Below are positions 1-64,000 of a DNA stretch of 64,000 nucleotides, piece after piece (the stretch's first letter is position 1; every line of letters starts with the position of its first letter). The translations under genes and the position numbers were made by a program. Below the pieces are notes generated by a model. That model did not search any database and was not told where the DNA came from. It worked only from the letters and a program-made list of their open reading frames with translations. Source of the DNA: Paragordius varius (lineage: Eukaryota > Animalia > Nematomorpha); contig OZ176050.1 of the NCBI GenBank assembly GCA_964247055.1, positions 6,882,001 through 6,946,000 of the forward strand, given 5' to 3'.

Positions 1-219
1 TGATATTAAGTTTATAGTATAATAACATTTTATTATAAAGTTATACTTAATTTTCTCTCGATTTTCTCTTGTTTTTGAAAAATTGAAAAACCTATAAAAT
101 TTCAAAATTCTGATTGGCGGGATCAAAATTTTTTTCAAATTCGGTTTTCACTGAAATTAGTCATAATTTAAAAAGTTTGAGTGGTGGTGCTTAAAAATGT
201 CCAAATTTGTCGACTAGTG
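1..219 (+). mobile_element. 3' end of a Chapaev3-like (CMC) DNA transposon, continuing beyond the window start
   Basis: Nearly identical to 21620-21835. It ends in GTCGACTAGTG followed by TAA, a TWA target like the copies at 17028-21835. Confidence 0.85.
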
Positions 220-786
220 TAATGTTTTAATATCCATATATCTTTTAACATGCTATACATATGATAGATACTCCTTACCCAGCAGCTATCATCAAAGAAA
301 CGCCTGACTAAAATTTTTGCCTTTTAACAGGGAATACGTGGAATCTTTATTGAATTTTTACGGTCTCATACCTTGCGCGAAAAATCGATTCAGAAAATTA
401 TTTTTGTGGACTTTGTTTTTTTTGAAAAAAATGGCATTTTACGGGGGTAGCGGGTAAAAAGAGGGCCTAAATCAAAAAAGTAACTCGACTATGTTCGGCG
501 CAATCGAAAATAAGTAAACAAAAATCATATTTGAAATTGAATGGTCCAACACGTTCTCCGGAAAATTGTCTCAAAAACACGATTTTGTGGACTTCTGTTT
601 TCAAAAAAAAACCGTTTTTCATACGGGGTGGGCCCGAACTGGGGGCCTATTCAAAAAAAGGGCGAAGCTATTGTCGGGACATTTATTAATGATTATATTT
701 TTTCGATATTTGGATTTGATTGGGTCTACCGGTTTTCCTGTACCAGATAACAAAGCCAGCATTTTCCATTTTTATAAATATATAGA
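220..786 (-). mobile_element. Helitron 5' fragment, unit 1 of a tandem pair
   Basis: Shares its body with 4200-4709 and 61060-61591. The minus-strand start is A|TCTATATATTTATAAAAATGG (5'-TC at 786). A short unique leader TAATGTTTTAATATCC precedes it, and there is no 3' hairpin or CTAG. Confidence 0.75.
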
Positions 787-796
787 TTACCATAAA

Positions 797-1195
797 TAAT
801 GTATTAATATCCATCTATCTTTTAACATGCTATGCATATGATAGATACTCCTTACTCAGCATCTATCATCAAAGAAACGCTAGACTAAAATTTTTGCCTT
901 TTAACAGGCAATACGAAAAATCTTTCTCGAATTTTTACAGTCTCTTACCGTGGGCAAAAAAATACAATCAAAAAAATATTTTTGTGGACTTTGTTTTTTT
1001 TAAAAAATGGCATTTTACGGGGGTAGCGGGTAAAAAGAGGGCCTAAATCAAAAAAGTGACTCGACTATGTTCAGCGCGATCAAAAATAAGTAAACAAAAT
1101 TCATATTTGAAATTGAATGGTCCAACACGTTCTCCAAAAGGTTTTCCTGTACCAGATCACAAAGCCAGCATTTTCCATTTTTATAAATATATAGA
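797..1195 (-). mobile_element. Helitron 5' fragment, unit 2 of a tandem pair (internally deleted)
   Basis: Direct repeat of 220-786 with the same TAATG(T/A)TTAATATCC leader and the same TC terminus at 1195. It has an internal deletion near 1135. Confidence 0.75.
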
Positions 1196-1616
1196 TTATG
1201 TAAAAATAACTACATTTCTAACCACTTCAGTCATTGTAAAAGGAATATGTTCAAATTAGGTGAAACAAGCAGTGCTGTTAATACTCTTTATTAAGATGTC
1301 GAATTTTATTTTAATGCAATTATTAAAATATCCTTGGTATCCCCTACATATATTTCTAATATATTCTTTAATATATTCAAAAATTGCATGATTATCACAG
1401 TTCAGAACCAATTTAAGAGGGATTTAAGCTGTAAAAATCATCAATTTCTTGAAATCTATTGTTGTGCTTTCATCAATGGCAGATATATTTATATAATTAA
1501 GTTTAATTTGTCCATGCATTAAATCTTTTGTTTTTACACATATTAGTACAATTTAAAAGCATATTTAGCAATATTATAAACCAGGTTATTTTGTTATTTA
1601 TATCAAAATTAACACG

Positions 1617-1641
1617 TATATATATATATATATATATATAT
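1617..1641. repeat. (TA)n microsatellite
   Basis: Perfect TA run seen directly. Confidence 0.95.
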
Positions 1642-1684
1642 GTTTATGTAATAATTTTATTTGATACTTACGCCTTGATATATA

Positions 1685-1759
1685 TTAATTCAAATGTGGC
1701 TCTTCGGATTTTTAGGTCGAAAATGTGGCTCTTCAAGCCATTTGTGTTGGACATCCCTG
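1685..1759. mobile_element. right end of a hAT-like MITE
   Basis: Ends in GTGTTGGACATCCCTG, matching the CAGGGGTGTCCAA TIR of 22960-23257. I did not find the left end. Confidence 0.45.
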
Positions 1760-2394
1760 TACTAAAGTATATTTTTTATACTTCAAAATTTACCATTTTT
1801 TAGGCATTCTTTCGAAAAGGTTTGCTTTTAAATTTATTTAAATGCAGTTAAAAATATACAAAAAAAAATGGATCCGGAAATTTTGGCCGGAATATTTTGA
1901 AAACACAAATTGGAACAAGTTTCTGATCCCTTACCCCTTATTTCAAAGTTAAGGAATAAAAATATGCGCCCATATTTTTATTAGCAAAATGATCAATTTT
2001 ATGTTAATTTTAGCACTAAAAAATTGTAATTTACACAAAATTATGTAATATAAGGTTTTTAAAACACAAAAAATAAAGACCTGCTTGTTCAGAGTTCTTC
2101 TATAGCGGTTAGAATTTTATAGTTATAATTCATGAATCTCTATCCCTTATTTTGGAAATAATTTGTAATTATTAGAAAGAAAAATATGTCCATGCTCAGA
2201 GTCTAATATTACTCCCATAGGATTGTTATATTTTGTGGAAAATATGACACTCTTTGCAGTCATCTAAAGTGCGCATGTGAATTGACTTAAATCTTGGCAA
2301 AACAGTTTAATACATCACCCCCCCCCCCCATACCTATAAATCGCTGGAACTTACTAACGAAATAATCGAAGTTCTAAACGAATATACCACATGA

Positions 2395-2880
2395 TATAAA
2401 AAGGTGTACAGTTATAGCCAAATGCATTTCGATTTCGCATAATAAATTTTGGATCTCAGATGACATATAATTAAAAACAAAAATACTAGTAAACGCGTTT
2501 ATGTTCCCTATCATTGTGGTTAGCTGTGAAAGTTGGATCTTCGAAAACGATGATAAAAAAGAATAAATCTTGAAATATTCTGTTGGAGGAAATTTACTTT
2601 GAATAACATGGAAAGACAAAATATCAAACACTGATAGCGCAAACATAACCAATACACAAATAACACTAGGCCGTAAAATGACCAAATCCGATACTTCGGA
2701 CACCTAATAAGAAGAAATTCTTTACTAAAGGATATAATGTTAGAAAAAATAACGGCAAGAGAGGAAGAGATCGTAGACCTATCCGTTTGGACAAATACTA
2801 TCCCTAAAACCCTACAAAAACTATCCTAAATGCCCATGACAGAACTGATTGGAAGAACTTTTCCTATAAAAATCGCTAAC
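2395..2880 (+). mobile_element. degenerate 3' fragment of an RTE-clade LINE
   Basis: Frameshifted translation gives SCESW, EIFCWRK, ITWKDKISNTD, QIRYFGHLIRRNSLLKDIML and NGKRGR-RP, the motif series of the C-terminal region of RTE/BovB-type ORF2. Confidence 0.8.
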
Positions 2881-2949
2881 GATCGTTAATCGTCTACGAA
2901 TTTCCAACCAAAACCATGGGCTTATAAATCACATTTATTTATTGTTAAA

Positions 2950-4709
2950 CTAGGTGGCCCTGTCACTCTTCGCTGTGACGTAGTCTCACCGATAATTATT
3001 CTTAATAATTTGCAATAAATAGAGGCGATGGAGGTAAAAATAACAAAAAACATATTTAATAAAAAGAATATCTTTAATTATTTTTACGGATTTTTGCATA
3101 GGCTCAAATATACTCGAAATTGAATATATTTAAACTGTTTTAAAGGAAAGGATGATATCATGCAAATACCCCAAAAATTCTTTAACTGAAATTATTTGGC
3201 TTCTTAAGTTTTTTGAATAGCTTTAAAACCAGGCCATTTTCGTATGGCGTCTCAGTTTTAAACGGGTAGACCCCCATAGACATATATGTAAAAAGCGCTG
3301 AATTCCTTTATAGGCAAATATTTGGAATCATCTTTGATACCATCGTCTCATGGGTTATACGAAAAAATACCTAAACTAAATAATCGTATATGATGGCGTA
3401 TTTTTAGAGCACAAAGCCCCAAATTAGCAGCTAATAAAAAACGCCTGACATTTTTTACCTATTACAGGTAATATTCCAAACTTTCAATGAGCTCATATGG
3501 CATCATAAATTTTCTGTAAATTAGCTCCAAAAACGCAATTTCTATATAGTGGCGCAGTTTGGCGGGTACCTCCTAACCCAGAGGGGCTAAACAAAAAACG
3601 CTCGATTAAATTTTAGCCTTAACTCGGGTAATATCTGGAATCATGATTAATTCCATATGCTCTCGTGGGATTTTCGAAAAATTGCCTCAAAGCCAAAAAG
3701 TCATCCTGTGGTGGCGCATTTTTCAAGGCCTAATCAAGGGGTATTTCAATAAAACCGCTTTATTTATATTGTTGCCTTTTTCGGGTAATATTTCAAGCCC
3801 TTATTAAACTCATATGGTCTGATAAGTTTTCTAAAATTTTCCTCCAAAGTCACGCTGTATCGATATGGTGGGGCAGTTGTTGGCAGGCAGCTTCCTACCC
3901 AGAGGCCAATATAAAAAAGACGTTTAATAAAAATTTTCGCCTTTAGAGGGGAATACCTAGAATCATCATTCATTCGATATGTTTATAATAGTTTTTGGAA
4001 GAATGGCTTCTAAACTAAATAATTGTTTAGTGATAGCGCATTTGGGGCGTAAAGGACCTGATCAACGGCTAATTTAAAAAAACTGCACGACTTAATTTTT
4101 GCCTTGTTGCGGATAATATTAGCACCTATTGAACTCATATGGCCTGATAGGTTTTCTAGAATTTAGCCTCAAAGGCACGCTATTTCGATATGACGGGGCA
4201 GTTTTTAGCGGGTATCTCCTTACCCAGCAGCCAATATAAAACGCGCCACTAAAATTTTTGCCTTTTAACATAGAATACCTGGAATCCTCATTGAATTTTT
4301 ACCATCTCATACCCTAGGCGAAAAATAGATTCAAAAATTATTTTTGTGGACTTAATTTTTTTGAAAAAAATGGCATTTTACAAGGGAAGCGGGTAGGGCC
4401 TAGATTAAAAAGGCGAGCCGACTTTGTTCGGCGCAATCAAAAATAAGTAAAAAAAATCATATTTGAAATCGGATTCAACACGTTTTCCGGAAAATTGTCT
4501 TAAAACGATTTTTATGGATTTGTGTTTTCAAAAAAAACGTTTTACCCGGGGTGGGCCTGAACTGGAGGCCTAATTCAAAAGAATGGCGAAACTATTGTCG
4601 GCGTATTCCTTATTTACTATATTTATCGACATTTGGATTTGAATGGGTCTACCGGTTATCCGGAAGCAGATCACAAAGCCAGCATTTTCCATTTTTTTAA
4701 ATATATAGA
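2950..4709 (-). mobile_element. non-autonomous Helitron with type-B 3' end and an internal array of about 160-bp repeats
   Basis: The minus strand starts A|TC at 4709 and ends with hairpin GTCAC-n8-GTGAC then GGGCCACCTAG|T at 2950. It is inserted between A and T with no TSD. Confidence 0.8.
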
Positions 4710-5256
4710 TTACAATGCACAAGTGTAGATTTTAACTTAGTTATATTTTACTGAATGTGGTAATTTAAAATGACACTAGCCGTCAGCACGCATTAACTAT
4801 CAAGTCAAGGGTTCAGCTGACGAACGCCAGTACCCCTATAGTGTCCCCTACCTCTACAAAGCCGAAGAAGAATCAACCATAAGATAATATCTAGTTTATA
4901 AGAATTACATACGTATATATATAAGTTGTAAGAAGCTAATCTATAGTCCGGTTGAGACCTTAATGTTTCGCGTGACCAGGCCAAACATGGTATTGAAAAT
5001 CATATTGCGCGTTATATTGCAAAATAGAGCAAAAATTAAATAATAAGTTTGCAAGATGGTGTTTTATAGTGTTTTTAGCTATTTATAGTTTAGATATTAT
5101 AACGAAGCCTTCTTATAAATGTAATCGTCAAATTCGATTCGATTGCTTTCGGAATAGAATGATATTTAACGTGCTATGGCCGGTTTTTTCCTGAAACCCC
5201 TAGCAAAATCAATCCCTCTTTCTAATATAATTAATAGGGTAAAAGTACATAGCTAG

Positions 5257-6240
5257 TTTTTCATTTATTGTTATAAAAAAACATATTATTGGCTAGTAGC
5301 AAACAAAAGCAAACAATACCTCTAAGCAAGGGGTGTCCAACACAAATAAAAAAACGGTGGCCGCATACGAAATATATAATTCACAAATAATTTATTTTTC
5401 AAACATAAAACTGTAAAATGCAAACACAAAAAAAGCCTTTTTTTCATTTATTGTTATAACTAGCGTAAATCTCGTGCTGCTACGCAGCCCGAGGAAGTCC
5501 TTCGGACTTCTGGGGGGGGGAGGGGGTTATTTGAAAAAAAAAGGACAATAAAATGATCTACATATGTGGATTATTTCGAAACATTATTTAATAGCTATGA
5601 TCTCATAGAAATCTTAAAACGGTGCATTCATGCTAATTTATTGTTTACTTGGGGGAAAAATAGATTTAAAAAATAATTTTTGTGGACTTTGTTTTTTGAA
5701 AAAGGTGGCATTTTACGGGGGGAGCGGATAAAGAGGGCCTAATTCAAAAAAGTGACTCGACTATGTTTGGCGCAATCGAAAATAACTAAATAAAAATCAT
5801 ATTTGAAATTGAATGGTCCAACACGTTCTCCAAAAAATTGTCTCAAAGACACGATTTTTGTGGACTTCTGTTTTCAAAAAAAACCCGTTTTTCACACGGG
5901 GTGGGCCCGAACTGGGGGCCTATTTCAAAAAAAGGGCGAAGCTATTGTCGGGGCATTCATTAATGATTATATTTTTTCGATGTTAGGATTTGAATGGGTC
6001 TACCGGTTTTCCTGTACCAGATCACAAAGCCAGCATTTTCCATTTTTATAAATATATAGATAAAAAAATCATATTATTGGCTAGTAGCAAACAAAAGCAA
6101 ACAATACTTCTAAGCAGGGGGTGTCCAACACAAATAAAAAAACGGTGGCCGCATACGAAATATATATGGTCATTCACAAATAATTTATTAGATTTCAAAC
6201 ATAAAACTATAAAATGCAAACACAATAAAAGCCTTTTTTT
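5257..6240 (+). repeat. about 180-bp tandem duplication, second copy interrupted by a Helitron
   Basis: 5257-5437 is repeated as 5438-5459 plus 6061-6240 (TTTTTCATTTATTGTTATAA...GGCTAGTAGCAAACAAAAGC...AAAAGCC). Confidence 0.85.
5460..6060 (-). mobile_element. short non-autonomous Helitron with type-A 3' end
   Basis: 5' TC at 6060. The 3' end has hairpins GAAGTCC-GAA-GGACTTC and GCTGC-GTA-GCAGC, then TTTACGCTAG|T at 5460. A|T insertion site. Confidence 0.9.
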
Positions 6241-6393
6241 CTACTTCTTGCCAACTGGATATCATTTAGAAAAATTATTTTAGAAATATAATTTTTTTAA
6301 GATTTTGAGAGCATATTTTTATAATTTATGAATTTCCAAATTTTCCGAGCACCGGTCATAAAGTCTCGGAGGGCCGCGTGTTGAACACCCCTA
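6115..6393. mobile_element. hAT-like MITE
   Basis: TIRs CAGGGGGTGTCCAACAC and GTGTTGAACACCCCTA. The flanks CTTCTAAG and CTTTAAG are only an imperfect TSD. Confidence 0.65.
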
Positions 6394-7870
6394 CTTTAAG
6401 TCATTGTATTTCTTTTTGCTCTATACGCTAACTGGCAACAAGGAAAAATTAGCATAAAATTTTACTTATACTGTAATTCAAAAAAGCCTTGTATTTATAA
6501 AGTTAATGCAAGTAAGTGACAGTTATTTATTTGCCTTGATCCCTTCTAAATTGTTGGCCCAATTAATCATAAGATTATTTTGGCACAAATTTATGCAGTT
6601 ATGGAGATATTTAAATTTAAGCTGCCACACTGGCCACAAAAGAATCGGTCTAAATTTCAAATGAAAGTTTACGGCTCAATAATTTTATCGACATTGTTAT
6701 AACTTGATGGCTCCAACATTATATTTTTTATTTTAATATATTTATAGGAGCATAACTGAATATATAATCTAATTTATCGTAAAAATATTGTGTTAATTCA
6801 AAATCAATATAAGATTAATGTGAAAAATATTTAAAGAAAATTTAATTCCGATTTAAGAAGTATAATAAAACTTAGCGAATCTGATTTGAACTATAAAAGC
6901 AACACAACACTTATAATTGCGTGAGTGTATCCTAATTAATAAAAAAACTATTCTCTCCCAATGTGTAAGTAGAATAAATTCTTATTATTTTCTCCCCCTC
7001 ACATTCCGTTATCATTCTGCAAAGTATTTTATCCTCATTTTTGATATTCTCATTGCAAAATCCCGTTGTTTTACAACAATTAAACGAAGATGATTGAAAC
7101 AGATAACAAACAAAATTTATAATAAACTCAAAAATCAGTTATAATAACTTCTATCGAAGTGAAAACTTAAAAAATTATCAATAGCAATAAAATTATTAGC
7201 TAATGACCGGAAATCATGTTCCTATTTCCAATTAACATTTAAATTATCAATCAAATTTTTCATTTTTAGTTGGGGAAGATTTTATATAATTTCATAGATT
7301 CCATCAATAAATTTTATAAGATTACGAAATAACATAAACTAATTTAATTTATTTTGTGTATGAGCTTTAATATTATATTATAAATATCATAATAATAATA
7401 ATAATATTTAATTATAATGTTTCGAAAATATCTTGTTTAAAAGGTAATGTATTATTAAATTGTTTACCTGAATCAAATTAATTTAAATATTACATGTATT
7501 TTTTTACATAAATTTTAACTAAGGAAAGAGATGTGAACACAAACAGTAGTAATTCTATATCTTTTTATTGCGTTGATTAGTTTGAGATCAATCAATTCAA
7601 TTTTTTTTATCAGATTTGATATTTAAAAATAAATATATATCGTGCTGCGAAAATACATTGCATAAATACGTAACATTGTATATAAATACACAAACATATA
7701 TACCTTTGGGCGATTCGCAATAAAAAAATATTTTTGCCTATTCATTTATTTATGACCATGTACTTCTTAATTACGTAATTTAAATTCCATATTCGTAGTA
7801 TCAAAAATACATTTTATTTGGAATTTAGCTTTATTAATTATAAAAAATATATTATATTATTTAACCAATT

Positions 7871-10758
7871 ATGGTGCATCCTGCTCTTGTCACTTATATC
7901 ATTCTCTTGCAGACGCTTTTTATCGTGGACCGTATTGTGGTGGGAGACATTACAAAAACCATCTCAACTACCTTGCCCAAAAGGTGTCCATTAGCTGAAA
8001 CTTTAAATGGGTGTCAATGTCACATGTCAGATAATTGTATAAATTATAATCAGAGTCAATGCTTATTGCTACATTGTATGCGTTTACAGAGTGAATCACA
8101 ATTATCGGAGAGATTAATACCATTAAAACGGTTATCATCATCTTATCCCATAGACTTGATTGTTAGCTCTTCACAATTACAAAATTTGGGGAACGATTTT
8201 GGTAACAGCCAAAACGTAGATGGCTCTAGTTGGCGCGATCTTAATATAGTAGGCCTTCGTATTTATCACAATAATATATCCAACATGTCGGAATCGGCTT
8301 TCAAAAGTTTAAACAAATTGTATCATTTTTCTTTGATGGAAAATGCTGCCGGTGATGATATGCGACAAGTAGATTTTAAACGTTTAATGCGCGCTCTACA
8401 TCATTTGCCCCATCTTCAAGATATTTTTGTGTCCGTTTACAGGATTGAAGAATTAGATTTCAACGTTTTTAAACCTTTTTCGGGTCTCAAAGCACTCTCT
8501 ATCATAACGCAAAATTTGGGAACGGTGATCGGGCCCAATTCGTTCGAATTCATTAACCTTAGAAGTTTTATGTTTCATACTGATATTGAACATTTTCCCA
8601 ATTACATAGTTTGGCGTATGCCGGCATTAGAAGAAATAGTTTTCATCTCAAAACATTACTCATTAATACATCAAATGGATTTTGCTACACTCTCCTTACC
8701 TAAGTTAAAACAATTGACTATAACATTCACAGCCGTTGAATCTGTTGATAATGCTTCTTTTGCCTCTTTGTATACGCTAAAAACTTTGGTCTTAAGTCAA
8801 AATCAAATTAATAAAATGTCTTCCAGTAGTTTTAAGAATTTAACGAATCTACAAGAATTAGATCTTTCATACAACAAACTGACACATCTATCTAACAATA
8901 TCTTTGCACCACTTAAATCATTACAAAAATTGGTGTTGTCCAATAACCAACTGGGTCCTTTCCTCGATTTTAGTTTATTTAATTCATTTAAAACGACACT
9001 CAATGCTTTGGTCGTCTCGCACAATATCTTACTGGAGTTTCCTATGTTGAGGATGCCGAATGAATTCTTTACAAATTTAACTAAGATAGATGTATCATAT
9101 AACCACATAACTCATTTACCCAAATTTGATGTGGATGCTGTGGTAAAATTGGCAAAAGATTGCAAGGTGACAGAATTAAATTTGGCTCATAACAATTTAG
9201 ATGCTGTACCCCCAAGCTTTTTGGAAGTGTTTGCTCCGAAACTTGAGACATTGGATTTATCAAACAATGAGATCAAGGCTTTTGATTTCAAATACTTGAG
9301 GGATAGTGAAAATCTTCATATAATTGACATATCCAAAAATCATATAAAAAGTTTGAGTGGTATAGATTGGCTTATGGAGCTTGGCGAACAACTACAATAT
9401 GTTGGATTGAGCGGTTAGTCTATTGTCTTTTAATTAATGTCACAAATTTGGAGTAGTTATCTAAAAATAGTTGTCTTACGTTTAACTAATTAAATCAATT
9501 CAACTATAAGTTTTTGCGTTTACCTTAAATACGGAAAAACTTAAAATCCGGTATTTCCCTAATTCAAATATAAAACTACAATTATTTTAACCCTATAAAC
9601 CGGTTTCGGTTTCTTTTCAAATCTCACGACCCATATGTTTCTTTTTTGCTCGAAGCTATTTATATATTTGCATATTTTATAAAATAGGGAATCCTTATGT
9701 ATGTGATTGTAACATGGCCATGTTTATGAATTGGTATGCCGATTGGTACATAAAACTACCAGAGGATTTACAACGTCGACAAAATGCTGACTGGGAAAAA
9801 ATGTCCTGTAAAATAATTCGCATGGAAAATAATCAACCAGACATTGCCACCACTTTGAGTATTATGTCTATAGACGAAAATCAAAAGCGAAAATTTTGTA
9901 ATAAAATTCCAAAGCTACCTGCAAATACCCTTTTCTCAAAATCGAATGATGAATATAATTTTAATCCATTGGACAATTCAAATGATAACAACAAAGCCTG
10001 GGAAAACGCTGATAATTCGTTAAATGCCATAAATAAAAACTTTTTACGTGGAAGCACAAATGATTTTAATCTTCTTTTGAGATTAATCCATTGGATACTT
10101 ATATTGTTGGGAACACTGTTTGCTTTTATGGTTAGTATTTGTTTTTTAAAAACTACTGGCGAAACGTTTTATTATTTTTTAGTTTTTAAACAAAATTGCC
10201 TATGAATTTTAGTATTAATTCATGTCCCTTTTATTAAACAAGTTTGTATACATTGCTAGTTTTTCATTAATTATTTGCAGATATCATATAAATTAAAGGG
10301 TAATGTAACTGGCCTATAGTTTTTTTCGCTTTTTACTGCTATTCGCCAATAAATATGCTCTTGGTTGCATATACTATATGGCAAATTTAATAAAAAAATC
10401 TAGCAATGTATTGTTACTCATACTGTAATATATGCACATTTTCAGATATATAGAATTTCAATATCTCAAATTTATTTAGGTACTAATCATAATCATGCTT
10501 ATATTTAAACGGTATGATATATGGCCACTTGGTTCAAAACTCAAGCAAGCCCAACATGTTTTCCCTAATGGTGGATCTATGCCAGGGTTTTTGAGATTTA
10601 ACAATCACTCCGGCATAGGTATTCAAAATAAATTCCGTATGTTTCAAGATGTTGGATCACAATCTAATACGGAAGATAAATTAGCCATAACTAGAATGGA
10701 AATTGTTCCTGATTCGGTATCCTCTTCCATAACGCCTAGCCCCCCTTCCTCCAAATAG
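7871..10758 (+). CDS. leucine-rich repeat single-pass membrane protein (signal peptide, LRRNT, LRRs, LRRCT, TM, about 80-aa tail, no TIR), 754 aa
   Basis: Exons 7871-9413, 9688-10130 and 10480-10758 total 2265 nt in frame. Splicing creates the LRRCT start LSG|NPYVCDC and a continuous TM helix ILILLGTLFAFM|VLIIIMLIF. LxxLxLxxNxL repeats are present, and both donors are GTTAGT. Confidence 0.9.
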
Positions 10759-11086
10759 ATTTTTGCATTAATGTAATATGAATTTTTAACTAATCACAGA
10801 GAAAAAATATTTTGACCAACCAAATAATATATCATATGTGATTTTATCCACCAATATATTTAAAAAAATTACATACATAATATGCATCCAACAATTCAAT
10901 TATTATTTTCTGAAAATATACTATTTATTATTATAAACAGCGCATTTATGTAATATTTATTGCCATAATTTTTATAATAAATTATATAAATATAAGTTAT
11001 TAAAATGTTTAATTCAATGTTGGAACATGAATCATCTCGCAATTAAATTTAAATTTGAGACTTCAGCAGAAACTGATTTTAATAGG

Positions 11087-11450
11087 TTCGAACAACCTGG
11101 CCTAGTTCTGATATCTAAAAAACCATCGTGTTTCAGCTTTTAAAATCATTTGGTTAGATTTATAAGATCTTGCCCACCCATTCCTACCCCCAAAAAGGAA
11201 AATTTAATTTCCAAAAAAGGTTTTATATCAACTATTTTAACGCCATTTTTATTTTACAACATTTAAGCAAATATCGTGTTTTTCAAAATCTAAGACTAAA
11301 AATAAAGTTAATTCTTTGTTGAATCATATTTGACCCTGACCTAATGTATACAAATTGTTTTCTCATTATTTTTAAATTTTGCTAATGCGCACACGTCATG
11401 TCCAAATTTTTGCCTACACGTTTATCCATAAAATACAAAATATCAAGTCA
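11087..11450 (+). mobile_element. partial, degenerate copy of the TTAA-flanked MITE family
   Basis: Shares blocks (ACGCCATTTTTATTTTACAAC, AAATATCGTG, CACGTCATG) with 49366-49880 and 52384-52826. Confidence 0.5.
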
Positions 11451-12038
11451 ATGTTATATAAGTAAGTACAAAGTTGAAATGGTTTAATACATTTCTCAAC
11501 TACCCCAATTCATAAATAATAGAGATTATTTGTATTCGTGTAAAAGGTAGATTTCAGAATAGCGGAAGTATTAACATTAGTAATATTTACCTTCTGTCTT
11601 TTCCAAGTTTATTACAATTTGCTAATGTGCATAATTTATTGAATAATTTTTGATGATATTAAGTACGGAAAATAACATAGAAAGTATGACCCATTTTGCA
11701 TTATTAAGTACCATATTCTCAATATGCAATGGCTGTGCAATTATACAGATTGCCGGGTTATCAAATCCTTTCTAATATTATCCCAATATTTAATCATCAT
11801 GTATTTTATTGGAAAATTTTGCTAGCTACTCATACTTTTTAAATTTTTTTTAAATTTTTTATCAAATATCTTAGGTATTGATATTAAATGAAATGGTCCG
11901 GGATTGTTTTTAAATATTAAAGGAGTATTTCCAGGGGCTATTTAATAAAAATATCATAGTAATTTTTTAAAATATAATTGCTTATCGAATTTTTGCTTTA
12001 TTTAACTTCTAATATTTAGCATACACGGTTGACTATTA

Positions 12039-13106
12039 TCAGGTGTCATATATCATCACCGGTTTAACTAGTAGAACACGTAAGCCAGTACGCAGACGAT
12101 TAATTTGATACAGACTTAATTTTGTTCCTCTTACATTAATCTAACCCACAAGTTGACTCCGCCACAAACTAGCGTCTCATTTTCATCATTCAGTAATCAT
12201 GTCATATTTTCTGCCTGAAAAAGAACATTTGCTGCATGTATTGTTTTTTTATATTATTAGAAGAAAGGGGTATTGAAAGTGATAGATGTAAAACCATGTG
12301 GCGTACAATCACGAACCGTGAAGTGGTTTCAATTTAAAAATTATTTCAATGTGAAAGGCAATGGGCGCTGGGGTAGACCACACAGCTGCGAACGATAAAG
12401 TGCAAGTATTGGATGATGACACAACTCAACGCTAGTAGAATGACAGGTATAAAAAAACAATCAGCAGGTCTGCGGCACTGGGAAAGATTAGTTGAATCGG
12501 TAAATGGGCCGCACGCTATAATGCACAATCCAAAATCAAAAGGAAATCATTTTTGTTTGTAAATCCAGAGCGGAAATAATCTTGGATTTTATTGCGGGGT
12601 AAACCACACTCTTTGCTGATGGGACAGGAACGGAAGTATCTATTATAAACGTTTAAAACCCTGTGAAACTGTTCATACATTACGCTATCACCAATAAATG
12701 AAAAATATAAATCATGCATTAATCAAAAAACGACCGAAATAGGCATAAAGACTTGGCAAAAGGAGTGCATGACAATTCTCCCTCTCGCACAGCGATACCA
12801 GGGAAGATTGAAATTGTTGTGATGAATTCTTCCCATCCACTCTACTCTCCGGACATGACGCCATCTGACTAATACATCTTCGCATCAATACTTTTTACCC
12901 TCGAAGGGCAGCACTTCAATAACTTCAAATACTTAGGGGAAAGCTTGATGAAAGGGTTTTACAAAAATCAGTTCTTCTGGCACAGCATTTATACTTTACT
13001 GAGAGATGGGCAAAATGTGTAGAAGCCGATAGACCATAGTAAAAAATAATTACTAATATTCCTTCTTTTTTACTAAAAAACAGTGAAAATTTATCACTAC
13101 ACCTGA
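12039..13106 (+). mobile_element. decayed Mos1-like mariner transposon
   Basis: TIRs TCAGGTGT and ACACCTGA, with TA on the left. The broken translation gives MSYFLPEKEHL, WFQFK, GRWGRP, GKWAAR, WDRNGSIYYKRLKPCETV, HDN, HPLYSPDMTPSD and ERWAKCV, collinear with Mos1 transposase. Many stops and frameshifts. Confidence 0.9.
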
Positions 13107-14073
13107 TCAATAATTGTCTAATTATAATATTTGCTTAATGAAAATTATTTTTTTGTATCCTTAACATTTTCGCCTATTAATGTGAAATGACAAAAAACTA
13201 AAATAATATTTGGCGGCAAAGATGGTTTTATGGGAAAAAAATCAAAATATTTCTTTCAATAAAACGCTTAAATGTTTTAATAAGAATATTTTAAATTAAG
13301 CCCAAGCGGATTCTAAAATCGCAATAGGGTCAATAAACCACCACAAAAATAAACAAATATTAACAACAACGAAACACTCAAAAAGATATTCTTGCCCTAA
13401 AATATATCAAAATCAATAAGTTAGATCATTTAATGCTCTAATATAACGATTTGGAATTGGTTTTGAAGAGCCAAAATTATTTTCAGAACCAAAATAAACC
13501 GACTAACTTTCACTAAGAGGCACTCTGCCAATTTAGAATCTGAAATAGATACATAGTCTATTTTTTCAGCCTAGAATAATTTTATATAATAATTTTTAAT
13601 ATTATCTATTTAAATATCTGAATAAAATTCTGTCGCTCTACCTGCAGAAACATTAAGATTTATTTGGAAGATCTTTTTTACATGATAACAAAAATGAAAT
13701 ATGTATTTTTTGGAGGATCAACCTTATATGTAAATTACTGTTTTGTGGAAAATATTTTGTAAATTACTCGCAACAAATTAAAAAATTTGAAAGAGTGTTT
13801 AATTTCTTATTTTATGATGAATATCTTTTTTAGACATCAGGACAATTTTTCTATTTAGTAACCGGCTGTTTGTTTCCATATGCTATCCAATCCAATTGCC
13901 TAAAATCTTGATAAAAAATGTCCTTTTAAGTGAGTTTTTTGGCATTTGTTTAATCATGCTTTAATTTTTCATTTTTATTATAATATTTTTTTATAATTTA
14001 TCTTATGTCATTCCTAGACTTTTTAGAAAGTAATTATTAAATATGTTTATGATAATATATTTTTTTTAAATAG

Positions 14074-14895
14074 TTAATACCCAATTGGCAACCAAATTAT
14101 CCAGCGATGACTCACAAGTTAGTGAAAAAATATCAATAAAGCCGGCATTTGATAAGGGTAAATTGTTTGAAGTTTCATATGAGCGGAGATACTCTGTATG
14201 CTATAAATCACCAATGCCTATTCGATCAAAAGAAGATCAAGATAAAATTTTTAATAGTTTAACCCATGTATCTAGTTATTTACACAAAGCTATCGTTGAT
14301 AAAAATAATTTTTCACGAAACAATTTTGTGAAAACAAATAAACGTACGACATTTCCATACATTTACGACGCCCAGGTAGATCCTGACATCAATAGGTTTA
14401 CAAGAAATTTTACGATTCCATCGGCAAAACCTTTATCTATTTTAAGTGCTTCAGCCTTTTCTTCCATGAATGATTTAATGGCCATAGAAAATGTTCAAAA
14501 TCTGGGGAATAATGGTATTGGCCCAACGTTTTCTTGCTATAAGCTACCGATTGCTCATTGGTTTTATCAAAAACGCAAAAATGCAGCGCTAATAAATACC
14601 CTGACTAAATCACAAAGTTTGAACTCTCACGTAAAATTAAATGCATTACAAACGCATGATGGAACTCTCATTCCATGCGTTAATGAGGAACAGGAAACTA
14701 AAACAGCAAAAAAACTTCAAAATCATTTTGGAAATGCCGCTGACAATATAACATTCCATGAATCAGATCTTATTAATACTACCGATAAAAATGAGGCTGA
14801 CAACTTATCGTCCAACAAGCCTAAAGAAGAAAATTATTGGGAACCTTTTAGTCTGGTTGATTCACAAAAAATTGAAGCTTGTTACTCCAAATTAA

Positions 14896-14930
<35 letters not shown>

Positions 14931-17900
14931 TAATGTTTTTTAAAATAAATTTTTAGTCATTTTTTAGTTTTTATGGGATTAATTTGTACTTTATATTCGT
15001 TATTTACAACTATATTTTTTTTAATGTTTATGCATCATCTAAAAAATTTGACACACACACACACACACTTCTTAACATAACTTGTCATTTAATGATTAAT
15101 TAAATTTTTTTTAATTAACTGTATTACTTAACTCAATTTAAATATGACAACATTTTAATCAATAAATTCATTCAAACTGCGCTGCTCTATTACATAAGAC
15201 TTACTCATTAAATAATTAATCAATAAACGTTATATATGTTAATTAATATATAACTAAACCAACTTTGGCAATTATTAAGCATCTAAATTTTTTACTTAGA
15301 TGCAAAATATAGGATGGACATATTTCGACTTAAAGATTACCCTATGGGCAAATTTGATTTTATAAAAACATTTTTATTTATCCCAGAGGCTTTAATTTGT
15401 AATACTAGATTTTCGAAAATATAATTATCAAACATTGTATTTATATATTAGCGAAAAAACTTAAATTTTTACAATTCTATGTCGTTTACAGAGGGGTGTC
15501 CAACTCAACGAAAAATTTGAAAAAATATAAAATTAAATTTAAATTCTATAATATGCAAAAATTTTCATATGTAGCAAAATCAATATCATTTTTCACTTCA
15601 AAATATTATTTAAATCCATTCCCTTAATTTGCTCATAAATTTATTTTTATTGATTAAACATTGATTGTTCGTAACGGGTTAATTAATTTAAACAGTTAAA
15701 TATTTATATATATTACATTTCATCCTTTAATCACGGTTTTTTTGGGGTCAAAAATAATTTATATTTTTTTATTCGACCCTTGTAGCCATTTTTGTTGGGC
15801 CCTCCCAGTTTACAGTCTGAAATTTGGCTCTTACATTTAATTGATATGAACAGACGATTTAATATATTACCGAAAATAAGCTGTCATATAAATTAATCAT
15901 TTAAGTTAATTAGTTTGTCAGATTTTAAGCGATTTAGTTAACAACACTTATTCTGGCAAAACGTTTGCCTTAATTTTATATTTATTGGAAATGTGACCAA
16001 AACCCTATAGAATGTATTTTTCATATTTCACCCATTATCTTATATATTTTTAAGATATTTAATTTGGTTATACATTAACCCAAGGTTATGAGGTGTTAAA
16101 GCCTATCATTGTCTTTAATTATTACATTGCTAAAAAATATTGTCTTTTTAATACAAATGTGTTTTAAAATCAATCTATAAATCCAAAATAATTTTTTAAT
16201 AGAAATGTCTGACAATCACAACAATGAACACATCGTACATACTGATGGGGGACGCTATGACGTTGATTTAGAAAGTATGCTTAGAACACCTGTATATTGG
16301 GCTGAACCGGAAAATGTTTATAGGGTTAAGCGATGTACATGGTATTACATTGATCAATATAATGGACGATACGTTCCCTACAATCAAGAAATTTCTGAAA
16401 GATTAGAGGTATTTACAATTTATAGTAATAAATTTCAAAATTGTTAAAACCACTTTAATAAATGCCTTGTTTTTTTTATTAAAAAGAATGTTTTTAGCCA
16501 TCTTTTTGTGATATATGCAGATCGCTACCATATTATTAATATTGTTAGTAACACAAAGTGGCACTAAAATCCATTTTAACACCTCTTTTGGAACGCAACA
16601 TCCAGGTGCTAAAAATTTGCACTTTTATTAACGTAATAAAATTCATACACCATTATACTCATTTATTAATGAAATTTTAGTAAATTTACTTTTTTCATTC
16701 AATAATAAAATAAATATTAAACCATTTTTTTGAAGCACCCGAAAATTTTGCAAACAAATTTTTTTCTTAATAGAATGAATATCGCAAGGGTATCATGTCG
16801 GATGATTGGAACCGCAAAATAGTTATTTCATCAAATGAAATGTACATTTTGTATGATGCGCAACACATTTCACACATTGTCTCTAATCCACGTAGGGATG
16901 AATGGGGTGGATCCTTGATTTTTGTATGTTTTATATTGATTTATATTTTTTATACCAATTCAATTTCCATTTCTAAGATTTTACATATATATATTCATTA
17001 TAAAATTGATATTTATTTAATTTATTACACTGCTCAACAAGGTTTTGCACCACCCCATTTTTTTCATTTTCTGATACCTAATGGCATGGAACGGCCAAAA
17101 CAAAAAAATAGAGGTTACCAATAGGATTTTTCCAAAATTTAATTTTTAAATTTGTTTTTAATTTGAAAATAACAATCATTCTACGTGTACATATGTTTGA
17201 ATATTCAAACGAGCAAGTCGATACAAGTAATATTCCAGAGCCAGGTATTTTCATTATAATTTTAGCACGAAAATGCAAAAATGATACAAATAAATTTTGC
17301 ATCTGTTGTGGTAAATATATATTTAAGAAAAATAACTTGCGGAATATCGATGTTAATACTGGAAAACTTTTTACAAAATATTTTGATACTAAAATTGATA
17401 ACACTAGTCGACAAATTTGGACATTTTTGAGCTCTACCACTCAAAATATTGAATTATGACTAATTTCAGTGTTTTAAAACCGAATCTGGAAAAATTTTTG
17501 ATCCCACCAATCAGAATTTTGAGATATTATAGGTTCAATTTTTCAAAACAAGAGAAAATCGAGAGAAAATTAAATATAACTTTATAATAAAATGTTATTA
17601 TATTATAAAATTAATATCATTATAAAGCTTTCTAAACTCTATCTTTTGAATATAAATATGTCATTTAAATATCAGGGTGAAAAAAATAGTACGGATATAA
17701 ACGTCAAAATTGAATTTTTTTTTAAGTTAATTTTAAACATGTAAAAATTTATATTTAAAAAATACTAAAAGAGGCATTCTATGATTTAAACCTTCGGCTT
17801 TCAGATAGGCTATATTTATTTTGTTAGTTTTCGTTATTTCGAGTACTTAATAGGGTTTTTCTTTTCGCTTGATTCTTACAAAAAATCCTTTATTTATACC

Positions 17901-20900
17901 TAGTGTATATTATTTATTTTTTAATATCATTGGTTGGTCTGTATTTTGAATTCTAGATGGATGTTGTGTAACCACTTTTAGTAGAATTCACTCTTATGGG
18001 ATTGGACCATTTGTATTTACCTAATCTTTTTATTCGATTTAATTGTATAATTTATCTAACTTGATTCTGTGAATTGGTTAATTTGACATGTCAATTTGCC
18101 TGGATTTTGCTTGCAGATCTCTCTTATCGGGCTTTACGACTCCTTGTTATCTTTGCCATATCTGTCATTATTATAGGATCGCTTGGGGGATATGCAGAGC
18201 TTCTGCGTGCAGCCGCCCGGATCTATCACACTATACATAAGCCCTTTTAGATTTTTATATTTTGGCTCTTAGCTTGTTTAGTATCTTATTTAATGCCTAG
18301 AATTTTGTTATTCATGCAAATAATTTTTTTGTGCAAATTTTATTGTTGATTATAGTCTATATATCCATTTACTCGTATATCTTTGTAGGTACTTCCACAA
18401 AAAATTGTATAAATACATATTAAAATTATTCTCAATATATTCATATTCTTTTTAACTACAAATTTTTAATTAATATATTCAATAAAATGAATATTTATTT
18501 ATTGTATGTATTTAAAATAATAATTATATAGCATTAAAATTCCAGATAAAATCAGATTTCATGTTAATATTATTTCGGGCGTTGTATCTTGCTTTAAATC
18601 TTTTTATATCCTGGTGCATTCGCCGCCAACTTGATCGGTAATGCTATTGAGCGGGAATCTTTCAATATGTTCATCTATTATGTGTAGCTTCATAGTCATT
18701 TTACAGCCTACATTTTATAAAATAATATACCGATCCGATGATAACTTTCTACAAGCTCCTGAGCTAATATTTTATAATCCTCTAACTTTTGTGTAGATAA
18801 TAAGTTTATAAAAGATTTATCGTGAAATTTTTTTTTGATTAACGGGCCATTAGCAACCCCAGCCTCAGCTTTGGCTTTACTGAGATTATAATGGTTTTGA
18901 AAGAAAATAAATGACGTCGAATCTTTTTCAAGATTCTTTATAAATATTGAGAAAATTCCCAGCAATATACGCAAATGAGGTATGTATATTTTAACAATAT
19001 TGATAAGGGGCTCCATAATCTGATTGAAATTTCCAATATGATAACTTCGAGCACCCCAGCCCTTCTAAACATAATGCTAGTGTCTCATTCTGCTATTCCA
19101 GAGACAGAACAAGCAGTGATATTTAGGGAATCCACCCTGAAGACCTGCCAGCATTAATAAAACCTAGAATATATTTCGGATTTTACTTTAAAATCACCCA
19201 CAACATTCCAACCATGAGTTTTGTAAGATATTTTTTCCACTGTATCTTTAAAAACTTGGTAAGATTCCTTGCATTTTCGGCCATATACAATAACCACTGG
19301 TTTCTTGGCATTAGTTTTATGGAGTAATATCATCTTCAAACTCAGCTTTTAAATATAATATATAATAGTAAAACCAATTTGCTATCCACGAAAAGAGCCC
19401 AATTTTCAGGATTGTAGGAAGTATTAGCTCCTCCATTAATCCTTTTATATCATTGCAGTGGATATTTTTATTAAGTTCCGTAAAAATTTTAGTTTTGATT
19501 GTCTATTTCTACGAGTAACATTCCCGCTTGATATAACGTTTGTCTCATGCAAAAGAGATAATAACCCTTCAGCAGCATTTTTTGGCAGTTTATATTTTTT
19601 AATATAAACATCAACGGCATTTTCAGATAAAGTTTTATTTAATGGATCATCAATAACATTTTCTGTAGAGTCTTCGTCAATAAAAATATCATCTGTGGCA
19701 TCGTATTCTGGGGCTGGTATATTTGGATCATTTGGTACCGGTCTAATAGCGGTAGGTACATACGGGGTAAACAATTGGTTTTTTTATATCGCTTTGCCCG
19801 AAAAGCTTTGAAATTATCAAAAAGACAAAAATGGCACTCTAAAATATATGTTATGGGAACCTTGATCATGATTTGCTAGGATACGCCATATCATGGGTAC
19901 GGAAAATGGCATTATATTTTTATGATTCTTTTAACCGAATGCCAAGAAACCAGTGGTTATTGTATATGGCCGAAAATGCAAGGAATCTTACCAAGTTTTT
20001 AAAGATACACTGTAAAAAATATCCTACAAAACTGATGGTTGAATGTTGTGGGTGATTTTAGTGTAAAATCCGTGATATATTTTAGGTTGTATTAATGCTG
20101 GCAGGTCTTCAGGGTTGATTTCCTAAATATCACTGCTTGTTCTGTCTCTGGAATAGCAGAATGAGACACCAGCATTATGTTAAGAAGGGCTGAGGTGCTT
20201 TAAGTTATGTTATTGGAAATTTCAATCAGATTATGGAGCACCTTATCAATATTGAGAAAATATACATACCACCTTTGCATATATTGCTGAGAATTTTCTC
20301 AATATTTATAAATGATCTTGAAAAAGATTCGGCGTCATTTATTTTCGTTCAAAACCATTATAAACTCAGTAAAGCCAAAGCTGAGGCTGGGGTTGCTAAT
20401 AGCCTAATCAAAAAAATTTTTCACGATAAATCTTTTATAAACTTATTATCTACAAAAGAAAAAAAGCTTTTGAAGCTTTAAAAAAATTCAACACTGGTTT
20501 TTTGGGTATAATATATTTTTAAATATTAGGTTTATAAAAGTCAGAGGATTATAAAATATTAGCTCAGGAGCTTGTAGAAAGTTATCATCGGATGGGTATA
20601 TTATTATATAAAATGTAGGCTGTAAAATGACTATGAAGCTACAAATAATAGATGATTATATTAAAAGATTCCCGCTCTACCGATCAAGTTGAGGAGTGAA
20701 TGCACCAGGATATAAAAAGATTTGAAGCAAGATACAACGCGCGAAACAATATTAACATGATTTCTGATTTTATCTGGAATTTTAATGCTAGAGAATTATT
20801 ATTTTAAATATATACAGTAAATAAATATTCATTTTATTGAATATAATAATTAAAAATTTGTAGTTAAAAAGAAAATGAATATATTGAGAATAATTTTTAT

Positions 20901-23900
20901 ATGTATTTATACAATTTTTTTGGGAAATACCTACAAAGATATCCGAGTAAATAGATATATAGACTATAATCAACACTAAAATTTGGTACAAAAAATTTAT
21001 TTGCATAAATAACAAAATTCTAGGCACTAAATTATAAGATACTAAACAAGCTAAGAGCCAAAGTATAAAAAATCTAAAAGGGCTTACGTATAGTATGATA
21101 GATCCGGGCGGCTGCACAAGCTCTGCATATCCCCCAAGCGATCCTATAATTATGCCAGATATGGCAAAGATAACAATAAGTAATCGTAAAGCCCGATAAG
21201 AGAGACTTGCAAACAAAATCCAGGCAAATTGACATGTCAAATTAACCAATTCACAGAATAAAGTGAGATAAATTCTACAATTAAATCGAATATAAAGATT
21301 AGGTAAATACAAATGGTCCAATCCCATAACAGTGAATTCTACTAAAAGTGGCTACACAACATCCATCTGAATTTCAAAATACAGACCAACCAATGAACGT
21401 TATTAAGTACTCGAATTAACTAAAACTAACAAAATAAATATACCCTATTTAAAAGCTGAAGGTTTAAACCATAGAATGCCTCTTTTAGTATTTTTTAAAT
21501 ATAAATTTGTACATGTTTAAAATTAACTTAAAAAAAAGACTCAATTTTGACGTTTATATCCGTACTATTTTTTTCACTCTGATATTTAAATGACATATTT
21601 ATATTCAAAAGATAGAGTTTAAAACGCTTTATTAAATGATATTAATTTATAATATAATAACATTTTATTATAAAGTTATATTTAATTTTCTCTCGATTTT
21701 CTCTTGTTTTTGAAAAATTGAAAAACCTTAAATATCTCAAAATTCTGATTGGCGGGATCAAAAATTTTTCCAGATTCGGTTTTAAAAAAATTTTAAGTGG
21801 TGGTGCTCAAAAATGTCTAAATTTGTCGACTAGTGTTATTTGATATTATTATGTAAATTAATTGTATGGTTAAAAGAGGATAATATTTAGTAGACAATAA
21901 TACCTTTTTAATAACTTGTTGTTTGGTTAATTTAGTCAAAATGTACCATATTTAAATAATGTTTTAATCAAATTAAAACAATTTAATGTTGTTTAATTAA
22001 TAAATATAAGGATGCCAGACCAAGTAAATTGGTGGTAAAACGAGGTGTTTCAGAATGGGATACAATTCGCAAGGAACCGGACTTGCCTATAGATCATGTC
22101 ATATTTGTCATACATGGGATTGGAGAGTTTTGTGATTTCAAGTTTCGAACCGTTAACCAATGTGGTAAAATTTTGAATTTGATATTTTTAAAATTAATTA
22201 AAGTTCGTTTACCATTTTTAGAGTTTTATTTAAAATGGTGAATACATTTTATAAAAGTCTAAACTTACAAAGCAGCAACTTAAAGATTGACGAGTATTAA
22301 AAAAGTATTTATGCGGCTTTTTAAAATGTCTATTTTACATTTATTTCATAAAGGAATTTTATGCTAAAAAATATCTGCTTTCATAGCCAATATTGCTAGA
22401 ATTCATCTTTATCTGATATATTAATAACATTATGACAGTCGATGGTTGGAGGGAAATGGGTAGTGCCCTACAGAAAACGCATTTCAAACAATACATGGAT
22501 AAAGGGCAAATTGGAAGGGTTGAGTTCATTCCATGTAATTGGCATAAGATATTGCATGGCGAAAGTACGGGTATAGATAGGTACTAAAATTTTTATATCA
22601 TTTTTTATTTAAAAAAATCGTAATAGCTAAATTTCTATTTCTGATGATATTGATATAAATTACGTATTTATCTATTTTTTTGTTATGGTTTTCCAATTAT
22701 ATAATTGTTATTGCATTTTAGTCGTTTGCAATCCATTACATTGTCTAGCATTAAAAAATTGCGTGATTATGCCAATGATACTCTAGTCGATATACTTTTT
22801 TATACAAGTCCTATATATTGTCAGGTATAATTTTTGTTTTAATTATATATATATTATCATTATTATTTTTTTTTATTTTTACTTAATATATTGAAAAAGA
22901 TACTATTATGTATCGAAAATTTTGGGTATAGTTTATATATAATTTTTGATGTTTTAGAACAGGGGTGTCCAATACAACTGGTTTCGAGGGCCACAGTTTT
23001 GGATCAAAAATTTGACAGGCCGCATTCATAAAAAATATGGGAATCAACATATATTTTATTCGATTTTTAACATAAGACTGTAAAAACAACTATTTATTAT
23101 AATAAAATTTGCTAGTTCATTGCCAAAATTCGGAAAGACTTATGCAGAATATTTGTTTAAAATAATCAATTATTTTTAGATTTTTGTTAAATATTATATT
23201 TAAAATTTCGCGCGGGCTGCAGAAATATTTCAGTGGGCTGCGTGTTGGACACCCCTGTTTTAGAAAAATCCGTATTTATCCGTGAATTTATATAATATTT
23301 CAAATAAAAGAAATATTTTTGACCAAAAACAATTACAAATTTATAGTATCAATTAATATTAATGCTATTCTTTCTTAAATCGTCTTTATCTAAACGATTT
23401 AGATTCAACTAAATTGATCATAATCTGTTTTATTCCTTTTATTTTTTTAGACTATCATAGATACCGTGTGCAATGAACTTAATCGATTATATCAACTCTT
23501 TATAGAACGTAATCCAAACTACCAAGGAACAACGTCTATCATTGGGCATAGTCTTGGTAGGTTAAATTGTTTTATACTAACAAATTTTTCTATTTTACTA
23601 TTTTTTCGAATTTAATCTCTTGTTTTATTATTAATTTATTGTTAATCATAATTAATTATGCTTGTAAATAATATTTTAGGTTCATTAATTGCATTTGATC
23701 TTTTGAGTCACCAACGAGCTCAAAAAGAGCAAACTCAGCCGGAAAAGTCGATCGAATCCCCTGAAGATGAAACATTTAACTCATCATCCAAAAATAAATC
23801 AATGGATATCGGTAAATTATTTATTTTAGCAGGGCTTATTGAAAAATAAAAAAATTACATACTATAATACCAGTAGTAGGTATATTGATTCAATAATGAG

Positions 23901-26900
23901 ATAATTTAGCCAAAAAACTTTATTTTTAGGTGGTTTTTAGTATTAGAATCCAGTACATTTTAATTATTTGAGGGTAAATTCGTATTGTTTAAGGCTATAT
24001 ATGATATGGCCAAGAGCGTAATAAAGGGTATTAAAACTGATTTTTAATGTAAATGGTCCATATATCAATTAATCAAATACTAGTTTTTATTGGTAAGAAT
24101 TTGTTTCAAATTTAATTAGAACCGCAATTTTCTATTGGCGAGGATGAAACGAATCCGGAAAACAATCGTGATATACCCACCGAAGATTTGGATCAAGTAG
24201 CGGAACTAACACTTAAACAAACTAACCTTCAGCAAATTTTAGCCGATTTACATTTATCGGATGATGTTATCCAACGGTTTAAGAAGGAAGCTATAGATTA
24301 TGAAGCATTGGTAAGCTAAAAGATAAATTTTGATTAGGGTAAACGGTTAAACCCAAAGTTAATTATGTTTTATGAAGAGTATTTTTTAAATATATTTTTA
24401 AAAATGAGGCGAACTTTTTATTGAATAATTCATGCAATTATATTTTCACCTTTTATATGTTTTTTTGAAATATAATAATACCGTTTTTTGAATTATTTTT
24501 TAAATTTGAAACCGGAACCGATGGCAGTTTTTACTATTATGTTATGGTTAGGAGCCTTGTTAATTGCTGTAAAATATTTTTGCTTACTAGCTTTTATGCA
24601 ACGACAATGATCTCAAAGATTTGGGGGTCCCACTTGGATGTCGTAAAAAACTTATTCATTATATAGCTAAACAAAAAGATCAAGTAATATGCTTATGTTA
24701 TACACTTTTTGTAAAATTAAATGATGCATGAAATTTAAATTTGTTTTGATTTTATACATTTCCATTATTTGTTTGACAATATAGTAGCAGATTTATCCGG
24801 ACTTTTTCACATTCTTTATTTGTAATATAATAGCGTGCGCTATAAAATTTTGTCCATAGTAAAATATGGAAAAATGTTTGATTTTTGTTTTTTTTTATTC
24901 ACTACTGTGTTGCCCTTTTGACCAACTATAATGTGAATTCAGCATAAATGTGCATACTGTAATTGATTGAGTTTTTTGAAAAGATGGGTGTGTTATGATA
25001 CTAAATTATATAATTACATGCATATATTTTAAATTTATGTATAAAAGCTGGTTATATATCGCGTACGTTCTTACCCTAATAAATGGATTGAAAGCGAATT
25101 TAGTTTTTTTAACTGTTTTACGAAACGGAACCGCTGATTTAAACGGTTTTTTATACAACTTTAATCATATTTTTTAATTTATATTATATTTTAGAATTTA
25201 AATATTTTAACTAATATTTTCGTTGTAAATTACAAAAAATGAACCCGTCAGAACCATTACATAAGAAAAAACAATGGAACATGATTTAGAGTTTTTTTAT
25301 TAATAATGATAATGGAACCTAAAAAATCGCTGAAGATAAAAAATGGCTTAAAACCGGAATTGTGCTTTATATCTGACAAAATATAAAGCTTAAGTCCCAA
25401 TAATTAAAAACAAATTACAAAGACCTGCCCACAACGCCACAATAAGCTCAATAGTTTTTAGGCTAACAGCTATTTATAAATACTTTTTACGGTTCATTAT
25501 GTTTTTTCAAATTATTTTACTGTATGGATGTAGCACAAATCCAAATTGGGTATTAGACAAAGCTCAATCGATGCCAAAATATGCGATCGCGTGCGTGCCG
25601 CATCCGTATATGATCCCACTTCGGTTCTTCTCCATTTCCAACAACGGCATATGCAACAAAATAAAAATGTCCTGCATTCATCCTCTAATACTGGACTAGC
25701 TGATCAAAATGATGTTTCTGTCCTTCTTAAAAAAGATAAATCTGCAAATGATCTTCTTGACACATTTTCTCAACATGGCAATGATCAAAAAAATGATGAC
25801 ACATTATCTATAACCTCATCTGTTGGCTCTTCAAATGATAATCAAGCTGTAGATAATGAATTTTTGAGTGTGGGTATGTGTTAGTAAATAAAATTAAAGA
25901 CAAACACATATTGGCTTAATTTTTATGGTCATAGATTTTAATATAACTGTGAATTAATGAACTATTAAATTATTTCATTTAATTAAAAAATTACTGTAAT
26001 TATATTGCTCATTTATTAATCTTAATTATTTAAGGAACGGCTGGTACTGGTCAACCTTATGTAACTTACAATACGTTAGACTTTAATCCCGATTGTTTTT
26101 TTGCCATGGGATCACCTATCGGTAACTTTTTCTTATAACAGCTAATAATTAAATTTTTGATATACGTATTTTATCTTAATTTATCAATCTATTGCCTACC
26201 TTAGGGATATCGAAAATCATTCATTTAAAATTATATTTTTGTAATTCAAGGATTATTCTTAACTATCCGGGGAGTGGAAATGATTGGACCAAATTATGCG
26301 TTTCCAACGTGTTGTCATTTCTACAACATTTTTCATCCGTATGATCCAGTAGCTTTTAGATTGGAACCTTTAATCATTCCAGCCGCAGTTAAGGTCAAAC
26401 CTATCATAGTTCCTCATCACAAAGGGCGAAAACGAATGCATTTGGGTAACAGATTTTGATTTTACAGTTTAAACTGTTTTATTACATGTTAAGTTTTATG
26501 TGGTGTATAGCGTACTTTTGATTAGCGCCTTGATTATAGTGGTTAAAAGATAGTCAAAGGTTTATGTGTCGGTAAATTGAACCCCTAACCTTTATTTTAA
26601 AATAATTAACCATTTAGATTTAATTAATGGGATTAAAAACATTTACTTAATGCCAATCAAAATTTATTATACAGTTTAATTTCGATACACAAAATTTATT
26701 TTTCTGTCTTGACTGGTTAAAATATCACGAATAGATTCTAATTATCTATATTTTACCTTATTGCAAATATTAATATAACATAATTCATATTTTGATTAAC
26801 GGGAACAGAATTGCGAGAAAATTTGAACAAAATGAGTTATGACATAAAACACAGTTTGTTTCAAACTTTTAAACACACTATGGATTCATTACATCTTATA

Positions 26901-29569
26901 TCGTTTCCCGGATCACATCCTGATGACCATCAAAAACCAAAGTAACAAAAATATTTGATTTAAAATATTTTGCAAAAACTTGCTTCTTTATGAGTTTTAA
27001 TTTTTCACAAAATTTTTAAATCTTCATTTACCCAAAATCTAATAATTTTATTGTATAAATTTTGGATATGTCATAGATTGGAATCATCCAAATCGGCTTT
27101 TCAGCTTGGTCGCTCAATAGAACCAAATGAACGTATATTATTTCAAAAAAAATCATTTCATAAAAATTGACTATATACTAATAATTTGTTTAAACAGTAT
27201 AGCCTTATTAGATTTATTTAACAATTATATGCAAAAGCTTTTTAAGTTATTTCCAAGTCGAAAATAATTCTTGTTTTTCACAATACAGATACATTTTTTT
27301 CAACATTTAGCACAGAATTTACCAAATAAAACAGCGACACCGGATAGAAGACCAAGTTTTTGGGATAAACTTGCGTTTAAAACATTCAACAATGTAGTAT
27401 CGTCCCCCATTTCCTCTGATAATATGAACCACAAAAACGCAATCATTTATTCTGCTAAAACAAACGATATTAAAAGTTTGCTTTTTTTCACACTAATAAT
27501 AAAGTGTTTAAGAATTTGATTAGAGGAATATATATTTATTCAAGTTAATTTTGGTAAAAATATCGCTATTTATACAAATCTAGTGACAATCCAAGGATTA
27601 AAACATAATTATTTATTTTAATTGCCATAGAAAAAATTATTAAAAAATTTATATTTTGATGAATATTTTTGGTCGCCTTTTAAATACAAAATTATAAAAA
27701 CATCATTATTTAGGTTTAGATTATGCATCACCATTAAATAATTCTACCCACAAAAATTTTATTCATCCCAAAGAATCGGTCGGTGAGAAATCTCGACCAT
27801 CACTTCAAATCAAGGATCCCAATTTTGTCAACGAAATAAAACGATCACGACTTCAACGAAATCAGGACGCCGTCAAAAGTAATGAATTGAACATAATTAA
27901 CCGATCTCATTCACAGGACAATGAGAAGCAATTAACGGCTGATTCGCGCACTGGCTGGTTAAAAAGGCAACTCAGCCAAAGACTAGGTGGAAAAGAAAAG
28001 GTTTATATTAACATACATTAAAAAATGGAGAAATTGAAAATTAATCTAATAAAAATATGTAGTTTTTAATTTTTTTTATCGTGTAAATTAATTATTATGT
28101 TTGGTTTTAATAACTTATACTTGTAAAAATGTGAGAGAAAGTTCGATACATTTAAGCATGCTATAGTTTGGTGAATTTAAATGAAACGTTTAAATATAAT
28201 ATCACCCTATACTTCACCAATGCCATATATTTGTAGATGTCCAGTGAACACTCCCCCACACCTAAAAAATCAGATCATGTAATATTTAAATCGGCCGAAA
28301 ATTTGATAAATTCGCTAAAATCGGCGGCTAAAAGACAAAGTATAATACCCGATTTTACGAGTGAACTTGCTATCGATTCCACCTTATTGCATCCAAGTTT
28401 ACTATATACCTTTACATTTCAATTTTTGTCACAAAAATACCTAACTAATTCACATTTTTATGCCAAATTAAAATTGAAAAACTTATTTTTTTAACAATCC
28501 AGATAAAAGCAGCGATATGGACCAAGATAAAGCGTATAAATTTGTTTCAGCCTCGGCATCACTTTCCCCTTCAACTGAAAGTTTGCAAAACATTGATCCA
28601 AAACCATTATCTTACAAAGATATGCCAGAAAAAAGACGCATTTCATTTGTCGATGATCTTAATGGCACACATGCCGAAAGTATTAATTAAAACATAAAAT
28701 GAAATCACTAAGAATAACGTCGAAAGATAAGATAATTAAAATATAAGGCTAATTTATTGATTCCTTTTTTCTCAAAAACAAAAAATATATTTTCTTTTTA
28801 TCCGTTTAATCAATCTCCTGACAATGATTCCGGCAAATATTTCAATCAAAATATTAGCTTTATCATTTATTTTATATATCTTATTTTACGGCGATATTCA
28901 CATCTTTTAACCTTACCAACTCATCGTTTTTATTAATTAATATTTTTGGATTCTTATTATGAGATTAATTAAAAATTGCAATCGAACTCGTGCATTATTG
29001 ATGTATGTAAGACCGCGAATTCACCATATGTCCTTTTTAAGCCTCTATTAGTCCAATAATAACACTTAAATTTTTACTCTTTAAAAAAGGGAAAGTTCAT
29101 ATTCTTTATACTAATTTATCATAATGACAAAAAATGAAAATAATACCTTCCTTACATGAATGTTTTAGAAGATGAAACTAACAAAACACAAAATACTTGG
29201 ACTGATTGGACCAATATATCTACCAGTTCTGATGATGAAATCACTCTATTACCAATGGGTCAACTTAATGCGGGAAAGCGCATTGATTACGCCTTACAGG
29301 AAAAACCGATCGAAAGCTTTAACGAATACATTTTTGCTATGCATAGCCATGTTTGTTACTGGTAAATAAAATTTTACAAAAAATTATTATAGTACTTGAC
29401 TTTTAAATAAATTATTTTTATTTTTAGGGAATCTGAAGATACCATCTTAATGGTTTTGAACGAATTATATAATTTGCGAGGCGATAATATCCATGGGTCT
29501 TTACACACCACATTGCTTGAAGAAATCAAAGAGGCAATTATCCCATCAATTTTTGCCCCCAAAAAATAA
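14074..29569 (+). CDS. SEC23IP: SEC23IP/DDHD2-family intracellular phospholipase A1 (WWE-like N region, GHSLG lipase motif, SAM, DDHD), about 1300 aa
   Basis: Phase-consistent exons: 14074-14895, 16203-16408, 16774-16923, 22011-22164, 22439-22580, 22722-22824, 23451-23556, 23680-23811, 24120-24310, 24591-24683, 25534-25873, 26035-26121, 26251-26445, 26809-26941, 27077-27132, 27311-27475, 27714-28000, 28237-28396, 28503-28679, 29169-29361, 29428-29569. Motifs include [54 protein letters not shown] and HSHVCYWESED. The start is uncertain: the first in-frame ATG is 14214, and there is a possible upstream exon ending at 13929. Exons 27077-28679 rest on frame and splice logic only. SEC23IP and DDHD2 cannot be separated here. 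Confidence 0.9.
14897..14927. repeat. (TA)n microsatellite that forms the splice donor region of a DDHD intron
   Basis: The intron begins GTATATATA... at 14896. Confidence 0.9.
15492..15807. mobile_element. degenerate hAT-like MITE (intronic)
   Basis: Left end AGGGGTGTCCAAC and a degenerate right end. The 8-mer GTTTACAG flanks both sides (15484-15491 and 15808-15815). Confidence 0.5.
17402..19937 (-). mobile_element. Chapaev3-like inner copy in antisense orientation, 5'-truncated
   Basis: Its 3' terminus (CACTAGTCGAC on +) is at 17402 next to TAA. 17402-19312 is the reverse complement of 19938-21835. The deletion junction is at 19937/19938. Confidence 0.88.
18524..19912 (-). pseudogene. Chapaev3-type DDE transposase pseudogene with 22-29 nt introns
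   Basis: Reads [17 protein letters not shown]|[30 protein letters not shown]|[13 protein letters not shown]|[44 protein letters not shown]|CKMTMKLH and [11 protein letters not shown]...SDFIWNF. The pipes mark GT-AG introns at 19839-19860, 19346-19374, 19164-19186 and 18708-18730. There are a few stops and frameshifts and one deletion of about 100 bp. Confidence 0.88.
20788..21327 (-). other. 179-aa hydrophobic ORF in the 3' region of the Chapaev3 element, convergent with the transposase; product unknown
   Basis: Open in the right arm and frameshifted in the left arm (about 17990-18530, +). Its core is richer in GC than the flanks. I recognise no motif. Confidence 0.3.
22960..23257. mobile_element. 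hAT-derived MITE (intronic)
   Basis: TIRs CAGGGGTGTCCAA and TTGGACACCCCTG, with a perfect 8-bp TSD TTTTAGAA. Confidence 0.92.
24782..24961. mobile_element. degenerate copy of the Tc1/mariner-type MITE at 35776
   Basis: The right end AATGTGAATTCAGCATAAATGTGCATACTGTA matches 35955-35989. The left end is degenerate. Confidence 0.5.
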
Positions 29570-30384
29570 TATATAAATACAAATGTTTACATAAACTAAA
29601 ATTAAACATATATGTATTCTACTTTCTAATATATTTTTATTTTTTGTACAATCTCGTCATATCGAGTTATTTTAAACGGGGTTAAACATAATTGTGTCAT
29701 TCACTATACAAAATATTCAAGTGCATTATTATCTATATTTGATATTTGATATAAATATATAATATATTAATAGTAGCAAAAACATTTTTGATATCTATTT
29801 ATTAGATTTGGACACATTTAATGCGCAATATAATCACAATAAATGTATGTATGTAGTAATTTAAATGCGTTTGCACATAACATATGATGTATTTAGTTAG
29901 AGTAGAGGATAAATAAAATTTATTTTACAAATAGACAAAATACCCTGATGTATTATTTCTATCTAAATTATTGTTGTTATTAGATGTGTAATTATAATTT
30001 GAATTATTTTGATGAACCATCTGATTATTGGCTACGTTTTTACAGGCATTCGGCAAAATGGGTCTTGGACCAATTTTACCCTGTGAATAAGTTAAATTTG
30101 GTTCTAATGTATCAACACTGTTTGGTATTGATTCTCTAAAAACAAAATATTTTGAATGAAATTATATATATGAACTAAAATGTTGCATTTTATTGAAAAA
30201 TTTCGTCATTTTATTAGTTACCCTATCATTTGATGTTTATGGATTCCAGAATTATTGGGTGATTTTTTAGACAAAGTTTCAAAAGAATGGTTTTCTTCTC
30301 CATGTCCGCTAGTTTCAAATAGTTCTTTGGGATAGGGTGGCATAGGGATGAAAAAGTCTATATTTAATAAATGGCACATTTAGT

Positions 30385-33300
30385 TTAACAATTCAATTTT
30401 AGTGTTTTACAAGAAGTAATAGTACCTGAATTATACGACATATGTAAGTGATTGGCTAAGTTTGGATCTAAATACCCCATTTTTTCTCCACTAATATTAC
30501 TATTGTTTGGCACATCATCACTTTCGGTTATGAAAGAGGAAAACTGATTATTGTAAGATTCATAATATTTCTTTTGACTAATATTCCTATTTTTTCTTAT
30601 GTTCGAGGAGGTTGATGTATTTATATCAGCAGTCTTATTGGAACTTAGACACGACGATATTTGTGTCCCTGTTCCATCACCACTAATATTTCGATCCTCC
30701 CCCCTGGACCTTGAGGATAGCGTCGAAGACGTATTTTGTTCGTAAGCCGGATTGCATAGGTATTTAAGATCATTTATATTGTGATTCGTATTTTGAGTTT
30801 GGCCATTCACGGCATTCGGTTGAATTGGTATGACATTTTGAAATTGTTCATACATACTGGGTGGATGAATTGAATACATACCATTATCATAGTTTTGTGA
30901 GGCGTTTACACAGCTATCCTCAATCTCATCCTCGTCTGATGTTGTTAAGTAATTACTGGGCCTCCCATTATTGGTGTGCTGTTGACATGTTTCATTATTT
31001 TGAGGGTATTGATTTAATCCGTAACCTTTAGATGCGTTAACATCAGGAAAACATACTTTAATTGAATTTTGCGAATTACATGGTACATTTTGAGGATTTC
31101 TCGCATTTGGGTTATAATTTATGGTTTGTTGTGGCTCTTGGATATGGTATTGTGGATGATTGGTTGTTAGTACTTTAATAACATGTGGCATTCCATTTGG
31201 ATTTGAATGAGGCGCAATCATTGAATTTTGACTTAATGGCATTTGTCTATTTATTTAAACAGTAAGTGATAAATAAATTTAATTTATAATTTACAGCTAT
31301 ATAATTTAAGTCTCAAACAACATAAAAATTACTTTTCGCCTAATGCCTCTAAGTTTCCATTCAAATTGAGTTGATCCGATCCTTTTCCCCCGTCTGTGAG
31401 AAATGTATAAGTTGTAGAATTCAGGTTTGTTTGTGTTTGACCTCGAGAAACCTTGGTGTTTTTTGTCTGATTTTCTTCTTTGTTTGATGTATTTTGTATA
31501 TTATTTAATTTGGAGACATTCGATATTTTTGTTCTATTTTGATTATTTTTACCATTAATATGGCGTTGTTTTGTCGAAAATGATTGACATTTTAACCAAT
31601 CTTTCAGAGTGTTTGTGAATGAAGCCATTGAAAAAGAGCGTTTCGGACACGGGTACAAAGACATTTGTTGAAAATTTTGATGTGGGTTAACCAAAGGTGG
31701 TAAGTTCGGTTCATCGTAAATCACATCAGTTGTATTGGACATATTCACAGTTTTATGTAATAAAACCTGGATTCAAAACAAAAATCGTAAAAAATATAAA
31801 AAATAGCAGATACTTATTATAAATAGAGTCAAAAATAAGCGGAAATACGATTTAAAAAAAAAATAAGGCTATTTGTTATTCAACAAAGTATCTTAAGTAA
31901 ATATACCTGCATATATTGTGCTTCATTCATGGGGTAACAAAGGTTAGGTTTAGCGTTGGAACCGATATTATTAGTGTTGGGAGCATTAAATATTTTTCTC
32001 GACTTTTTTCCATATTTTTCATCCTTGCTCCCAATACAACATGGGAAACATAATTTGAACCATGATGGTTTACTTAACCGATTAGTTTGACCAAAATTAT
32101 CGCAATCTCTTTGCATAAATGTATTACGAGACGTGACCGATTTCAGCGTAAATATAACGAGTATTATAAGGGCCAAGGATAAAATGGGAACCGCTATTAA
32201 AGCGGGACCAGATAAGTGAGCTATCGAGGCAAGTGTTGGTTTTTCGTTAAAAATCGTGGCAGACATAATCGGTTGGATTGAAAATGCAGAATCACCACCA
32301 TTAATTAGGTTTGAAGTAAAACCATTTAGCCCACCACCAAGATTGTTGTGGTAATGAACGTTTGGGGAATTATTATCATAATTTTTGTGACTCATACCAT
32401 TTAAATGTAATAATTCATTTGTTTCATCTAATAAATGAATAAAAAAATAAAATATTGAAAAAGTTCAAAAAAGGATATTTTGGGGTCATTTTAGGGATTT
32501 TTTACACATATACCAAAATCCATAAACCAAAATCATCATAAAAACATCTTACATTGCGTTGGTGTCAAAACGTTGAGATATGAGCCACGGTAATCAAAAC
32601 CAACCGCATTCGTTACCATACATACATAATAACCGGCTTTAGATCTAGTACTTTCCATACTTAGCATGCTAGTATACTTGCCTGAAGGACCAAGCCAAGA
32701 TTTTTTAGTGATGTATTGAGGACCATTTTTAATAACTTCATACCGATGTTTACCCAATTTAAGAATTACGGGTACCTCGGTTTTTATCACCTTTTCATCC
32801 GATTGTACATTTAAATCGTGGCTGTTTTGATCTTTATTGCCATCAATATCATCTGAATTTAGTAAGTAATGGCCTTCAATTTTAACGGAATTCGCATCTC
32901 TTTCCCCAATCTTGTGAAAATAAGGCATAGATTGTTCAATATTTTCAACATTTAAAGATTCTAAGCTAGCACCATCAAAGTAACCACCCATGTTTAAAAG
33001 AGCGTTACTTGCCATTGTCGAAATATCGAGATTGGGTAACCGTTTTAACCACTAAAATAAATGTAATTTGATTATTATATGTGAGAAAACAAAACTTTTT
33101 TGGCTATTTAAAATTATTCGTCCGATTATCTTTTTTGTATTTTAAAAAAATTTACTTGAATATGTGGTTTAAGTTCACTACGGACGTCGCATCTGAATTG
33201 GGCCGATTGCCCTTCCAAAACGCTTTCATTAACAGGGTGTTCCCCAATCAGCTTTGGTCCTCTTATTTGATCTGATTAAATAGAAAAAGTTACATTTATA

Positions 33301-36152
33301 TGTATTAAATATAATTTTATTCCTAATCTGGCCAAAAACAATTTAAAAGAATAATAAACAAAAATCAACTGTTATAACATTAAAGAAAGATTATTTATAC
33401 AATACTAAATTTGTAATATGTAAATTATGTTATTTGAGAGATTTATATTGGGGAATTACAGTTTTAAATTGAACATATTGGAATTGTTATGGATAGAAGA
33501 AGAATATAAACAAGATAATGAGAATGATAAAAAACCATCACAAATAATGGCAAATGTAATATTACCTACAATCTCAAGGAAAAATGTTTCATTTACGCTT
33601 CCAAACGCATTTGACATAACACAGGTGTAAAAACCTTCATCCAACAAGTTAAGATCGTAAATGGTTAAACTATTTTTCTGTACTTTCTGCACTTTTTCCC
33701 CACCATTGTTATTAACAAGATTAATGTCAGGATTTTCATTTGTAGTTGATTCACTCCACAAACGTTCACCATTTTTATACCAGGTAAGTAAGGGTCGAGG
33801 TACTCCATAAACCGGAGGACACTTTATAACCACATCATTCCTGAGATGTCGAATAATGATTTCAATGTGCTTTTTGCCCTCGACTCCTGATGCGATTTCA
33901 AATATTTCATTCTCAGTTCCTCCTTCAACTACACTATCGATGGATGGTGGCTTAACAGCTTGGGGTCGAAATGTGGGATAACCTTGCAAAATAATTCTAT
34001 AATTGTATATTTGTTTATGACTCCGTTTTGCATAATAATATTTGACAAAAAACTTTTCATCAAGAATGCCTATTTTTATATTTTGAATTTTTAATCATAA
34101 TAATCTTGTCACCTATAAACTGATAAGCAATATTTAGATAAAGTAGAAAAATATTTAATCTAAATGACCTACGAAAATATCAAAATTATAAAACAAACTC
34201 CACTTTACAATATCTAATTTGGCACAGTTTTTAAAGTTACAGATATAAAACACGAAAAAATTCTATTTCAGCCACAAAAAAATGTTTATTTATTGTTTGG
34301 GGGAATTTTCTGAAAATGAAATAATTTTGTAATTTAGATTTAAATCCATTTTAATTATAACTATTATGACAGGTATATAAAATTTTTATCATAAAATTAG
34401 CAAGCACCAGTTTTTAATTTTTTTTACCTAGCGTCATAAGGAAGTAAAATTATATAATGGCAATATTATGGCATACTTCCAGCTAATGTGTTGGAAAATT
34501 TGTCGATTGCTTTTTCCTTTTTGACCAATTTTTCATCGTTATCATTTAACTGAAGTCCTTCGCCTATGAATTTATGAAAAAAAAACTTAATTATTATAAA
34601 AAGAAATATAGTTATGGAAATAATAATATTGCAAAATTGTGCATGATATGATTAAAAGGCGTTAGCAATTAAGCACGTAGGCTTAGTCTATTCTAGCCAT
34701 GTAATTATATTACTTTTTGATCGATCAAATTATTCTTTGGGGAAATATACTACACTTTTGCTGCTACTGTATTTTTTGGTTAATTTAATTATTCCATATT
34801 ATAATTGAAACACGCTTTCTGTCCAAAAATATGGGAAAAACTTAAAACCGATTTTGTTAACAACAATTTTAAATCCCAGAAAAATCAATTAACTGACAGA
34901 AATGTAATAATATAATGTTAAGACAAAAAAGCGGCGATTTTTTGTATAAATGAGGATATACTACATTACGGATTATAACAATATCATACAATAATATTTT
35001 CCAAAAGTTAAATTGTTGAAACAATGCTTTGCATAACGAATGGTTTTAAAAAATTCAAACACCGTTATATAAATTTATAATGATATAAAAAATACGGTAA
35101 ACAGAAGGATTCATTCTTCTGTGAAATTAATGAAACTAGTTTTAATAGCCTATTAATATTTTATACATAATATAAAATAAACCTTTAACGATCATTAGGT
35201 TATATGCCATTTCAATATGACCAAATCCATTGAAAACTCTGCACGTGTATAAACCAGAATCGCTAGGGTGGGCACTTTTTATCACAAGTTGATTGATTTC
35301 GACTGTGTGGATCCAATCATTTTCAAACGGAGATATACCATTCTGAAAACGCTTTTCATGGCTATTAATCCCAATATGATCGCTTTCGTTTACATTAATC
35401 CAATTAAGAGTTTTTGTGTCGGATGAAGTGCTGTCAAGAAAACTAAATTCTTGATGGTTTGATTTAGTAGTTTCTGGCTTATGTTCTAAAATCCTGTCAT
35501 TTTTTGCATCGTAACGTATCATGGCTTTTAGGATTCGAATCCCACTCCAAGCCAAATTATTGATTTCTTCTCCATCCTCGCCACGGACCCATTGGTAAAG
35601 AACATGCCCATGAGCATGAGAGTTCCAGTGCACAGCGCATGGCAAATGAATAGTTTGACCCATAATACCGATTCGATCACTCGTTGACAGTGTTAAGGGC
35701 TCATACTTAATTGGTGGTTCTGTTTTATATCAGGGTTGATTGAATTATTGTGAAAATAAAATAGGTTTAGAATTACAGTGTGCACATTTATGCTGGCCTA
35801 TTCACGTCATTGTTGGCCAATTGGCAATGCAGAGTAGCGTGTGTTTTGTAACAAATTTTGTCCATAATTAAATAAACATAGGAAATAAATTTTTTTATTT
35901 CAACATTTTGTTTATATTACCCACACACTAATGAGTTGCCAATTGACCAACGATAATGTGAATAGACTAGCATAAATGTACATACTGTATATTGCGCTGT
36001 AAAAAGTTTTAAAAATGTTTACCTTTATATCCCCCCAATGAGCTAGGTTGGTGTGGCCAAACAGCGGGTAATGATGTGCCCAAGTCAACAAAATTAATAA
36101 TGATAATTGATAAGAATATCAATAAAGTATTTAGATTGTGAAGTGTCCACAT
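30385..36152 (-). CDS. FGFRL1: fibroblast growth factor receptor-like 1 (3 Ig domains, TM, no kinase), 1200 aa
   Basis: Exons 36023-36152 (signal peptide MWTLHNLNTLLIFLSIIII), 35183-35719, 34477-34563, 33566-33982, 33156-33271, 32553-33051, 31907-32427, 31333-31766 and 30385-31246 total 3603 nt in frame. FGFRL-type motifs include DSGLYTCRVFNGFG, GVPRPLLTWYKNG, HPVNESV...FRCDVRSELKPHIQWLKR and GYYVCMVTNAVGFDYRGSYLNV. The TM is LIAVPILSLALIILVIFTL. There is no kinase domain in the tail. Confidence 0.9.
35776..35987. mobile_element. Tc1/mariner-type MITE in FGFRL1 intron 1
   Basis: About 55-bp imperfect TIRs with TA|CAGTG...TACTG|TA ends. Confidence 0.85.
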
Positions 36153-39049
36153 TTTTCGTTTTAAGTAATTATATCTATAGTGTGCGGAAAATAAAAATTA
36201 TAAAAAATAATATTTATGACCGTATATTATTATATATCATAAAAAAATCCATAAATGATTTTGTTAACCAAAAAACGAAACGAGGTATGGTAATTTTTAG
36301 TATAGAAAGGTGTTAATGTGTGAAAGATATAGCGAATAAAATTGGATAGCAGGCAATACAAAAAAAATGTTATAAATATCCTAAGCACACTAAGGACTAT
36401 ATTTTTTGTTTTTTTTACCAATACAATATACTCTCTCTTTCTCATTTTGTATTTTTTTTGATTCCATGATACTATCACAGCTGTGAAGTCAAAAATAATA
36501 AATTTTAGAAAAAAAATATCCGCTAAAATTTTAAAAGAAAGAAAGGCTTTTAAGTTTGATCTTGGATTTCTTTGAAACAGCTGCAAATTATAATTCGGCT
36601 TTCACAAAGAATATATTTTGTAAAAACGGCTTTATCAATCGTTTTTGCATAAATTATTTTTTCTATTACCCAATTATACCAACCAAATGTGCGAAAAAAA
36701 TATAATTCTTCAAAGAATTTTTCTTTAACCAAAAATATGATTGTTTATAAAGAAAATAAAATTTATATAATTGTTTTATTTTGTTTTTTTGAGAAAAAAA
36801 TATTTGACAATATTAAAGTAAATTGCCATAACTCCTCTTTGAAGTAGATTACAACTAATAAATATAATTGATGAGACTTTTCACACGTTAATTTTGAAAA
36901 GAAAATTCTTTTATGCTTAAAATGTATCTAAATAAACCATTGACGACTAAAGACAACTTATGTCATCATCTCCTAAAAGCTGGCTTAAAAACGAAAAATA
37001 AGAATTCATGTCATTTCATAATTTATAACACATAAATTTGAAAATGATAAAACGATGATATATTGTAAGTATTTTTAGGCCAGACTTTAACCTGCTTAAT
37101 CTTATTAACTCCTGTCCTAATCTCAAAAAATTCTTTCTTTTTCACTTCAACAAGTTACAACTTCAAATGTATAAAAATAAAAGAACGCAAAAAATAAAGG
37201 CTGCCTAGCACGTTTCAGTGTAAGAGGAGAGAGAAAAAGAGTTTTGAACAAAAGCCATAAAATTTATTAAAGAGTACGGATGGATACATTATGTGCTAAA
37301 ACGATAATAATTTTTTAGCAAAAGCTTAGATTGGTGAATATATTTTTAGCTAAAAGGTACTCTTTTTAAAAAAAAAGATTTTAAAGTACTATAATACCTA
37401 TAAATCAATCAACATTTTTAACTTTTTCGTTAAAGTGTGTGTGCTTGAAAATCTGCGTTTACCAAAATGTTAGAAAACTACATATAGACATTTGAAACAG
37501 AACAAATTTCATATTAATATATATTATTTGGGAAAAATAATTTAAATTTTAGTATGAAATGGTCAAACCACTAAACGAAACGTGATCCATCGCTATTATA
37601 GAGTTTAAAATTTTATAACAACCATTGAATTTTCCAGTTTTTGAAAAATATAATGTAATAAAATTAATTGTTTCCATAAATTTCCGTTTTATGAGTTTAA
37701 AGATAAGGGGTGCGCACGATAGGTGTTAATGCGCAATAAAAAATTATATATCCGGAATTAATTTTAACCCGTAAATGGATCGCGAATTGTGTACTAGTTT
37801 TGGATTGAAGTTTTAGAATTATAATAAATTATAATTAATTCAATATTTATCTAAAAGTATGTATCAATAATATGCTAAACATATAGCTTACGAACGTATC
37901 AATTATATTTCTCTCAACCACTGATTAATCTTATAATAATAAAACTAAAAAACCTTTTTATCACCCAATCCAACGTAATTCTTTAATCTCTCTATCGCAT
38001 ATTTTCTAACTGTTTGGTCATTATATAAAAAGAGATGTTTTCAGTTTATTTTTACGAACTAATTCAAAATTTTTATATAGCGCATTAAGAGGTTGCAACC
38101 CAAAAAATTTTGATCTCTGTAGAAAAAGCTTTCAAAAGTTATATTATTCGGCAAAATAATTCAGGCATATGAATATTAATTTTGACATCCCATGGGACCA
38201 ATATAAAACAAAAGTTCAATTTAAAAACAAATATTTTTTTACTGTCTACCCGATTATTATAATTGGACCAATCACTAGAGCTGAATTATTTTAAATATAT
38301 GAAGGGCCTCATTATTGCTCTGGCTAATATTTGAGATTGATTCATAATAATTTAGTTAATTTATTCTTTAACATAATACAAATATATTAAAGATGATATT
38401 GACTTAGTGATATCATTGGCTATAATTAATAAATAATAAATTTATTGGAGTTTGAAAGAAATTCGTAAGTTGGAAAATATGGGACCCATTTATATTAAAC
38501 AAAAGAAAAAAATTCAAGTAAGCTATAAAACATTATTGCATTCGAGTAGAGTGTTTAACAATCGAAATAAGTAAAAGCGAAACGCGATAGACATCTGATT
38601 ATTGTTCATATTTTGCTGGCTAATATGGTGTATGATATGGAAGCGAAGTTATAATATTTATGAGGCTCAATCAACTTCTTAAATGTTATAAAACGCTTTA
38701 TTTCCCAGAGCGATTTAAATTCAAATCTCTTCAGTATTTAAGATATTGGGCCTAATTTCAAAATAAACCTTAAAGGCGCAGGTTTCCGAAAAAAATTTAA
38801 AATAAAATGTAAATAAAAAATATTCATCTCAAACTTTTACCGCCATTTTTTTGCTTATTAATCGCTAATAAAACAGGCAAATAAATATTTTAAACAAGTT
38901 ATTTAACATAGGAAAGCTTTCCAATTACGTTTTAGCAGAAAATTTTTCACACTTTTTAATTTTAACAGATTTTTGTTTCAATGGGGCTTTTGGCTATCCA
39001 ATTTTAAACTTTAAAAGTTAGAAAACTGTAAAATAAGCTTGTTTATTAA

Positions 39050-39583
39050 CAGGAGGATACAACACATTCATTTTAGTCTTTCGATTAAAATTGGAGTATT
39101 TTTGGATGCCCCAGGCCTGTTTAAAATTAAATACTTCTAAAAATATGGAAGGAATTGAAACCATGGAATAGTTCGCACTTAAATACATTAAAAAACAGAA
39201 ATATAAAAAATTCATTTTGATATTACTTAGTAGTTAAAACCCAAAATTTAGTCATGACATGTGTGCATTAGCTAAAAAAAATAATAATAATAAACCACTT
39301 TTTTGTTGCTATCAATGTTAAATGTGATTTAAATAAAAAAATAGCTTTAATTTTAGATTTAAAATTAAATAAACATGATATTTTGCGAAAATGTTGAAAT
39401 ATAATGGTGTGGAAGTAGATTGATATGAAACTTTTTTTTCAAAACTAAATTTTATTTAGATATTTCGGCTTTTATATAATTTTTATTAGGATAGAAGCAT
39501 GGGACCGTTTCTTTCAGTAGTTTTTAATAATATCAATTAATATATTGTCTGGGGTATTTAGATAGCCCATTTTGAATCGAAGT
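39050..39583 (-). mobile_element. TTAA-flanked TIR MITE
   Basis: Reverse-complement copy of the 52384-54855 family, with subterminal GGGGTA...TACCCC and TTGAATCGAA blocks. TTAA precedes 39050. Confidence 0.7.
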
Positions 39584-41320
39584 AATAAACCTTAAATAAT
39601 AAATATCCTACTCAGCCACTTTTATGGTGAGGAGGAAGAATGGGTCGTGAAAAAAATTTAAACCACTAGCCAAAAACATCTTTCCATGGATTATACGAAA
39701 TTTCTACAGTGAGTTATTCTATAAATCATATGGGATTAAATTTACATATAAATTTTAAAAGCTTTAACCGCTTTTCTATAAATTTATAATATAATGCCAA
39801 TAACAAAGCCTTTAAATAATATATATATATTTTTTCAAACAAATGGTTAGGATAATTTATAAATGAGCCCACTAAGCTAAATTTAAACAAAAATAACTTA
39901 CAGCACTACGAATTCAACTTAGTGGAATAAGACGGTGCATTAGTGAAAATAATATATTTTCCAGCAGAGATCCATTGATTTAAATCGATTCAATATTAAA
40001 TATAATATCTATTATTTTAATGTTAAAATATAGCGAATATGAATATTAATGATGTTCCACATTTAGAAAAGGATAGCAATGTGAGGCGAATCAGAATTTA
40101 CAAAATATATAAATTAATACATAATGAGATGGATTTCAGGTGTTGTAGACGATTGTTTTTTTGTTGTTAGAATAATATGCTTTGCCTACTCTATCCCTTG
40201 TATTAATTTCAAAATATATTTTGCCTCAAATATAAATTCGATCACAGAGCAGTTATTGTATATTATTGGTAAAGATTTGTAAATTAATTTTTGGTTGCTT
40301 GTTCTTTATGATAATGCATACTAATGTGGAGAGTAGTCAAAAGGATGTAGAAAATTTTTAATGTTATACATTGTATTACAAATTCAAATTCTTTTATAAG
40401 CAAAAGTAATAATCGCTTTTTACATCTTACGAAAAAAAAGGTGTTTTGTTGTTGCTCAATGAAAGAAATGTGTACATAATTTTAATATGTATTTATAAAA
40501 GCAACATTATTATTATGTACATTCTCTTTATCTATCGTACCATCTATATGTATACTCATATACATCTAATTTTAAAATATAAGAATTTAATAAATCAAAA
40601 TTTTATTATAGATATATTAAAGATATACTAAGATGATCTTGATCATAATCAAGTATATTAACAAAAGGTACTATACCATACAAATATATATAAAAAAATT
40701 TTAATATGTTTACTATGAATCTTGTATAAAGTTAATTACTTAAATGTTTCAAAGTGTGTGATTTATAACCTAAAGACTTTTGATGTAAAGGTGTAAATGA
40801 AGGTGAGTGTGCGAAAATTACATATACAATAATTATCCTGCCTCTTAACTGTATAATCGTCGTAATTTTTTAAAAAATTAGATAAATATGATTGTGAATA
40901 ACCTTTTGACTATATTTTAAATATTTTCAACAGTAGTATTTTATTAGTTCGCTGTAATTATGTATTTTAAAGGTTCTTTATGTATTTTTTAATTTTGGGC
41001 GTAACCCGTCTTAAGAAGCCGCGCATCGAGAAAAAAACACGTCCGAATTCCAAATTTTCATTTATAATTTATATTTAATAAAATCGCACTCTCAATTTTT
41101 ATTCGACCGCCTATGGGTAGGAAAAAAAGCATATTACAGTCATTTAAATGACTGTAATCATTTAAAATATAAACTTTCAGTTTATTTTCAAATTTACAGT
41201 TTATTCATAAATGTCCATTAAATTTAATTTAAATTCGTATAACCAACTGCATTTATACCGAAAATGCAAAGTTGGATATATGTACGAAATCGATATATGA
41301 AAACCCCAAGTCAAATAATT

Positions 41321-41366
41321 GTGTCGTACTGATGAGTGCTAACAAGCACGAAACTAGCCTACGATT
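41321..41366 (+). ncRNA. minimal type I hammerhead ribozyme motif (Penelope/retrozyme-like), core variant U16.1C
   Basis: Stem I is UCGUA 41324-28 with UACGA 41360-64. CUGAUGA is at 41329-35, stem II is GUGCU-AACA-AGCAC, and GAAA is at 41350-53. The mini stem III is the palindromic CUAG. The cleavage triplet reads GCC instead of GUH. Confidence 0.75.
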
Positions 41367-44300
41367 ACTATTGACGAAGGGTTTCACATATCGTTTATAA
41401 TTTTATAATCACCTTTCAATTAATTTTCTAATTAAATTTTGATTATCATTATACGGATTTTACAACTGTTATTACAAAACATAATCAATCCATCATTTAC
41501 AAATTATATTTTCGTCCATATCTTAATCAACACTCCTTTTGGGTAGTTTTGAATCCCAGAACGATTTTTAATTTTAATCTTAAAAATGTCCAAAATATTG
41601 GGTTGAAATTAAAAATATGCGTTCTCTATCCTTAAGGCGCATGATTTATAAATTGAAAAATCCCTCATCTCAAATTTCGCCGCCATTTATTTCTTTGGTT
41701 TTTTTCGGTCGCTTATACAGCAGGCGAAATAAATATCATGGTTAAAATTGTAACTGATTCACGTTAAAAGCTCTTTAATCATAGCAGAAACTTTTAGATA
41801 TTATTGATGTTAATATAATTTGTTTGTTTTAATCCTGTCTGGAGCTATCCCTTCCGACTCTTAAAATAAATTGGAATTTTATAGGATAATGTTTGATTTA
41901 AATTTTAACCCAAACAACTTTTAAAATGTTATTTGCAAATATAAGCTTTGGGGTATAAAACCACTAGAAAATGTAATCGCCTACAAAAAAGAAAAGGTAA
42001 TGAAGTATTAAAAAGTCTAAACTTTTATTTAATATGCGACCTTATTATGTAAATTGAGATTATTAAAGCCCTATTTATTTTTTAGTATCTATGTGTCATA
42101 AACTAGATAAATACCTTACCTAAAAATACATAAAAAGTTTTTTTTGCCACATAGACCAAATCAATAATTAAAAAATTTTCAAGTAGCCACTTTAAAAACT
42201 AAAATTGCAAACAAACTACTAATTTAAAAAAATAATAAACATTTTACAAATCACATTATATTAAATTAGTGTATCTGAAGTTATTTAAGTGTTTATTTAT
42301 TAATTCGATAAAAACGAAATTTTTTATGGCAATTATAAATCTTTATAGTTATTGAGTTGTATATATTTTATGAAAATCTGAAATATATTTATCGGATTTT
42401 AAAGTGAAAAAACATTATGAGAGTCAATTATTTTTTGATGTTGATAAATAGTGAATTTTAAATTTTTAAATCATATTTTTAAACAAAATATGTATAATCT
42501 CTTAGTGACCTTTAACTTAATGTCCATATAATCCAGAGCTTTAATAAAGGTGTTCATTTGTGTCAGAATGTAAAAATCATTCTTTAAATCTATATTGATT
42601 GTTGTAAAGGGCATCGGAAGCTTATTTTAGTCTTATCAATCACTGCTAAGCAAATATCGAACATTTAGATTTTACAAAATATTAAATTTTATATTTGTGT
42701 ATGTTAGAATCACGCATTTTAAATCAAACATACATATCTATAAAACGTTTACAATTTGTATAAATTTATCGATATATATATTTTTTATCTTATTTTAATA
42801 ATCTTAAAAATGGCTGGGACATGGTCGTCACTTGGTGACTAAGATTGAATATATATATTTTTGAAAATTATGAATATATACTCTTGAGATTTATAAAAAT
42901 TTTAAATATTAATACAAACCCAATTTATCCGAGCTAAAAATATTACCCCAATCTTAAAAATATTTTGAGGCGAAATTATTGAATACAGACTAGTTTCTAT
43001 AAGGTATGAATAAATAATACGTAAATACCTAACAACACAGGGTTTCTCATGAGATATATTATCTTATAAACTATTTTTACAGGTAAAACGAAAATGCTAA
43101 TTTTTCTTTTACCACAAAATATTTTACTTTTCATAGGCAATTTATTTTAATATTGATTTAAAGTATAAAAAGATTAAACACCGCATTTAAATATTTTACC
43201 ATAGAAATATAAAAAATAACCTCTCTTTGTAATTAATAAACAAAATTAATAGATACAAGTGCTTTTTTGCAAAAACCTCCTTTTACGCAAAAATTAATAA
43301 ACGAACTGCATCTAAATACATAATTTTATCATTATGGCCCTAATCAATCATTTTTGAAGTGCAACCTTAATCTAAAACTTTCAAAAAATTATTGAAGTGT
43401 AATCCACAAAGTAGAATGAATATCCCATTTGAAATTATTTTTGTGTTAATTGGCCAATTTTTTTATTAAAATTTCTTTTACTTAAGATGTGAGACCCCAA
43501 ATTATTTAATAATCTTTAATTACTCAGGTGCCATTTGTCAAAAACTAGGCTAAGGTGTTAATTCTTTAGAACCATTTTATTATCATATCAATATTTGCTT
43601 TTTTATCGACCATAAGCTATACTTCAATTTTAATAGGAGTTAGGTTTTTTAATTGCCAAGTTGAAATCACTGACTTTGTTGCCTCATGACATAATTTATA
43701 AAAAAAGTAGAAAACGTAAATTGGCTTAAAATTATGAACTAAAGAAATGTTTTTGAGCGTTTTTTAATTTATTAATCTCTGATAGTTGGTAAAGGGGATC
43801 GAAATAAACAAAATTACACTGTCAAAGATTAGCGTTTAATTACATTCTAATTCCATATTTAAAATATTTATTTCCGTGTATTGTAAGGCATAATTTTGAA
43901 CCAAGTTCCGTTTAGAACATATAAATATATAATATATATTAATTATACTCTTCTTAGTATAACAGATAATTACATATTTATAAGTCTAATTATATAGTAT
44001 AAATATTGGATGCAAGATTATTGACTTCAATAATTAAAAAACTGTATTGTTAACAACATATTGATGCCATCAAAGTCACACATTAACACTCATGAAAAAT
44101 TTCTTGTATATATTACAGGAAAATTTGTATAGCTCTAATTTTTATTTATAGAGATGCTAAATGTTTATTGATTAACTCCAACTCAATTACACATATTATT
44201 CATGAAGCAAGCACCTTTCATAATGATAATGTTGAATAATTTTTTTAATTCTATTACAATAGCGTATGGCATAAAAAATTGTCCGTAATTAAATATACAA

Positions 44301-44769
44301 AATCGATATTAGAACATAGGGAAAACACTGTTTAGTTTCAAACATTTGTTGTTTTTTACCATACGCTACTGAATAATTTTATGCAACATTATGTGGTGTG
44401 GAATGTGTCATATTTGTATTTACATTCATGTATTTTATTGACTACTAATTATGTAGATTTTAGTATAAACCAAACCTCTTTATTACATACATTGTCACAA
44501 GAAAGTATAAAATACAGGTAATAAAGGACCACAGATTGATACTCTATCATCTACAGATGCTCTATAATAAACCCTTTTTATTTGAAAAATAATGAATTTT
44601 TTATAAAGAAATGTAATTAGAGGATGCATCTATGTTCTTTACATCAAATTACAATCTGCCCAAAATATGGATTAGTCAAGCTAGCGGATAAACTGTCACA
44701 AATTTTTTTAAATACATCATTTTAATTATTTTTGTTTTTCATTTTGTCTCTATGCCTAAAGTGGTTTGC

Positions 44770-44991
44770 ATTTCTGGCGCCCGGTGCATGAATTCATCGA
44801 TTTCTTGCCTTTAAAAAAATAAAATTTAAACCGTCCGTGGTCATGACCACTCATAAATGGGTGACTTTTTATGTATTATTTAAAAAAAATTTAAAGACCT
44901 ATTTTTTTAAAATAAAATTTAAATAAAAACCGGCTCCCTCAACTATGGCGCCCAGTGCATCAGCTCCCCTTTCCATCTAGCTACGCCACTG
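44770..44991. mobile_element. right end of a hAT-like MITE
   Basis: Ends in GCTACGCCACTG and has internal TGGCGCCC repeats. I could not identify the left TIR. Confidence 0.4.
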
Positions 44992-46125
44992 GCCTCGATT
45001 ATTTTATCTTGGCATACTAAGATGTTGGTTTTTATCAAACGCTAAATACCCTTTTAGAAGAAGAAAATTATGTCTATGCCTAGGTGTATTGAATCTCTGG
45101 GTATAAAATTTTTTATATGGAAATTCTTACAAATTCTATGTACTCTCCCAACTTTGGCAAATAGTTAGCATTTATTAAATGTTAAATAAATTAGTGGTTG
45201 GATAGTACGTTTAAAAAAAATAAAGTATTTTGCATGCATTCTAAGATGTGCCGTGATGCCGGATTTTTTGAGTCGAAAATGCGGCATAGGTAACCATTTC
45301 TGTTAGATCCCTAATCCATAACAAAAAAATAAAACCATATACGGTTACGTACTGGCAATCATTCACTTATATTTCAGAGCATGCAATCTCGTCTATGAAG
45401 CCAAAATAAAATCATAGTTAAACGATTAATGAGACGGCTTAATTTATAGTATTACATCTATTACAAATTTTTACCAAATATTGAAATATATAGAGAAAAT
45501 AAATTAATTTTATAGTAGCATTAGCGTTAATTCACATCCAATGTAGCATACTAAAAAATATATCACACTACAAAAATATATGCGATTATTCGATAATATA
45601 TTAATTTTGGAATTATGAATAAATAAAAAGTAATAATTCATTAAATTATAATTATTTTTTGCTTTAATTAAATAAAAAATAATATTTCAGCTATATGTAG
45701 TGCAATTTTACACAAAATTGGTATTTGAAAATTGACTGATATGTAGATGGCGTATTTTTACTTTATATTCATGGAACTAGAAAATATATTATTCTTTTAT
45801 GTATAAACAATATATTTTTAATGATATTATATAAATTTATTTTTAACGGATACAGATGTGTTAATAATGGTAAAATAGAGATTAACTTATATATTCTCTT
45901 CACTATATTTTGGCTGGTTCTGGTTCCGGTTCTAAACGGTTCTAAACGGTTCTTAAAATTTTTGAAAGCCTACATACACATTTACAAAATTATTAATATA
46001 CTTAAATTTATCAAGTCCCAAACCAAACTAGTTTTAACACCTTTTTACACAATTAATTTATCATATACATAACACATTTAACTATTGGCCTACTCGGCTA
46101 TAAAGATGGTTAATAGTGTAGTTAA

Positions 46126-46420
46126 CATTGGAACAACCATTCATTTCAGTTTTTCGAATCAAATTGGGTTGTTAAAAACCTCAGACAGTTTAAAATTAAA
46201 TACTTTAAAAAGTATGGAAGGACTTGAAACCATGAAATAGTTTGCACTTATATAACATTGATGAACCAAAATATACAAAAAAAATTCATTCGAAAATATT
46301 TGATATAACTTAGTTTAAAATAAAACCTAAAAGCATGACATGTGTTCATTAGAAAAATTTAAAAATAATACAAAATAAACCACTTTTTCTGTTTCTATCA
46401 ATATTAAAAGTGATTTACAA
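46126..46420 (-). mobile_element. partial TTAA-flanked MITE
   Basis: Homologous to 39050-39320. TTAA precedes 46126. Confidence 0.65.
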
Positions 46421-46599
46421 TATGCATTTTAATGGTTGCTTATTTCACGCTATAGTTGGGCTATTCGTAGTAGTGCCTAGGAAAAAGTAAGGAAAAAATT
46501 GTTTATTAAAGATTTTGTTGTTTTTTACACACACACTATGTTGCGAATTGACCAACTTTATTGTGAAATAATCAACCATTAAAATGCAGATAAATATAA

Positions 46600-48456
46600 A
46601 ATTAGCTATTTAATAGCTATGATCTCATAAGATTTTCAAAACGGTGCATTCATTCTAATATATTGTTTACTGGTGTAAAGGCCCCTGATGGCTAGCGGAA
46701 AAACCGCTATACTAATTTTTACCATTTTATGGGTAATATTTAATGCCTTTATTGAACTCGTATGGCTTTAAAAAGCAAAAAGAATTTATTATAGCAGAGA
46801 GAATTATTATATATCGTGTATAAAATATATTGCAATAGTTTTAAGACAAGGTTGCATTTTTGCATAAGGTTAAATATTACAATATTTAGATGAAAGCATT
46901 CACAACCAAGTTATATATTTGCATAAGGTTTAATATTACAGTATTTAGGTGAAAGCATTCACAACCAAGATAATATACATTTTTAGCATAACAAGGGCAA
47001 AGGGTTATGTACTAAGGTAAGAGAGAAGGATAATATTATATTTTCATAAGTTAACTAATATAAGGTCAATTAAATTAAGTTAACAAAAACAATTAAGTTA
47101 TATAACAGCTTCTTAAGTTTTTTGAAAATTAGCTCCAAAACGCCATTTTTGTATGGCGAGTTTCAAACCGGTAGACCCCTACCCACAGGCATATATGGAA
47201 AAAGCGCTAAGTTAAATTTTTTGCCTTTATAGGGAAAATATTTGGAACCATCTTTGAGACCATCGTCTCAAGGGTTATTCGAAAAAATACCTCAACACTA
47301 AATAATCGTGATGATGGCGTATTTTTAGGGGAAGGCTCCAAATTAACCGCTAATAAAAAAGGCCTGACCTTAATTTTTACCTACTTACGGATAATATTTT
47401 GAATGATCTCATATGGCATAAGTTTTAAATTAGTGTCAAAACAACGCATATCCTATGTGGCACAGTTTTTGGCGGGTAGCTTCTTACCCAGAGGCAGGTA
47501 TAAAAAAGTGTCGGGCAAAATTTTTGTCTTTATATTATCTGGAATTATAATGTCCATATGTTCCTATAAGTTCTTGGAAATATTGCTTCAAAACCAAAAA
47601 ATTGTTCTATGGCGGCGAATTTTTCAGGGCGTAAAACTTTTCTTAGCAGATCATTAAAATAACCCCCTATACTAAAATATTTTTTTTAAGGGTATGAATA
47701 TTTTAGGCCCTTATTAAATTCACATAGTCTCATAAGTTTTCTGAAATTTGGCTCCAAAGGCATGCTATATCGATATAGTGACGCATTGTTACGCGTAGCC
47801 TCCTACTCAGAGCCTATTTAGCCACTAATTTAGAAAATCCGCTCGACTTAAATTTTTGCTTTTTTACGGGTATTATTGTAAGCACCTATTGAACTCATAT
47901 GGCCTGATAGGTTTTCTAAAATTTAGCCCCAAAGGCACGCAATTTCGATATGGCGGGTCAGTTTTTACCGGATATCTGCTAGCAGCTATTATCAAAAAAC
48001 GCTTGACTAAAATTTTTGCCTTTTAACAGGGAATACCTGGAATCCTTATTAAATTTTTACGGTCTCATACTTTGAGCGAAAAATATTTTCAAAAAATATT
48101 TTATGGATTTAGTTTTTTTGAAAAAAATGGCATTTTTGGGGAGCGAGTAAAAAGAGGGCCTAAATTAAAAAAGCGAGCCGACTATGTTCGGCGCAATGGA
48201 AAATAATTAAAAAAATCATATTGAAATCGAATGATTCAACACGTTTTCGGGATAATTGTCTCAAAGACACGATTTTAAAAAAACTTATTTTACACAAGGG
48301 GGCCTGAACTGGGGGACTAATTAAAAAAAGGGCGAAGCTATTGTCGGGGCATTCACTAATGATTATATTTTTTCGATATTTGGACTTGAATGGGTCTACC
48401 GGTTTTACGGAAATAGATCACAAAGCCACCACTTTCCATTTTTATAAATATATAGA
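46600..48456 (-). mobile_element. non-autonomous Helitron, 3'-truncated, with an insertion of about 340 bp
   Basis: TC terminus at 48456. The body is collinear with 3200-4709 and 5580-5650. The AT-rich insert at about 46770-47108 contains a roughly 58-bp direct repeat. Confidence 0.8.
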
Positions 48457-49365
48457 TTATCAAAGCTTTTGTGATGTTTAAAATATTAAATATGTTAATT
48501 TAAACAGAGGATTCCCAGGCTAAAATATATGAGACATTATTTATATGTAAATAAAAATATCACAAATCATTTTTGGCTAAACATGGCCTAACTTACTTAT
48601 AATTAATTCAATATTATCCATTAAAAATAATAGTAATAATTATAATCGTAAAGCAAACCTTCGGGACCATTTAAAAGTTAATAGTATTAACTTAGAGTGT
48701 ATTTACTAGTGCTTGGTATTGACCCTTTAAGTAAAGTTCAAATTATCCACAACTTTGCATCCTTCATTAAATTGCATAAGCTCGTAAAGATTTTTTATAT
48801 TTTATCATTTTTAATAATTAAAATTATCATAGGGTATAATCAATTATCCCATATACATTTTGAAAAGAAACAATATTTGTATAGATAGCTGTTTTTCTTA
48901 TCTGATCAATATATTTTACTAAGTTCACACAACATCCCTCCCTATCGGTCAAAAATAGTAAATTCTAATATTTTGCGTATGATTGATTAGCACATTCACC
49001 AAAACAATAAAAAGCTCTATTCATAACTGTTTTATAGAGAGTATTTTAATTTAAATACTTTAATTAAATTAGTATATCTATAAAAAAATGAAATTTATCA
49101 ATTAAAAAATGAAATTAATGAATATACGAACTCTGCGTGAATGTTTAAATATATTTATAATCAATCATTTAAGGAATAATTTTGAAGTGTATTATATTTT
49201 AGTGAGTATTTGAACTTGCTCAACCGGATATGTTACTTTTACTTTATTAAGCAAAGTATTTAAAACTAAATGCGGTAATAAAGCAATTCGACATTATATT
49301 GACGACCGTTAAAATATTCGACTGTCAAAATTTTGCTAAATAAAAATTGTGTTCATAAAAATGCA

Positions 49366-49880
49366 ACCTTGGATTCAAGTAGGGGTATCTAAATACCTCA
49401 GACTATTTATGTTAATACTTTTTAAAAACTACCGAATGAAAATGTCTCAATTTAAACTTATGCTTCTATCCTAAGAAAAACTATATAATAAGCCGTAATC
49501 TCTAACTAAAATTTAGTTTTGATAAAAAAGTTCTATATGAAACTAATTCAACGCCATTTTTTTTACAACATTTTGCAAAATATCGTGCTTATTTATTTTA
49601 AAGTTAATTTTTCATTTAAATCTCATATAAGATTGATATAAGCATAAAAAGAGGTTTATTTTAGAATTTTTTAGAACCTAACTATGTCCACATGTCATGT
49701 TGACTTAATTTTCACCTTTAGGTTTTACCTTAAAATAAATAATATCAAGTATTTTAAAATGATTTTTTATATTTATAACTGCTAACTTTTGCCATGGTTT
49801 CGATTCATTCCATATTTTAAAGTTTTTAATTTTAAACAGGCTTGGGGTATCACCCAAATTTGAATTGAAAGACTGGAATT
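49366..49880 (+). mobile_element. TTAA-family MITE (degenerate)
   Basis: Collinear with 52384-52826 plus 54715-54855, so it serves as an uninterrupted reference copy. Confidence 0.65.
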
Positions 49881-50009
49881 TGTTGCAATGTAAAAAAAGT
49901 GTTTTCCACTATCTAAAGGCTTTTATACCGCTTTCATCATGCCTAAAAATAGCAGAAAGGACGCTTTAACAAAATTTTGCTAAACATTAAATTTTTCTAA
50001 AAGTAGGAA

Positions 50010-51646
50010 TCTATATATTAAAAATGAAAAGTGGTGGCTTTGTGATCTGTTTCCGGAAAACCGGTAAACTCATTCAAATCCAAATGAAAAAATATCATCA
50101 ATGAGTGCCCCGACAATAGTTTCGTCCTTTTTATGAATTAGGCCCCCAGTGCGGGCCCACCCCGTGTAAAACACAAGTTCACAAAAATCGTGTCTTTGAG
50201 ACAATTTTCCGGAGAACGTGTTGGACCATTCAATTTCAAATATGTTTTTACTTATTTTCGATTGCGAACACAGTCGACTTGCTTTTTTAATTTAGGCCCT
50301 CTTTTTACCTCCCCCCGTAAAATGCCACTTTTTTCAAAAAAATTAAGTCCACAAAACTAATTTTCTATTTTCGCCCAAAGTATGGGACCGTAAAAATTCA
50401 ATAAGGATTCCAGGCATGCCCTGTTAAAAGGTAAAAATTTTAGTCAAGCTTTTCTTTGATGATAGCTGCTGGGTAATAAGATACCCGCTAAAAACTGACC
50501 CGTCATATTGAAATAGTGTGCCTTTGGGGCTAAGTTTCAGAAAACCTATTAGGCCATATGAGTTCGATCCGTGCTTAAAACATTACCCGTAACAACGCAA
50601 AAATTAAGTTCGTGCGGTTTTTTTTAAATTAGCCGTCAATTAGGCCCTTTACGCCCTAAAAAAATGCGCTTTCATTGAACAATTATTTAGTTTAAAAGCC
50701 ATTCTTCCATAAACTAATAAGAACATATGGAACGAATGATGATTCCAGATATTCCCATATAAAGGCAGAAAATATTATCCAACGGCTTTATATATTGGCC
50801 TCTGGGTAGGGGGCTACCCGCGTAAAAATGCGTCACTATATCGATACAGCATTTTGGAGACAAATTTCAGAAAACCAATGAGATGTGAGTTCAATGGCCT
50901 AAAATAATTATTACCCCTTACAAAAATTTTAGTATAGAGGGTTATTTCGATGAGACGCTAAGAAAAGTTTCCTGAAAAATTCGCCGCCATAGAACAACTT
51001 TTTAGTTTTGAAGCAATATTTCCAAGAACTTATAGTACATATGGACATCAGATATTCCCCATATAAAAACTAAAAATTTGCCCGACGCTTTTTTATACCT
51101 GCCTCTGGGTAAAAAGATACCCGTCAAAAACTGTGCCACTATAGAGAATTTGCGTTGTTTTGGAACTAATATAAAGACAACTTATGCCATATTAGCTCAT
51201 TTAAAGTTCGAAATTTTACCCGTAAAAAGATAAAAACTAAGGTCAGGCCTTTTTTTATTAGCCGTTAATTTGGGGCCATTATGCCCTATAAATACGCCAT
51301 CATATAACGATATTTAGTGTTGAGGTATTTTTTCGAATTACCCATGAGACGATGGTCTCAAAGATGATTCCAAATATTTTCCCTATAAAGGCAAAACTTT
51401 TTACTTAGCGCTTTTTCCATATAGGCCTATGGGTAGGAATCTACCGGTTTAAAACTGAGACACCACACAAAAATGGCGTGGCTTTGGAGCAAATTTTCAA
51501 AAAACTTAAGAAGCCAAACGAGTTCGATAAAGGCTTTAAATATTACCTATAAAAAGGTAAAAATTATTGTATAGCGGTTTTTTCCGTTAGCCGTCAATTT
51601 GGGGCCTTGACACCAGTAAACAATATATAGGTATGAATGCACCGTT
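50010..51646 (+). mobile_element. non-autonomous Helitron, 3'-truncated
   Basis: Starts A|TCTATATATTAAAAATG at 50010 and is the reverse complement of 46640-48456. No terminal CTAG. Confidence 0.82.
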
Positions 51647-52383
51647 ATACTTATAATTGTTTAATAATTCTTTTTGATGTCAAAATTTGGGATATATTTA
51701 AAAATTTAATTGCCAAATTCTTACATTTTTGCGTTTGTTTTAAAAGAACTATCCCGTTTTATATGAACAAAAAATCTGAGACTTTCGGAGCCATATCTAA
51801 AAATGAAAACTTTTTGGAAATATTGTTTTGCTTTTTATAAGTAGTTTATGATTATTTTAGTGATATTTTTTGGAATGAAGCATTTAGCTTTCATCAAAAA
51901 AAATATATTACAAAAAATGTGGTCAAACTTTGCCATTTTCTGAAATAAAGCACTTAGCGCAAAGTGCAAATAACTTTCTTATATCACATGTAAGCGCTAA
52001 AAACCAAGAGCACAGTGATAATCCTGATATATTTTTCTATCAGAATATATTTATTTCACCAAGATATATTTTATGACCCCCGATTTTGTACACTGTGTAT
52101 TGAACCTTAAAGATTAAAGAGGCCTAAAATTTTGGCTTAATAGCTTGACTTTTTGAGAAATTAAATTACCAATCACTTTAAGAAAAAACATTTTCAAAAA
52201 ATAATAGTGTTCAAAATTAATTATTCCCCAGTAAAACCGTTTTCTCATTTATTCTTTGGTATTATAATTGATTTATATAACTGTTAATGCCTCAAAAGAG
52301 CTTTGAAACCAAACTAAGAAGATTATTTGAATATTTTTGTTATTATAAATTTAAAATAAAATATTCTCATGTATATTTATTAA

Positions 52384-54855
52384 CACTTCGATTCAAATTG
52401 GGGTATCTAAATACCCCAGACTAAACTTAAATTAAATTTTTTAAAAAACTACTGAAGGAGACGGTCCCAATTTAAATTTATGCTTCTATCCTGATAAATA
52501 TTATATAAATATGGCAAAGTATCTTGATTTAATTTTGTTTTTAACAAAAAGTTTCATCTCAAACTTCTTCGACGCCATTTTTATTTTACAAAAATTTTGC
52601 AAAATATCGTCTTCATTTAATTTTAAGGGTAAACTAAAGCATATTTTTTTATATAAATTACATCTAACATTGATAGAAATAGAAAAAGCGGTTTATTTTG
52701 TATTATTTTTTAATTTTACAATTTGACACATGTCACGTTGACGAAATTTTAACCTTTCGGTTTTAGCTCAAAATAAGTAATATCAAAGATTTTTGAATAA
52801 ATTTTTTTATATATTTCGGTTTATTACAGTCATGTAGACTTTATATTGTTAAAGATTTACTTTTTTTCGTTAATTGGGTATTAATATTTGGTAAAGAATA
52901 TAAAAACAAGAGCATGGTAATACCATATCATGTTCTTTAAAAAAGTAAAAAATGAAGGGGAAGGGCGTCGGAAATCTTTGGTAAAAAAATGAAAATACAC
53001 TAACTACTAAAACCTTCACTTAAATTTGATGGATATTTTGTAATGTTAAATTTTGATAATATTATTGCAATTTATGTTAACATTTGAAATATTGTTGTTA
53101 CGTATTTAGATGCGGAATTTTGTGGGTTTTTATCTTTAATAATTTAATAATTAGTAAAATGGGTATTTTTTATTTATTATTCATAATTAAATTCAATAAT
53201 TACTATTTTTCAACATGATAAATACCTGTATTAATCGATATTGGTATTATTTTATATAGTTGTTATTAGTAATTAAAATACAGGTTATATATTTGTTAAA
53301 ATAAGTAGATTTTGGATTGTTTTTGTTTTTATGTTATTCATTGTCAATTTTTATGTATTGACATTTTAATCACGTAAAAATTGCGGTTTTTAAATTTAGT
53401 CAAATTCAATTTTTTTTTGTTTTTTATTTAACATTGTTAATTGTAATTAATTACATATTGTTAATAATTACAGGTGAAAATTGTGGTTTTTAATAAATTT
53501 AGTTAAATTGAATTTTTTTGTTTTTTAGGATTTGCATTGTTAATTGTAATTAATTTATTTGGTCATTTTAATAAATACAGGTACAAATTGCGGTTTTTAA
53601 TAAATTTCAAATTTATTTTTTTCTATTTTGTATCATTGTTAATTGTAATTAATTACTCCATATTTTGGACATTTTAATAAATACAGGTGAAAATGGCAGT
53701 TTTTCAAATTTAACATTTTTTTTATCATTGTTATTTGTTATTAATTAATAAATATTTTGGAGATTTAAAAAACAGGTGAAAATTGCGGTTTTTAATAAAT
53801 TAGTAAATTTTTTAATGTTTTGTTCAACCTCGCTAATTTATTATGTACTATATATTTTTGGTACATTGATATATACAGGTAAAAATTACTATCATTTGAT
53901 TATTAGCAAGGTTGAACAAAACATTAAAAATTTATTAATTTTATTAAAAAGCGCAATTTTCACATGTTTTTTAAATGTCGAAAATATTTCATAATTAATG
54001 ACAAATAACAATGATACAAAAAAATTTCAATTTAACTAAATTTATTAAAAACCACAATTTTCACCTGTAATTATTAACAATATGTAATTAATTACAATTA
54101 ACAATGTAAAATAAAAAACAAAAAAAATTAAATTTGACTAAATTTAAAAACCGCAATTTTTACCTGATTAAAATGTCAATACATAAAAATTGACAATGAA
54201 TAACATAAAAACAAAAACAATCCAAAATATACTTAAATTTTAACAAATATATAACCTGTATTTTAATTACTAATAACAACTATATAATATAATACCAATA
54301 TCGATTAAAACAGGTATTTATCATATTGAAAAATAGTAATTATTGAATTTAATTATGAATCATAAATAATCAAATACCCATTTTACTATTTATTAAATTA
54401 TTAAAGATAAAAACCCACAAAATTCCACATCTAAATACGTAACAATAATATTTCAAATGTTAACATAAATTGCAATAATATTCTCAAAATTTAACATTAC
54501 AAAATATCCATCAAATTTAAGTGAAGGGTTAGTAGTTAGTGTATTTTCATTTTTTTACCAAAGATTTCCGACGCCCTTCCCCTTCATTTTTTACTTTTTT
54601 AAGAATATGATATGGTAATACCATATCGCTCTTGTTTTTATATTCTTTACCAAATATTAATACCCAATTAAGGAAAAAAAGTAAATCTTTAACAATATAA
54701 AGTCTACATGACTGTAATGTTATATAAGTGCAAAATTTTGCCATGGTTTCGATTCCTTCCATACTTTTTAAAATATTTGATTTTAAACAGGCCTGGGGTA
54801 TCCAACTACCCCAATTTGAATCGAAGGACAAAAATGAGTGTGTTGTATCCAAGTG
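52384..54855 (+). mobile_element. MITE of about 580 bp (CAC...GTG termini, TTAA TSD) interrupted by a foldback element
   Basis: Ends are TTAA|CACTTCGATTC and GTATCCAAGTG|TTAA. The subterminal inverted block is TTCGATTCAAATTGGGGTA / TACCCCAATTTGAATCGAA. The superfamily (piggyBac-like or Chapaev) is unresolved. Confidence 0.75.
52827..54714. mobile_element. 1.9-kb foldback element with Tc1/mariner-type ends
   Basis: Ends are TA|CAGTCATGTAGAC and GTCTACATGACTG|TA. The arms are about 52827-53838 and 53900-54714, around a spacer of about 60 bp. Each arm has roughly 100-bp subrepeats (about 5 left, 3 right). No coding potential. Confidence 0.9.
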
Positions 54856-54955
54856 TTAATAACATTAGAATTATCATACATTCACAGATTTGAATATATA
54901 TATAGTTTTAAAATTCAAATTTTATTTATTTATTTTTTCGATTTCTCTTATTCCA

Positions 54956-57900
54956 ATGACTAAGGTTTCCTATTATTCAATTAAAACAGTTAGGTTTATT
55001 ACAACGCTTGAATTCTGGAGATATTATTATTGGTGATGGAGGGTTTGTTTTTGCTCTTGAAAAGCGTGGATACGTCAAAGCAGGACCTTGGACCCCAGAA
55101 GTTACTGTGGAACACCCAGAAGCTGTTCGAGAATTACACCGAGAATTTTTGCGAGCTGGTTCTGATGTTATGCAAGCATTGACATTTTATGCCAGTGATG
55201 ACAAATTGGAGAATCGTGGAAACAAAGCTAAAGAATTATATTCGGTATCTTTATTATTTTTAAATTTTTATATTTTTTTAATTATTACTTACATGGTTAA
55301 CATTTTTAAATCTTTCGATCAAATCTATTTTTTGTTAAATTTATTTATTAACATATTTTGGTACGCTAATTTGAATAAGAGTGAAAACCGCAAGGCTATA
55401 TATCTTGTGCTTGTTTGAAAATAATTAATGGCTGGTGTAAAAATTGTATTTGTAAATAGAGTACTTTGAATAAAACAATCTACACAGAAGTTTGTGTAAG
55501 TGTTTATCATTTAACTTAAAATGCGGTTTGAGGCTAAAATAGAGAATTTTTCTAATATTTTTCCAACCAAACTAAAAAACTAAAAATTGAAATAAACCAA
55601 AGACTTATTGCACAAATTTTATGTATATTTGTTAATTATTTGCGCTTTTCCGTATCTAGCCATTAATGGCATGTACATTGACCGTAACAAAAATAAAAAA
55701 AACTGTTATAAAACTATTATCTTTCTTAATGGTTCTATGATCAGGGAAATATGTTTGTTAGGGTGAGGCTATTAACAATAAGGCCTGTGAATTGGCACAA
55801 AGTGTAGCCTCAGAAGGTCATGGAACGCTTTTTGCTGGAGGGATTTGTCAAACCCCTTCATATCTGGACGGTAAGGGAAAGGAAGCTGTTAAAGCCGAAT
55901 TCCGAAAGCAAGTCCAAGTCTTTGTTAAACACAACGTTGACTTTTTGATTTGTGAGGTATAATATCATTGAAATACTACAGTTTTTTTATTTAATATTGC
56001 CAGATCAATTTTGTTTGCTAAAAATCCAAGAAAAAGAATAATATTGTTCTCTTTAAGGTCAATGCTTTAATATATTTTAAGTGTCTAATATTTCTTCCTT
56101 TTATAGAAAAATATAATATAGTTAAAGGCTTAAACTTTCAAAAAGCTTTTCTATAGATCTAATGATTTGGGTATAAGAAATGTGTTTACATATAATTAAC
56201 TAAGGCCAACAACCAGATTTTTCAGGTTTAATGTGTGAAATGTGACATAGCTTATCCTTCATACATATAAATGCACATTTTGTGTAAACTAAAATAAAAA
56301 CAATACGACGTGATAACAATCTGATTTAATATTACATAAGGCATACGCATGAACTTTAAAATGAAATGGAAAATAGAATAAACACTGCGTATGGAATAAA
56401 ATTACCACATTTTATATTGTTAGTTCTGGAAAAAGGGAAAAGAGGGATTGATTTTAATATCATTTACTTATAGTTTATTAGCCTCTGTTTATGCAAGAGA
56501 AAATCTTTTATTACCATTTGCAACTTTGTTTAAGGTGCTTCAAAGAATTATTAGTTAATTAAATTTTATTTTTTAGAGTTTATACTATATACACTTTTTT
56601 GATAAAATCTTTCCTAATAATATGAATATGATTACCATGTAATGTACCTTTAATGAGTATTACACTGCTTAGTTGCAATGTATGTTTGCTTGTATCTGGA
56701 ATTATTTATTTTTTTTCAATTAATTTTTAAATGTAAAATATCGTTCAGTATTTCGAACACATCGAAGAAATTGAATGGGCTATTGAAGTTTGCCGTGAAA
56801 CGAACCTAACTATTGTGGCCACCATGTGTATTGGTCCACATGGAGATATGAGTGGAAAAACGACTGAAGAGTGTGGCGTGCGATTAGCTAAAGCTGGTAA
56901 AATTTGGTTATAACATTTTACGGGCAAATGATGGGAATAAATAATTTAGACGTAAAAATTTTGGTAACAAAAGCTTTTTTTTTATTTTCAACTATGATGC
57001 TGTATTTATTTATGTCCATATAGATTTTAACATAATTTGGCCGAAATTTTAGTACTACTTAAAATTTACAACAACTGAGCTATATAAATAGTTAATATTA
57101 ATTTTTCTTGTATTATCTAAAAGTCATATGCCAAAAGTTGACCCTAAAGTTAGCTAAATACATAAAAGATTTTTTTACTGTGCAGTAAAAAATTTTAGAA
57201 ATAGAAGCCAAGGTGGACTGTACATTGATAAATTGAAGTTTGCTCGTTAAGGCCAGTCAAAAATATGTGTACGGAATATATACTAATTTGTCCATCAATC
57301 ATTTAATATTATATGCGCTTTATATGATAAAAAAATTATACAGCCATAATATACCATTGATCAACTAATAATTCTTTTACTTAAATTAGATTCCTATATG
57401 GGATACATAATATATATCAACCTGTTTTGGTCTGACTTGTATTTATATCTATATAATAATATTTTTCGCATTCGATACTATTGCGCTGATTAAAATAGTT
57501 ATTTTTGAAATGCGTCCTTACAATAATGAATAAACCTAATTTGAATAATGTTTTATATCTAAATTTTTAGACCATTAAATACATGAGACGTAGTTTATGG
57601 TTTGACCTCTCCTATCATTCATTACAGCTTTATTATCTTTTATTTTAATTTGACATCTCATGTCAATATTGTTGAAAAGGGAAATAATAATACAACTTTT
57701 TTTGTTATAAATTTGTGTGATAACCAAATTTTAGTTATGAGTTATATTATTCATCTATCAATCAACTTTGTATAACTTGCAAATTTTAATCCATACACAT
57801 ATGTTATAAGAAATTTGTTAATAAATGTAACCGGTAAAATTAATAATAATTATGTATAGCCGATATCAGTTTTACAAAATATTTGACTCTTTGAATTTGT

Positions 57901-58341
57901 TTTATATGGCCAAGCGTTTAAAGCCATAATTTTTGCTAAGCTTTATTACCTTTTGGGTTAGTTTTCTGCCACACACTAATTTTAAATTTAACGATCCTAA
58001 AAATATCCATGCTATTGGGGCAAAGTTAAAAATATATGCATTTTATGACTTTTCAAGTGTTTTCTATATAAAATTTCTGAAAAATACAAAAGTGAAAAAT
58101 TCTCATCTCAAACATTTTGCCGCCAAATATTTTATTTTAATTTTTGTAAAATTGCTAAACGAACTGATGAATTAAATCTGTTGTGGTTAATTAATTAAAT
58201 GGTGATTTTCAGCTGTTTAGCACATAACGCCTTTTTTCATTGATGACGCATGGTCTCCAAAATTTTGTCCTACTTTTAAAAGTTTATATCTTACTTTATT
58301 TTCGCATATTTGCCTGTGGTATACAAATTTGATACTAAATT

Positions 58342-58397
<56 letters not shown>

Positions 58398-61300
58398 ATT
58401 TACAGTTTAAATTTACCCTTGAACAATTCAAATTCACCCTAAAATTAATGTGTTTTATAAAATTAAAAATTACCTATATTTTTTATATTTAAAAATGAAA
58501 TTATATTTAAAATTAAAATAATAAAGAAAAAATAATAAACTATGCCAGAATATATTTCATATTAATGATAAGTTATATTAGCCCGAAAAATAACTTTATT
58601 TAGGTTGAATTCGAATTGTTCAAGGGTGAATTTAAATTAAAAATGGTATATATTTTGTTATTTCTGCTATTTTTTTGCTTTTAACCAATTAGTCGTTGAC
58701 ATTTTACTTTTATAACGCTCGACGAGGTCAAATTTTTTTACAAATTTTGAACATATACACGTCAAATTGACAATTGACATTTTCTCTGTATATTAATAGG
58801 TGCCCATGTGATTGGTGTTAATTGTCATTTTGACCCATTCACATGCGTTAAAACGGTTTCGATTATGAAGAAAGCGTGTGATGATGCCAACATTAAAGTC
58901 CATTACATTTGTCAGCCGCTCGCTTACCATACACCCGACTGTGGTCGTCAGGGCTTTATTGCACTACCTGAATTCCCTTTTGGTATGTATTGTGTTGTGT
59001 TTAATTTTATATTAATTTGGGCTTGGAAAAGAAAGTCGAAATTCGCAACCGATTATAAAATGATTCTTAGAATTTATGTATGATTTGTTTTCTATTTTTT
59101 TATGCGAATATTGAACCGTTTTTAATATATTGGAACCATCGCATACATTAAAACAGGATTAGGCTCAAAATATTATACCTTTACATTAAAGAGCTGTTGT
59201 CAATTAATTCTGTTAATATAAATTAATTTAATATATTACGATTAAAGCCTACGAGCATTTTATAAAATAATATACCTTACATTAAATTTTTTTGTCATGT
59301 GTATTGCCATTAAAATAAATTGATCCAATAAATTTAGCATTGGAACCGCGAGTCGTATCTCGTTTCGATGTGCAAGCATATGCCCGAAAAGCGTATGAAG
59401 CCGGAATTCGTTACATTGGGGGCTGTTGTGGATTCGAAGCTTACCATATTAGAGCCATTACTGAAGAATTATTGGAGGAAAAAAAGAAGTTTGAAAAACG
59501 ATTTTTGTTTTCAATAAAGTTTATTGGAATTGAAATGTTTATAATTTTGTAAAAGGGCGTCTGCTAAATCGGGAATACCATTCCAGGTACCAGAGGCATT
59601 GCTCAAACACGATTTATGGGGGAACGGATTGAAAATTCATACGAAACCGTTTGTACGAGCTCGGTAATATGATTTCTATTTTTATTTTCATATCATTAGC
59701 CAGTTGATGTTATTTTCAAATATTGTTTATACCGCTAACTCGGCATGTATTATTTTATTTACATTTAAGCGACGAAATTAATTGTTTTTACCTAATTTTG
59801 AAGTGTATTTTTCATTTTGGGATGGTATGATAAAATTATTATTAACTGTATAATTTTAATAATTTGATCATAACTTACTGAACAGACATATTACGATATG
59901 TAAAGACACCTTTTTTGTTAGAAACAATGATAATATTGAATATAAATTTTATGAAAAGAGCACCCATTCAATTCTTTACTTACATAAAGATTCTTTCCAT
60001 ATTCCATTGCAAAAAGCTAATGTAATTACCAACCTATAAAAATGTAAGGATAAACACATTACAAATTTAAACAAGAAGTTAATGATTTTAGTGATACAAT
60101 AATTTTATTTAACGGGTTTAATATAAAGAATATAAAAATTAGAAAAGAACATTAAATATGCAACAAAACAGTTAAAAGGGTATTTTAAAATTTATTTCTT
60201 CACTCTATATTCCATATTTAACCAGTAAAATATCTAAAATTTTAAGTAAATAATATATTAAAACGGGTGTCGACCCGGTAAAATGATAAAGATTTTTTTT
60301 TAATAAAAATAAATAAAAAACAAAATTGATCGGTAGTGGAAAGTGCTATATTGGTCAAAGGCAGAAAGATTACACAAATAAAGGAACACCAAAGCATTCT
60401 AACATAAAAAATAGTTCTATCACACTTATACATACTTTTTTAATTGCTTAATATTTTGATTTTTTATTGATAACGGAAGTCCATTTTGAATTCCGAAACT
60501 AGCATATTTTTTTATACATACACTAGCGTAAATCTCGTGCTGCTACGCAGCCCGAGGAAGTCCTTCGGACTTCTGGGGGGGGGGTATTTGAAAAAAGGGA
60601 CAATAAATTGATCCACATATGTGGATTATTTCGAAACATTATTTAAATATGATTTTATAAGAATTTTAAAACGGTGCATTCATACTAATATATTGTTTAC
60701 CTGGGAGAAAAATACAATTAAAAAATTAATTTTGTGGACTTTGTTTTTTTTTGAAAAAAATGGCATTGTACGGGGGTAGAGGGTAAAAAGAGGGCCTAAA
60801 TCAAAAAAGTGAGTCGACTATGTTCGGCGCGATCAAAAATAAGTAAACAAAAATCATATTTGAAATTGAATGGTCCAACACGTTCTCCGGAAAATTGACT
60901 TAACCCGTTTTTCACACGGGGTAGGCCCGAACTGGAGACCTAATTCCAAAAAAGGGCGAAGCTATTGTCGGGACATTTATTAATGATTAAATTTTTTCGA
61001 TATTTGGATTTGATTGGGTTCACCGGTTTTCCGGAAACAGATCACAAAGTTTCATGAGGAATCAGTTTTTAGCGGGTAGCTCCTTACCCAGCAGCTATCA
61101 TCAAAGAAACGCTTGACTAAAATTTTTGCCTTTTAACAGGGAATACGTAGAATCCATATTAAATTTTTACGGTCTCATACCTAGGGCGAAAAATAGATTT
61201 AAAAAATTATTTTTGTGGACTTTGTTTGAAAAAAATGGCATTTTACGGGGGGAGCGGGTAATAAGAGGGCCTAAATCAAAAAAGCGAGACGACTATGTTC

Positions 61301-63368
61301 GGCGCAATCGAAAATAAGTAAACAAAAATTTTATTTGAAATTGAATGGTCCAACACGTTCTTCAGAAAATTGTCTCAAAGACACGATTTTTGTGGACTTC
61401 TGTTTTCTAAAAAAAACGCGTTTTTCACACGGGGTGGGCCCGAACTGGGGGCCTATTTCAAAAACGGGTGAAGCTATTGTCGGGGCATTCATTAATGATT
61501 TTATTTTTTCGAAGTTTAGATTTGAATGGGTCTACCGGTTTTCCGGTACCAGATCACAAAGCCAGCATTTTCCATTTTTATAAATATAGGATTTTATATT
61601 TACCATACTAATATAAAATGCACTTTGAATAAAACATAAAAACCAACACATAAGCCAGTCTATATAATAAGAAAATTGATAGCGAAGCCATTGATTTTTA
61701 GATATAATTGTATGTATGTTAAAATATATAGGCATTATATAACCGAATATATTCAAAAAAACAAAATATATTTTGTTGGTTCCCCAATTTTTAATTTAAT
61801 GTGATTAGCGAAAAAATATTGGTGAAAAATGTAATAGAGAAAACACAAATTCGTAAAATTCCTAAAAATTTTAAGTTATTATTCAGGGTAAAAAAATTTG
61901 TTTTGGGCATTTAAATAATTAAATCTCTTGGTATCTATATAAGCGTAATATATACTTAAAATGGCTAAATACCAAATAGTATGTATTGATTTAGATTATG
62001 TTTCCATTTAAATAATAATTGTCTTTCAACATTTTTATGTAAATTATAAAAACTTGTTTTATCATGTATCATTGCTGGAATCTTATCTTTTTCTAATTAT
62101 ATAGTATATTTAATAATTTTATTACAATTATTAATAAAGTTGAAATAGTTTTTTAAAAATAATTTAGAGTCCCAGATATATTCTTCATATCTACAATAAA
62201 ACACGGGTGTAATATGATAATTTAACAATATATACATTCATTTCTATATATAAGTGGCTAAAATAGGTGATATCGGTAGACCCATAAGAAGCTCGTCAAC
62301 TTGTTTATAAAATTTATCATTAAATTTAAAATAATTATTATTAAAACAAAAGTTAAGTATTTCCAATAATTTAGGATATTTATATATTGTATCATAGTTA
62401 ATTTTTGTAACAAAAATAGTACTAAAACTTTAATCGAGAGTATGGGTACATTTAAACCCCAATTGTAAAAGCGTGTTTTAAATAGTTTTTACATGTGAAG
62501 TGCATTCACACACATACAAATAATTTATTGATAACGGAACTCCATTTGAGTTCCAAGGCTAACAAATATCCATCGTGTTTTATTATATTTTGATTTCTAA
62601 ATTATCTTTTATATAAATACAGATAGCAAATAAATATAGCCATTTTATTTCAATAAAATGGTTATAATTTAAAAAATTAAGTTGGTGGGTTAGCCCCTAA
62701 ACTTTATTAAAATTAGTGTAATATTAATGCATTAATCAAATTTACTGCTCTGTGTTACAATAATTTACTAAAAACACCGTTTAAACCTTGTTTTCTATAT
62801 TATATATTTTACCAATTGTTTATAACCAGGGCCAATCGGACTTATTGGGAACATTTGAGACCGGCTTCAGGACGTCCGTTTTCTGCCGCTTTATCGAAGC
62901 ACCAAGATATGGCCATTCATCCCGGGGTAATTTTCTTATGTGTATGAAAAATGGTTTTCAAACCCCTTTTTACTTGATAATAACCAATTCTTTTTCTTTC
63001 TGACTGCAATCATGACGTATTAATGTTAAAAAATTGCTTCTAAAAGTTTCTAATTACGCAAATTATTATTTTCCTCATTTACCAGCTACAATGTGAAATA
63101 ATAATAAATTTAATTTATCCCACCAACCAATGCTTTTCTTTACAACTATATTTAAAAAAATTTGTCTAAAATGTATGTTTAGGATACTTTGTTGAAACAA
63201 ACGAAGAAAGAAACGAGCGAAGCGGAACAAGCGGCAGTTATAGCTGCTCTTAAAGAAATAGAGCATGATAACTGTCCTCATCATCATAGAAATGGGGGTG
63301 GTGATCATAATGGACATTCTTGCAGTCACCAAAAAAATGATGACCCCCTCATTGATGTCAACTATTGA
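54956..63368 (+). CDS. BHMT: betaine-homocysteine S-methyltransferase, about 443 aa
   Basis: Exons: 54956-54964 (candidate), 54990-55244, 55762-55956, 56749-56896, 58800-58982, 59338-59488, 59556-59663, 62830-62926, 63183-63368, totalling 1332 nt in frame. Motifs include [33 protein letters not shown] and IGGCCGFE (all three Zn-ligand Cys), [10 protein letters not shown] and [12 protein letters not shown]. The first exon is uncertain. Confidence 0.93.
58345..58395. repeat. (TA)n microsatellite
   Basis: Perfect TA run in a BHMT intron, abutting a MITE. Confidence 0.95.
58396..58646. mobile_element. MITE with about 50-bp TIRs inserted in a TA tract
   Basis: CCATTT...TTTACCCTTGAACAATTC(A/G)AATTCA pairs with TGAATTCGAATTGTTCAAGGGTGAATTT...AAATGG. 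TA dinucleotide runs lie on both sides. Confidence 0.75.
60523..61591 (-). mobile_element. non-autonomous Helitron with type-A 3' end, composite of two partial units, in a BHMT intron
   Basis: Same hairpin and CTAG end as 5460, with TC at 61591. The 5'-proximal block occurs twice (60700-61050 and 61060-61591). Confidence 0.88.
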
Positions 63369-64000
63369 AAGGTATTGTCTTAACTTACAATGATATAATT
63401 TGCAATAATTTTGTTCATACAATATTTATTAGAATATTACTAAATTTAGTTGTAAATGTTTAACATTCATTGAAAATGGTGATTGTAATATATGCTAATT
63501 TATTTAACAGATATATATATTACTTTCTATCAAGTATTCATACACTTAAATAATTATATTTAGCTATAGTGATATTAATATATGGTTTTATATGATTATG
63601 CACAAATGTCATATTTTATTTTGTATTTGGCACATGCGACTAAACAACCACTTATAGTGGATTGCAATATAGTTTGTTTACAATAAAATGCATTTTGTAA
63701 ATCTTTTTCCAAAATTTCAATAAATGCATGGGTTCTATTATGACTACATACTTATAAAAGTTACTATTAATATCAGATTTTGCAAATCTAAATTTTGAGA
63801 ATAAATACGGTATTCATATTGTGGATACTTACGTGATTGGCTTCATTTTTATATACAATAATTAACCATTAAAAAATATCAGCAAGCCTTGCCTTATGTT
63901 TGGCTAAAGCTTTCGTAACATCAAGAAATTAATCATGAGATGGTTATTTATTTAATAATTCAAAGTGGATATTTGTTAAATTATTAAATATGGACATTCC

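What the first reader, a model, noticed from the sequence alone, without database searches (positions are those of the whole stretch)
17193..20790. Transposase gene built with 21-29 nt micro-introns inside a genome whose other introns are 66 nt or longer
Seen in the sequence: AT-rich GT-AG segments interrupt the Chapaev3-like transposase at 19839-19860 (22 nt), 19346-19374 (29 nt), 19164-19186 (23 nt; same intron at 20063-20085), 18708-18730 (23 nt; same at 20596-20618) and 20506-20529 (24 nt, with an in-frame TAA). There is a weaker 21-nt in-frame candidate at 17245-17265. Removing each one restores the frame and, by my recollection of the Chapaev3 consensus, the exact residue spacing: NHDQ|ECHFC (HxxDCYFC), FVDSKL|LSLK (FIDSSKRSLK), GDFK|VLLMLAGLQ (GDLKVxxLLxGxQ), FLG|xxKSEDY and RMG|CKMTMKL (MGCxMSLK). 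The two 23-nt introns keep their length and GT/AG in both diverged copies. Established knowledge: introns this short are typical of ciliates, microsporidia and dicyemids and are below the usual animal minimum. Inference: either this host has an unrecognised micro-intron splicing class, or the element came horizontally from a lineage with tiny introns and may be poorly spliced here, which would silence it.
Basis: partly seen in the sequence, partly recalled or inferred. Interest (0 to 1): 0.85.

Follow-up and report, generated by a model that had tools for sequence, protein, structure and literature searches.

The report
Dead transposon gene with tiny introns
A broken jumping gene (Chapaev3 type) has its enzyme gene split by five 22-29-base segments that are almost certainly real introns; a host gene in the same stretch has a 25-base one too, so this animal itself seems to splice introns shorter than those of nearly all animals, though no RNA could be examined.

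Summary
All eight GT..AG segments lie at the stated coordinates. At five distinct positions (22, 29, 23, 24, 23 nt) the extra DNA between separately aligned exons equals the proposed intron exactly, and 123 of 123 full-length homologues show no length variation there. Only one GT..AG placement fits each gap (chance about 1e-6 or less). The 21-nt candidate could not be tested. The title's premise is wrong: the host BHMT gene in this window has a 25-nt first intron, one codon from a fish's 441-nt intron. So these are most likely host-class micro-introns, not imported ones. No close donor was found (best match about 43%, long branch, standard code, no microsporidian signal). Four positions are intron-free in 43-70 genomic relatives, suggesting gain; one matches a 70-nt intron in a relative. 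The locus is a dead 4.8-kb palindromic element (TTA duplication; arms 6% apart, pN/pS 0.94), so conservation in both arms proves nothing. Introns under 30 nt are published for myxobolids and Dicyema. The scan reported this before on other DNA of this genome (s1-252878, s1-261301, s1-299045).

The parts
17025..17027 (+). TTA target-site duplication, left copy
   Evidence: matches 21836-21838
17028..17054 (+). Left terminal repeat, begins CAC; like the CACTGG(T/G/A)CAACAAA ends of relatives
17193..17401 (+). 5' coding piece: ATG, N-terminal extension and start of the Chapa zinc finger (profile columns about 4-45), cut off at 17401
17245..17265 (+). Candidate 21-nt intron, in frame, no stop; not testable by homology
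17402..19937 (-). Arm A: inverted 3' part of the element (columns about 70-545 plus 3' region); its right end follows a TAA at 17399-17401; stops, frameshifts, 80-nt deletion
19839..19860 (-). 22-nt intron, phase 1, columns 92/94
19346..19374 (-). 29-nt intron, phase 0, columns 261/262, just after the first catalytic Asp
19164..19186 (-). 23-nt intron, phase 0, columns 314/315, just after the second catalytic Asp
18708..18730 (-). 23-nt intron, phase 1, columns 479/481
19938..21835 (+). Arm B: columns about 273-545, 3' region and right terminal repeat ending GTG; 6% diverged from arm A; broken
20063..20085 (+). 23-nt intron, arm B copy of 19186-19164
20506..20529 (+). 24-nt intron with in-frame TAA, phase 1 in the Gly of FLG (columns 457/459); same position and phase as a 70-nt intron in relative L032; deleted in arm A
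20596..20618 (+). 23-nt intron, arm B copy of 18730-18708
21836..21838 (+). TTA target-site duplication, right copy
16924..22010 (+). Host intron (5087 nt) of a DDHD-type phospholipase gene that holds the element
   Evidence: gene name from my own recognition of its motifs
54965..54989 (+). Host control: 25-nt first intron of BHMT, after ATG ACT AAG

Best explanation
The segments are ordinary U2-type spliceosomal introns of a 21-29-nt class that this host's own spliceosome removes. A Chapaev3 cut-and-paste transposon long resident in this lineage came to carry at least five of them in its transposase gene. Most were probably gained in the lineage, as short AT-rich insertions at G|GT-type sites that a spliceosome accepting bare GT..AG segments can excise; one may be an older intron that shrank. 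Active copies would need all introns cut to make a roughly 560-580-aa DDE transposase. Retention of any of the five would shift the frame or bring a stop. The copy here is a dead palindromic rearrangement. Shown: sequence, exact spacing, host control, absence in relatives, neutral decay. Inferred: splicing itself, the U2 mechanism, intron gain and how it happened.
For: Exact excess and invariant homologue spacing at five junctions; unique GT..AG placement, chance 1e-7 to 4e-6. Host BHMT 25-nt intron gives MTK-LGLLQRL, matching homologue starts such as MTKKGLLERL; a fish has a 441-nt phase-0 intron one codon away. Host donors in the window are also reduced to GTA/GTT. Genomic relatives have zero excess at the four other positions in 43/45, 62/62, 70/72 and 56/62 loci, and none has a 15-35-nt insertion in the conserved blocks. 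L032 has a canonical 70-nt intron at the fifth position. Most Chapaev3 transposases are single-exon (PMC4079192).
Against: Only one host micro-intron in the window, and a farther upstream first exon for BHMT is not excluded. Host identity is weakly tested. The relatives sampled are biased to intron-poor copies (ORF calls; best 80 of 577 loci), so gain is not proven. No intact copy examined.
Confidence: 0.8

Rival explanations
1. The introns are real and host-spliced, but most are old: the family descends from an unsampled intron-rich Chapaev3 branch whose normal introns shrank with the host's, rather than being gained as micro-introns.
For: L032 has a 70-nt intron at the same position and phase as the 24-nt one; a clade of window plus L032 is not rejected (p-AU 0.65); host micro-introns sit at old positions.
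Against: L032 is not the nearest relative by similarity (ranks 34/84, 24/84, 8/79); its intron starts with the same GTAAGC as the next exon, which suggests its own gain at a proto-splice site; the other four positions are empty in all relatives scored.
Confidence: 0.2
2. The element came horizontally from a tiny-intron organism (myxozoan, dicyemid, ciliate, microsporidian) and is poorly spliced here.
For: Chapaev3 elements do move horizontally (PMC4079192); reduced GTa..AG signals resemble myxobolids and Dicyema (PMC13644364).
Against: The host has the same intron class, so no foreign origin is needed; no close relative found; Gln is coded CAG/CAA and the stops differ between arms, so no ciliate code; no GTAAGT donors; at least three copies' ends in one window show the family once moved here.
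Confidence: 0.06
3. The introns are real but far-downstream micro-introns are spliced inefficiently (host ones crowd gene starts), so they throttle transposase output.
For: In this window the only host micro-intron is 9 nt after an ATG and 16 later host introns are 66-5087 nt; a 5' bias of microintrons is published for flukes (PMC6530080) and noted by the scan (s1-257502); microsporidian tiny introns splice poorly (cited in PMC13644364).
Against: The family spread, so full splicing happened often enough; no expression data.
Confidence: 0.12
4. The segments are chance insertions or decay indels in a dead copy.
For: The locus is decayed, and GT..AG pairs of 18-35 nt are common in it (about 75 listed).
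Against: Five independent homology-defined gaps all fit GT..AG (1e-7 to 4e-6); decay indels between the arms (1-8, 22, 70, 80 nt) do not look like this; decayed relatives show no such insertions.
Confidence: 0.02

Closest known systems
Chapaev3 transposons (Transib/CMC group; Merrow, Garfield, Conan of Zhang et al. 2014, PMC4079192)
   Same: CAC..GTG ends, 3-bp TTA duplication, roughly 560-aa transposase with Chapa zinc finger, DDE, C(2)C, LH and H(4)H motifs.
   Different: Known ones have one exon, or two (78 + about 480 aa); this family has at least five introns, all under 30 nt, at other positions; only 35-43% identical to the nearest relatives.
Ultra-short spliceosomal introns of myxobolid myxozoans and Dicyema japonicum (PMC13644364)
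   Same: Length 22-29 nt, signals reduced to GT(a)..AG, AT-rich, validated by positional conservation.
   Different: There they are the main class in compact genomes; here they coexist with 66-5000-nt introns in a transposon-rich genome of another lineage, and occur in a transposase. That paper does not mention nematomorphs.
Flatworm microintrons (peak 37 nt, clustered at 5' ends; PMC6530080)
   Same: Bimodal intron sizes; short class at gene starts, as in BHMT here.
   Different: Here 21-29 nt, and in the transposase they lie up to about 1.5 kb past the start codon.
Inverted-duplication (double-Ds or foldback type) transposon derivatives (own knowledge)
   Same: One left end, two right ends, mirror arms inside one target duplication.
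   Different: Route not established here; a nested insertion followed by deletion fits as well.

Membership tests
Chapaev3 | 5'-CAC ... GTG-3' termini | tested here: met
   CAC at 17028 and 17402, GTG at 21833-21835
Chapaev3 | 3-bp target-site duplication (TWA for Chapaev3 is from my own knowledge; 3-4 bp in PMC4079192) | tested here: met
   TTA at 17025-27 and 21836-38; TAA before the inner end; relatives L015, L017, L036, L068, L085 show TAA/TAA
Chapaev3 | DDE transposase with C(2)C, LH and H(4)H motifs | tested here: met
   FVDS, GDFK, HCLFC, PLH (arm B), HIIDEH (arm A), acidic residue before HQD; some residues decayed in one arm
Chapaev3 | N-terminal Chapa zinc finger without RING | tested here: inconclusive
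   First and last parts present (columns 4-45 and 76-98); columns about 46-69 are missing from this locus
Chapaev3 | Groups with named Repbase Chapaev3 transposases in a tree | not testable with these tools
   All homologues are unnamed; length (555-580 aa) and motifs fit Merrow/Garfield; single-exon tree unresolved
Spliceosomal (U2) intron | GT..AG ends whose removal restores a conserved frame | tested here: met
Spliceosomal (U2) intron | Position shared with a normal intron in a relative | tested here: met
   24-nt intron against L032 70 nt; BHMT 25 nt against fish 441 nt, one codon apart; not met for the other four transposase positions
Spliceosomal (U2) intron | Removed from mRNA | not testable with these tools
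Microsporidian-type tiny intron | Strong GTAAGT donor (own knowledge) | tested here: not met
   0 of 6 distinct donors
Recently horizontally transferred transposon | Near-identical element in a distant species | tested here: not met
   Best exon identity 41-43% against a median nearest-neighbour of 76% among homologues; no exact end in metagenomes; eukaryote genomes are not fully searchable here

The most novel reading that the evidence does not exclude
A third animal lineage splices introns under 30 nt beside kilobase introns, and so permissively that resident DNA transposons gain several such introns de novo along the whole gene. The transposase, with micro-introns up to about 1.5 kb from its start, would show that micro-intron splicing does not need cap proximity, and the introns would lock the element to this host, since other animals should be unable to splice them.
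Probability: 0.45. Interest if true: 0.8.

Novelty: new variant of a known kind. Interest (0 to 1): 0.58.

Why it matters
Introns under 30 nt were long thought absent from animals and are published for only two lineages (PMC13644364). A genome that mixes them with long introns lets the size limit of the spliceosome be studied within one cell. A transposase whose relatives are nearly all intron-free gives a tractable case of intron gain and a test of whether such introns work far from the cap. In practice, standard annotation will call intact transposases and host genes in this lineage broken.

Tried and rejected
As the operators asked, the spliced model was searched exon by exon by reference; the joined search was left out, and scripts scored and treed exons apart, with X at stops and split codons unscored. 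Pfam does not recognise the exon pieces. Viral contigs hold no relative; the element end is absent from metagenomes. The LRR search meant to name the host gave only a 25%-identical Gordionus protein with 90% cover, not the top hit, and its locus shows no synteny: weak support for a hairworm host. The BHMT exon search found no transcript of this species. L003's two ORFs are split by stops, not an intron. Single-exon trees are unresolved. The 179-aa antisense ORF was rejected as a cargo gene. 'Kept in both copies' was rejected as evidence. The papers on nematomorph genomes that I read never mention introns.

Full report
Observation. All eight segments are present with the stated lengths and GT..AG ends. 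One exon piece searched by reference found 127 relatives at 28-47% identity, and one of these retrieved 941 full-length proteins of about 560 aa. I built a profile from 123 full-length homologues and aligned the exon on each side of every junction on its own. The DNA in excess of the profile is 22, 29, 23 and 23 nt at the four arm-A junctions and 24 nt at 20506-20529, each equal to the proposed intron. All 123 homologues have the same number of residues across each junction. With the gap length fixed, one placement of 54-78 reads GT..AG, and it is the proposed one. It scores within 5 bits of the best placement except at the 29-nt intron (10 bits lower). With a background of about 0.002 per placement, five independent junctions give 1e-7 to 4e-6. 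The 21-nt candidate lies upstream of the homologues' start and cannot be tested. The TAA just after the 24-nt intron is a decay change: arm A has CAA there.

Anatomy. The locus is one element, 17028-21835, with CAC and GTG ends and a TTA duplication, inside the 5087-nt intron 16924-22010 of a DDHD-type phospholipase gene. After the left end and about 60 codons, an inverted right end starts at 17402 behind a TAA. Arm A runs to 19937 on the minus strand and arm B from 19938 to the right end. The arms differ by 6.0%, evenly in coding and non-coding DNA, with pN/pS 0.94 and six stop codons in the compared exons. The copy is dead and decays neutrally. Eight splice bases would stay unchanged with probability 0.61, so their presence in both arms is no evidence. 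Relatives have similar ends and TAA duplications, which with the motifs supports Chapaev3.

The host is not different from the element. Of 17 host introns read off exon ends in the window, 16 are 66-5087 nt and one is 25 nt: BHMT 54965-54989. BHMT exon 2 aligns from residue 12 of solved BHMT structures and has no in-frame ATG ahead of it. Removing the 25 nt joins ATG ACT AAG to give MTK-LGLLQRL, matching homologue starts such as MTKKGLLERL. A fish BHMT has a 441-nt phase-0 intron after AAG, one codon away. A more distant first exon is not excluded. Scan notes report the same 22-27-nt class in many host genes and call the host a horsehair worm. These notes led me to look for the host control; they are not independent proof. 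My own evidence for the host is weak: an LRR gene resembles a Gordionus protein along 90% of its length at 25% identity, and the low GC is similar (26.93%).

Origin of the introns. Most Chapaev3 transposases are single-exon; Merrow and Garfield have one intron after about 78 residues (PMC4079192). Moth (L005) and Logan (L007) relatives are intron-free, and a lizard copy (L006) has an intron only after residue 7. In 84 genomic loci, mostly from metagenomes, zero excess was found in 43/45, 62/62, 70/72, 59/61 and 56/62 scorable cases at the five positions; the outliers are 1-nt shifts, large insertions or likely mismatched anchors, and no 15-35-nt insertion occurs in the conserved blocks. One relative, L032, has a canonical 70-nt intron at exactly the position and phase of the 24-nt intron. 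That supports the site as a real intron position, by shared descent or by parallel gain at AG|GT; single-exon trees cannot decide. The family is on a long branch, with 41-43% best identity where other members have a median 76% neighbour. This fits long residence and gives no sign of a donor. The sample is biased towards intron-poor relatives, so gain is likely but not proven.

Mechanism. Most likely (0.8) the host's U2 spliceosome recognises these introns by intron definition with minimal GT..AG signals, as proposed for myxobolids and Dicyema (PMC13644364), and the transposon gained most of them while resident. All five well-supported introns shift the frame or carry a stop if kept, as expected if retention is costly (inference). 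The transposase introns lie about 0.3-1.5 kb past the ATG (estimated from profile columns), whereas the host one is 9 nt from its ATG and all later host introns here are long. Flukes show a similar 5' bias at 37 nt (PMC6530080). The element is therefore a natural test of whether micro-intron splicing depends on position.

Limits. 

Verdict. The host-class reading is supported; the horizontal-transfer reading and the title's contrast are not. Chapaev3 and ultra-short animal introns are both known. Their presence in this lineage beside long introns, and five of them in a normally intron-poor transposase, I found in no paper. The scan has reported the same thing on other DNA of this genome. New variant of a known kind; interest 0.58.

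Noticed in passing
window 54965-54989: 25-nt first intron of host BHMT at a near-conserved position; the other six BHMT introns are 67-3519 nt.
   Followed up: yes
window 17028-21835: Palindromic element with one left and two right ends inside one TTA duplication; the first 72 nt of arm B are identical to arm A (P about 0.01 at 6% divergence), hinting at conversion or template switching near the centre. It could form about 1.8 kb of double-stranded RNA in the host pre-mRNA.
   Followed up: partly
window 1-218: Right end of a third copy of the family (GTG then TAA), about 7% from either arm.
   Followed up: partly
window 20788-21327 (-): 179-aa hydrophobic antisense ORF in the element's 3' region; no Pfam or Atlas support, frameshifted in arm A, pN/pS 0.85; probably not a gene.
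   Followed up: yes
L032 1958-2027: Otherwise intact Chapaev3 from a metagenome contig with one 70-nt intron that begins with the same GTAAGC as the following exon, like an intron gained by duplication of a proto-splice site.
   Followed up: partly
window 52823-54718 and 47159-51456: Two more long inverted-repeat (foldback or MITE-like) structures; a related repeat family has several copies at 220-1200, 3800-6100, 47700-50800 and 60700-61600.
   Followed up: no
window 7871-10758 (+): LRR membrane-protein gene; among the listed hits a Gordionus 'artichoke-like' protein from a tandem cluster aligns along 90% of the first exon (25% identity).
   Followed up: partly
window 30200-35730 (-): Ig-domain receptor gene resembling FGFRL1 (no kinase domain seen in the exons read); named from my own recognition only.
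   Followed up: no
window 12013-13036 (+): Decayed mariner-like transposase remnant (YSPDMTPSD motif) between the LRR and DDHD genes.
   Followed up: no
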